A program made the translations under genes and the position numbers. From contig NC_134030.1 in the NCBI RefSeq assembly GCF_964204645.1, forward strand, positions 17,506,210 through 17,570,209: DNA of 64,000 nt, given 5' to 3'. A model generated the notes under the pieces. The model made no database searches and had not been told where the DNA came from. It saw only the letters and a list, made by a program, of their open reading frames with translations. The DNA comes from Tubulanus polymorphus. Lineage: Eukaryota; Animalia; Nemertea. Shown here piece by piece: positions 1 through 64,000 of the stretch (within the stretch, counting starts at the first letter, position 1; each line of letters begins with the position of its first letter).

Positions 1-251
1 AAACATTACGTCAACGCTTGAACAGTCACAAATTTGATATCACACACAAGAAAATGGATAAACCTATCGGCGAACATTTCAATCTTCCGAACCACACCAT
101 CAGTAACCTTAAAGTGACCGCGTTACATAAAATGAACACTTCTAATAAGCATTCGCGCGAAATCATGGAACAAAAACTTATTAAACGAGGTGATACTATT
201 AATCTTGGCCTCAATCGCGATCTAGGATTCATGTCCCACTACAGAATGTAA
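1..251 (+). mobile_element. Penelope-like retroelement, 3' end of the GIY-YIG endonuclease ORF (cut by window edge)
   Basis: Peptide 'HKFDI..KMDKPIGEHFNLPNHTISNLKV...REIMEQKLIKRGDT..LGLNRDLGFMSHY' matches the typical C-terminus of Penelope GIY-YIG domains. Confidence 0.75.
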
Positions 252-459
252 TAAGGGTTTTCTGACTTTCGTCGAAAACCCTCTTGAAATTCTGTTGATT
301 ATTATTATTATATATTTTCCGCCGATTTCGTCGAATAAAATTCATCTTCATCAGATTCGGCAACTGACAGCTTCGAAACGAAATGTATAAGTTGATACTG
401 TAATAACGGTCTCTCTGAACCAACAGATTGTCTGAATGTACTTGTCATTTTTTTTAATT

Positions 460-2237
460 TGTAGCCGATACGCGTCCGCGATTTAGTGTCATCCTCTGGT
501 AGCGACCGATAGGTGTCGTGATCTTCAGGTCTCCTCAATAAGCGTGGCTACAGGGTCCGCCTTGGTCCTGTAGTCCCGCGGAGTGGAACTACAAAGGGGA
601 AATCCTCAGAAAGTTTCCGCCGAAGGGATGGACAGCTTCAGAGACAAAAAGTTTATAGTTCGTAAAAGGGATCGCCAGGAAAAGCACTTTTCGACGCGAA
701 AACGTCGTTCAGCGTGAGAAAAGACGTTTTCGTATCAAATATTCCCCCAATCGGAAAAACGACAATGTCGATGCGTAAAAGCGCTCAAATCGTCAGGAAA
801 AGCACTTTTAGACGCGAAAACGTCGTTCAGCGCGAGAAAAGACGTTTTCGTTTCAAATATTCCCCCTATCGGAAAAACGAAAATGTCGATGCGTGAAAGG
901 GCTCAAATCGTCAGGAAAAGCACTTTTCGACGCGAAAACGTCGTTCAGCGCGAGAAAAGACGTTTTCGTATCAAATATTCCCCCTATACTATAGGAATAG
1001 GAGAGAAGGAAGCGAGTGTCAGAGGTAAGTCTTAGCTATTGACCCAATTACACGGACCAGACAGGACAGGTGTCCGCCATGAGGTCTATCGAGTCAGGGC
1101 CCTTGACTCGATGTCGGAACCTCACAGTCACCCGAGCTCCGGCGCATCTTTTCCTCAGGTCCTCGAGGTGTAACATCATATCGAGTGCCTCCCTGCACGA
1201 TCTCCTCGTCCTGGCGTAGTATCTTGCCCCCATCTATGTGTCTAAAGACACCCCGACACTCGCCACTTCATTAAGAATAAGATTTATAAACCTGGCCTCA
1301 AGAAAGTGGATCCTACTTCGTCCAGAAGCCACCCCCCACGACAGTGATAAGTCTTGTATTGAATAATATAGAAAATTATTATTTCAGAAACGGATAACTA
1401 CTGTATAATTTATATACATATTTACATATTGCACGTGAAGTTTTTATCACAATAATTGAATTGTACACCTCATTCAAATAAAAAAAAAGGTTAAATAAAT
1501 TGTTTCAAAATAAATCATAATCTATCTTAGTTATAAATTATTTATAATCTATAAAAGGGCTAGTGCAAGGATCTCTCCTTCCTTGCAAAAATCCACGATT
1601 AACGACTCAATGGTCGCTAAATTTAGGCCCACGAAGACCCAAAATAATGCTCATGCCATGGCATAAAAGTAAAAAGGTAAAAGGAAAAAGCCGCCAGGTT
1701 GACTATTCCCGATGGATTAAAAATAGGTACATATCGTCGAGTTGACTAACGTCAGAGCCCGGCCTGACCTGGGTTGCCCCAGGCCAGGAGAGCGCGTGTT
1801 ATTGTTTACCTCAAATCAATGTGGGTCGAGACGAGAGTGACGTTTGCGCGCGCTGACCCATTTTTATAGATTCCGCGCAGTGTGACGTCACCGTGCATGG
1901 AGGATGACGTCACACAGCACAAAAACATGGCCGCCGCGCAAAAGCTCCGAGTTTAAAAGTTTAGACGACTGTACAAATAGTAAATCGGGATCTTACATAG
2001 TAGAATAAGGTGAGAGCGAAAAGTGATCAACCTAAAGTTTTGATTGTTAAAAGCTGAAATTAATTATACTACTATATGCAGAGAAAATGAGGTGCACAGA
2101 ATGTGAAATGAAAGGGGCGAGCTAATTATCGCCCAAAAACATTACAATTAAAAAAAATGAGGAGGGCTCCGTAGCGGAAAAACAAACTATACATTAACGA
2201 CAACATTTTAAACTATTTAACAGGAATTTCCGCTACA
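460..2237 (-). repeat. 3' LTR (1778 bp, includes a ~325-bp insertion)
   Basis: Direct repeat of 8364-9816. Preceded on the minus strand by a purine-rich tract. Confidence 0.93.
667..992. repeat. 118-bp tandem repeat (~2.7 copies), present only in the 3' LTR
   Basis: 'caggaaaagcactttt' recurs at 676, 794 and 912. The segment is absent from the LTR at 8364. Confidence 0.9.
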
Positions 2238-2239
2238 CA

Positions 2240-2249
2240 GCCCCCCACC
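2240..2249 (-). promoter_or_regulatory. Polypurine tract
   Basis: GGTGGGGGGC on the minus strand lies just upstream of the 3' LTR. Confidence 0.7.
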
Positions 2250-2379
2250 AGCCCTGAATGTCCCCATTCAGAACAGGCGACCAAACTACATATAAAAAAA
2301 AGGAAAATACATTATCACATAAAATACGTTACATCAACAATATTACATTAACAGTCAGCAGGACTTCTACGATCACGAA

Positions 2380-3229
2380 CTAGGCGCAAAGTTTTTCGAT
2401 CATACGGTCTTTCATCTCTTCTTGAATTGTACAAAATTTGCAGTCAAATCGGTCACCGGGTCGACCCTCAATCGAAATAGTGCCGCCCCACAGTTCATGC
2501 CGGTGAATGACACGAATCGGAACTCACGGATCGCTGGGCGCTGTTGTTGAGTTGTCTAAAGGAATTAGTTTCCACGCGTCGTTTGCGGTGGGCATATCTG
2601 TAGAAACGGAAGATGCGGAATCGGACGGAATCGGAATTTGATTATTAATGGCTACCGGTTCGACGGGTTTCCTCTTACTTATCAATACAGTTCTTGATAC
2701 ATGGTCTTCGTTCACGGACGGTTTCGTAATTGGAACAGAATCGGCAGGTTCTGGAATGACATCGTCGAGGTCATCGAACAATTTGGCAAATTCGATGTCC
2801 ATGTCATCCAAGGTTAGTATCGGCATGTCTGCAAAATTTTCTTCATCTTTCGTTGTCGATTTTACGGCCGCGGGTGCGGGGTCTGTATTTATTTTCGAGA
2901 CCGCGCTTTTTAATACCGGTTTCGACTCCGATTCTTCGAGCAGCTTGATTAAGCTTAGGTATTTCGATCCATTGTCTTTGAAAATCTTATAGTGTTTGGT
3001 TTCTATGTGAGCTTTCACCTCTTCCCGGTCTTCCGCTCCTTCACCGCGCGTCATACATCTATAGAACCTCTTAAATATAAATGGAGACAAACCAGCCCGA
3101 GATTTGTACGGTGCACAATAAAACTCGAGATGTCTCTTCTTGTTGTAATTGGCAGAAAATTTTCGCTTGCAATACTTGCAGTACCAATTTGCGGGTCGTC
3201 GGTTCTCTTTCATTGCGTTAGTCTTCATG
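2380..3229 (-). CDS. Accessory ORF3 of the Gypsy element: C2H2-type zinc-finger protein with one internal stop
   Basis: 'WYCKYCKRKFSANYNKKRHLEFYC' plus a second degenerate finger. The frame stays open for 47 codons past the TGA at 2524-2526 (HRH...CKFC) to a TAG at 2380. The start codon is uncertain. Confidence 0.65.
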
Positions 3230-3277
3230 ACTTCAACTGAAAGGAAAGAAAACAGGCCAGAGATTAGAACAACAGTC

Positions 3278-6200
3278 TCAGTCCCAACCCATGCGTTTGG
3301 GTGGGCGAATAGGACGCCCAGTTCTCGTTTGGTACGGTTGACAGTTGAGATTTGGATCGTCGCTAGGTGAAACATCGTTGCCTCGAGAAAAGACATCATT
3401 AGTTACGAGATACTCTTTTAATCGGTCACTATGGACGCATTTCTCCTTCCCGGAGGGAAGCCTGACACGAAAAATTACATCGTTAAAATTCTCAAGTATG
3501 GTACATGGCCCAGACCATAAGCATGATAGCTTTTTCGTTCTACCCGGCATTGTGGAAGGGGTATACAGCCAGACTCTAGAATCTATCGCAAATGTGTGTG
3601 GTTTAGATTTGACATTGTATTGTGTTTTGTTTCTTTCAGCTCGCTTATGAGTTTGTATGCGGACCTCGTGAAAAGACTCTGATAACCGGTGCTTCATTTC
3701 AATAACGTATTGACTGCTGATGACTGGAATTTCGCAGCGAGGACCACCTGTGATAACGTCAATGGGTAGGTCAATTTCACGACCCAACATCAATCGGTTT
3801 GGGCTAAACCCAGTTGCATCGTGTATCGTCGCCCTGTACGCCATGGTGACGTATGGTAAGTGTTGGTCCCAGTCCATCTGGTTTTCTTCAACCTTAATAG
3901 ACAGACACATTAACAATGTTCGGTTATAACGTTCGATCATTCCATTCGATTGGGGACGAAATGCGGTACTTCTGGTTTTATGGATTTGAAGGAGTTCACA
4001 CACTTCCGCCATCAATTTGGACTGGAAGTTTCGACCTTGGTCCGAATGTATGATTCTGGGGACGCCAAATCGAGTAATAAACTCGTCTACGAGTATCCGG
4101 GCGCAAGTTACTGCTTCTTGGTTCGGAATTGCGTATGCTTCGATCCACTTCGTAAAATAGTCACCAATAACTAATATATAGATGTTTCCATCATATGTTT
4201 CAGGTAATGGACCCAATATATCCATCGATACTCTCTCCATAGGTTGGCCTACCAGATAGTTGTTCATGGGTGCTTTTAATCTACTGGAGGACTTCTTTGA
4301 AGCGCACTTATCACACCCTCTACAGAAACACTTTACGTCATCACCGATACCGTGCCAAAAAAAACGATCGTGAACTAAAAAGAGGGTCTTTTTGACACCA
4401 AAGTGACCCCCGACTGCAGATGAATGAATATGGTCGAGGACTTGCTTCCTAAACTTTTCAGGTAAGATTAATAGAGTTGAGTCCGGGTAACCTTCTCTTC
4501 TCTTTATAATGTGTAAGAGCCCCTCAATCATTTTCAGATCATTCCAGTGGGTCCAATAAAATTTGCAGGCAACACCTTGTGAGGAAACTTGATGCCATCC
4601 GGGACGTTCATCATCTCGGATGTGAGCAAGGACCCATTTCAAGTCTCTTTCTTTCCCCTGTTCTAGTTTCATATTCTCGAGTGACCACTCTGACGACGGT
4701 AAGAACTCGCTGTAGGAATACGGCTTGTCGTTGTGAATTGTCATTTTCTTAACTGCTCGTTTCCTCACAGATATTGGTGTTTGTTTTTCAGAACAGATTC
4801 CTTCAATCCTCTCGCACTGACGACAGGGCATGCGCGATAGAGCATCAGCGTTACCATGGCTTCGACCCAGTCGGTGTACGATGTCGAACTGGTATGCACT
4901 CAGTAGAGATATCCAGCGAGCTACTTGGCCTTCTGGTTCTTTAAACGACATCAGCCACCTCAAGGATGAATGGTCAGTCCGGATTGTGAATTTCTTGTCG
5001 GCAAGGTAATATTTGAACTGTTTTACAAAGGCGACGACAGCTAAAAGCTCCCTGCGGGTCACGCAATAATTCCTCTCGGCTTTCGTTAAACAACGGCTAG
5101 CACAGGCGATAATTCTCTCCTTGCCCTCTTGAACTTGACTGACGACACCTCCAATTGCGAATGCTGACGCATCAGTGTCCAGGATAAACGGTAACCTTGG
5201 ATCGGGAAAAGCCAGAACTGGTGAGTGAGTCAAAATTGACTTCAGCTCACGGAAAGCTTCTTCGCATTGGACATCCCATCTGAATTCCCTCCCCTTTTCC
5301 GTCAGCCGATGAAGAGGTTTTGCAGTTTCAGCGAACCCTTGGCAAAACGACCGATAGTATGATGCTAAACCAAGGAAAGATCGAGTCTCTGTGACGTTTT
5401 TAGGAGTGGGCCAATTCTGGATTATTTCGATTTTGCTTTCTGAACATGATATACCATCAGCGGAGATATGGTGTCCAAGAAAATTGACTGACGTTCTAAA
5501 CAGCTCACATTTCTTAGGTTTTAGTTTTAGGCCAGCCTGTCGCAGACGGTTGAAGACAGTACGTAGGTTGGTCATCATCCCAAGGAAACTACCAGCATGA
5601 ACAATAACGTCGTCCAGGTAAACCAGAGCAATTTCTGGGATAAGACTTCTGAATACCTTTTCCATTAGCCTTTGAAAAGTGGCACCACTATTCTTCAAGC
5701 CCATGGGCATCTTACGGAATTGGTATAGGCCTTTCCCGCCCACAACAAAAGCTGTCTTTTCCTTAGAGTTTTCGTGTACCTTCACCTGCCAGTATCCCGA
5801 TGCTAGATCAAGGGTGCTGAGGTACTTCACGTCAGCCAGTGATCTGATAGTGTCGTTGATAATAGGTAAAGGATAACTATCTGCCTTGGTTACAGCATTA
5901 ACATCACGATAATCTAAACACAGTCGAATAGTGTTATCCGGCTTACGAACCACGACAATACTGCTGCACCACGGACTATCAGATTCTTCAATCACGCGTG
6001 CTTTCAGCATGTCATCGACTAACTTATTGACTTCTTGTGTTGCTAGGGGCAACCGCCGAAAGTGTTGTTTTGTCGGAACAGCGTTACCTACGTCGATGAC
6101 GTGTGAAGTCTCTGAGGCCTCTCCAAGATCTAAATTAGAGGAGGCGAAAACGTCCGAAAATTCAGATAGTAGTTGTTTCACATCGTGACATTCATCAGTG

Positions 6201-7075
6201 GACAGACCTTCGCAACTCCGGTGGTACAAATCTTGTAGAAATTCAGGTAATTGGTCGTTTGAATTCGACGTTTTCGATGTACTAGTTTCAGTATATATTT
6301 TAGAAATTTGTCCGATTACCCCTAAGGGTGTCCCTTTATGAATGATCTTCGGATGCGAGCTAAGGTTCACCATACGAACAGGAATATGACTACTATTTAT
6401 ATTAACGACCTCTTTAGCGACGAGTACTTCTGGCCCTAGCCTCCAGTTGTTGCTAGATTCTATTAAACCCCATTGTCCAGGTGGTAACGCCGTCTTTACA
6501 TGACCCGATACCACAACTTCAGAATTCGGAGGTAAGACTAATTTCTCATAGTTACGAACGTAGGTAGAGTTCTGTTCGAGATGGCCCGTCGGATTAGAAA
6601 AAGCTTGATTCCCCCGGCATGTCACAGTGCCGGTACCCGGGTGGATATGGCAGTCATATGCGACAAGAAAATCCATTCCTAGAATAGCATCATCTGTGAT
6701 GTCAGCGACTATCACGTCCCACATTATGTTAGAAGAAAAGAGACCCAACGGAACTCTAGCTGTCCCTGCGACATCCAGGGAGCTATTATCAGCAGTATAT
6801 AAATTATACTTTGTGTCCCTCAAGGTGAGTTTCTTCTTTTCGCTGATTTCAGAAAATAATTTCTTACTCCACACTGTGAAGTGTGCGCCCGTATCTACTA
6901 AATACTTCGTGTCACGGCCGAGAATTCTTGCAGACAGATGTATAGATTCAGGTAAAGCATTCTCATATGAAAGAACCTTGATCTTTCCTGGCTGATTAAA
7001 TTCGATAGGTAGGTGAGGATGTGTCTGTCCGGGTGTTACCCCTTCCCTCTCAGGAGTAACGGTATCTAGTTTCCC
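3278..7075 (-). CDS. pol: Pol polyprotein (aspartic protease, RT, RNase H, integrase)
   Basis: LVDTGA protease motif; LDLASGYWQ, MPMGL and YLDD RT motifs; DTDAS RNase H; HHCC zinc motif; D-D-E integrase (SMDILG, HSDQG, MIERYN); GPC (GPY-like) motif. Uninterrupted frame. Confidence 0.97.
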   Translation of the reverse strand, partial: GKLDTVTPEREGVTPGQTHPHLPIEFNQPGKIKVLSYENALPESIHLSARILGRDTKYLVDTGAHFTVWSKKLFSEISEKKKLTLRDTKYNLYTADNSSLDVAGTARVPLGLFSSNIMWDVIVADITDDAILGMDFLVAYDCHIHPGTGTVTCRGNQAFSNPTGHLEQNSTYVRNYEKLVLPPNSEVVVSGHVKTALPPGQWGLIESSNNWRLGPEVLVAKEVVNINSSHIPVRMVNLSSHPKIIHKGTPLGVIGQISKIYTETSTSKTSNSNDQLPEFLQDLYHRSCEGLSTDECHDVKQLLSEFSDVFASSNLDLGEASETSHVIDVGNAVPTKQHFRRLPLATQEVNKLVDDMLKARVIEESDSPWCSSIVVVRKPDNTIRLCLDYRDVNAVTKADSYPLPIINDTIRSLADVKYLSTLDLASGYWQVKVHENSKEKTAFVVGGKGLYQFRKMPMGLKNSGATFQRLMEKVFRSLIPEIALVYLDDVIVHAGSFLGMMTNLRTVFNRLRQAGLKLKPKKCELFRTSVNFLGHHISADGISCSESKIEIIQNWPTPKNVTETRSFLGLASYYRSFCQGFAETAKPLHRLTEKGREFRWDVQCEEAFRELKSILTHSPVLAFPDPRLPFILDTDASAFAIGGVVSQVQEGKERIIACASRCLTKAERNYCVTRRELLAVVAFVKQFKYYLADKKFTIRTDHSSLRWLMSFKEPEGQVARWISLLSAYQFDIVHRLGRSHGNADALSRMPCRQCERIEGICSEKQTPISVRKRAVKKMTIHNDKPYSYSEFLPSSEWSLENMKLEQGKERDLKWVLAHIRDDERPGWHQVSSQGVACKFYWTHWNDLKMIEGLLHIIKRREGYPDSTLLILPEKFRKQVLDHIHSSAVGGHFGVKKTLFLVHDRFFWHGIGDDVKCFCRGCDKCASKKSSSRLKAPMNNYLVGQPMERVSMDILGPLPETYDGNIYILVIGDYFTKWIEAYAIPNQEAVTCARILVDEFITRFGVPRIIHSDQGRNFQSKLMAEVCELLQIHKTRSTAFRPQSNGMIERYNRTLLMCLSIKVEENQMDWDQHLPYVTMAYRATIHDATGFSPNRLMLGREIDLPIDVITGGPRCEIPVISSQYVIEMKHRLSESFHEVRIQTHKRAERNKTQYNVKSKPHTFAIDSRVWLYTPSTMPGRTKKLSCLWSGPCTILENFNDVIFRVRLPSGKEKCVHSDRLKEYLVTNDVFSRGNDVSPSDDPNLNCQPYQTRTGRPIRPPKRMGWD
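7010..7075 (-). promoter_or_regulatory. -1 ribosomal frameshift signal (G GGA AAC plus downstream stem)
   Basis: Heptamer GGGAAAC at 7075-7069 sits directly before the gag stop, followed by a GTTACTCC/GGGGTAAC stem. Pol is in the overlapping frame. Confidence 0.75.
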
Positions 7076-8115
7076 TGCTTCTTTGTGTAACTCGACTTGG
7101 ATTGTTCCCATGGTCTATTGGGAGCTTGTCTTCGACCTCCGAGGTGGGGACAATTGACTCGGATGTGGCCCTGTTGGTCGCAGTTAAAACATCTTCGATT
7201 TTCTGCAGAGGTTGGGTTCTGCGTTTTAATAGCCCGGACGTCAGCGGCCAACCGGGTAACAGCATCCGTCAGTTGTTGGATAGCCCTGGAATCATCAGAG
7301 TTCGCGACAGGCGTGGAGGTGACCGCGTTTATTTGCGACCTGACGTTCTCATGGTGTCGATTATTTTCCATCGCGTGTATGCTCTCTAATTCGAGCGCAT
7401 AATTTACCAGTGCATCATATGAGCATGTATCCTTCTGATACATCAGAACCCGAGTCTCGACTTCTGGAAGGGCCTCGATAAAATGGTTCCGACAGAGGCG
7501 TTCCCTCTGTTTTGGGGTCAAGTCCGGATAGGCTAATCTTCCCATAGAAATGATCGTCTGACCAAGTTCCCTCAGCGACTCGCCTCGTTTACGTCGACGA
7601 GATCGTAATTCTGCAAGATGAATTTCTGCTCTATGGCTTGGTCCGAATCTACTCTCCAGAGCTGCACATAATTGAAAATAATTAGTTATTTTATCTCCCA
7701 TCAGATTGCAAGCTAATTGTCTGGCAGCACCACGTAGATGAGAAAACAGCATATCAGCTTTAGTTGGCGAGTCCCATCCATTCAGACGAGACACCGTCTC
7801 GAACGTTAAAAAGTAATCATTCCACGGTTCATCACCATTGTAACACTCAGGTTTTATTTTGCAGGTCAAAATACGGGACACTTGACCCGAAACATCAGTG
7901 TGGGAAGATCGAGACCTGTTCACTTCAACAGGTCGAGGAAACTCATCAACGACTGGAGCATCAGCGGGTCTAGGGGCCCCGGCATCAGGATAGTCTCCAG
8001 AACTTCGGTTTACGAGCTCAGCAGGCAACAAAGCTCTGTCTCCTAGGACCAAACTCTCGGAGCTACGACTCCGCGTCACACTTCGAGACATCCCTCGAGT
8101 TTCACGACGACTCAT
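7066..8115 (-). CDS. gag: Gag with CCHC zinc knuckle
   Basis: 'KPECYNGDEPW...LRGAA...LESRFG' capsid-like region and a CFNCDQQGHIRVNC knuckle. Lies upstream of pol. Confidence 0.92.
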   Translation of the reverse strand: MSRRETRGMSRSVTRSRSSESLVLGDRALLPAELVNRSSGDYPDAGAPRPADAPVVDEFPRPVEVNRSRSSHTDVSGQVSRILTCKIKPECYNGDEPWNDYFLTFETVSRLNGWDSPTKADMLFSHLRGAARQLACNLMGDKITNYFQLCAALESRFGPSHRAEIHLAELRSRRRKRGESLRELGQTIISMGRLAYPDLTPKQRERLCRNHFIEALPEVETRVLMYQKDTCSYDALVNYALELESIHAMENNRHHENVRSQINAVTSTPVANSDDSRAIQQLTDAVTRLAADVRAIKTQNPTSAENRRCFNCDQQGHIRVNCPHLGGRRQAPNRPWEQSKSSYTKKQGN

Positions 8116-8342
8116 AATTGCGTTAATAGTATTTCCGGACTATACGAAAACCTATCGTATTAGATAAGAGAAACTAGAGTCATTTCACGCGTCACGCAAT
8201 TTGTATGTATTTTAGTATAACTAACTAATGCGCCTAATGTTTAAGTGTTATTATATATGGTAATCACTGTCATGGGAAGGGTAAGAGAACCAAAAAAAAA
8301 TAGTGAATTAAAAAAAAAAAAAAAAGTCTCTGAAAGCAATCC

Positions 8343-8360
8343 ATCCCACCGCTGCCACCA
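8343..8360 (-). promoter_or_regulatory. Primer-binding site, tRNA-Leu type
   Basis: TGGTGGCAGCGGTGGGAT begins 3 nt downstream of the 5' LTR. Confidence 0.85.
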
Positions 8361-8363
8361 ATT

Positions 8364-9816
8364 TGTAGCCGATACGCGTCCGCGATTTAGTGTCATCCTC
8401 TGGTAGCGACCGATAGGTGTCGTGATCTTCAGGTCTCCTCAATAAGCGTGGCTACAGGGTCCGCCTTGGTCCTGTAGTCCCGGGGAGTGGAACTACAAAG
8501 GGGAAATCCTCAGAAAGTTTCCGCCGAAGGGATGGACAGCTTCAGAGACAAAAAGTTATAGTTCGTAAAAAAGGAATAGGAGAGGAGGAAGCGAGTGTCA
8601 GGGGTAAGTCTTAGCTATTGACCTAATTACACGGACCAGACAGGACAGGTGTCCGCCATGAGGTCTATCGAGTCAGGGCCCTTGACTCGATGTCGGAACC
8701 TCACAGTCACCCGAGCTCCGGCGCATCTTTTCCTCAGGTCCTCGAGGTGTAACATCATATCGAGTGCCTCCCTGCACGATCTCCTCGTCCTGGCGTAGTA
8801 TCTTGCCCCCATCTATGTGTCTAAAGACACCCCGACACTCGCCACTTCATTAAGAATAAGATTTATAAACCTGGCCTCAAGAAAGTGGATCCTACTTCGT
8901 CCAGAAGCCACCCCCCACGACAGTGATAAGTCTTGTATTGAATAATATAGAAAATTATTATTTCAGAAACGGATAACTACTGTATAATTTATATACATAT
9001 TTACATATTGCACGTGAAGTTTTTATCACAATAATTGAATTGTACACCTCATTCAAATAAAAAAAAAGGTTAAATAAATTGTTTCAAAATAAATCATAAT
9101 CTATCTTAGTTATAAATTATTTATAATCTATAAAAGGGCTAGTGCAAGGATCTCTCCTTCCTTGCAAAAATCCACGATTAACGACTCAATGGTCGCTAAA
9201 TTTAGGCCCACGAAGACCCAAAATAATGCTCATGCCATGGCATAAAAGTAAAAAGGTAAAAGGAAAAAGCCGCCAGGTTGACTATTCCCGATGGATTAAA
9301 AATAGGTACATATCGTCGAGTTGACTAACGTCAGAGCCCGGCCTGACCTGGGTTGCCCCAGGCCAGGAGAGCGCGTGTTATTGTTTACCTCAAATCAATG
9401 TGGGTCGAGACGAGAGTGACGTTTGCGCGCGCTGACCCATTTTTATAGATTCCGCGCAGTGTGACGTCACCGTGCATGGAGGATGACGTCACACAGCACA
9501 AAAACATGGCCGCCGCGCAAAAGCTCCGAGTTTAAAAGTTTAGACGACTGTACAAATAGTAAATCGGGATCTTACATAGTAGAATAAGGTGAGAGCGAAA
9601 AGTGATCAACCTAAAGTTTTGATTGTTAAAAGCTGAAATTAATTATACTACTATATGCAGAGAAAATGAGGTGCACAGAATGTGAAATGAAAGGGGCGAG
9701 CTAATTATCGCCCAAAAACATTACAATTAAAAAAAATGAGGAGGGCTCCGTAGCGGAAAAACAAACTATACATTAACGACAACATTTTAAACTATTTAAC
9801 AGGAATTTCCGCTACA
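8364..9816 (-). repeat. 5' LTR (1453 bp)
   Basis: Direct repeat of 460-2237. Adjacent to the PBS. Confidence 0.93.
9410..9515 (-). promoter_or_regulatory. LTR promoter: TATA box, Inr-like TCACTC, two CRE palindromes, YY1-like motif
   Basis: TATAAAAA at 9447-9440; TGACGTCA at 9462-9469 and 9484-9491; AAACATGGCCGCC near 9502. The same motifs occur at ~1830-1935. Confidence 0.55.
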
Positions 9817-10743
9817 CATCCTATTTGAAACTTAAAATTACTTATTAGGTTACTGTAAATAAAGAATTGAATTGAATTGTAAGACAACAAGCACCGGCGA
9901 AATAACAGTTTGTGACGTCATTTAGTAAGTAAATAAAGGAGGGCTCCGAGAATTTCCAAATCACGGGGACTATACTGGGGTTAGAACATTCAACCAAAAA
10001 GAGGATTGCTCCGATAATATCCAAATCATTTTATTTTTTCCATTGAATACCCGGTAATTAATTTTTCCTTTCGATCACATGCATCCAGAAAACCCGTTAT
10101 CGCTGCTTTGCAGCTACATTTTCGTTTGTTATTCATCGTAACCGGACTTCCATTTCTTCTTATTCGTTGCTCTAAGATACTATCTGTTTATTTTACTTTG
10201 ATAGTTTCATTTTGATTGATTTCTACGCTTCTCACTCAGTACTCTGTAATTAGTGTCCAAAAACTCGGGTAGTAAGTGAGGGTTTAGTAGTGTCTGTGCT
10301 GAACGCCTACACTCTTCTTTACGTCTTTGAGATGAAGAGGTAAATACTATTTATATAAGGCCAAACAAAAAATGTATTCAGCTGTTTCTGGTCAGCGCGC
10401 GCGGTCGATCTAGAACCCCTGCGTAGAACATTTTTTTTTCGGAATCAAAAATCGGCCCGAAATTCGCGCACCATGCGCTAGCGCCATCTAGTCACTGATG
10501 TCGTCAAACGCGGAAGTAAATCCATAGAAGTGTTCACGCAGAAGAACGAAAACGAAACAGGTTCATATGAGTCCAACTATTCATTGCTATTGTCCGGCAA
10601 CAGACCACAATTGGCCTAAAAATAGTACCTAGAGTGAAGAAGAGGTCCCCGATAAATATTGCAATAATTTCTGCGAATGGGATAGGTAACGAATTTCGGT
10701 TAACTTATATTATAATGAATTCCATTGCTTGCAGCCGCCACAG

Positions 10744-11417
10744 CACAGGGGCTCGTATCAGAGTTGTAGGTAATGTAAAAACGATAATCTGTTAATCCAA
10801 TGTATATAGTATATATAAAATAACAAGGGGGCTAACGACGCTCACAAACTACTCAACTTCAGTCGCTTACTTTTTCGTTATTTTTCATCCGATTTTGATA
10901 ATCCAGGCATGATATGAAAGCTAATACCTTCCTGCTTCTAGCGAAACTAATCCCGTCAATTTCCGATGAATAGTTCGTGAATTATATGTCTTTGAACGCG
11001 AAATTAGGGCCGAAATCGCCTGGACCGAAAATGCTATGACGCCAGTTTTTGCCGATTTCGAAATTTAAAACGTTGAGTTCGACACGAAATCTTTCACCGA
11101 TTTTGATGATCGAGGACTTCAAATGCGCAGAATACTCTATATTTTCTAAATATTGCGGTTGTTTCGTTAATCCATACGATCTTCCAGCTTTGAAAACGCG
11201 AATTTCCGATTTTACGTCAATTCACGAACTCCATGCGCGATTGTTAAAATCGGATTATCAAAATCGGATGAAAAATAACGAAAAAGTAAGCGACTGAAGT
11301 TGAGTTGTTTGTGAGCGTCGTTAGCCTCCTTGTTATTTTATATATACTATATACATTGGATTAACAGATTATCATTTTTACATTAGCCTACCTACAACTC
11401 TGATACGAGCCCCTGTG
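10744..11417. mobile_element. MITE with ~165-bp TIRs and an 8-bp TSD (hAT- or P-like)
   Basis: cacaggggctcgtatcagagttgtagg... at the left, its reverse complement ending at 11417. GCAGCCGC flanks both sides (10731-10738 and 11418-11425), with an extra CACAG on the left. Confidence 0.85.
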
Positions 11418-11464
11418 GCAGCCGCAGGGGGGCGTAGCCACCTAACTAAAATTCAATCGTGCGA

Positions 11465-12783
11465 CGGTATGACTGCAGTTTAGGTGTCCTAGAGGAGCAT
11501 GTTTATTAGTTTAAATCATGTTAATGAAGAATGTTGATTTTGGTAACAATATGTAAATAATGTTTAATTGAATTGAATTCATTTTTATTAGTAGCGCCAC
11601 CAAATCGTTGTACTGAGTTATATTATACCTTGACTTAGTGTAATCGACTGTGATAGCGTTGTACCTTGTATATGTACTGTGTGTTATAGTAGACTTTGAT
11701 TATTGTGCAGACAGCGTGGACATCGTCAGCGTGGTACCTTACTATGCCTTTTAGTATAGACTATGATTCTAGTGTAGACAGCGTGGACATCGTCAGCGTG
11801 GTAGGCCTACCTTACTATGCCTTATATAGTATAGACTTTGATTCTAGTGTAGACAGCGTGGACATCGTCAGCGTGGTACCTTACTATGTCTAATAGTATA
11901 GAATGTGATTTTAGTGTAGACAGCGTGGACATCGTCAACGTGGTACCTAACTATGCCTTAGTAGACTTTGATTTTAGCGTGGACATCGTCAGGGTGTAAC
12001 TTACGTACTGTGTAAAGTCCACTTTGATTTTAGTGAATGAGTGATATTTTTGGTGTTATGATATTTACAGTGTAGAGATCGTGGACAGCGTGATATAACT
12101 AAGCATTAGACCAAACATTTTAAATTAACTTGACATTGACCAGTGGCCCGTTAAAATAAAATCCTCACTCCTATTATGCCTAAACCTCACCCTAACCCTA
12201 ATCCTTGATCAAACCAACTATCTAAACATGACTGAATCCTTAAACATAAAATATTAGCGATTTGTGAGTTTCATTATTCCAAAAAGTAGGTCTTATGTTC
12301 ATTATGCCTAAATCTAAACCTAACAATAACCCTTTTCCTTACACGATATGTGGACCTAACTAAAACCTCAAACATAAGATATTCGACGCATGCTAGTAAA
12401 CTACGCAATTTGGAAAGATCCCACAGTCGTATTGCTGAACCTAACCCTAACCCTAATCCATGATCTAACCTAAGAATAAAGCGTATTAATTGAGGATACG
12501 ATGCTCTTTCCTCCTTCGAATATGAATTATACTGCCCGTTCGATTATGGGGGTGTTGTACGTATATATATATATCATATTTCAGATTTGAAAGTGTGATC
12601 AATAAAGTGAAATTGAATTGAAAATATGAAGTTTGTTTAATATAAACAAATTGGATTGAATTGAAAATTTTGAGTTTGTTCAAGAAAATCTAATTCAATT
12701 GAATTGAAAATTTGTAATTAGTATTAATTTTGGAACTACTTGCACCACGTAGTGGAAGGGTGACCCAAACTGCAGTTAGACCG
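11465..12783. mobile_element. Non-autonomous TIR element with internal tandem repeats and cctaaccc motifs
   Basis: Ends cggtatgactgcagttt and aaactgcagttagaccg are inverted repeats. Confidence 0.55.
11688..12000. repeat. ~55-65-bp tandem repeat (about 5 copies)
   Basis: Recurrent 'gtagacagcgtggacatcgtcagcgtggtaccttactatg'. Confidence 0.85.
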
Positions 12784-13974
12784 TAGGCCTAGAGGGTAAT
12801 GCCTCTAAGGTTATTTTTGGTCTAGGGATGGATCCAAATGTTTCACCATGCCTGAGCGGTTTCTGAGTCGTGCTGAACTGGAAGGGCAACTATATCATAG
12901 CACAAAACGGGGGACATGGGGGCACTCCCCCAGAAAATTTTGATTTTTCAAGGCTCTGAGATGCAATCTTTAAGCATATTTGGGGCATAAAGTCTATCCC
13001 CACCAGCTACTATGCGTTTGGACTTGTTCCTGTCAACTAATCCATCACACTCGATAGTCAAAGGATTTTTTTTTAAACCGCATCATTTTGTGCAGAAGGG
13101 CCTGACCAGAAACAGAATTTGTTTTTTTGGCCTAAATATCTTTAATTTACTGTATAAATATTCTAGTCAATTTAGTGAATGCGGAATTGTGTTTGAACAG
13201 AAAGCGATTCTGATTAGGGGGGAGGGGGCGTGGGTTCATAACACAGAATGAGACTTGTTTTATATCTAGAGTTTATCAGGTAAAAACCTTACATCCTTTT
13301 ATATCTAAACAACAAAAAGTCCAAAAAGTAAAACTCTTAAACTTTTGCATCACAAGGGCGAAATTGATAATGTATGAGTTTACATAATCGTTGGTGGTAA
13401 ACTTAGATCTCAGCATTTCAGAGTTAATGATGATTTTAACGAGATTTTCTGACATCAGTGATAGATATCTTTATCGTGTAATATATAATACATGTAGTTC
13501 ATTCACTTGCAATTATTATTTTAAACGGTACCCAGCCCTCTTATTACGTCACTACAGAATTATGGAGTAACTACACAATACAAGGAAGGTTAGGCGCTTG
13601 ATGTATTTTATACCAGGTCTCCGACACAAAACGACATAAATTTATCATTCTTCAAGTCATAATTTCTAAGCGCATTGTCGGTTAGTTTGGTCGGCTGTCG
13701 CAAAAAGAATATATCTTTGTTAGTCATACAGCGATTATTTAACAGTAAAGACAATTTCTGATTCCACGCTGAACAGGGTCCATTGTTTCTATTTTGATAT
13801 TTCTAAATCGACCGACGATTCCAATATTTAGGGATAGTTACTGCGCCAGCAACAGCAGTTGACAATGGATAGTCAACTTGTTTATAGATGTATTACAAAC
13901 AATTAGGTCAGGAAAAATGTGCTGCACTTAAATTGAGATGAAATGACTGAAGAATTCTAAATTTTGTTTTTCAG

Positions 13975-14070
13975 TAAGCGGTACTATGGCGGAGAGTAAT
14001 CCAGGAATAAATGCAGAAAATGTTCGCGATGACGAGGAGCAAACCGTCGATAGACCTGTTGAGAATCTGG
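13975..14070 (+). CDS. NLR N-terminal cassette exon A (96 nt, phase 1-1): MAESNPGINAENVRDDEEQTVDRPVENL
   Basis: tttttcag acceptor and G|gtaattat donor. Paralogous to exons B-D. Confidence 0.7.
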
Positions 14071-14454
14071 GTAATTATAGATTTTAATCATCAAGAGTTC
14101 AGTTCAGTACAGAATGATGTGACTCGAGTCCAAATGTGATCTCGCATATAAAACCCGTGTAATGTTTTGAGACGTCTGACTGATTCACACATTTATGCCT
14201 GGCTTTAACAAAGCAGCTTCCCTTCCTGCGTAATGAATGTCAATGAAATCAACTTTTGGAATCATTTATTTTTATTTAAAATTATTTTATTAAAATCCAT
14301 GAAAGAAACTGATTCTAATTACATTCATTCCAATGTAAGACTGCCGAGTATGCGCCCCTTCCTCCGGCAGGTTAAAACAGTATTCAGTGATTTAGAAGAT
14401 ACAAGTCTTCTCGTTGCAACATCTAACATAAGTTAGTCTTTTGCTGACACAGTT

Positions 14455-14630
14455 GTGAACTGTCTGACAGCTAGGGAACTCTCTGATAGCTGGTGAACTT
14501 TCTGACAGCTAGTGAACTGACAGCTAGCTAGTGAACTTTCTGACAGCTCGTGAACTGACAGCTAGCTAGTGAACTGTCTGACAGCTAGTGAACTGTTCGA
14601 CAGCTAGCCAGTGTGCTGTCTGACAGCTAA
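14455..14630. repeat. Short tandem repeat (ctgacagctagtgaact-like)
   Basis: About 8 degenerate copies are visible. Confidence 0.75.
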
Positions 14631-14683
14631 TGCGCTGCACTTATCGAGATAGAATGACTGAATTCTAAACTTATATTTTTCAG

Positions 14684-14839
14684 TACACGGTACCATGGCG
14701 GAGTGTAATCCAGGAATAGATGCAGAAAATTCTGAAATTGATCAAATCAGTTCAACGAATAAAACAAAGTATATTAAAACCACACATGAATATCACTACC
14801 GTGGAGAGCAAGCCATCAACAGACCTGCTGAGAATCTCG
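14684..14839 (+). CDS. NLR cassette exon B (156 nt, phase 1-1): MAECNPGIDAENSEIDQISSTNKTKYIKTTHEYHYRGEQAINRPAENL
   Basis: Same acceptor, donor and flanking codons as exons A, C and D. Confidence 0.75.
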
Positions 14840-17079
14840 GTAATTATGAATCCAGAAATGAACGCACCCACCCGATTGTTCTTAAATCTTATTTCAATAT
14901 ATTCTGTCCGCCAGGTAGCGTAAGATTGTCAAGCCCAGTTGGGATTTTAGTCCCAGTTGACTGTTGGCCTTGTTGACCTTGTTGACCTTGGATCTTTAGA
15001 GGTCTCTGCAGGTCTTTACCCCGGTTCTTAAACCCCTGTTTGGCTCGGCGTTTGGGAATTTACTCGTCGTTCTCAGGGTGACTTATACCCTAGTTAACTT
15101 TGTCTGTGGGTTTTTGCCCCAGGTTGAACTTGCACTGTGGTAGTCTACCATCAAGAAGCAGCTGCTTGATTGTTTAGACCTGTGCTTGGATATCTATCGC
15201 TTACATACACAACTCCCGTTCTCTCATGACCTTGTTAGTTTAGGGAAGAGAGGTTTGTTGTTAAGCCTATAACCTTGTTGGAAATTAATCTAGACGTTGT
15301 TGATGAGTTTTGGAAGAAGGAGAGAGGGATGAGAAAGGGAAAAAGGGATAGATAGTCGCCTGATCTGATCATCTGGGTCCCTGCATATCGGAATGCGAAA
15401 GTCATTTCCTCCCAATACTCTATAGTGGACGAGTATACATAGGGGGAGTTGATGTCACTGGGGAAACAGATACATTCTTGCGCACCTTACAAATTTGCTT
15501 ATGTTCCATTCTAATGAAATACATCTTGCCTTTTTCCAAACATTTTGCCCATGAACTTTCTTCGTGTTTTATGCTTTATTTTTTATTGGTGTCTTTTCCA
15601 ATTCTTTCTTAATCAACCGATGTCTATCCCTACCTTTTTTAGTTTACCCTTGTCAGCGATATGAAGTTGGCATTGAGCCAATTTCATGTAAATTGCGGAA
15701 CGTTTTTTTATGTGAGCATTTGTTTCATTGGTTCTCGGGTTAAACGACGTATAATCGATGCGCTTGAAGACATGACGAACCTCTGTCGGATGTACATGGT
15801 CAACTTTGTTAAAATTCTACGATAAACTGTTTTTGTCGGGAAAATTCTTAGCTCTCATGTATAAAATTGCAATGACCTCGATGGGGGGGGGGGGCGTTGT
15901 CTCTACGAGTGAATGTGATTGGCTGTTTTTGGGATATACGGGGAATTCCGGCGCTAATAAAATAATTATGGGAAAGCCATAGAATGGCGAACGTTTCATT
16001 GGACTAGGTGCCGTATACGTGCAAATTTCAAATGCTCATTGCTGATGAGAATGTAATTATTATCCGCCATAGGTATTGTTTCATTTTGATACCCAGTGAT
16101 TGATTTGATTGACACTGAAGTGTAAGCGAACATTCACTTACACAATGCCTCCACATGCGCGCGGAGTGCTATAGTCTGTTGCATACACAAACACACGCTC
16201 GTACAGTATACACTACTATAGTGATATTGGAAACGCTGCTTGCTGGCGCGTCTGACATTTCATCAACAGAAGATGAGCGCTATGTTTTCTGTTTGATATA
16301 ATTTATAATAAATTGTAATTTCTTGTGACCTGAAAATATTAGGCAGCAAACTACAAGTATAGGTCGAGGTCTGAATATTGTAGAAGTAAATTCCAGGATT
16401 TAAAACGATCTAATACGCCAATTTCTTACTGCGTCGGTTTAGATTCCGCGGTCATACATTGGAAGAGGTTTCCAAGACTAAATATTCAGCCACCCTCTGA
16501 TATGTGACATCATATGAATCTTATTTGAATATTTTTTCATATTGTGAAAAATATTTCTTTGAAAATATAAAATAGTTTCCCTGCCGCGCCTACCTGTACC
16601 CTACGAAATTTTGGACATGGACCAAACAAATGTATATTTTTGGTCTTATTTGACTACAAAATAATTCTTTGAGAAAGATGAAATACAATATAGAACTTTG
16701 AAGTCACGAAGTAAAAAGATTTTTCAAGCAATGCCCTTAACCTCAAACAACCTCTAGCTTTCAAGGTAAACCACACTTTGCCCATGGGCAATTTATTAGA
16801 TTGCTCCATTTTTCCATTGGCCGTTCCGTTAATATCAGTTGTCTTACCGTCGAAAAAGCAGAACCCTTCCAGAACCCTTCCAGAACCCTTCTAATCTATT
16901 TGGGCCTTTACATCGCAGAGCAATGAAATTTCAGGCAAATTAACCTGAAATTATCGATAAGGCAATCATAAAAATGTTAATCTAATACAGATGTGACTGG
17001 ACACATGAAAACAATTCGGTCAGAAAAATGTCTGCACTTGTTGAGATGAAATGACTGAATTCTAATTTCTGTTTTTCAG

Positions 17080-17218
17080 TACATGGAACTATGGGCGGAG
17101 AGTAATCCAGGAATGAATGAAGACAATTCTAAATTGAGTGTAAGCGGTGACAGTAATACGAGGATCATAAGTATCAACGCAGTTACACGAGCCATCAACA
17201 AACCTGGTGAGAATCTCG
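17080..17218 (+). CDS. NLR cassette exon C (139 nt; one extra G after the ATG): MAESNPGMNEDNSKLSVSGDSNTRIISINAVTRAINKPGENL when corrected
   Basis: Same splice signals. ATGGGCGGAG here versus ATGGCGGAG in exons A and B. Confidence 0.7.
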
Positions 17219-18225
17219 GTAATTATAGATCTTAACCATCAGATTAAATTTCATCTTATACAGAAGTGACTTGAGTCCAAATGTGATCTTACAAATATAA
17301 ACCGGTCTAAAGTTTTGAAGCGAAAGAAATACATTGTCTTTAAAGATTCTGAGGACCAAAAAGGACCCACCAACTCGATTGTTTTAAAACTTTGACTAAA
17401 ACTGTCAGGGTCTGGTGATATAATCGGTATTTTGAATTATGGTCTCTTATCAGATCTGGTGACACAGTTTGTTTATCAGTCCAGGGTAAATATAAAAACA
17501 TATAAACAGTTTAGCAGTAAATACTGTTAACAGTAAAATAAGACCGCCGGGTGAAAGTTACCGTAATCAATTACTATCATGTTTCAACCCTAACCCTATA
17601 ATTCAAAATGGGCCTGGGCCCAATTGGCCCGACCGAAAACGTCGGACCAGATCCGGGTCAACTGGTTTCGGTAGTGACTCACTTCGCTTTGTTTATCAAG
17701 TGAGTGGTTAGCCTGTAAATGCCATCTCTTGGGCCAAATACGGGCCAAATTTGACTCGGACCTGTACCGGGCCAATTTATAGTCGTTAGTATCGAGTTGC
17801 ACAATATCAGACATGATTGATATTACGTGGAAGATTGCTACATGTAGGAGTGAACTCATCATGGGTTAGTTGAGTTCAGACATATGATTGACTCTCCAAT
17901 GTAGCAATCCTGTAATGAAATGAAATGTAAGTTAATCAAATTTCTGAACTCATTAATACCGATTTTAATTGTTTTAAGCCCCATGAAAAATATATGATGT
18001 CATTAAATTGAAAGCTTAATTAACATTGTCAGTAGTTCTCATAAATTTTCCTTGGCCATTTTTTCCTACATTCCATTATCCTTTATCAGTAGCGGAAACA
18101 AAGAAAACTTCAGTCTGAATAAGAGTAGAGGCTGATTGTGTAAATACTGGACAAAACAATTAGGTCAGGAAAAATGTCTGCACTTGTTGAGATGAAATGA
18201 CTGAATTCTGAATCCTGTTTTTCAG

Positions 18226-18357
18226 TTCGTGGTACTATGGTAGAGAGTAATCCAGGAATGAATGTAAATGAATCGATGGTTCAAATGGGTGACAACAATA
18301 CGATGAATGTATACCTTGGAGATACACAAACTATCGACAGACCTGCTGAGAATCTCG
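18226..18357 (+). CDS. NLR cassette exon D (132 nt, phase 1-1) with RHIM-like motif: MVESNPGMNVNESMVQMGDNNTMNVYLGDTQTIDRPAENL
   Basis: Same splice signals. VQMGDNNTM closely resembles the RHIM core (I/V)Q(I/V)GxxNx(M/L). Confidence 0.78.
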
Positions 18358-19429
18358 GTAATTATAGATTTCTACCATCAGAACTCGTGCTTGAGTCCAA
18401 ATGTGATCCTAAATCATAAGACTGGTCCGAAGTCTTTGGCCATGTCTCTAAAGATCATTCTAAATCTTTAACTAAAATGATGGAAAATTATTTCAAGACA
18501 TTCTATCCACCAGGTGGCGTATGATTGTTTAAGCCTAGTTGGGACTTTAGTCCCAGTTGGCTGTTGCTTTCACTTTTTGCCCGTTCGTCCGTAGATGGAA
18601 TCCAGTTATTTTGGGAAGTTTCATTGGATTGTTCCTGTTCACGATCAAGATGGCTGACAGGCAGCCATATCGCACATATTTATTGCTATTGGAAGAACTT
18701 GTGACTGACACCTACTCAAAATCTAGTAAACATACGATCAGTTTTTATAGCCACATTTCAGGCATGAATTGCTCGATTGTTCATTTTTCAGTCACGAATT
18801 AATTAGCTCCACATTCTTGCACGCCTTGCAAATTTGCCTCTGTTCCATTCTAATTACATACATCTTGCCTTTTTCCAAACATTTTGCCCATGAACTTTCT
18901 TCGAGTTTTATGCTTTATTAGTAATAGGGTTTTAGTTGTTTAATATCAGAGGTTGAAAGGTGGAGGAAATATTACTAATTTTCAATTGGTTATATTTTCA
19001 TAATATAAGATTAATAAACATTTTGTACTGTGATGAAAATTCCATGTTGATGCGCGGCATAGTTTGCAGTATTTACTGCGGAGCTGTGATGATAGCGCCC
19101 TCGTTTTAGTAAAACGTGAAGCTCACCAAAATCAACAAAGCCGTTTATCTTTAGATTAAGTATAATTTTTGAAAAAGGTGAAAAAGCCGACTTTTTTAAA
19201 AGTGGCTTTTTGGAAATATTTGCCTCGTGTAGATTGAAAATAAAAGATTTTTCCACTCGTGTAGATCGGACCTTGAATGTCTCAGATCGAACTTGTTGCT
19301 AACCCGACCCCACAGAAAGATTCTTTCTGGTGCAAATTTTGCCACCACAATCAATTGCAAAGTTTAAGCTCATGGCATGTTGTATGATTGTGGTGAGTTT
19401 CAGGTTTTTTGGTTTTTGTTCATTTATTG

Positions 19430-19917
19430 TTGTTGCTTTCAATAAAGTAGGGACCGGCAAAATTGTGAAATTTCCTGATATAAAAATGCACGTATAGGGG
19501 ATTCTAGAAAACGTGTTTGGATGTTTGACTCGCAATTACGTTAAAAGCACATAAGACCACATATTGATGGCTATTGATCCTGAAAACTTCAAAAATGTAG
19601 ATTAAAATTTGTAAGAATTACAAATTTTATTATATTTTGAATGAGATGAGCAAAAATTCAAGTTGAATTATCGGGATGAAGACTATATCAATGTTTATAA
19701 CTTCACCAGCGCGCATTGTTGCATTAAATTAAATAAATGAGTGATATCGTAGCAGCTGAGTTCATCGATATTTTACTTTGTTTCTATCTTAATCCAATCC
19801 AGAGATATGATTGAAATAAGAAAATTAAAATGGTGAAAAAATTGGGACAATTCAATTCCACAATGCGGACCCGGTGGGTAGCCAAAAATAGCGCCTGGCA
19901 ACTGTAAAAAGACTTAT
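19430..19917. mobile_element. Copy of one arm of the long-TIR element found at 41826-44024
   Basis: Clear similarity to ~43520-44024 (ctagaaaacgtgttt...gcgcctggcaactgtaaaaagacttat). Confidence 0.8.
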
Positions 19918-20132
19918 CGCGTCTCAACCGACTTACACCCGGCTTAAAATATCTCAAACTGATTTCCTTTTTGTGGTCGGGTTGGTATTTCCTTGGTACC
20001 TAGGCATATTTTGTAACTGCGGTCAATTGTAAAATTTTAGCTCATGACATTTTCAATGATTCTATGATTTTGAGGCATAATCAGCCGCCATAGAAATTCT
20101 GAAAAAAATCTCAAACTGATTTTATTTTGCAG

Positions 20133-22830
20133 ATGTTGATCAAGTTCAGAATTGTCTGAAAGAAACATGTCAACGAATGATCGATGTTGAAAATTACAAA
20201 GAGGTTCCATGGAACGATGAAGTCACCAATTTCAACGACTTCTTCACTCGAGAACACGTGAAAACTCGAGCGCAAAAACGAAACCCGAAGAAAAATGAAA
20301 AAAGTGAGGAGCAGTCATTGATTTTACCCGATGATTTCAGAAAACTTTTTACCTATGGAGCGAGTGATGTGAAACCCATGTGCCTCGTAGGTGAGCCCGG
20401 TATGGGTAAAACCACGCAGATTGTAAAGCAAGTTTCTATTTGGGACAGCTCACCATTTCTAAAAACATTTCCTATGTTATTCTATATACCGTTAAATGAA
20501 CTGCCCGCTGAAAATGCGTGTATTTATACGTACATTTACAAAAATCTTTTGAATCCAGAAATCAGAAAGGTTCTGCCGATTGATAGTTTTAAAGAATTCT
20601 TACCGGAAAATGCAAAAAAGCGATATTTTTCCTAGACGGCTTCGACGAGTTGAAAAGCGAAGGAATACATCGTACACGTGACCAATGAATTACCGAAAGC
20701 GCATATCGTCATAACAACACGTGAGTCCGGGGCAGCAAGATCGTCACTGATCCCAAATTCACAGTTGTATCGATATCCGGCTTCAAAGAGGAAGAAATCA
20801 TCGATATTATGAAGAGAAAATTCCCCGAGCGCGATCCAAAACAGCTATTCTGTGAGCTTGAAGATGCAGCGTCACCTTTATTTAATAGTATCTACTACAA
20901 CCCGCTGATACTACTTATGTTTTGTTTTCTGTATATGGACGAGGAAGAAATTACGATACCATCAAAACTCACCGATATCTACATCGATTTGACATGTTTT
21001 CTGATCAGTAAACGCGAGGGCATCGAGTTGTCGAAGGAATGTTTTTTTGGTGACATCGAAAATTCTGAAGCGCTTAAAGAAATTTGTCAAGTCGCGTATA
21101 AGACGCTCATCGAGCATCAAAACGGCTTCAGCGAAAATCGTCACAAACTCGACGAATCGAGGAGAACGGCTTTGACGTGCAAAGAGGTGTCGCCGCGACA
21201 GAAATCAGACCGCTCCGTCCAGCTACGGTTCATACACAAATCTGTGCACGAATTCCTGGCGGCGGTACACTCGGTCGTGCAATTCAACAACAGTGGTGAA
21301 ATACCCTGGAATAAATGCGCGTTTGAACAACTACAGGACGAACTTGTGAAATATGGTGAATTATACCCGAGATTCATGGCAGGGCTGCTGTATCGTTACA
21401 AGTATAACCGCGGCCTCGGTGAACTTTTCAAGACTTTAATAGATGAACAAGCAGTCACAATAGTGAATAGGCACGAGTCATTGTATACGGTTACTAGGGA
21501 GATGGCGCTCATCCCCGATTACGAATGCTACATCGAGCTCCGATCTGAAAGAACTGTTTTATCTGAACAGTTGTTAATCTGCCTGAATGAAGCCGACTGG
21601 CCGTACGACGCCATTAGTGAAATAGTTCCCTACATGCAGAAAATGTTGTTCGTATCTACATATAGCAGATCGCAGATAAACATGTTCGCAAAAATACTCG
21701 AACACAAACAATGTCAGATCGAGCTAGTTTACATAAAGTATTTTGACAAACTGAAACCCGACGACCGCCGCGTATTAGAAACAGCCATAGCGAGTAACAC
21801 TAGTCTTCACGGTATGATAATACACGGGTCATCAATACCCGATCGGTGCTTGACTATGTGTAAGAAGAGCAAGAGTATAAACTGGTATGTGTGGCGAGGT
21901 AGAATCTTCGACATTGGTGAATGTTACAAGAAACTCGATAATGATTGGATTAAGACAAGTCACGTGATCAGATCTGAAGATGACACGCAGTTGATCAGTG
22001 GTGATACTAACACACACAATACAGTGGAGAGTCTGTTTATTGATACTGAAGTTAGTACGGAACGTTTAGGTAATATTCACAAATCGTATCCATTCTTAAA
22101 ACATCTATATCTCGGATCGTGGGGATATCAGCTCGATGAAAATATAATCAGAGGGCTGATAAACATCATTCCGAGTTTGAAAAGCTTATATCTTAGTGAT
22201 GTAATATTCGATAAGAATTTGATCGGTTCGGAGGGAATAAAAGATTTTAACAACACGTTAAAATCTTCAGACATCGAAACAATTCAGCTCAAAATGCGCG
22301 AACTAACCACAGATCAATGGACAACAGCAATCATTGATAGCGTCGGTTCAATGCCGAAACTAAAACGTCTTATCATTGACGAATTAGATTTACAAATAAA
22401 CCGCGTTGTAGCTCACCTGCCGCGGCTGACTGTACTATCAATACGGTTGCGGTCAGAAGCTGATGGTGACGCACTTGTTCGGTATCTATCATCAGCTGCG
22501 AGAAGTCATTATTTATAGCTATCTCGATAGACCGGAACAGAACAATCGCATCTTACAACAATTAAAACACGTCTCATCAATTCGTTGGTTAGAGTTTTAC
22601 ACTTTACGAGCGCCGTTTAATACACAGCACGATATCAATTTATTCGTCAAATTAATCGTCGAATTAATCAATAATCTTCCGCATCTTTCTGACCTGGATA
22701 TCCTCTGCTACAGCACCGACCCCGATCGACGGAAGGTTACATCACATCAGAACTTAAAAACGTCAATAAAAGACTGAGAGTAAAAATATGGGTTGAAGCA
22801 CCTGCAGATTCATCAGATGAATCTGATTAA
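20133..22830 (+). pseudogene. NACHT-LRR (NLR) main exon with several frameshifts (pseudogene or assembly errors)
   Basis: The phase-1 acceptor at 20132 joins the cassette exons in frame. Walker A GEPGMGKTT; Walker B IFFLDGFDE and IVITTR in shifted frames (20615-20780); NPLILLMFC; FIHKSVHEFLAA; LRR-like repeats (LKHLYL, LKSLYLS, LKRLII, LTVLSI). Further shifts near 22500 and 22740. Confidence 0.9.
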
Positions 22831-23228
22831 TCTGATGTATCATCGCTATCGGAGTTGAGACGCAAATTAAGTAGATTCATCGATTCATAAGATTCAATCA
22901 ACTAACACGCATTTTGTACACAGTCACTTCCTAGAAACAGAACAGAAACTGAACTGATATTAAACCGCAGTTTGTCCTATATGTTCTGAATTTTGGGTTG
23001 TTATGCATGGCATGTTACAGCTTGGCAGCCCACGTGGGTTTGTTCAGTGGACTTCCCTGAACACGAAAATGACCGCTGCCCAATTTTCATTGTTACCGTC
23101 GTTGCCATTGCCATGGCAACCGTAACCAAATTTCCAAAAAGTGACCATATGGGGCTAGATTTTGGAATTCACATTATATATGTGTGAAATCTTATTGTCG
23201 GAAATTGAAGTAAACTTTACACATGGTA

Positions 23229-23673
23229 TCAGATTATCTCGGAAAAAAACTGCATTTGTTGAGATTTATTGCCATGGTGACCGCAAAATCTTTGATTTTC
23301 TCATTTTGTGTGTGTTTTTTCGGCAAATGTAGTTGTTCTATATTTGATTTGCTTCACAGGTTTTAAACAATTTTTTTCTTAAAACATCTCCACATTTGGT
23401 GCATTTTGAATATAACATCGAACATGACTAGTATACCGTAGTTGAGATGGGAGGTAAAATTGATCTAAAGATTTTACCTCCAACTGTAGGATCATTAAAA
23501 CCACACGTCCGAAGGGCGCAACTGCAAACATTGATTTGGACAGCACAAGTATTCAAGCCCGAATTCCATGATCCACAGTTATATTTGCCGAATGAGAAAA
23601 TCAAACATTTTGCGGTAGCCATGGCAATAAATCTCTACAAAATAATGCAGATTTTTTCCGAAATAATCTGATA
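23229..23673. mobile_element. Internally deleted DNA transposon, possibly Academ-like
   Basis: Inverted repeats at 23229-23306 and 23591-23673 enclose a fragment encoding LPPTVGSLKPHVRRAQLQTLIW (LPPT..L..H..RA..Q...W motif). Confidence 0.5.
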
Positions 23674-23756
23674 GTCACTATTTTTTTCTTGCGCGCTGTA
23701 GTCAATTGTTTATATAATTTTGTATTTCGTGTCTATTTTATTGCTAACCAACCACA

Positions 23757-23950
23757 GAATCGGTATGGAGTGAAAGATGTTCCTTTAGAATGGTTTAGGT
23801 CATATTTAGAAAATAGGTATCAGCGTGTAGTGATTGACAGATCGTCGTCTCAAAATGTTAAACTTAAGTGTGGTGTACCCCAGGGGAGTGTACTAGGCCC
23901 TACACTTTTCAGTTTATATCTCGCACCAATCGAAGAAATTATTATTAAAC
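23757..23950 (+). mobile_element. CR1/L2-type LINE reverse transcriptase fragment
   Basis: 'LEWFRSYLENRYQRV...CGVPQGSVLGPTLFSLY'. Confidence 0.88.
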
Positions 23951-26289
23951 AATATAGCTGCGAAGCTGCGATGACGGGTTTTCTGCAAAGCCATTCTGAA
24001 TGATGGGAATTGTAGTAAATTGAAATATCGATACATAGAATAAAATGCATTGACAGATTCGAACCTAATATGCAACCACTGTGTAAACGTCAAATATGAT
24101 CAGCTTTGAAACCGAACATACGCGGACGTACGATCAACAAATATTAATTTATTTGGCCAGGCATTTTTTTGGCATTCAAACATCATAATACTGTATTATC
24201 ACCATGCTTAAAATGGATCTGTCCTATTAAGAACTCATTTTAAGCACCTGCTGAGTCGATAGATTGAGTGAATTTACAGATAAGAACGTATTATGATTTA
24301 GAATAAATTTAAGAAGTAAATGTTTTTATTGAAATATTTGAATAAATACATATATTGTATTGTAGATTCCATCAATAAATTATGAATTGATTTGGTCTGG
24401 GTTTCCGGCTAATGTTGATTTTGGCTTTTATGGATTACAAATTCTATAGTGATAAACAATTGATACCTGCAACATGTGTGTAAATCAAACCTATTCCACT
24501 AGTTGCGTGCGTTTCCTAATAAACGGGAGAGTCACTTGATTTGAGTTATTAGAAAAATAATGTTCATTTAGTTATAGAAATTCATTGCCTTTTTGTAAAT
24601 TCTGTAATAATATTTGTTCTGTCTTAATTTTTATTACTGTATGAACCAATGATATGCTTTGTAAATATGATGTAATAAGATAAATTTGAATTAAATTTGA
24701 ACATGAGAATCAAGCATAACTTGTGTTTTTTCAACTTGTCTTACTTTTCTTTTGTTAACAGTTCCAGAGTTTCAACTACAATCAAATCCAAATTGGCTAA
24801 AAAGTACATAGGACTGATCCGCAGCTGAATTGTACTTTCAAAAAGATCAAACGATTTATATACGTAGATTTCTTGGCATGTCCTGGGAGAACACACGCAT
24901 TGTTCCTTATGTACGATAATACATTATCCGCCTTAATGGTTGTTTGTCTGAAACATTTATACTTGTATCAGACGAGCATTCTAAATCAATTTGAAGGTAA
25001 TCACGGCGCTGTAGTCATGAGAAGAATTCGTGGAAATGAGCAATTATGAAATAAACTTATGAAACACTCGCTGACCCTTAGTCTGATAAATCGATAATAA
25101 GGAGTAATATTAAAGAGTAATATTAAAGAGTTTTATTATTTTAATTAATAAGAGTTTGTGTGTTTAAATTTGAATGTACTAATAATGATAAAGAATATAA
25201 ATAAGAAAGATGATATTTCGGCTTACATTGTATATTACTATTTAGACAAAATTAAATACCATTCATTGTGGGAATTGTAATCATTGGATAAGTTAAAATA
25301 AATGAGTTCGAGGGTTGGAAAAATAGTATATATGTAATCTCTTCGGTGCGGTTGAGAAGGAGAGCTGACCGGCAGGTATCATGACGTCGAGGGTCGGGTT
25401 AAAGTTAGCAGCGAATGAAAAGTCTAGGAATCAGGACCCCGGCTCTGCGTCGTGGTGCTGCGTTGGTTTCTCGTTCCCTTTTACGGCTGGCCGCAAGCAG
25501 GGTTCTGGATTTTTCTTGGGTGTGGACGCAGCCGTAATAAAAGGGGCCGCACCTCGAGAGAAAGCGGACTCTGTTAGAAAGCATTTTCAGGGGAAGCATT
25601 AGAAGACTATAGAACAGATAACTTTCGGCTATCCGGTTGAATTGCATCTTCTTGTGTGCGGGATTTGTAACAAAATTCTAAATTAAAAGGTAGGGAATTT
25701 TATAAATTGTTGAGACTATAGTTCAGTTAAAATTGTAGAATTAAAGTTGAGTATTATCGTATTTAAATCCGGAGTTCCTTTTATTCCTTGGTTTTCGGGT
25801 TTCTGTGTTCGTGGTCGACTTTCTCGCCAGGGACCGGAGTTTGTAATAGAGGAAAAAGACAATAGAGAAAGGGACCGCGGAACAGGACTAAATGAAATGA
25901 ACCGTTAGTTACTGCAAACCTATTCCAGTGTTATGTCGATCGTGTTGAATCACTTTCCTTGAGTTGAAAGAATCAGATCTTCTATGGTGCAACATCGGTC
26001 AAAGAGAGATATCTTGGTGTTGACTGTCCTTGACCATCTAACTTCATGCGTTTGACATTGGAATCAGCATCATACCCATTTGAACTGCAAAATATTCACA
26101 CAACATGAAAACCTACAGTATATGTATACAGTAATCAAACTTTCACCGATGTTGGATATTTGAATGAACGTTGGGCTTATTTCAGTATTCTAAAGCAGGA
26201 AATAATAATCCCAATCGATAGGCCCTATTCCATTTGGAACAATTGCATAATGCGTACAGCTGTACCGTACACTTATCAGCAGATTATAT

Positions 26290-26720
26290 GAACTCACGTA
26301 CAGCGTCTTTAGGGTACTCACGTACGGTTAACCTGTGGTTATCACCGTACAGTCACGTACGGGTAACAACTTCGTACTTAAAACGGTATTAGCTACTAGG
26401 AACTCACGTCCGTCGTTAGTAGGGAACTCACGTACGGTTAACCTGTGGATATCACCGTACAGTCACTACAACAACTTCGTACTTAAAATGGTATTGGCTA
26501 CTAGGAACTCACGTACGGTGTGAGTAGGGAACTCACGTACGGTTAACCTGTGGAGATCACCGTACAGTCACCTACGGGTAACAGCTTCGTACCAAAATGG
26601 TATTGGCTACTAGGAACTCACGTACGGCGTTAGTGGGGAATTCACGTACGGTTAACCTGTGGAGATCACCGTACAGTCACGTACGGGTAACAATTACGTA
26701 CCTAAAATAGTATTGGCTGC
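26290..26720. repeat. ~105-bp tandem repeat (about 4 copies)
   Basis: Recurrent 'gggaactcacgtacggttaacctgtgg..atcaccgtacagtcac'. Confidence 0.88.
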
Positions 26721-26886
26721 TATATAATAGGCCTGCTTATAGACAAATGAATACCAGTAGGCTTTCTTAGCTTCCACACTTCACAACCGAACCAACTGAC
26801 CAACCAGTATATTTAGTCCCAGTACGCACCAACCGGCACAGGCCTAACACTGTTTGTCAACTGTGTGTACCGTTGTAGGCTATCGA

Positions 26887-27324
26887 AGTAATAGGGGTAA
26901 TGGGCTTTCAAGCCAAAGGTCGAACGGTCGAGCTCATTAAAAAACAAAACATTAAAAGTAATTTAAAACTATAATATATTTTCATAACCGTGTGCTTTTT
27001 ATATTATAACTAAATATTTATTCTAAGATATCAATAATTTAAATTTTGAATGCATATTGTATTAAATCACATGTATTGTATTAAATAATATTGTATTGGT
27101 CGCTCCGCTTCGCTGCCGCTCCGCTCCGCGACCAATTGATTTATTTACAATACACAAATTCATATAATCAAATATATTTTAATAATAATAATAATTATTC
27201 TATTATTCAACTGAAATACACACGGTTATGAAAATATATTATAGTTTTAAATTACTTTTAATATTTGTTTTTAATGAACTCGACCATTCAACCTTTAACC
27301 TGAAAGCCCATTACCCCTATTACT
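26887..27324. repeat. Left terminal fold-back (arms of ~110 bp)
   Basis: 26887-26994 is the reverse complement of ~27218-27324. A nested GC-rich hairpin lies at 27095-27136. Confidence 0.88.
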
Positions 27325-27557
27325 CTTAAAATAATAATATACATGAATAACATTTAAATTGACAGATTATTCAATATAAAAGTGTAAGCTCTTATAGAAT
27401 AGATATATAGATATATTTACAACATTATTTCAATATTCATATTTCTATGAGTTAGATTTTTAAACATTAAAAGTGTTAGTAAAGTGTGATTGAAATAATA
27501 CATGATATAAATCATTGAACTTCTAAAATCAATTTAGTAAAAAAATATGTATAATAA

Positions 27558-28234
27558 ATGGAACCAGAATAACCACAAACTATAAATATTACAAATAACA
27601 CTGGTGTCATAAACATATACTACAAGAAGTGTTCTAAGTGTGAATTAGATAAATTAGCTTTAACAGAATTTAGTAAGCGTAAGATTAGCAAAGATGGTTT
27701 TCAATATTGCTGTAAAACTTGCACTAAACTATATACCAAACAATATCGAGAAGATAATATAGAACATTATAATTATTATATGGCAGAATATATGAGAGTA
27801 AGATATCAAACAGATCTTAATTTTAGATTGAAACAATGTTTAAGATCTAGATTAACACAATTATTCAACAAAGAAACACATTCAGAAACACTATCTAATT
27901 TGTTGGGTTGTACAGATGAATTTCTCAAATCATGGATAATATATCAATTCGATGATAAAATGAATATAGATAATTATGGTGAATACTTTCATATTGATCA
28001 TGTGTTACCGATATCTAAATTTAACATGAATGATGAATACAATAAAAAACGTATTTGGGGTTGGAAAAATTTAAGACCTTTAGAAAAGAAGGAAAACATA
28101 ATTAAATCTAATAAACTAGATTTACAGTTATATTGAGAACAGTTAACAAAGGCAAAGAAATTTATTGATCAATGGAACAATGATCCAAATAATGAACAAT
28201 ACGTTGAGGAATTTGATACCAAGGATCCGAAATG
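27558..28234 (+). pseudogene. Zinc ribbon plus HNH-type endonuclease of the kind found in large DNA viruses; two in-frame stops
   Basis: The ATG at 27558 is in frame with ORF 27780. CSKC...CKTC, then 'LLGC...HIDHVLPISKF...WKNLRPL..KENIIKSNK'. Confidence 0.75.
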
Positions 28235-28536
28235 ACTTATCTGGACAGTTATAATTACTGCTCCTAATAGATAGACAATAGTAGTGAGATATTAAATAGA
28301 ATTCAAATAAAATATATTAAAAAAAACAATAACTTCAACTAGCCATTATTTCTATTTTATTTTTAATATTTTCTTTTTAAAAAAGAATACTTTATATCAC
28401 AAATAAAAAATACTAAAGAAACAATAACTAATACTAAAATTCTTTACCTTTAACTAAGCTAGTATTAATCTAAAGAGATACTGGTATCATTTTATAATAC
28501 TTATAATATTTTTCTTGTTAAATTTCTCTAATATAA

Positions 28537-29133
28537 ATGTCAAAGTAATCGAGTAAGAATAGTATTGATATTGAAAAAACATTAGATTATTTGGGCATAA
28601 GTGATAATAAGGATATTCCAACCAAAATTGAAAATAATATTCAAGTTAATTGTAATATAGATTATGAATACTACTTATATTGTAAACACCATCTTGAATT
28701 ACTAATTGCTGGTGGAAAATCTAAAGAGTTTTTAAATAGAATTATTACTTTTCAAGAATTAGATGCTATGAAACCAGATAAAGTAATAAAACATTTTAAG
28801 ATTTATGAAGAGTCAAGATTAGCTAGAATAAATGATTCTATTTCAGATGGTATTGTCAAATGTTACTCTAAGTTATGTAACCAGTTAATACCAATTAATG
28901 ATGAAAATAAATTATATAGTGATTTGAAAAATGACTATTTAGTTATGACTGAATTACAAAAATGGGTTGGTTATGTTTCATTTCAATTAGGATCGGTTAT
29001 GACATTAATTTCTACTGGTGTCATAACATTTTCGAACATCAAACCTATGGAATATAAATCAGGTAAGAATGAAACAGATGTACTACAACCAAACGCCGAA
29101 ACAGAAAATGAATCAGAACCAAACATTAACTAG
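28537..29133 (+). pseudogene. Viral hypothetical protein with a hydrophobic C-terminal segment (stop at codon 4)
   Basis: TAAATG start in frame with ORF 28591. Part of the compact viral gene array. Confidence 0.55.
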
Positions 29134-29138
29134 AATAA

Positions 29139-29504
29139 ATGAGTGATGGAGTTAAGAAAAAGGTTAGATCTGAAAAACAAATTAAATGGGCAAGAGAATT
29201 AGGTAAAGATCTTCAGAATTAAAAAAGCTAAGAAAAGGAAATTAACTGATATAAATGAATCACAGACTTTATCTGATATTAATTCAAATAATAATCCATC
29301 TAATTCTTCTAATAGTGGAAGAAATAATTACTTATATATTACAATTGGATTAGTAACAGTTATTATATTATCCGGTGTAATACATAAATCAAAATTCAAA
29401 TCAGATGATAAATATGATTCCAATGACAATAAACCTATCATACCAGAAAATAAGTCAAATCATAAAGTCACTGAAACTAAATCTAAATTATTATTAATGG
29501 ATTA
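29139..29504 (+). pseudogene. Small basic membrane protein, frameshifted
   Basis: MSDGVKKKVRSEKQIKWARELGK, then a TM-like YLYITIGLVTVIILSGVI in a shifted frame. Confidence 0.45.
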
Positions 29505-29511
29505 AAATAAG

Positions 29512-30603
29512 ATGAAAAAAGGACAATATTTAAGAGAGTTATATTACAACCCAGAAAGTGAAGTATCATATTCTAACGTTTCAGAATTATGGAATAAAAT
29601 TAAATCTGATAATGAAAATGGTGATATAAAATATAGTGAATTGGAATCATGGTTACAAAATCAACCAACATATCAAATCCACAAGAAAATGGATAAAACT
29701 TATTTAACAAGAAAAGTTATGGTTTCATATATTGATCAACAATGGCAAGCAGATTTAATTGACATGAAGAACTTAGAGGAATACAACAAAGGATATTTCT
29801 GGATACTGAATGTTATAAACATATTCAGTAGATACGCATGGTCAATTCCAATCAAAAATAAAACTGGAATAGAAGTGACAAATGCTTTTAAATCTATATT
29901 TAAAGAAGCTATTCCAGATAAGATACAATTTGATGAAGGTAAGGAATTTTATAACAAACATTTCAAAATACTATTATCTGATAACGATGTAGATTATTTT
30001 TCAACACACTCAGATAAAAAAGCATCTATTATAGAAAGATTTAATAAAACATTGAAATCTAGAATGTGGAAATATTTTACTGCTAATGAAACATATAAAT
30101 ATATCGATGTATTAGATGATTTAGTGAAAGGTTATAATAATTCTAAACATAGTTCTATAAATATGAAACCTATACAAGCTAGAAAAGAAGATAATTCAGA
30201 AATAGTTTGGAATAATTTATATGGAGCATTTGTTACACATGATTTCGGAGAACTTAAATTTAAGATAGGACAACACGTTAGAATATCTAAATATAGAAAA
30301 ACATTTTATAAAGGTTATACCCCTAATTTTACAGAAGAAATATTTAAGATTAAAAAGATAATATTAACTAAACCTTTTGTTTATAAATTAGAAGATCTAA
30401 AAGATGAAGAAATATTAGGTTATTTCTATGAACAAAAATTATCACTTGTACCAAATCCAGATGAAATTGAATACAAAATAGAAAAAGTATTGAAATCAAA
30501 AATTCTTAAAGGAAAAAAGTATTCTTTGGTGAAATATAAAGGATATGATGATAAATTTAATAAATGGATTTTATCTAGTAAAATTAAAAGAATAAATGAA
30601 TAA
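29512..30603 (+). CDS. Maverick-type retroviral-like (c-)integrase with C-terminal chromodomain
   Basis: LYYNP, WQADL, QFDEGKEF and IIERFNKTLK (DDE); FYKGYTPNFTEEIF; YKIEKVLK...LVKYKGYDDKFNKWI chromodomain. Intact ORF. Confidence 0.93.
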   Translation: MKKGQYLRELYYNPESEVSYSNVSELWNKIKSDNENGDIKYSELESWLQNQPTYQIHKKMDKTYLTRKVMVSYIDQQWQADLIDMKNLEEYNKGYFWILNVINIFSRYAWSIPIKNKTGIEVTNAFKSIFKEAIPDKIQFDEGKEFYNKHFKILLSDNDVDYFSTHSDKKASIIERFNKTLKSRMWKYFTANETYKYIDVLDDLVKGYNNSKHSSINMKPIQARKEDNSEIVWNNLYGAFVTHDFGELKFKIGQHVRISKYRKTFYKGYTPNFTEEIFKIKKIILTKPFVYKLEDLKDEEILGYFYEQKLSLVPNPDEIEYKIEKVLKSKILKGKKYSLVKYKGYDDKFNKWILSSKIKRINE

Positions 30604-31207
30604 AGATTTATTTATATTCGAACCGCATAATATGTTAGTTACTGGAGTAACCAATTGTGGTAAAACACATTTCATATTAGACTTGTTAGAAACTATTTAT
30701 AAGAATCATTTTGATAATATAATATTATTCTGTCCTACTTATGAAATGAATAAAATGTATAATATAGATATAGTTAAGATAAAAAAGTTTATTATATTAA
30801 ATCCTTAAACAGTAAAAGAAAATTTAGATAATTGTATAAAAATAGCAATTGATACTTATAAAGGATCAAATACATTATTCATTATAGATGATTGCGCAAA
30901 TTTACATGATTCAAAAGTTAGAGAAAGTGAGTTATGTTATCTAGCTTTCTCTGGGAGACATTTTGGGATAACAACATGGGTTTTAAATCAAAAATATAAT
31001 TCAATTGTTAAAGACTTTAGGGAGAATATAAGATTTCTAGTTTTATTTTATAACAAAGATAGAAAATCTATGCAACAATCATTGGAAGAAAATCAAATTA
31101 TACCTACTGAGTTACATGATAAATATATGAATAAATTAAAGAATAATAAAGGTTCAAAATTATTACTGAGATTACAATTTCCATATGAATATAAATTTAT
31201 AAAATAA
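30596..31207 (+). pseudogene. A32/FtsK-type DNA packaging ATPase (one in-frame stop)
   Basis: Walker A GVTNCGKT. Past the TAA at 30806 the same frame gives LFIIDDC and SGRHFGITTWVLNQKY. Confidence 0.88.
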
Positions 31208-31570
31208 CTATTTGTATACCTATGTATTAGATACCCTATTAGATACCCTAATACCTGATACCCTATAAGATACCCTATTAGATACCTTAAATACTTAAAA
31301 CCCCCTTTTTTTAAAATAAATATTATTTATACAATTTTCAACCAATTTATTTTTATTTTTTCAACTAATATATGAATAAGTTTGAAAATAATAAAGGTTA
31401 TTTATTATTACTGAGGTTTCAATTTCCATATGAATATAAGTTTATAAAATAAGATATTTTATGTATTAGATTGTATTAGATTGTATTAGATATGTATTAG
31501 ATACCTTAAATACCTTAAATACTTAAAACCCCCTTTTTTATTTACTATTATTTTATACAATTTTCAACAA
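31142..31570. repeat. Direct duplication (~200 bp) between the convergent viral gene blocks
   Basis: 'aataataaaggtt...ccatatgaatataa...gtattagataccttaaatacttaaaaccccc...tatacaattttcaac' occurs twice. Confidence 0.75.
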
Positions 31571-31600
31571 ATATTATTTGTGTTAAATATAATTAATATC

Positions 31601-32476
31601 TTAATCACTTTCACTATCAGACCCTAACAATCTATTCAAATGCTCTACCGAATCTACATCAATAGTTGTTTTATTTTTATACTTTTTCATCCTTTCTACC
31701 GCATCATCAATAGTTTCTTCTTTATGTTTCATAGAATCTTTATTATCAATATGCTTATCTGTAACTATATCACCATGTGGGTGCCATACGGCACCATTTT
31801 CATAATTATCTTTATTAGTGTTTGCTCCTAATATTTCATTTACAGTGTTTGCTCCTAATATTCCATAAGCATCGGTTAAATCTAATTCATCTTTATTAGG
31901 CGTTGCTAATAATAAATCTTCATATAATTCTTTACCATTTACTTTTTTATTTGAAACATATCTAAATGGGTGTTCTATAAATTCTCTTTTACCAACACGT
32001 TCTATAACATTATTTATATGTACCTTTGTATTCATATGTTTATTCCAATTTGATGGAGCGTTTGAAAATTCACCTTTAAAATAATCACAATAATTTCTAT
32101 TTTCACTAACATTTAATATTATTGCATTATTATATGTAGAAGGTATTACATTATTAGATGTAGAAGGTATTACATTATTAGATGTAGTAGGTATTACATT
32201 ATTAGATGTAGAAGGTATTACATTATTAGATGTAGTAGGTATTACATTATTAGATGTAGTAGGTATTACATTATTAGATGTAGAAGGTATTACATTACTT
32301 AAATTATCAACAACACCACTTTGATCATTATCGATTTCTATTAGTTTAGTTCTATAAATTTTGAAAATAGGATAAAATATCAAAGCTATATTACAAGGTA
32401 TTACATAATATAAACCATCATTATTTTCATGTGTATCGATGTATGGAATATGTTTATATACTTTACCTCCTTCCAT
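31601..32476 (-). CDS. Viral hypothetical protein with 8-aa NNVIP(S/T)TS repeats and a degenerate zinc finger
   Basis: Intact 291-aa ORF with a TAAATG start. 24-bp tandem repeat at ~32128-32297. Confidence 0.6.
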   Translation of the reverse strand: MEGGKVYKHIPYIDTHENNDGLYYVIPCNIALIFYPIFKIYRTKLIEIDNDQSGVVDNLSNVIPSTSNNVIPTTSNNVIPTTSNNVIPSTSNNVIPTTSNNVIPSTSNNVIPSTYNNAIILNVSENRNYCDYFKGEFSNAPSNWNKHMNTKVHINNVIERVGKREFIEHPFRYVSNKKVNGKELYEDLLLATPNKDELDLTDAYGILGANTVNEILGANTNKDNYENGAVWHPHGDIVTDKHIDNKDSMKHKEETIDDAVERMKKYKNKTTIDVDSVEHLNRLLGSDSESD

Positions 32477-32508
32477 TTATTATATAAATTTTTATTAAAG
32501 TTAAAATT

Positions 32509-33760
32509 TTAATACATAACACTATTCAATTGAGAATTTACCATATTTAATTGCGCGTCAGATATAATATAAATATGCATTTTGAAATTTAGGCTTCCTT
32601 TTTTCTTTGTCATGAATAATTGTATTCCATCTTTAGTGTTTTTGTAATTTTTTTCCAGAACCATGTAATGAATTATCCTCTGTTGTTCTAAAATCTAACC
32701 ATAATGCATATTTATTGCCGGTATAATAATCAATTTGATTAATATAACAATTTTCAGATGATTTCACTTTTTCATTCATAAAATGTTTTCTAATTTTTGG
32801 CCATTGATCAATCATTCTCATTCCTTGACAAAATATTTTATTTGCTATTCCTTCGATAGTTATTTCTACTTTTGTTATTTCAGGATTATAATACTTATCA
32901 ACCTGTATTGCACCATTAGAATATGTTGCAATGGTAAAAAATATTAATATACCTTTAATAGATCTTCTAGGGAAGTTAATATTCTCATTAATAATTTCAT
33001 CATTTGCATTAATAGTTACAGTTTTAAATTTATCAATATAATCATATAATAATGAAAATCCTTGATTGTATTTAGTTTGAATTATACTTTCATAAATATT
33101 TTCATCAGTTACTGTATCATATTCTAAACATATATTCGATAATTTATAACCCATATCTTTAACAACGCTAGATAATACAATTTCATTTACAGGAGCAAAT
33201 GTTATTTCGAATATAACATCTTCTTGAATTGCATATTTATATAAAGGTGCATTATTATTTATCAATTCAAAGTCTAATGGAATTTTATATTTGCTTCCAT
33301 AAATCTTTTTTATCAAATTATCTGCCGTACGATTTACTATTGCGTCATTAGCTCCTGATCTTAATTTATTTTGGTTTTCTGATTGGGTTCCTTGAAATAT
33401 CATATTATTTCTATTTTCTTTAGTTAACCATAAATCTTTATAATGCATAAATAAATTATAATCATCTAATGAGAAAACTGTTTCTGGGCCAATCTTTATT
33501 GTTAATTTTTTAATCAAATATCTTCCAACATTATCGACAACATAATTATTATTATTACCGGTTACTTTTATATCGGCTGATAAATAAATACTATTTGGAA
33601 CATAAAAATTATTTTGTGTTAATCGAGGGATTCTAACATATAAAGTTTCATCAGGATTAATATTTGAAGGGTTATGAGTAATTATATGATGTGATCTTTC
33701 TGCTTTAATAGCATTAGATATTCTATGATTCTTAGAAGGACTTATACAACTCCCACTCAT
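32509..33760 (-). CDS. Major capsid protein, Maverick/adintovirus-like (frameshift near the 3' end)
   Basis: 'THNPSNINPDETLYVRIPRL', 'YKLSNICLEYDTV' and 'KYALWLDFRTTEDNSLHGSG', continuing in a shifted frame as 'HIYIISDAQLNMVN'. Recognised from memory of invertebrate Maverick-like capsid proteins and from context. Confidence 0.75.
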
Positions 33761-33777
33761 TTATTTAACAAAAAAAT

Positions 33778-34528
33778 TAATTATTTATTTATGATCATGT
33801 TTACTAATCCAAAAATAATAGCACTTACAACTGTAATTAAAAATAAAATAATATGTTCAGCAGCAAAGTTAATAATGTTTCCTGCAGATTTCAATATAAA
33901 ACCAACAATTGATGCAATAATTCCTGGTAATGCTGCAGTAGATTTTTTAGATAGTTCCCATAAATATATTGCTAATTTCTTTAAACCATCCTTAACTTTA
34001 TCTTGTATAGAATTATTATCATTCGGGGGTTATCTGGTTTATTGGGAGTAGGAGTAGATTTCAGTGAATTTGATATAGCTAAACAAATTGTTGTTAATAA
34101 CATAGTTACAGCTGTTAGAATTGACAGAATTGTTTCAAACTTAAATAATAAATTTATTCTATCTTTGAGTGATATGTCAGAATTTGGTTTTAGTATTAAC
34201 TCTTTAACAACAACTTTTAATCTATTAATATAATAATCATATGATTTTAATAATAATTTCATTTTTTCTTTCTGAAATTCTATGTTATATTCTAAATCAT
34301 CAATTTCTTTTTCTAAATATGCATTTCTTTTTTTAGATTCAATTTCTTCAATAACTTTAAATTCTCTATCTAATTTTAATTGTTCTAATTCTTTTCTGGT
34401 GTCAAATAATTTATTTTCTAAAGGTTTAATTTTATTATATCTAATATGTTTTTCGCGCGCAATTTTATCAGCTTCATTTCGTACACTTACTATTTCTCTA
34501 ATTGTTTTTTTTTGAAAACATACCATAC
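33778..34528 (-). pseudogene. Coiled-coil plus multi-TM viral protein, 5'-truncated and frameshifted
   Basis: Coiled coil and TM 'ILSILTAVTMLLTTICLAI', then a shifted-frame 'LPGIIASIVGFILKSAG...IILFLITVVSAIIFGLV'. Cut at 34529 by the inverted duplication. Confidence 0.6.
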
Positions 34529-34609
34529 TTAGTAAAGTGTGATTGAAATAATACATGATATAAATCATTGAACTTCTGAAATCAATTTAAAAAAAAAATT
34601 AGTATTAAA

Positions 34610-35194
34610 ATGGAAGCAAATAAGTACTACTGTCCAACATGTAATATCAATATAGATAAATCCCAAAAAGCAAGACACAATAAAACTAATACACATTTAG
34701 AGAATAAATTGAAACTAGAATATGAAGATGATATATTAAAAACTAAATTAGATGAATTAAAGAATGAAAAAGAAACATATAAATGTGATACATGTAATCA
34801 ATCATTCAGTGATAAAAGATATTATAAAGAACATTTAAAATCTAAAAGTCATATTAGAAATAAGCATAATGATAACTTATTTTCATTATTTAACATAAAA
34901 AACTATATGTCAGCAACAAATTTAGTGTGTGGAAGACAATATAAAATTGATAATATTTCTATAATCAATCAAATATTATCAAATGAAGCATATTTAATTA
35001 TTGAACTGATAGATAATGGAATCAAAAATCCTAACATATTTAATACAGTTTTAAATCATAAAGGAACTTTAGATGAAAAAATTATAAATATTCTTGAAAC
35101 TCCTTTCAATGAAAGAAATGATGATTTACTACTTTCTAGAGGTTACAATAATTTGATTAACTTAAGAATCGAAAAAAGACAATTATATTATTAA
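34610..35194 (+). CDS. C2H2 zinc-finger protein (inverted, frameshifted copy starts at ~38663)
   Basis: CPTC...HNKTNTH and CDTC...HLKSKSH. Confidence 0.7.
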   Translation: MEANKYYCPTCNINIDKSQKARHNKTNTHLENKLKLEYEDDILKTKLDELKNEKETYKCDTCNQSFSDKRYYKEHLKSKSHIRNKHNDNLFSLFNIKNYMSATNLVCGRQYKIDNISIINQILSNEAYLIIELIDNGIKNPNIFNTVLNHKGTLDEKIINILETPFNERNDDLLLSRGYNNLINLRIEKRQLYY

Positions 35195-35463
35195 AATTTT
35201 GATGATAAACCAATTATCTATAATGAAAATTCATCAAATATTGGTATTCAACGTGAATTAGATAATAATAATTCTTATAAAGATATTGGAATTCAATGTA
35301 ATTTAGATGATGAAATTGTTGCGCCTAAATATATAATCCTAATGAAAGCGTTTTATGTAATTGTGGAAAATATTATACTCGAGGCAATAAATCACACCAT
35401 CTCAAATCAAAATATCATAACTCCAAATATGGAAATCAATTTTAATAAAAATATGTATTATAA

Positions 35464-35691
35464 ATGGAGCCGGAACAATCACAAGCTATAAATAAAAACA
35501 ATAATGGTGGTATAAAGATATACCATAAGAAATGTAATAAGTGTGAATTGAATAAATCATTAACAGAATTTCAAAAAAATAAAACTAAAAAAGATGGCAG
35601 ACAAACATATTACAAAAGCTGTACTAAACTATACAATAACAAATTTCTTGAAAATAATCCAATAAGGGTAAAAAAATATTTTAAAGCGTAA
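35464..35691 (+). CDS. Truncated paralog of the N-terminal zinc ribbon of the HNH gene at 27558
   Basis: MEPEQ...KKCNKCELNKSLTEF.K....KDG aligns with the N-terminus of the 27558 gene. Confidence 0.6.
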   Translation: MEPEQSQAINKNNNGGIKIYHKKCNKCELNKSLTEFQKNKTKKDGRQTYYKSCTKLYNNKFLENNPIRVKKYFKA

Positions 35692-36176
35692 GGTTTCAGC
35701 GAACTCTAACTCTTTTTTGAATTTTAACCTATTTTAATAAAAATTTGATATATAAATGTGCACAAGATTAATTAAAGTTCCCGCGAAAGACATAAATAAT
35801 AAATATATAAATTCAATATTATATTATTTAACTGTTAACAATAATTTAACAGATATTTCTGGAGTAAATATAAATAAGTATTATAAATCTGAAAATAATG
35901 AATTAATTGAAACATCAGATATATTTTGCGATAATATAATGCTATATAAAATCATGTTAGAAAAAGAAATTATTAAAGAAAATAGAACAACTTTTCTAAG
36001 CGTTAATCAGAGAAAGATAACCCATTATCTAATAAATAAAAATCAACAGAATATTAAATCAATTATTATGCTTACGGGTTTATTTTCTTTTTCAATTTAT
36101 AGTATAAAACAGTTGTTAGAATTCTATGATTGTTGTAAAATTAGATAAACTGAATTAATAGAAAATATAAATTAAT

Positions 36177-37526
36177 CTATAAATCTGCATCTAATTTATA
36201 TAAAGGTTTAGATTTTATATTGTATCTCTTTTTTAAAGTTGTAAAATTAATTCCTGTTTCACGTAATTTAAATCTAAATATAAATTTATTCAGTACTGTA
36301 AACATTGAATTAGTTGAAGATATAACAGTTGCTCCTTCAGTTTTAATACATTTTTTTTGCTTCAATAATAAATTCTGATTTATCATCATTTTGATTAATT
36401 GTTAGGTATAAACACGGGATATTCTTAATTGTAAACATTGATAAAATAAGTAAAAAGGAGGACTCTTCAATATTTTTACTTATCCTAGATTTATATCCTA
36501 TAAATTCCCTTGCTAATAAATCACCATAATAACAGAAATAAAAGCATTTTTCAATCAAGTCATAAATACATACAGTCTGTTGAACCTCATCAAATAATGA
36601 TTTAAGTTGTAAATATGCAGGTGAATAGTAAATATTTTCTTTCTTTAAGTATTGTTTTATTTTTCCCATCACTTTTAATCCTCTTTTAAATGAAATACTT
36701 GTTTTTTCAATTCTAATTAATCCTGTTTCAATTGATTTTTCAAATGATTCTTTTAACCTCTCTTGATAGCAATTTATGTAACTCATTAAATTTGAACCGA
36801 AATTTTTATTTACACCTGGAGATTTGAATTGACATGCTGTTTTATATAGATCTTTATTTTATCATCCTTATGTAATGCTGAAACACAACTATTGGAGAAT
36901 TCTTTAAGAACTTTATATTTTCTATTTTCGAACATTGATTTTATTTCATCTGAATTAAATGATCCTTTAAAATCTTGTGTCACATCTACATCTAATATAT
37001 TGTAGTTTTTTTCAATTAATAATTGTTCAATATTATCCATTTTCTGTATTAATTCATTTAAATTTTGATTGCATAATGAAATTTTAAATACTGCAATATA
37101 ATTTTAATTCTTGATTACTCTTCAACTCTTGACTACTATTCTACTCAAGATATATGATTTTGAATTATCATCATGAATTGTTAAAACACGTGTAATTTTT
37201 ATAGCTAAGTTATCCAATATAATATCTCCTTGATTAAAACATTCTTTAATTTCATAATGGGTTATCTTTCTCTGATTAACGTTTAGAAAAGTTGTTCTAT
37301 TTTCTTTAATAATTTCTTTTTCTAACATGATTTTATATAGCATTATATTATCGCAAAATATATCTGATGTTTCAATTAATTCATTATTTTCAGATTTATA
37401 ATACTTATTTATATTTACTCCGGAAATATCTGTTAAATTATTGTTAACAGTTAAATAATATAATATTGAATTTATATATTTATTATTCATGTCTTTCGCG
37501 TGAACTTTAATTAATTTTGTGCACAT
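36177..37526 (-). pseudogene. Large unknown viral gene broken into four ORF pieces
   Basis: ORFs 37122-37526 and 36810-37040 share a frame. ORFs 36343-36786 and 36177-36389 follow via frameshifts. Confidence 0.45.
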
Positions 37527-38900
37527 TTATATATCAAATTTTTATTAAAATAGGTTAAAATTCAAAAAAGAGTTAGAGTTCGCTGAAACCTTACGCTTTA
37601 AAATATTTGTTTACCCTTATTGGATTATTTTCAAGAAATTTGTTATTGTATAGTTTAGTACAGCTTTTGCAATGTTTGTTTGCCATCTTTTTTAGTTTTA
37701 TTTTTTTGAAATTCTGTTAATGATTTATTCAATTCACACTTATTACATTTCTTATGGTATATCTTTATACCAACATTATTGTTTATATTCATAGCTTGTG
37801 ATTGTTCCGGCTCCATTTATAATACATATTTTTATTAAAATTGATTTCCATATTTGGAGTTATGATATTTTGATTTAAGATGGTGTGATTTATTGCCTCG
37901 AGTATAATATTTTCCACAATTACATAAAACACTTTCATTAGGATTATATTTAGGCGCAACAATTTCATCATCTAAATTACATTGAATTCCAATATCTTTA
38001 TAAGAATTATTATTATCAAATTCACATTGAATACCAATATTTGATGAATTTTCATTATAGATAATTGGTTTATCATCAAAATTTTAATAATATAATTGTC
38101 TTTTTTCGATTCTTAAGTTAATCAAATTATTGTAACCTCTAGAAAGTAGTAAATCATCATTTCTTTCATTGAAAGGAGTTTCAAGAATATTTATAATTTT
38201 TTCATCTAAAGTTCCTTTATGATTTAAAACTGTATTAAATATGTTAGGATTTTTGATTCCATTATCTATCGGTTCAATAATTAAATATGCTTCATTTGAT
38301 AATATTTGATTGATTATAGAAATATTATCAATTTTATATTGTCTTCTACTGAATTTGTTGCTGAGATATGATTTTTAATGTTAAATAATGAAAATAAGTT
38401 ATCATTATTCTTATTTCTAATATGACCTTTAGATTTTAAATGTTCTTTATAATATCTTTTATCACTGAATGATTGATTACATGTATCACATTTATATGTT
38501 TCTTTTTCATTCTTTAATTCATCTAATTTAGTTTCTAATATATCATCTTCATATTCTAGTTTCAATTTATTCTCTAAATGTGTTTTAGTTTTATTGTGTC
38601 TTGCTTTTTGGGATTTATCTATATTGATTACATGTTGGACAGTAGTACTTATTTGCTTCCATTTTAATACTAAATTTTTTTTTTTAAATTGATTTTAGAA
38701 GTTCAATGATTTATATCATGTATTATTTCAATCACACTTTACTAACACTTCTAATGTTTAAAAATCTAACTCATACAAATATGAATATTGAAATAATGTT
38801 GTAAATATATCTATCTATATATCTATTCTATAAGAGCTTACACTTTTATATTGAATAATCTATCAATTTAAATGTTATTCATTTACATGAATATTTTAAG

Positions 38901-39069
38901 AGTAATAGGGGTAATAGGCTTTCAGGTTAAAGGTTGAAGGGGCGAGTGAGTAAAAAATGAAAATAATAATAATTTACAGTTGAATTAGGAGTGTGCGCGA
39001 CTATTATTTTCATTTTTAACTCACTCGACCCTTCGACCTTTGATCTGAAAGCCTATTACCCCTATTACT
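38901..39069. repeat. Right terminal fold-back (arms of ~65 bp)
   Basis: agtaataggggtaataggctttcag... pairs with ...ctgaaagcctattacccctattact. Confidence 0.88.
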
Positions 39070-39219
39070 CCCAAGTTTAGTCCCGAGGGAGGGAGGGAGG
39101 CAGGGAGGGAGGGAAGCAGGCAGGCAGGCAGGGAGGCAGGAAATGAGTTTTACGTACATCATACGCTCGTTAATGAATGTCGTAACAATAGATTGAACGA
39201 TTCAGTTTTTTTATCTGTT

Positions 39220-40703
39220 CATGGAAATAAAAAGTCACCATGTGTACGGCGTGTTCTAAATGAATGTTGGACATTCACTGCTGTTTTTGCCGTTGGTGCT
39301 GACGTAAGTTATCATTAGTTATCCGATGAATGACCGGCTTTTCCTAAATTCTCATCTAAATCATATATTCATTTTCGCTCATGTTTCCGTATATCAGGCG
39401 ATCGTCTTTCCGAGAGAGACTGGCGTATCGATTGGAGACACGTCCGACAGTGTTTACAACCGTCTGGAAATACATTACGACAACCCGCACAGAAAATCCG
39501 GTGCGTAGAAAAATTCGTTTTCGAGATATTTATTTGTCCTGCATTTAAGAAAAGCGTATAGTTCGGGGCCGGCCGGTTCATACTGTCGCGGGATCCTTTA
39601 ATAAAGAAAAACAATCGGGCCTGTCCGGGATTTGAACCCGGGACCTCTCGCACCCCAAAGCGAGAATCATACCCCGGTGGCTGTGATCAGATAGATCAGT
39701 GAAGATCAATCTGTTACCATCAATCGATCAATCAATTATGAAAGCTTGTTCATCTATAGGTATTATCTTTATTAAGACCAAAACATGTTAAATACTACAT
39801 CAATACACATTATGAAATGACGACGTAAAACTTCGCAATGAATCGTGTGAAAGAAGAGTAAAATATAAGTCCCACAATCACGAATTCGAAAAACGTGATA
39901 TCTTAATGTTAGACTTTATTAAAATTCAAATTTTCGATTTCTCACTAAGAATCGCCAAAAATGACTGTTATACGGTATATCAGAGTTCAAACCACAGGAT
40001 AAATGATTATTATCGGATATGATATTTCAGGTATGTACGATACATCTGGGGTGCGATTTACTTACACGTCGAAACTGCGTAAATACGACGTGGGTTTTAT
40101 GACGACTGGTGCGGATTTCGGCGAGCCACTTTCTAAAGTTATCCCTCCACGCCAAGAAAAGTTTGAATATCGTGGATTTTGTCCACGAGGATGCCTAGAA
40201 GGGGTGAGATGAGTTGTTTCGAATGTACTGCAGAAACGTATTTCAAAGGGTTTTTTTCAAATTCCAAAGAACGTAGTGAAAATGCAGTCACCTCCCTGAT
40301 GCAGTAAAAAAACAACGACAAAATCCAGTATTTGATGTTAGAAAATGAATTCATTGATTTCAGGCGTTTAAAGAGTACACCGGCGATGAAAAAGAAATCA
40401 TGTTTTTTTCAGTGTTCGGACATGCGCACTTTGCCGGAGTAGGAATTCGCATATGTCATTTCCGTGACGGTCTCGAGTTGCCATGGACATTTGACGATAT
40501 GTCCTACGATTTTTACTATCAGATATGGCGACCGCTAAGGGAACCTGTCATTGTAAAGCCGGTATGTAGTTTGCCTTTTGGAATGTTATCTTAATTTTGT
40601 CTTATTGTTTATATCTTGTTTCATATTAATTTGTGTATTTTAGGGCGATACGATAATGACCGAATGTACCTTCAATACCGAAGACCTCGAAAATGTGACT
40701 TAC
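39220..40703 (+). pseudogene. DBH-like/MOXD1-like copper monooxygenase, central exons (...39303, 39398-39500, 40031-40203, 40364-40561, 40644-40703)
   Basis: LEIHYDNP, DTSGVRFTYTSKLRKYDVG, IPPRQ, GHAHFAG, YDFYYQ and GDTIMTECTFNT, with consistent splice phases. The last donor reads ATAAGT, and no EMC exon was found. Confidence 0.85.
39617..39675 (-). pseudogene. tRNA-Pro(TGG) pseudogene, 5'-truncated
   Basis: GGGGTATGATTCTCGCTTTGGGGTGCGAGAGGTCCCGGGTTCAAATCCCGGACAGGCCC. The first ~14 nt are missing and there is an extra G in the anticodon arm. A T-run follows. Confidence 0.85.
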
Positions 40704-41825
40704 ATAAGTACGGGTACATAGTGATATAAATCAGAGGATGGACAAATCATGATCAGCTTGAGCAGTCCCAATGAATGAGGAACCCTAAAATAAATTACCC
40801 CAAAATGGTTCTCCCAAGAACCCTGTCAAGAACCATTTGATAATATTGAAAGGGGTTCTAACAATAACCCTTTATACGATATGGTTCTTCAAAGAACCTT
40901 TACCAGGGGTTCTTCAAGGAACCCTACGAAAAGGTTCTTTGAAGAATCTTTAGGGGTTCTCCCTGGGAGGCAAGCCCAAGAACCATTAAAGGTTCTAAGG
41001 TCCTAAGAGGATAGCATTACGATTTATTAACAATTGCAGATGTAACGTCAAAAATCGAAAATTAGATGTTTCTTATTCGTGCGAGTTAAAGACTGCGGAA
41101 TTATATTGGATGAAATCGGTTCAGAGGCAGCATTACGATGAGCTTATATAGGACATTCGAAACAGCAAGAAGAATCAAACCGTTTCACATTTGAGACTGT
41201 ATATTGATGAACAGGGTGTCATCAGAATTGCCGGTCGTATTCATAATTCGCCGTTAGATACCGAAGCAAAGTACCCAGGAAGAAAGCCACTAAATATTTG
41301 GATGGATATATGAAAGCTGTGGGTACTGGAGTGTGTAATGGGTAGCGTAGTGTGATCTGTGTGCATTTGTGGCCAGCACACAGATCACATTGTTCATTGG
41401 GGATTAGTCCAGGACTCGCGAGATTTTCAACAACACGGAAGTAACGTGTAATACATGATGACTTGAATTGCATGACTACCTACCACCCCTCATTATTGTT
41501 GGAAAACTAAACGTTCCGCACTGACTAAAAATTAGTAATAATAATTAATAACATTTTAGAAATGGCCAGAATTTTAACTTAGGTTCTATCTCATTTTTAT
41601 TTTACAATTGCGATTGGTATAATTTGTTTTAAGCGGCCGTTAAGGCTTCATGTTTCGTCTGCAATTCACTGCAATTAGTTACGCAACTACGCGCATTTCA
41701 GTGTTTTTGGCAGCTGTACACTCAATCGGCACCGTTCGTGACTAGCTTCACTGCGGAATTATCATTAACATCGCCATATCACATCATCAACTTATATTGT
41801 GCCTTAAAACCCTAACAGCCGAAAT

Positions 41826-44024
41826 AATAAGCCTTTTTACAGTTTCCAGGCGCCATTTTTTTGGGTACCCGCCGGGTCCGCATTGTTGAATTTTTTGTCC
41901 CTATTTTTTCCCCGTTTAATATTTTTATTTCGTTCATATCTCTGGATTGGATAAAGATAGAAACAAAGTGAAAATATTGATTGACTCAGCTGATAATTAG
42001 TTTTTTTACTATGTTACTCAATCATAAAGTTAATGCAACAATGCGCGCTGGTGAGGTTATAAGCATTGATATCGTTTTCCCGATAATTCAACTTGAATTA
42101 TTGCTCAGCTCATTCAAAAGTTCGTAATTCTTACAAATTTTAATCTACATTTTTGAAATTTTCAGGATCAATAGCCATCTATATGTGGTCTTATATACTT
42201 TTTACCGTTTTCAATTATCTTTATCAATTTTTAAGTAATTGCGAGTCAAACTTCCAAAACACGTTTTCCCGGGTCCCCTGGGTGCATCTTTATATCAGGA
42301 AATTTCACAATTTCACCGTTTCCTACTTTGTTGAAAATCAATTTATTAAGTAACCATGGAAATAAGGGCACCTAGGTTTTTGAAAAATGGTTATTAAAGA
42401 TATATACTCTCTAGGATTTGTCAAAATAAACAAAATAACCCAGGTGTTGCTTTAACCAGCTACCTAGGTTCACAACAGATCATTTTGTCCAACGTGTTTC
42501 ATTCGATTCCAAAACTGCACGTACGGGTATACGATTGCAAATGTGAAAGTCAGACATTATGTGGCACATGTATGAGAACCACAGTCTCAATGCTGCGTCG
42601 CATTGACGTCGCAAATTTGCATGGCTACTTACGTGAAGTGGGCTAATACAGACCTTGTATGATCAAAACTGACTTAGAATTCGTGCCAAATCTCAAAATA
42701 ACTATCAAACACACGAGATCAATTTTGACAGAAAGTAAACGAATGTTATTTTCCTCAATATATACTAATATATTCCAAAGTTCCAATCTTTGCAACACAA
42801 TCGACTAAGCCTAATATATTCAAATTCAATTTGAAACACCTTCCAGCTCGTGTCACGATCAGTAATAAAGATCGAACATCGAACGTTCTCAAAAAAGAAA
42901 ACCCGATCCAACGGTTTGCAAACGTCAAGTTTGACACAACCGTGGCTGCTTCCATTTGCGTGGAGCTGCTGCTGAAAATTCAAAAATGTAAATCGGGTAC
43001 CGGTATTTAACTGAAGACCGAGTGCTCGCCATTACACCATGGTATTTCTGATGGTTAACTTTTGAGCAACTGGCTCCGGCAGAATCACCTGCCAACGGCC
43101 ATATTTGATGCAATATACTGTGAAACGATATAATATAGACGGGAGATCAATGAAACTTAAATGCTTGACACTAAGACTTATTTCGACTTTTTTGACTATC
43201 TTAGATGATTGGGAGAGGGGTCCAAAAATAAGGACATTTTCCGTAGATTAAGGCTGTGAGTAGGGTGCCCCTCGGTGTTGAAACAAATACATCCAAAACA
43301 ATTTAATTTGCAAGAGGATGAATGTTAGATTTGTAAGTTTTATGCGATCACTGTCTTGACAAAGATGGTAATCTTAATGGGAAGGAGCAGGGGTCCGGAC
43401 TACCGACCCTCCAAACCCGTAGTCTGTCCCTGTGTTACTAGAAATATATCTCTATTTACCATTTTTTTTCAAATAACTAGGTGCCCTTGTTTCCATAGTT
43501 ACTGAAAATTTTGATTTTAACAATGTAGGACCGGTTAAATTGGCAAATTTCTTGATATAAATATGCACACATGATACTCTAGAAAACGTGTTTTGGAAGT
43601 TTGACTCGCAATTACTTAAAAACTAATAAAGATAATTAAAAACGGTAAAAGGTTTATAAGACCACATATAGATGGCTATTGATCCTGAAAATTTCAAAAA
43701 TGTAGATTAATATTTGTAAGAATTACGGACTTTTGAATGAGATGAGCAATAATTCAAGTTGAATTATCGGGAAGACGATATCAATGTTTATAACTTCACC
43801 AGCGCACATTGTTGCATTAACTTTATAAATGAGTGATATCATAAAAAAGTTTATTATCAGCCGAGTTCATCGATATTTCTACTTTGTTTCTATCTTAATC
43901 AAATCCAGAGATATGAACGAAATAAAAAAATTAAACCGGAGAAAAATAGGGACAAAAAATTCAACAATGCGGACCCGGCAGGTACCCAAAAAAATGGCGC
44001 CTGGAAACTGTAAAAAGGCTTATT
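41826..44024. mobile_element. Non-autonomous DNA transposon with ~570-bp TIRs
   Basis: 41826-42395 is the reverse complement of ~43460-44024. GAAAT is repeated directly on both flanks. Confidence 0.9.
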
Positions 44025-44055
44025 GAAATGCACACACGATTTCTATCATTGAAAA

Positions 44056-45610
44056 TTGAGAGAGTGGCTGTGTTTATGTTCTGCTGCTTCGCGTAAATCC
44101 AGCGGGGTGGCGCCACCGCGCGGAGTGGGGCCGATACGTCCAGTATTGATTCCTAAATGTGAGTTTGCCGCTTTGATCGTCAAGAAATCGCGTAGAGCTT
44201 GTTTTCATCTGGGAACAAAGAATACTATAGCCAAAATTCGTGAGCGATACTGGATAACTTCCGTTCGTCCGTTTGTAAAACGCATACTGCGTAAATGACG
44301 TGTGCCATGTCGTAAAATAGCAGGCTCACCATATTGCTTGCCAAATTCGCCGCCTTTACCGCAGAGCCGTGTCTCAGACGTACCGCCGTTTTTCTACACC
44401 GGACTAGATTTCCTAAGGCCGCTGTTAGCTGAGAAACAAAAGACTTACGTCTGTCTTTTTACGTGTGCGGCAACCAGGGCTATACATTTAGATTTAGTGA
44501 CAGACTAGAGCACGGGAAGTTTTATTCAAGCATTCCGCAGATTCGTTAGCCGTCGTTCGCTACCTAGAGAACTTTATTCCGACAATGCTTCAACCTTTGT
44601 CAGAGCGTCTACTGAAATAGCTAAACTTCTTTCGGCCAGTGAGGTGAAAAATCACGTAGCTTCCTTGGGTATCACGTGGTAAGCGTGCGCCGTGGCATGG
44701 CGGATACTGGGAGCGTTCAGTCGGCCTTGTAAAATCTTGTATTAAGAAAACGTTTGGTCGCCAAAACTTATCGTTTGAGGAATTAAGAACAGCGATCACC
44801 GAGGTGGAGGCCATTTTAAACGACCGTCCACTTACCGTATTATCGACGGACGTGACAGACGATGACCCCTTTACTCCGTTGCATCTATTGATTGGTCGTA
44901 AACTTACTTCGCTACCGCAGATCCGTGTAGAATAGTCTGAACGTGATGACCCAGAGTTCGTGATAGATCAGACTGATATCGATAAAAGAGTAAGATATCG
45001 GGATTATTATTGTCGTTTAGACGTCGTGGGATTAACGAATATCTTAACAGTTTACGCGAATGGCATATATACGCTAGTAAGAATAACTCGGAACATTCGC
45101 GTTGGGGCAGTCGTTCTTATACACGATGACTTACCACGCCTTAAATGGAAGAATAGTGTGATTACCGATCTTATTCGAAGTTCCGTTAATTTGGTGCGTT
45201 CCGCGACTGTTAATACTTCTTCTGGAGTAACGAATAGACCAATAAATAAACTTTATCCATTGGAAATTGACTGTTACAGTATTCATAATGTGCGTGGCGG
45301 GAGGCCCCCTGTTGGAAATTCTGAAAATCGCGAGGTTTACGCCATTACGTTCTACAACTTTAAGGAAAGCTGCGGTAATTGCTAATTGAGAAAATTAAAA
45401 AGATGATATGAACTGTGTGATTTATCGTCGTTTATGATAATGTTGACCTTTTGGGCCCCGGGAGTGTCCTGAATTGTGTTTGGCTTATGTGTGTGTGGTA
45501 TTAACTCGGGATTTGGCCTTTATTTCTGTAACCCATCTTCATGCCTGACCAGGCATTATATTGTGTATGATAAGTCGAAGAATAAAGTTGAGTTAGTGTT
45601 GTACAGAAAA
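44056..45610 (+). mobile_element. BEL/Pao retrotransposon 3' remnant (degenerate integrase, PPT, partial LTR from 45465)
   Basis: PPFFYTGLDF, LFTCAATRAIHLDLV, YSDNA, APWHGGYWERSV and RPINKLYPLE. GGGCCCCGGGAG is followed by TGT. Confidence 0.88.
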
Positions 45611-46425
45611 TCATATGGGTTAGTTCGTTCCTATCTATATTCCTGCAGAATTTAGGAAACTAGCCTGGGAGTCATACTGGAAATCATGGAGTCTATAAAT
45701 GTCTCCGAGGCTACGATCCTGATTCCTCTGTGGATAAAATCCTGATTTCAATGTGGATAGAATGCCGATTCCGTTAAGGATACACTGATTCCACATAATT
45801 TAGCCTGTGCGAATCAAAAAAATTAACAAAATTCATACAACGATTAACATAGTTTGTTGTAATTTATTTCATGTCTTTATCGTGACAATGTTTTGGACGG
45901 GTGCCCGCCACTGAGTCAAGATTAGACAGGTTTCCGTGATGCTAGAATGATCTGTCTGAGAATTCCTTATCATATATATATTGAATAATTGCCAAACACT
46001 TTGGTCTCAATTCTGCGTCAAACATTGGTATTCTAAAAAACATAACAAAGCAAAATTGATGTATCACAGGCGCATTTATTCTGTATGGATTCATACGTCA
46101 TATGATGTCATAGGGAGAATTCATAGAGATGCAGGCATCTTTTCGAATATGTAGTAAGAGATGTCACGTGTCAATTTAGGTCGGTTATATGCAATTTACC
46201 TTGTAATGTTGTAATGCTCTACCGGAAGCTTCAGTTGAACCGATCCATCTTGGAGTCCAGTAATACGGCAACCAGTGAGACTGATTCGGGTAATACTTCT
46301 CAAATAGACTGCGATAGTAAAACGATTCTTTAGTTGTAGGTGTATTGAACGGGTATTTCGTTTCAACATCCTTCATCATATCATCGGTTATCTGAAATAC
46401 ACGTTAATACGATTGATTCGTCGGT

Positions 46426-46600
46426 AGGGCGACCTCTAGTGGTTAAATGGTTTAACTCAGTTGCATGGTTGATTGGAGGACTGTGAACTCAAGTGGTCCC
46501 CGGTTCGAAACCACTTCGGGCATTGGCTGTCAAGATACACTTGGACTAAAACTGTGATAACTTAGTCAGGTTGTGAGTCATAACAACCAATGAATGGCCT
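46426..46600 (+). mobile_element. Possible tRNA-derived SINE in an intron
   Basis: B-box GGTTCGAAACC at ~46502, with an A-box-like sequence upstream. Confidence 0.4.
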
Positions 46601-48199
46601 CTTCAATTTCAATTTCTCTTAAGATCTACTAGGCTCACACTGTTAGTTGCAGTGGGGACGTAAACTCTCCCAACTACTTAATGAATTGATTGTAGTGGAT
46701 GTAACGATTAGAGACGACGCAGGGTTCGAATCCCGCATTGTAAACGGTATACTACTAACACGTACAATTCTCTCCATATTTTCCTGTAACACGTGAAACC
46801 ACGATCTCTCCGGGGGTGAAATGCCGTCACTGAATCCCTCTTTCGGCCGCCACAGAATCTCATCCGGAAGTAGACCCGTACCGGAAAAAGCCTGACGCAA
46901 TATGATCCAAAAACGGAACCCTCAGCTCCAAACTAGAAAATCCAAACAAACAGAGACGATGAATGAAACGGGTGAAGATACATGACGTCAAAAGGGGGGT
47001 TATGAAGGCAGCCATAATTTCTAAAACGCTTTTGATCTTAAGAAATCAACCATAGGTAATTTGGGTTTAGGGTCCTGGGGTGATGTCATAGGGAGATTTA
47101 TGGGGGTACCCATGACGTCATCAGGTGGGATTGACAGATAGTTACCCCCAGGCAGCCGTAGCTCTATCACATCTAAGAACATCGTGGCAATAGAGATCTC
47201 GGAGCAGTCGTCTGGCGTCTTTATCGGCCGCTTCCGCATCCGGTGCCATGTGAAAATAAATGTATCCCTGAGCGACCTCGTCTGCACCTTCTCCAGAAAA
47301 TATCACGATCGTATCCGTCTTATCGGATATATATTTACTCATTAGATACATCGCTACAAACATAGAAAAGCTATAGAATAGATTAACATAAATCAGCATA
47401 AATTAGCATGCATTCTGCTGCTAAAATAGATGAATTTTTTTTCGGTCTCGTGCTAGTTGAATCCCTATCGTATGACCGCAGTAGGCAATTGGGTCCAGAC
47501 ATCGACTGGTATTAGGAAACCTTACGAATTCATAATTAAATTAACTATGTATTTTTACCTATAGCACTGCGTATGAGTATCACTTCATACGTTTCGGTCA
47601 TTTTAATCACTTCCTCTATGGCTTGAATCGCTTCTTTATGCGTGATCTGGATTTCGTAATGTTCGCTTCCGATGTGTTCAGCCACCTGGAAAATACACTC
47701 TACAAGTACTACACAAGTAATACTGTGTTAGTGATGATGCAAGGCGGTTTTTGTCTTGTAAATCAATGCTCACAATTCTCATGTAGGTTTTTTACCTTCC
47801 TGGCGGCTTTGATATCGGTGCTGCCTTCATATCCGACCGAGAAGGTCTGTAAGGGAACGGTCTGGCCGGATTCTTTCAAATGTTTCGCCGTCAGAGCAGA
47901 AACTAAACTCGAATCAAGCCCACCTTTAATACACAGGTAGAAATAATTATCAAGAAGAGAAGGCTTAAGAGCAGAAAGAGTTGTGGGCAGAGGAGAGAGG
48001 AGATGAGGCGAGTGAGGAGGGGAGGAATATAAAAGGTATTCACCGGATAAGAGGCAACCGATTCGCCGTTGAGAGACCATACGTTTCTGTACTGCGGCTT
48101 CTAACAGGTTTCGTACATTCGTCAGAATATCATCAACTAAAACAAACACAGATAAATAAATGAGGGATCTTTGCGGAGATATTTACCTGAAATCATCAG

Positions 48200-48823
48200 A
48201 GTTACCTCTAGGAGGAGACAGTGTTACCTCTAGGAGGAAACAGTGTTACCTCTAGGAGGAGACAGTGTTACCTCTAGGAGGAAACAGTGTTACCTCTAGG
48301 AGGAGACGGTGTTACCTCTAGGAGGAGGCAGTGTTACCTCTAGGAGGAGACAGCATTACCTCTTGGAGGAGACAGTGTTACCTCTAGGAGGAGACAGTGT
48401 TACCTCTAGGAGGAGGCAGTGTTACCTCTAGGAGGAGACAGTGTTACCTCTCGGAGGAGACAGTGTTACCTCCAGGAGGAGGCAGTGTAACCTCTAGGAG
48501 GAGGCAGTGTTACCTTTAGGAGGAGGCAGTGTTACCTCTAGGACGAGACGGCGTTACCTCTAGGAGGAGACAGAATTACCTCTAGGAGGAGACAGCATTA
48601 CCTCTTGGAGGAGACAGTGTTACCTCTAGGAGGAGACAGTGTTACCTCTTGGAGGAGACAATGTTACCTCTAGGAGGAGGCAGTGTTACCTCTAGGAGAA
48701 GGCAGTGTTACCTTTAGGAGGAGGCAGTGTTACCTCTAGGAGGAGGCAGTGTTACCTCTAGGGGGGGGGGGGGCAGTGTTACCTCTAGGAGGAGACAGTG
48801 TTACCTCTAGGAGGAGACAGTGT
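48200..48823. repeat. 22-bp minisatellite (~28 copies)
   Basis: Unit gtgttacctctaggaggagaca. The array begins inside ASNS exon 3. Confidence 0.95.
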
Positions 48824-51419
48824 TTTGTAAGTTGGTTCTTCCCCGATTGTGTGAAATCTTTCGCTGCGTCTCAACACTGCCTGCTGCTCAGTGTCAAGGT
48901 CGTATTCTTCCACGTGACCCGGTGGGAACGGTTCAATCTTGCGACCATTTTGCAAACTTTCGGGCAACAAACCAATCAGACCTGGAGAAATTATTTCATT
49001 ATTCATTTAGGTTTGATTTTGAGCTACCAGGAGACCGTATTACTATTGAAATAATGGGACATTAATGAAATCAATGTTCTAGGTTTCTGACACGGCCACC
49101 AGTTTAATTAAGAGGACCATAACACTAGCACGCCCATTAACATAACCCTAGGCTGTGCGTAACCATAAGCCTAGGTCAACTCTCACCCTAGCAGGACTCG
49201 AACCTGAGACATGCAGCGTGCCGGTCGAGCATGGCCATAGAACAGTAGCGGTCGACACAGTTGGAAGGTTTGTCTGGTCAGTGTGTTGACTGGTGAAATA
49301 GTCAGATGCGGTGACCCATGTTCACTTACTCACTCTATCAATTTCTGTGATTACAAGAGATTTTGAATGATTTTCAAAGAACACACAATCAGATGGCATA
49401 ACCAGATGCAGCAGTTTTCACTGGACAGTTCAAAGTTCCATTGTAAGTTTCATTAGTATTCTGTATTATCTTGATTACAATGAGTCGTTGTGATTTTCTT
49501 CAAACTTTACCTTTTGCCTCTGAACAGACGGCTAGAAATTTTCCGGGGAGGTAGAGTCGGAACGTGGGCCGGACGCCGAATGTGTCTCGCGCTATGAACA
49601 CTTTACGATTGCGGGTATCGACTAGTATAAACGAGAAAACGCCGTCTAAGTGTTTTACAGTGAAATCTATACCGAAGCGGTCGTACAGGTGTACAATCAC
49701 TTCAGCGTCGCTGTCAGTTGAGAATTCCAATCCGAATTCTTCCTGCAGCTGAAAAATACACAAATTCAAAATGAAAAACCATTCGATGTTCCCACGCCGA
49801 TACCACCAGGATCCGATACCACACAGTTTTTAGTGTCGCTAGTACCTAATGTAAAATTTTGAACCTGTAAAACTTGATCCAGTTCCGCAGTTCATTTGCA
49901 ATCAACTTAAATCATCTATAAATCATTTTAAACACTTGAGTCAAAGTTAAATTGTGAAATTTTCAAATTCAAATCTAAAATAGCACATCGTCACAGATTG
50001 ATTATGATTAAGAATCGAGTGATGAACTATAGTGACCTACCTGGCGTGAATCAGGTCACAGTGTTCAAAGTCCGGTAAAACTTTTGTGGTTTATAACCGG
50101 TGATGGTAGTAACTGTATTCGTGCCAATATTGTTTCAAACACTTATTCGAAAAACTATTCAGTTTAAATTAAACTCATCATTCCTCGATCGGAAATAGCT
50201 TGTTTCTTTAAAACCAGAAATTGATAGGTTTCTCGATTTATGTGTCGACTCCAGTTACTGTTTATAGCCAATCTGTACCCATTTTATTCAAGTCTACATA
50301 TTGTGACACCATCGAAAGTGGTCGACACTGCAGGGTTGTAACCGGGATTTAGAATCTAGCCATGAGGATGAGATGTCAGCCTTATTGTCGTAATGCGCAT
50401 GCCCTCTTCTGATTGACTAATTACCAGTTTATCGCCAGTAGTGAGCTAGTCAGACACTTACCAGTTTATCGTTATAGATTTCTCCGTTGAGCATTAGCCA
50501 GTAGTGAGGTAGTGTAGTCAGATGAAACGGTTGCATTCCGTTCAAATCATCCCGAACCGCCAAATGATGAAACCCGAAACAACATTTATCGAAATGATTG
50601 ATGCTTTCTATGCGCACGGCGTCAGGACCTCGATGCCCTATATCCATACAACATTCACTGCATTGTTTAAAGGCGCCCTGATCGCTGCCGAATATCGCCC
50701 ATATACCGCACATATCCTCTACCGTGTTGATTTCAACGCTCTGTTACACACATACTGTACACGTATGTACAACAGAACGCTGCTTTACACAACAGGAGCG
50801 ATCGCTCTCTGATCGAGGTCGCGCCGCACGAGAAGCGCAGGTTTTTGCTCAGTGCCTGGATACACGAATTAACTATTATAAACGCGCTCTACAAATATCT
50901 ATTGAATTCTATGAACTGAACCTCGACTTGTCTCCTGCGTCATGTGCTCAATTTAAAAATACAAAATGATATTTTTAACGAGAACTGGTTTTCATGCCAA
51001 TTCTGAACCCATCAAAAAAAGAAAGGCGATAACGTTTTTCTTTTATACCCTCTTTTTATTTCATGACCCCGTTAGGCGGTTGAACCGGAGCGTTTGGGGC
51101 GTTATTGGCCTGATCAATATTCTACGATTTAGTTCGCTACATTTAGTTGTGTCGTTTAATCAGCCAGAAACGGGTATAAACGGGTGTGAAAATATTTATA
51201 GGGGGGCCAAAAGGAGGCAGACAAAATTTCAGCCAATCAGTAAGCAGAAATTCTAATTATAGACTCTTACTGCTCCGAAGCAATTCTACAGTAGCAATTC
51301 TACTATGCAGTCACAATGGCCCAGTTAGTAAAGCACATAATACGATAAAATCCCACTATTTACAGATTAAAAGAAATTAAAAACCAAAATTTATTTATTA
51401 AATCTAAAATATATAAAAG

Positions 51420-51461
51420 ACACGACGTTTCGATCTCACCCTAGAGATCATCGTCAGATGT
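51420..51461 (-). ncRNA. Minimal type I hammerhead ribozyme of a Penelope-like element
   Basis: ACAT-CTGACGA-T-GATCTC(tagggt)GAGATC-GAAAC-GTC-GTGT, ~75 nt downstream of the GIY-YIG stop. Confidence 0.85.
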
Positions 51462-51537
51462 GAGAAATAGACTAAAAACAGGGGTATATATACAAGGAGG
51501 ACAGGTTAATTGAGTAAATTGGTGAGTTAGTAAATAA

Positions 51538-52056
51538 TTAGTGTTTGGCAAGGCATGAAGTAATATACTTAGAAAGAAGGGAATTATGCGGAGAAAAGCC
51601 ATTATTTGAATTGGTACTAATATCTGAGTGACGAGTAATTAGGGCAGACTCAACTATGTGGCGTTTAGTGTAATTGCTGGAAGTATAAATAATTTCGGCT
51701 TTATCAAAATTAAAACGATGACCAGTGTTCCAAACGTGATTGGCTACGCCACTAGCCGGTTTTTGATTTATTATATCCTTTTTGTGTTCCGAAATTCGAG
51801 TTTTTAAATCACGACCAGTTTCTCCAAAGTAAATTTTATCACAGCCAAAACAAGGAATTTTGTAAACTCCGAAGTCCAAAGGTTTAGATGAGGAGCCTTC
51901 ATAATTGATGAACTTATCTGAGTTAGACATGTACGGACATATTGCGCAGTTTTTACCGCTTGGTTCCACAGGGGTTTGGCGATGGGCTTGGATCGTGTTT
52001 TCTATGTGGTTGCTTGGATCGAGAAATCGAAAAAATTGAATATTTCCTTTACTCAC
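51538..52056 (-). mobile_element. Penelope-like GIY-YIG endonuclease remnant
   Basis: GVYKIPCFGCDKIYFGETGRDLKTRISEH...ESALI. Confidence 0.88.
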
Positions 52057-52879
52057 GAACGCTGCTCATCACAAACCCGGAAATGATTAGCGGAAGTATG
52101 TGGCAGTGTTGCGTCGAAATTTTACCGCAGGTGCTGTAACATAATTTTCGTTTTTCATGAGTTGATCGCTGATAATCGTAATATACACTGAGAAAAATAT
52201 GAAATGTTTTTCTAAAATACTACCTATCCAGTATCAAACATTCATATATTATCAGTCGCGTCTGACTATATAAAATCACAAGGGATGAAACGCCTTCAGA
52301 GTTGTGCCAGCCAGAAAGTTGGGACAGTCACGTGACTAACGCTTCTAATTAGCATATCACTGACTGAATGCGAACCTTTTGTCATCACCGTCGGCGAGAT
52401 GATGCTCAAGAATTCTGGGGTTTTCAATAGGAATTCAACGGGTGACCAGGCTCGCTGCTGTAAGCTGACCAAAATGTAGCTGTTTGAAGGAGGGGATTTC
52501 AAGGAAAATATCGGTGTTTTACCCTACCATCTGTTTATTAAACTCGAAATTTGCATTGAGATAAGCACGTAAATAATCCGTGGGTATATTTAATCACTTC
52601 ATTTTAGGCCGTTTTGATGTGATATTTGCATTTTTTTGCGCTTTTGTACAGCGCGGCATGACGGCATGGCGCCGGTCATTTTCTTTTTAAAAGTTTCAAT
52701 GTGTCTGGCCGGGATGCATGAGTGCTCATTTGTCCTGTGCTGATTGTTATCTGCATTTGCAATCTCACTGACTGACTCCGAATCAAAGTTTACTTTCCAT
52801 TTTGCCTGGTTTTAAACACCACTGACCCTTATAACCGCCCCTGTGCTTTTTAGCTAGGTTGTTCATTGCATCATTCATC

Positions 52880-53457
52880 TGGAACTCAAGTTTGATTCCA
52901 TCAAGCAATTGAGCTGAAACTCCAATTTGATTCCATCAAGCAATTGATCTGAAACTCCAATTTGATTCCATTGCACTATTTTGATCCGAAACCGCAATTT
53001 GATTCCATCGCACAATTGAGCTGAAACCCCAATTTGATTCCATCACACAATTGATCTGAAACTCCAATTTGATTCCATCACACAATTGAGCTGAAACTCC
53101 AATTTGATTCCATCACACAATTGAGCTGAAACTCCAATTTGATTCCATCACACAATTGAGCTGAAACTCCAATTTGATTCCATCAAGCAATTAAGCTGAA
53201 ACTCCAATTTGATTCCATCACACAATTGATCTGAAAATCCAATTTGATTCCATCAAGCAATTGAGCTGAAACTCCAATTTGATTCCATCACACAATTGAT
53301 CTGAAACTCCAATATGATTCCATCAAGCAATTGAGCTGAAACTCCAATTTGATTCCATCACACAATTGATCTGAAACTCCAATTTGATTCCATTGCACTA
53401 TTTTGATCTAAAACCGCAATTTGATTCCATCACACAATTGAGCTGAAACCCCAATTT
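52880..53457. repeat. 35-bp tandem repeat (~16 copies)
   Basis: Unit aatttgattccatcacacaattgagctgaaactcc. Confidence 0.95.
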
Positions 53458-53466
53458 GTGGACAGA

Positions 53467-56400
53467 ATGTTAAATCCTGAGCAACAAAAAACGGTAGACC
53501 TTATTGCAGCATGTCATTCTATTTGTATTTTGGGTCAAGCAGGTTCTGGAAAAAGTTTTTGTATACGTAAAGCCGTGACGAAATTGAAAAAACAGTCAAA
53601 GAAAGTTGCAGTTTGTGCAACTACTGGTATTGCTTATTGTCAATTGACAGACCTTGATGCAGTCACTATACATAGCTGGTCAGGTATCTTAGATGGACGT
53701 TTTTCTAAATCTGAGATGAAGAAGAGGCTCATGACAGACGCCCAACTTATCGATGTTAAAAATTACATTTCATCAACAGATATTTTGTTCATTGACGAAA
53801 TTTCAATGCTCAGCGCATATATTTTTGAACTCATCGAGTTCACTTGTCGTACAGTGCGAGGTTCATCACAGTGGTTTGGTGGTATGCAAGTAGTAGTGAG
53901 CGGTGATTTTTTTCAATTACCACCAGTACCAAATCTGGAATTACGAAGATGATGGCCATTATTGCTTTGAAAGTAGTATATTTAATTTTAGTCATGTGAT
54001 GATTTTGAGTAAGGTTGTTCGTCAAGCTGATGAAGAGTTTATTAATATCATCAATGAGGTAACTCGTGGTATTACATCGAAGGAATGTAATTCCTTTTTA
54101 GCAAGTTTAACGCGTCCTTTACCAGAAAATCTAACTGTAACTCATCTATTTGCAAACAATTTTAATGTAGAAGTTACAAACCAAATGGAGTTAAGTAAAC
54201 TTGCCGGTATTGGGAAAATATATGTAGCTACTAGTGAGGAAGGGACATCTGATTCCCTTAACTCTTTGCCAGCAGTTCATAAGTTACACTTGAAGATCGG
54301 TGCGCCAGTTATTTTGATAAGAAATATCAACAAGTTTCTTGTCAATGGTTTACAAGACTATGTAAAGAGTATGCACCCAGATTTTGTAACAATATTTTTT
54401 CCGTCTGTCCATAAAACTGTTGACATCAAACCAGCGGTGTTTTCTGTATTTTCAAAAAGAAAGCGTGTAAATATTTGCAAGCGATCGCAACTGCCTTTGC
54501 GTCTAGCATTTTCATTGACGATACATCGTTGCCAAGGTATGACTTTAGAAGCAGTTTCTGTTGATTGTCGCAACATACGAACAGCTGGTCAGTTTGGTGT
54601 AGCAATCAGTCGTGTAAGAACACCAGATAATCTGCGTGTCCAACATTACGAGCCCAAAATATGCATCAAACCCCCATCAAGCGTTATAGATTTTTATGAG
54701 GAGCACATAATGGCTTCTGCAGATTTTGTTCATGATCTGTCGTGCTGTGTTTTTGGTGAAGGTATATGCCCTATTGATGCAATTAGCTTTGATTCGGAAT
54801 GTCAGTCAGATGAAGATAGTCAATTCGACGAATCCGATTTGCGAGCTATAGATTATTTTTTATCAGGTCAAACTGATTGTTTCGATAGCAGTCGATCCTC
54901 AACTTACCCTTCTACAATCGACCCTTGTCATGTTGTAAAACAATTGAAGTTTTGGGACGCAGTTCTTGATAATCAGATCGACCAAAATAGAGTTCTCGAT
55001 GATATCTCATCGTCTATCGATTTGAATCTTTACATCTCACATATCTGGTCGAAATTGGATTACTTATATGAGTTACATGTATCTTTAACCATGATCCAGC
55101 AACCAAAAAACCAGGTGCAATACATATCAGCATTTCATTCATTTGTGACTTGTCAAGAATTCCTGACTTACTCCGAGCAATTGTTGAAGCGAAAACCCTT
55201 AACTCCGATTGAGATTAAAGTGTGTTCAAGAATCTGTTTCAAACTATTATCCAAGTATCTGGAATTTCGTACTTCAAGCATAGATAGAATTGTGATTGTA
55301 AATAGTTCAGCAACTGTTGAGTCTAGTGCCCACGGAAAAGTTCGTTACGTGGGTGGTTATTGTATTTTTTCCGTTTCTCGCTATTTCCAAAAACTCGTCC
55401 GTTTTCATTTAGCAAAGTTGGACGAATGTTTTTATGTAGCAAAGTTGAAATTTGATTTGTTACAATCACTCAGAGTCGCTCAGGCTATGCTTGAAGAGAG
55501 TGTTTATCAAGAAACACTTGTTGAAACTTTGCGTCGGCAAAATTCGTTTGAAGGTCTAACGAATATATCAGATAAAGCTTTCGAATTTTTCCTCGAACTG
55601 GAGAAACTTCGTATTCGATATCGATATCTAATATGTTTCGATATGTAAATAATCAGGCATATAAGACTCTGTTGGAAGATGCTCTCAATTATGTTGTGAG
55701 GGACTCTGGTATCAAGGCGAAGTGGTTTAGTTTGTTTGAGATAACTAGTCATATTCCTGAAGTTACGGAATCATCTGGAATTCGTGATTTGGTCGATAAA
55801 CTTTTTCTTATTTCCACTGCAATTTTAGATATTTTTCGAGATGTCTGTGTGAAGTATATGAAAGTTGGGAATGCTCAATTCCGTAAAGATCTGTTACAGT
55901 ATATCGGCCAAAAAAAGACTCAAGCCCATAGACGTCAAATTCTTATAAGAAAAGAGAAGCAATCGCAGCAGCAGTCCGGTATTATTACTATGACTACTAT
56001 CAGAAATAATCCCACTACCATACATTCAATCATTCAGTATGCATTATCTAATCAATCATTTAAATTTGATGGTTTCTGCAAAGCTGACCTAATGATATTA
56101 TGTCGCTGCTACGGTATAAAATCAGTTTCTAAACTGAATAAGGTTGGCCTTGTAAACGCGCTGTTGGAAACCCTGTGTGAACTAGAATCCATGCCGAACC
56201 CCGAATTTCTCGACCAACGTAGTATCTCTAGCAGCAAGGTGGTATTACAGCAACAGCAACACAGCATTGTTGCTGTTGCTGCTGATACTGCTGCTGATGG
56301 TATTGAAGGTGCTTCTAGTTCGAAGGATTCTTCGGGATCAGAACAGAGAGGTCTATTAGCTCTGCCCATTGCAACATCTGCAGACTGCCATAGCTCTATA

Positions 56401-56682
56401 AAGACTTCTTCAGGGAAGCGAAGTGTTCGTAGTGGAACGCGGGGTAAATCCGTGACCCGGAAAAAACCAAAAACAGAACCTGTTTATACGTGCCCTATCT
56501 GTAAATTGGAATGGTCACTTTCTAGTGAGTTCAGTGATTACTGGCTGGAATGTGGAAACTGTTTGAAATGGATAGATCCTAAATGTACTGGCCTTATTGT
56601 AGGCAGCCCTGAATGGTTACATATTACATCCGATCATAACATTGAATGGCATTGTCAGTTATGTAAACAATCGACTTCATAG
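53467..56682 (+). CDS. Intronless PIF1-family helicase with a long C-terminal extension, SAP-like helix pair and PHD-like finger (two frameshifts)
   Basis: GQAGSGKS, LFIDEISM, FGGMQVVVSGDFFQLPPV, RQAD, QLPLRLAFSLTIHRCQGMTL and VAISRVR; terminal CPIC...WLECGNC..WIDPKC...WHCQLC. Shifts near 53945 and 55630. Confidence 0.88.
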
Positions 56683-57254
56683 ATAGAAATTCATTTTTGA
56701 GTCCATGGTTGAATTTCATAAGACTTGGCTCTGTGCCAGTTTTATTGTACACAAATAATAGTGTTGCATAGCAACACTGAATGTATTGATTTTATCTCAG
56801 TGCAAATGTAAGACATTATTGGACAGCTGTTGGTGCAATTGCACAAGATCATATAAGATCATTGATGATATCAGTGTATGAAAAAAAACAGATCAAACAG
56901 TTCTCTACCACAAACACTGGTATCGTCCATGATCCTCTGTCATCTTGTGACAGGCCCCAGGTGCTGGTTGCATAGTCACGGTATAGATACCCGACAAGTA
57001 AGACTTAGTTCTAGGGGATCATTTATTTATTACGTACGCATAAAATATGAATTTTTTAACCCAAGGCCCTCCCCTCCGCCATGCAAAATCGGCTATTTTT
57101 TCATATACATTAAGCATTACAGTGACATGCAAATTTGCACTTACCCCTTCCCCTCCCCTAATGCGTACGTAATAAATGAATTAACCCTATAGCCAATCTA
57201 CTTAAGACCACTTATGCACTTTTGGGTTTAAGCCATGACTGCAACTGGCTCCTC

Positions 57255-57412
57255 GTACGATTAATATTTATATTTACACTGAACCTCATTCGTACGACTA
57301 ATAATCTGAACCTCATTCGTACGATTAATATTTATATTTACACTGAACCTCATTCGTACGACTAATAATCTGAACCTCATTCGTACGACTAATATTTATA
57401 TTTACACTGAAC
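57255..57412. repeat. Compound tandem repeat (ctgaacctcattcgtacgactaata)
   Basis: 4-5 copies lie between the convergent 3' ends of the PIF1 and transposase genes. Confidence 0.8.
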
Positions 57413-57427
57413 TACAGTCACTAGATC

Positions 57428-60400
57428 TTAAATTCTGCATCCAACCCGCCTAGGATTCAATGCTGAATCTTTTCGAACGATGGGGTAATCAGTGCCCGCT
57501 GCATCAGCATTCGCTTTTCTTGAAATGCACGGATTACACAGAATGATTGATGTGGTAGACGCACAATACTGACCATAGTTTAAGTTATCGTTTGCGCCAT
57601 TAAACTTTGCTCTTTGTTGGCAAAACAAATTTTCCGCTACGTCACTATTTATTATATTGGGGTTTATAAACCCACCAACCTCTGTTTCTAGACGACAAAT
57701 ATCAATGAATCCGAGACAGCAGCTGTCCAAATCGTAGCGCGTTTGTTGTGACATAACATTGGTCTTGATGGATTTAGCCTTGTACGGTTTTATTTCTGCT
57801 GATTCCCATTTTTTAAAAAATGCATGGGCTTCCAACATTTTACACAATCTGTTGTCGGATGTACTCCTAATCGGACGTGGATCGCGAAATAATGATACCA
57901 GTTTGCTGGTAGCGTTAAGAAATTCGATGGTGCCCAACAATTTCTCGCTTTCAATCTGATCGAGGGTTTTTTGGAACATCTACAATGCAAGAAGTAGTTT
58001 GATTAAAGTGGGAAAAAATTTGATCAAATTTTGTTGATGTGTCATTCACAAACGGATCTATTTGAAAATGTAAAGATCAGTTTATAATGACATCAACAAA
58101 ATATGAGTTTTTCCCATGATAAGCGATCATTCACTTAATAAACACACATAAAATTTGAATTTTCCCACGACGCAAATTCAAAAATTTTGTACTATTGTTT
58201 GAGCATTATACACAATTGCACTGAAGGGGTCATAAATTTATTACGTACGCATTAGGGGAGGGGAGGGGAGGGTAAGTGCAATTGTGTATTATTGCTTTAA
58301 GTACAGAAAAAATGGCAGATTTTGCGTTGCTGGGAGTTAATATTTTATGCGTGCTTGATGTGACAGATCCTTAGCCCCTCCCCTCCCCTAATGCGTACGT
58401 ATTAAAATAATGACCACTAATGAGATGTTGCATCAAAGTTGGTTGAAGAATTTCATGTATCATTGTCATCATATTTTTTGGATTTTATTCTATGTACATG
58501 AATCACAAAATAAGAAGCATGTCGCCTTACTCGGACATGGCCAACTTGGACAAAAAAAGAAATTTTCCAATTCCTTACTCGGACTTCGCTTACCTCGAAC
58601 TAAATTTGCCAATCCCAGTTTGTGCGTGTAAGACAAGGTTTTACTGTACATTGTATGTATTTTTCCATGATGATGATCAATGAAATTATAAGGCCAAGAT
58701 TACCAGTACTCACTTTCATCAGATGTAACATAACGGAATCCAGAACTTGTTCCGCAAGGTAGTTCCTCATTTTTTCATTTTGATCTGGATTGATGTGTTT
58801 TTCTGTCAGTTTTCGGTGGATCCGTAGGGAATTGTTGTTAGTATCCCACTCATGGGCTGCTGCCCAGTGTTTCCATAGTATATCTCGATTGCCGACGTTC
58901 AGAAGTCTAGTGTGGAATTTTTGATGACCACTTTTCAGAAAATTGTTGCGGATCTTTTTAAACAGATGCTAGGATAGATAAATAACACCGTTATTAGTAC
59001 TTGAAATCCCCTCAGGTGAGAGAGCAGTGAAAACTAGTAAGTACCCTAGTAAATAACTTGTTTCATTTATCCAGATAAAAGTTAATTTGTCTTGTTTTTT
59101 CTTTAATTTACAGCTCTTACCGATGGGTCCATTAGAAGAGGAAGTGGCTTATGTCCGAAAGGATTTAAAGTCGTAAACTTTCCCTCAATAGGGAGCATCA
59201 TTTTCATCAATGTGCGATTACATTGCGCTCCATCCATACACATGTATGTCACCTGAAAAGTTACCATACAGCTTTTCAATATTTTTATACATTTACCGGG
59301 TGATATTCTAGGATGTATTATAATCTACCTTGAAACCCCAATTCCCTAGTTCGCAAATCATTTCAGATAAGATCATATAGAGTTCAGCAGCACTAGCTTG
59401 ATCAGTTGGATAACTAGCAATTGGAAATCGGAAGCCAGTGTTTCCCATGAATGTGAGCTGCAGGACGTGGTTTGCAATTTTAGGCTCGTACTTTCCTACA
59501 ATGATAAAAAACTATATTTTACAGAATATGGTGGTGGATGAGGACAAGCAGCAGTTGGTGTGTTTGAGGATTTAAGCAGAAGAAATTTTAATGGGAAACA
59601 TTTCAGGGAATTACCTGCCAGGAGCGCCCTTAAATGATTTCCAGCATCGCCCATATCAACGAACCCTTGAAGTATAGCGCGGCCATTTTTTGTAAGTAAT
59701 TTGTAGGTCTTCCTATTTTAAAAAAATGAAATGTAAACAAGTGGTATCATTTTTAACCCATTAGCACTCAGGAATTGCACTATGTTCTGTCTATAACTCC
59801 TCAGAAAATTCAAGGGAAAATCCAAATTCATCACGATACAGAATAGCTCATTATGACATTGATTGAATATTCCTGTGGTATTTCTTTTGATAGATTTTGT
59901 CTATTCAATATTTTTGTCAATGTTTCATTTTAGGCGTGGATCTTGATTCAGTACCTCTATTGACATTTCATCGAAGATGAGACCGCCACGTTTTGCTTCA
60001 TCCGGTAGACGTAATCGTTCGCTTTCTTGAGAAAGCCACATCAACAGAGCGGTGTTGTATCCAGTGCCATGGCTAATTTGGCTTTTATTATAATGTAACA
60101 GCCGTCCGGATGGCAGTCGGAACATGCTACTTGCTTTCATGTCGGCAAACGCTTTAGGCGACTGACACCAAAGTCTGAGACAAAACGCGATAAGTCTGAA
60201 ATGTAAACAAGATTGATTGTAAATGGAAATAAGTTTTGCTCTGGGATCATTCATTTATTACGTACACATAAAATTTGACTTTTTCAACCCCCTCTGTACA
60301 CAAATCGGCCATTTTTTCATGTATATTTAGCATTGCAGTACGCAATTGCACTTACCCCTCCCCCTCCTCTAGTGCGTACGTAATAAATGAATGATCACTA

Positions 60401-62349
60401 TTGCAGCTATCAATCTTGATCTATGTAGTTCCACAGTAGTCGATTAAAGTCATACTTAAAACATTGACAAAATTAGTTTCAAACTGTTTTAAGAATCTAA
60501 TTTGACCGGCTACTGCGGCACTGCACCGATTTTGTCTACGCACTGTACCTTAGACAGTCAAATAGATTACAAAATCAGATCGTCTAGGCATATATCAAAA
60601 ATGATTGTCTAAGGTACAGGCAGCAGATTGGTACCTGCATATATGCTATCCTTGCTTGCCAGGGTTTAATTGCCTGCTGATCAAGATCATGCCAACACTA
60701 ACTGTGGCCGCAGATCATTCATCAGTCTATTACACAGTCCAAGATTTCTTAGGGAGACAAATTGCCGCTGAGCGGCCACCAGTCTATATACTTAGTCAGT
60801 CGAATGCATCCTGCAACTGACGTTTATGGCAAACTGGCTTCTGATTTCAAATTGCTAGTTTAGAGTTAATTCATTTATTACGTACGCATTAGGGGAGGGG
60901 AAGGGGTAAGTGCAAATTTGCATGTCACTGTAATGCTCAATGTATATGTAAAAATAGCCGATTTTGCATACATGGGGGGGGGGGGGGGTTTAAGAATTCA
61001 AATTTCATGCGTACGTAATAAATGAATGATCCCCAACTAATCAAGCTAGTGCCGCGGAACTTTATATGATCTTATGAGAGGGATAATTTGCAAACTATCA
61101 AATTGGCTCAATACAAACAATGTATCTGATTGGCTAGATATATAGACTTGTGGTAGTCAAGTGGCAACTTTTCCGCTCAAGAAATCGGTGCCATGTAAAA
61201 GATTTATGAAGGAACTATGGCCACGGTTAATGTTGGCATGAATGAGCTTTGGCGGGAGGTAATCAAACCCTGGCAAGTGAGGATTTTTAGGTCATTATTG
61301 AGAAAGGATACTAATTTTTTAAAGCCCACTTAGGGCTAGGGGTCATTCATTATTACGTACACATTAGGGGAGGGGGAGGGGTCAGTGCAATTGCGTACTG
61401 TAATGCTTAATTTATATGAATCAATGGCCGATTTTGCGTACAGAGGGGGAAGGGGGTTGAAGAATGTAAATTGTATGCGTACGTAATAAATGAATGATCC
61501 CTAGCGGTTGAATGAGCTTACTTCGGGTGCCATTTCATCTGTCTCTTGTCTTGGCATGATAAACTGTCATTTTGGACACGTAAGAACAATTTCAGTGCTT
61601 CATTGTCAGGAACTTTTTCCAAATAGTCGTCCAGCAACTTGATCAGGTCATCGCTATCTTTTTCGCTTAATTCCAGTAAGTCGTTTTTTAAGCATTTTGA
61701 GTGTTCGTAGTATTTACAATATTTACACGTTGAACATTTTGTTCCGACGTCCGAATGAATTATGCGACAATTAATTGATCTTAATCTGGTTTTATCAATC
61801 ATGCTTTTATAAGAAGTGTCAGTCGATGTACATTTTTTGCAAGAAGGTAGAAATCCATTACAAATTTTCAAAAGTTTTATTTGATTTAAAATCAAATCTA
61901 ACGAATTTTCAGTGTCAACCTGATCATTGACTTTGAACTCTATTAGATTGATAGTCCGATGCAAAACCGTCAAAGTTACTTTGCAATCCGACTGAATGTT
62001 GATTTCTTTGCAGACTTTGGCTGCATTCGTTGAATTTCCGCAACAAAAAGTTCATATTTTCATATTGGTGACATTTTTCTCGAAGAGAAAATATCCATCA
62101 GGGAGCTCCACTGATTGCATTCGAAAATCACGTTTCTCATTTATCAAAAGCGATGGCGATTGTGTCTGCATCGTCAGACCAAGAAGATATTTGTACCTTT
62201 TTCCATTTTCTCTTAAACGCGCGATTTTAACTTGAGGATAAAGTTCCTTGACTTTTTTCGTTAACTTTACTGATGAACATGGAATTAGTTTTAAAATATC
62301 TTCGTATTTCAACTTCGAAAAATTGCTTTCTTTACAATTTTTCAGCAAC
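57428..62349 (-). CDS. Spliced P-element/THAP9-type transposase (exons 62349-61522, 60195-59955, ~59712-59615, 59495-59329, 59252-59121, 58968-58714, 57979-57428; probable further 5' exons to ~63365)
   Basis: SPKAF...LPS, LIFDEMSIEEDL, MDGAQCNR, MDPS|HLFKKIRNN, KMRNYLAEQV and NSDVAENLFCQQR. GT-AG introns. Single-base shifts near 59690 and 62050. Confidence 0.85.
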
Positions 62350-64000
62350 CTGTAAATTGTAAATACAGAGAAATGGGAAAATGCACAACTATGTATATAT
62401 GGGTTCATCATTTATTACGTACGTGTGAGAGCATATTTTGTTACCACAATCAATTGCAAAGTTGTAGCTCATATTTAGTTGAATATTGAATTTGTAAGAT
62501 TGTTGAGCAATTCAACCCCTTTCCAAGTGACCCCTAGTTTACATAATGATAAATGAATGATCCCCAACTGATCAAGCTAGTGCAGCGGAACTTTATATGA
62601 TCTTTTGCGTGCGAAATAAATGAATGAACCCAAATCATACGCCTACTTGGTTCAACAGTTGTGACATTGACTGAATTGATTGAATGGATATTCATATTTT
62701 CGAACAACAGTGGAATCCGAGTCGTGTATTATTTGAACCTGCAATAATTTTAAAAGTATTCGTGCAGGAAAGGAAACCAGCTGAGATAAAACCTGGTATA
62801 ACAATACGTCCTCACTTGCCAGGGTTAGATTACCTGCTGATGAAGATCATGTGAACAGAAACGTGGCAAACACTGGTTTTCGATTTCGAATTGCTAGTTA
62901 TCCAACTGATAAAACTAATTGGAAATTGGCTCGATGCCTGGTGGCTGCAAAGCGCTAACTTTTCCTTACAACTTAGGCCGTATAATGGATTAATGAATGA
63001 ACTGCAGCCACGGTTTGTGTTGGCATGAGCTTTAACAGCAGCAGGTGATCAAATCCTGGTAAGTGAGGATGTGGCATTGTTCTTATTGTCACTGGCTTTA
63101 TAGAATTTATAATTAGTTTTTATTTTAGCTCTGATGCATATGAAAATGTTACCATTCCAGGGGCAGGGTTAACAAATTTATAGAGTAATCTTTTTCAATT
63201 CTTGAATCTTTTCCAAGTGATTTCGATTTAAGTTTAGCCCTCAATTTGTAAAACCTGAGCCCCAGGCATAGGTCTATTTAATCATCAGACAGGTGGATGC
63301 GAAATCTTACCATTTCACGATTTGTGAATCACTAATGCAATTGCCGTTCTCCTTATTGTCCATTTTTAACCGTGGTGATCATTGATGGTACCTGATGATG
63401 AATGGATCATGTCAAAATAAGCTGTGATCATATAGAATTTGGTCATTGAGTTTGATGGCCTGTCTTCTTTATAGATTACATTACATTAAAAACTTGTGTC
63501 TTACAATAAAATGAAAATAAAGATATGAGAATTCTTGTGTTAAATCTTTTGATAAAACTTCAATGTATATAGGCCTACAGATCAAATGAGGATGCTGAAA
63601 GGTTGAGGAGTGGATTTCTCCATATCAAAGTTCAGGCCTACACGCATGGTAGCATGCTAATGTAATGCCCATGTGCTGAAACTTGGTAAAGTTGACTCGT
63701 CGTTTTCAAATGTTCATGGACTTGCCTCGGACACCGATTACTAGTGAAGTTTGAACTTGTTGGATACAACCGACCACCTCGTGCGCTGCGTCATTCCAAA
63801 ATCCCGTTTCGAATCCAACGGATTATTCAAAAGTGGCGCATGCGCAATAATAAAAATTAAAATCCCGAAATAGATAAAATAGACCGTCAGGTAGCGACTC
63901 CTGGCGTTACAATTGTAGTTACGTGTTCTCGAACGTAGGAGAGATCGTCTGAAGTATCAACGATGAAAACTATAACACGGAAAATATTTGAGAATAACTT

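Follow-up and report, generated by a model that had tools for sequence, protein, structure and literature searches.

The 64,000-nt stretch of Tubulanus polymorphus (Nemertea) DNA analysed here, the window, holds four small in-frame 5′ exons, cassettes A–D, upstream of a single NACHT-LRR exon, all on the forward strand. Cassette A (13975–14070, 96 nt) is symmetric, acidic and RHIM-null, and cassette B (14684–14839, 156 nt) is symmetric with a degenerate RHIM, reading DQIS for VQIG in the register alignment. Cassette C (17080–17218, 139 nt) has a variant motif out of the RHIM register, and cassette D (18226–18357, 132 nt) is symmetric and RHIM-like, with VQMG at 18279–18290. In all four, the acceptor is TTTCAG, the ATG lies 11 nt into the exon and, at the donor, the exonic G is followed by GTAATTAT. 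The phases are 1-1 in A, B and D, one additional G sets C apart, and the acceptor at 20133 is compatible with the phase-1 donor of the cassettes. The initial annotation had described these paralogous exons, their splice signals, phases and in-frame fit to the NACHT exon, and all of this is borne out.

The ~1 kb upstream of cassette A (13013–13974, forward strand) is a candidate single promoter or 5′ non-coding exon region. It matches at 92–97% the region before the first cassettes on chromosomes or scaffolds C56 and C8, and more weakly that on C9, and the other window cassettes have in common only ~100–150 nt upstream. A 19-nt tandem repeat (14436–14644, no strand assigned) lies immediately 5′ of cassette B.

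The NACHT-LRR exon (20133–22830) is open only to 20635. Relative to five intact paralogues, the reference for the frameshift calls, it has lost 1, 8, 1, 14 and 1 nt near 20615, 20654, 20729, 22491 and 22727, and each loss shifts the frame. Its frame passes Walker A (20390–20413) and runs into TAG at 20633–20635 after 166 codons, ahead of Walker B (20624–20653), which is out of frame. The intact paralogues keep 827–989 open codons, which match NACHT, NLRC4_HD2 and, weakly, LRR. Of 19 paralogues read, 16 have an open frame through NACHT and LRR, which the window copy lacks. The Pfam NACHT score is 29.4 bits for the window piece versus 55–65 for the intact paralogues (cut-off 26.7). NLRC4_HD2 sits at the expected place after NACHT with 17.9–19.8 bits, under its cut-off of 33.1, and the C-terminal LRR gives weak LRR_2, LRR_14 and LRR_Zer-1 matches with a repeat pattern seen by eye.

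Because of the five frameshifting deletions and the stop after 166 codons, the window copy is probably a pseudogene, whose product would be at most a truncated protein of ~300 aa. The earlier picture of a working receptor fails for this gene, as its NACHT-LRR exon is frameshifted and the cores of B and C are degenerate.

The RHIM-like motifs that had been assigned to the cassettes hold at the family level. The D-type exons of two paralogues clear the Pfam RHIM cut-off (PF12721, 20 bits) with 22.4 and 22.0 bits, and these two account for three of the five loci over the cut-off genome-wide, whereas window exon D stays below it at 13.8–15.4 bits and the core is broken in B and C. The window was searched exon by exon, the joined forms being RefSeq proteins, and cassette B had no Pfam match. 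The tetrad (V/I)-Q-(V/I/L/C)-G is absent from A (deleted), B (DQIS) and C (SVSG), and among the window cassettes a RHIM-like tetrad is kept only in D, which is one residue shorter than the best-scoring paralogues. The aliphatic tetrad I-V-V-I is complete, plus the Gly, in the D paralogues and three C9 exons, in the same register as three non-NLR RHIMs of the genome.

The cores were initially said to differ completely, which is wrong, since a single RHIM register accommodates those of B, C and D, at 46–61% nucleotide identity. Exon A is indeed the motif-less version it was taken for, as it equals a RHIM exon minus 48 nt in frame, relative to the IQLG-bearing paralogous exon at C6:17628200-17628319. 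The cassette C motif, hydrophobic-x-hydrophobic-x-G-D-S/N-N, is displaced from the RHIM register and found also in paralogues on C1, C8, C9, C12, C32 and C56. From these alignments, all four cassettes would descend from a RHIM and the ancestral first coding exon would have encoded one, a descent that we hold, with the rest of our explanation, to be somewhat favoured.

Structurally, the internal repeat array of one paralogue is predicted as a β-solenoid (pLDDT 72), and a structure search with this model returned generic β-helices only, which reflects shape, not kinship. The model of concatenated A+C+C is unstructured (pLDDT 40) and uninformative as evidence against, and an atlas search with C+D gave no usable match.

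The paralogous loci that had been anticipated exist. The genome contains at least 22 paralogues of the window gene, the majority intact, and many of them have exon arrays like the window's while others have a single 5′ exon. The array-bearing loci cluster together in the tree (support 82/90), and cassette copy number and order differ between all loci. Genome-wide searches gave 48 matches with exon D at the DNA level and 57 with the exon profile, nearly all adjoining NACHT-LRR paralogues, so that the exons are far beyond chance. Beyond Tubulanus, the homologue search with the NACHT-LRR family found no relative above 156 bits, and the strict RHIM pattern is absent from all ~140 non-Tubulanus NACHT relatives. 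We lean, as part of the same explanation, towards a Tubulanus-specific family of the birth-and-death type. The proposed absence of a death-fold exon stands for Death and CARD, the two profiles searched, neither of which occurs near any family locus among the matches listed.

The cassettes had been proposed to be picked or combined by splicing. Combining agrees with the RefSeq isoforms of the intact paralogues, but picking one is unsupported, because the RefSeq models are serial and no docking-type RNA pairing of the flanks exceeded shuffled controls. These models join the cassettes in series with skipping, rather than one of four. The window model XP_074653384.1 maps as B-C-D-NACHT, LOC141909593 has isoforms with A+C+D, A+C, A+D and A alone, and LOC141909594 has A+C+C and A+C+D. 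Against our explanation, at least one intact array locus, on C56 (NACHT at 34523), carries A and C cassettes only, within the 6.9 kb read. RefSeq junctions among such near-identical paralogues may stem from mis-mapped reads. In LOC141914657, the X1 model fuses cassettes from two separate loci.

Array exons have an 11-nt leader, and in the single-exon paralogues it measures 10 nt or, where it includes a stop, 20 nt. The arrays coincide with the 11-nt leader, which renders the exon symmetric. The A cores are identical while their leaders are only 62–66% identical, and A cores are 32–37% alike with C or D cores, yet the introns behind them are 96–100% identical. These comparisons show, at the sequence level, that flanks have recombined against cores. 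We rejected the conserved exon ends as proof of selection, because recombination accounts for them.

Unequal crossing-over in a recombining cluster may have produced the arrays as a near-neutral by-product, an explanation that we rate below our own but take seriously. One RHIM exon, or none, would then signal, the extra ones would be tolerated spacers or decaying copies, and the skipping would be splicing noise. This agrees with the varied number and order of cassettes, the near identity of the A copies, the about equal pN of 0.134 and pS of 0.149 in the C cores, the broken state of roughly one in four loci read and the single-exon paralogues that do without arrays. However, frame and splice sites are preserved in 27 of the 29 array exons read, and the C class is old, being present on five chromosomes or scaffolds, where its P, D, N, S, G and N do not vary. 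Moreover, motif multiplication arose twice, as exon arrays and as repeats within one exon. The arthropod Dscam is an exon-modular immune receptor with alternative, mutually exclusive exons, and a similar use of the cassettes as Dscam- or protocadherin-like alternative first exons, one with its own ATG per transcript, is very improbable here. The ATG is retained in most cassettes, LOC141914658 has C-only and D-only isoforms and the intron flanks are conserved, but acceptors are present on all cassettes, the long upstream region is common to first cassettes only and TTG replaces ATG in seven array exons. With the mostly serial isoforms and no flank duplex above shuffles, we rejected the mutually exclusive choice.

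As to the window copy, it is unlikely that the gene is intact and its frameshifts are assembly errors. In its favour, every lesion is an indel with no nonsense codon in 865 aligned codons, two lesions lie within G runs, and the branch pN/pS of 0.59 is comparable to that of intact paralogues. Nevertheless, the 8- and 14-nt deletions are atypical of consensus errors, as are two of the 1-nt losses, which fall outside homopolymers, and a direct repeat, at most 7 nt long, lies at the 8-nt deletion. The adjacent retroelement frames (1277 and 349 aa) are open, and the RefSeq protein likewise stops, at 297 aa, though it comes from the same assembly. A recently broken family member is thus the reading that we judge the better one.

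The proposed search for effectors with matching motifs yielded candidates. A TICAM-like TIR-RHIM protein is encoded on C3, identified from Atlas, as a homologue search with its exon returned nothing, and a RHIM lies ~700 nt ahead of a Death domain on C7. A further RHIM gene is located at C8:4.55 Mb. The C3 and C7 proteins are unlinked to the NLR loci and are plausible RHIM-bearing candidate partners by sequence. No adjacent effector gene was seen beside the NLR loci, and no partner bearing the C motif was found in the genome. The MLKL_N search gave no match, but its control was likewise silent, so it is uninformative.

Taken together, we consider it rather more probable than otherwise that the window gene is a broken member of an NLR family with a RHIM first exon, whose paralogues splice the cassettes serially and would seed amyloid signalling. 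By rendering the exon symmetric, the 11-nt leader would have freed it to duplicate, and unequal crossing-over would have expanded and shuffled the array. The RefSeq models suggest that the cassettes are spliced serially from a single upstream region and may be skipped. The N-terminus would then be disordered and made up of one to several units, whether RHIM, RHIM-variant or RHIM-null. Oligomerisation through NACHT in the intact paralogues would bring together the RHIMs, which may seed amyloid assembly with the RHIM-Death or TICAM-like protein as adaptor. The variant and null cassettes could set spacing or threshold. Only tentatively, regulated combinatorial inclusion of RHIM, variant and null cassettes in the intact paralogues might tune or re-route the amyloid signalling of a single NLR gene, with C serving as another amyloid motif, paired with a partner of its own.

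The RHIM-NACHT layout is already known from amphioxus and not new, as Branchiostoma floridae BF82280 was reported to be such a protein (Kajava et al. 2014, PMC4262963), in a study that also describes tandem RHIMs in several proteins of invertebrates. BF82280 and the Tubulanus family both have the RHIM at the N-terminus of an animal NACHT protein, the usual place of a death-fold domain, but the Tubulanus family is from another phylum, is lineage-specific and carries its motifs on symmetric exons that have been duplicated and include variant and null forms. Amyloid-signalling NLRs of fungi and bacteria, such as NWD2/HET-S and PNT1/HELLP with the PP motif (PMC7889193, PMC12881547), likewise combine a STAND receptor with a short amyloid-type motif at the N-terminus and, presumably, template a partner. 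Unlike them, the Tubulanus family has an LRR sensor and diversifies via exon arrays.

By the tetrad definition of bioRxiv 10.64898/2026.02.19.706818, the D paralogues match RIPK1, RIPK3, TRIF, ZBP1 and the insect cRHIM proteins IMD and PGRP-LC in tetrad and glycine, and also in the downstream N-x-M and the upstream hydrophobic-x-hydrophobic spacing. Window D departs from this, as one residue is deleted and the third residue of the tetrad is Met, which does not belong to the V/I/L/C class. None of these proteins is an NLR, unlike the Tubulanus family. NLRP3, with its LRR exon splicing (PMC6642158), and Dscam resemble the family in that symmetric paralogous exons permit alternative splicing, but in Tubulanus it is the signalling end that varies, a single exon encodes the sensor and the cassettes are joined serially instead of being mutually exclusive.

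The serial RHIM cassette arrays in the intact sister genes appear, from their sequences, to be an unusual design, and no paper on RHIM exon arrays was found in the literature on RHIM-NACHT in lophotrochozoa and on RHIM tandem exon duplication. In the literature searched, NLR amyloid signalling is established in fungi and bacteria and only predicted in animals, for one amphioxus protein. The Tubulanus family contradicts a survey in which Nemertea are recorded as having no NLRs (PMC11508797). Being broken, the window copy is ill suited as a test subject. The family, however, forms a natural series of intact, degenerate, variant, null and internally repeated RHIMs and, with candidate partners in the same genome, makes the question of amyloid signalling by an animal NLR testable with short peptides.

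The four small exons that the initial annotation placed before the NACHT-LRR exon are confirmed. Cassettes A (13975-14070, 96 nt), B (14684-14839, 156 nt), C (17080-17218, 139 nt) and D (18226-18357, 132 nt) are all bounded by AG/GT and have their ATG 11 nt past the acceptor. Phases are 1-1 (symmetric) in A, B and D; C carries one extra G; and the NACHT-exon acceptor at 20133 is compatible with a phase-1 donor.

The NACHT-LRR exon (20133-22830) had been taken for a working receptor exon, but that reading missed five frameshifting deletions. Compared with five intact paralogues, it is missing 1, 8, 1, 14 and 1 nt near 20615, 20654, 20729, 22491 and 22727, respectively. Its reading frame ends after 166 codons; Walker A is retained and Walker B falls outside the frame. 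Just one of these deletions has a homopolymer context and the 8-nt one lies at a direct repeat, so the window copy is likelier a real pseudogene than an assembly error. With no nonsense codons and a branch pN/pS of 0.59, it seems to have been broken recently, and assembly error keeps some probability.

The window maps to G000:C6:17506210-17570209, and the homologues of its gene are RefSeq proteins of Tubulanus polymorphus. At least 22 complete NACHT-LRR exons in the genome belong to the family, and 16 of the 20 read have an open frame of 827-989 codons. The best relative outside Tubulanus reaches 156 bits in the NACHT region only, so the family is lineage-specific. Three paralogues (P0007, P0010 and P0025; C6 at 22.3, 18.37 and 18.44 Mb) join the one-exon module to Ig-like domains plus a transmembrane helix, and in another (P0008) it has a different N-terminus, probably coiled-coil. 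Among the Death and CARD matches listed from the genome-wide profile searches, none is close to a family locus, in line with the initial annotation. Two NLR loci on C6 (L005 at 18.09 Mb and L006 at 17.61 Mb) differ by 0.07%, which points either to very recent duplication or to duplication in the assembly. The C8 cluster is similar to scaffolds C32 and C56, which may be its alleles.

The genome-wide Pfam RHIM search (PF12721, cut-off 20 bits) gives five matches above the cut-off, three of them D-type exons of the family, including two near-identical duplicates. Direct scans score two distinct D paralogues at 22.4 and 22.0 bits and window D at 13.8-15.4. In the best D paralogues and in three C9 exons, the aliphatic tetrad is complete and the glycine present (RIPK3 numbering; tetrad definition in bioRxiv 10.64898/2026.02.19.706818), in the register of three unrelated RHIM proteins of the same genome. 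The proposed RHIM motifs hold for the family by score; the window's own cassettes fall short.

One loop residue is gone from window D, whose third core position holds Met; B has a degenerate core, C falls in an old variant class whose hydrophobic residues are displaced by one, and A is an IQLG-bearing paralogous exon less 48 nt, in frame, which agrees with its description as motif-less. So the four cores, first described as wholly different, descend from one RHIM exon; only D is still RHIM-like, and A, B and C are not RHIMs. In one paralogue, the initial portion of the motif is instead repeated within one exon, and its AlphaFold2 beta-solenoid (pLDDT 72, pTM 0.72), a single-sequence prediction on a repeat, is only suggestive. 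Three identical C-type cassettes also stand in tandem units of 2079 nt on C1 (L037, L039 and L040; G000:C1:19744997-19749155, minus strand), where neither of two genome searches reports a family NACHT exon.

In the window, the 297-aa RefSeq model XP_074653384.1 runs serially through B, C and D into the start of the NACHT exon, with an exact match. RefSeq isoforms contain A+C+D, A+C, A+D or A alone in one intact gene, A+C+C and A+C+D in a second, and either C or D by itself at another intact locus. Alternative RefSeq models are usually based on transcript alignments, and near-identical paralogues are prone to mis-mapping; one model links cassettes from two different loci, spanning a whole NACHT exon. 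RefSeq gives indirect evidence that cassettes may be joined serially in differing subsets. The suggested picking of one cassette from four is rejected, as every cassette has an acceptor, a long upstream region is common only to first cassettes, seven cassettes have lost the ATG, and docking-type flank pairing does not rise above shuffled controls.

Single-exon paralogues have a leader, between acceptor and ATG, of 10 nt (asymmetric) or of 20 nt with an in-frame stop, and array exons have an 11-nt leader that reads through. The array loci cluster together in the NACHT tree with moderate support (82/90). The simplest reading of this correlation among relatives is that the 11-nt leader gave a first coding exon its symmetry, whereby tandem copies would have remained in frame.

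A cores are identical but their leaders only 62-66% alike, and cores 32-37% alike follow introns 96-100% alike; recombination has shuffled cassette parts. Such exchange accounts for conserved ends and different cores without need for selection on the ends. From pooled, non-independent pairs, pN/pS is about 0.6 for D cores, about 0.9 for C cores and 1.6 for the LRR region, which is thin evidence of selection. A near-neutral array, its variant and null cassettes being tolerated passengers, is a rather doubtful account. RHIM-amyloid signalling from serially spliced cassettes, tuned by the variant and null ones, is as a whole slightly better than an even bet.

Elsewhere in the window, a Gypsy-type LTR retroelement (3278-8115, minus strand), whose gag (349 aa) and pol (1277 aa) frames are open, precedes exon A by about 5 kb. 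Two MITE-like elements with long inverted arms occupy 10744-11417 (134-nt arms, 98%) and 23227-23673 (arms of 51 plus 30 nt, roughly 92%). A very AT-rich, Polinton-like block (27000-39000, 22-26% GC) has integrase-like and other virus-like ORFs, and a PIF1-helicase/PHD gene and transposase-like fragments lie within 53458-62411.

Candidate partners of the family RHIMs are a C3 exon with a TICAM-like TIR fold and then a RHIM (21.7 bits), and a C7 RHIM about 700 nt ahead of a strong Death-domain match, a RIPK1/IMD layout. A further RHIM (L070; G000:C8:4552388-4552432, minus strand; 19.7 bits by hmmscan) ends a proline-rich exon. There is also a gasdermin match (G000:C1:23769399-23770676, minus strand, E 1.7e-12); a survey records GSDME as absent from Nemertea (PMC11508797).

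The RHIM-NACHT layout has precedent and resembles amphioxus BF82280 (PMC4262963); no published description of arrays of symmetric RHIM exons was found in the literature searched. Most likely, though we infer every step past the sequence match, intact members would sense via the LRR and oligomerise via the NACHT, and their clustered N-terminal RHIMs would then seed a RHIM adaptor, much as a fungal amyloid-signalling NLR works.
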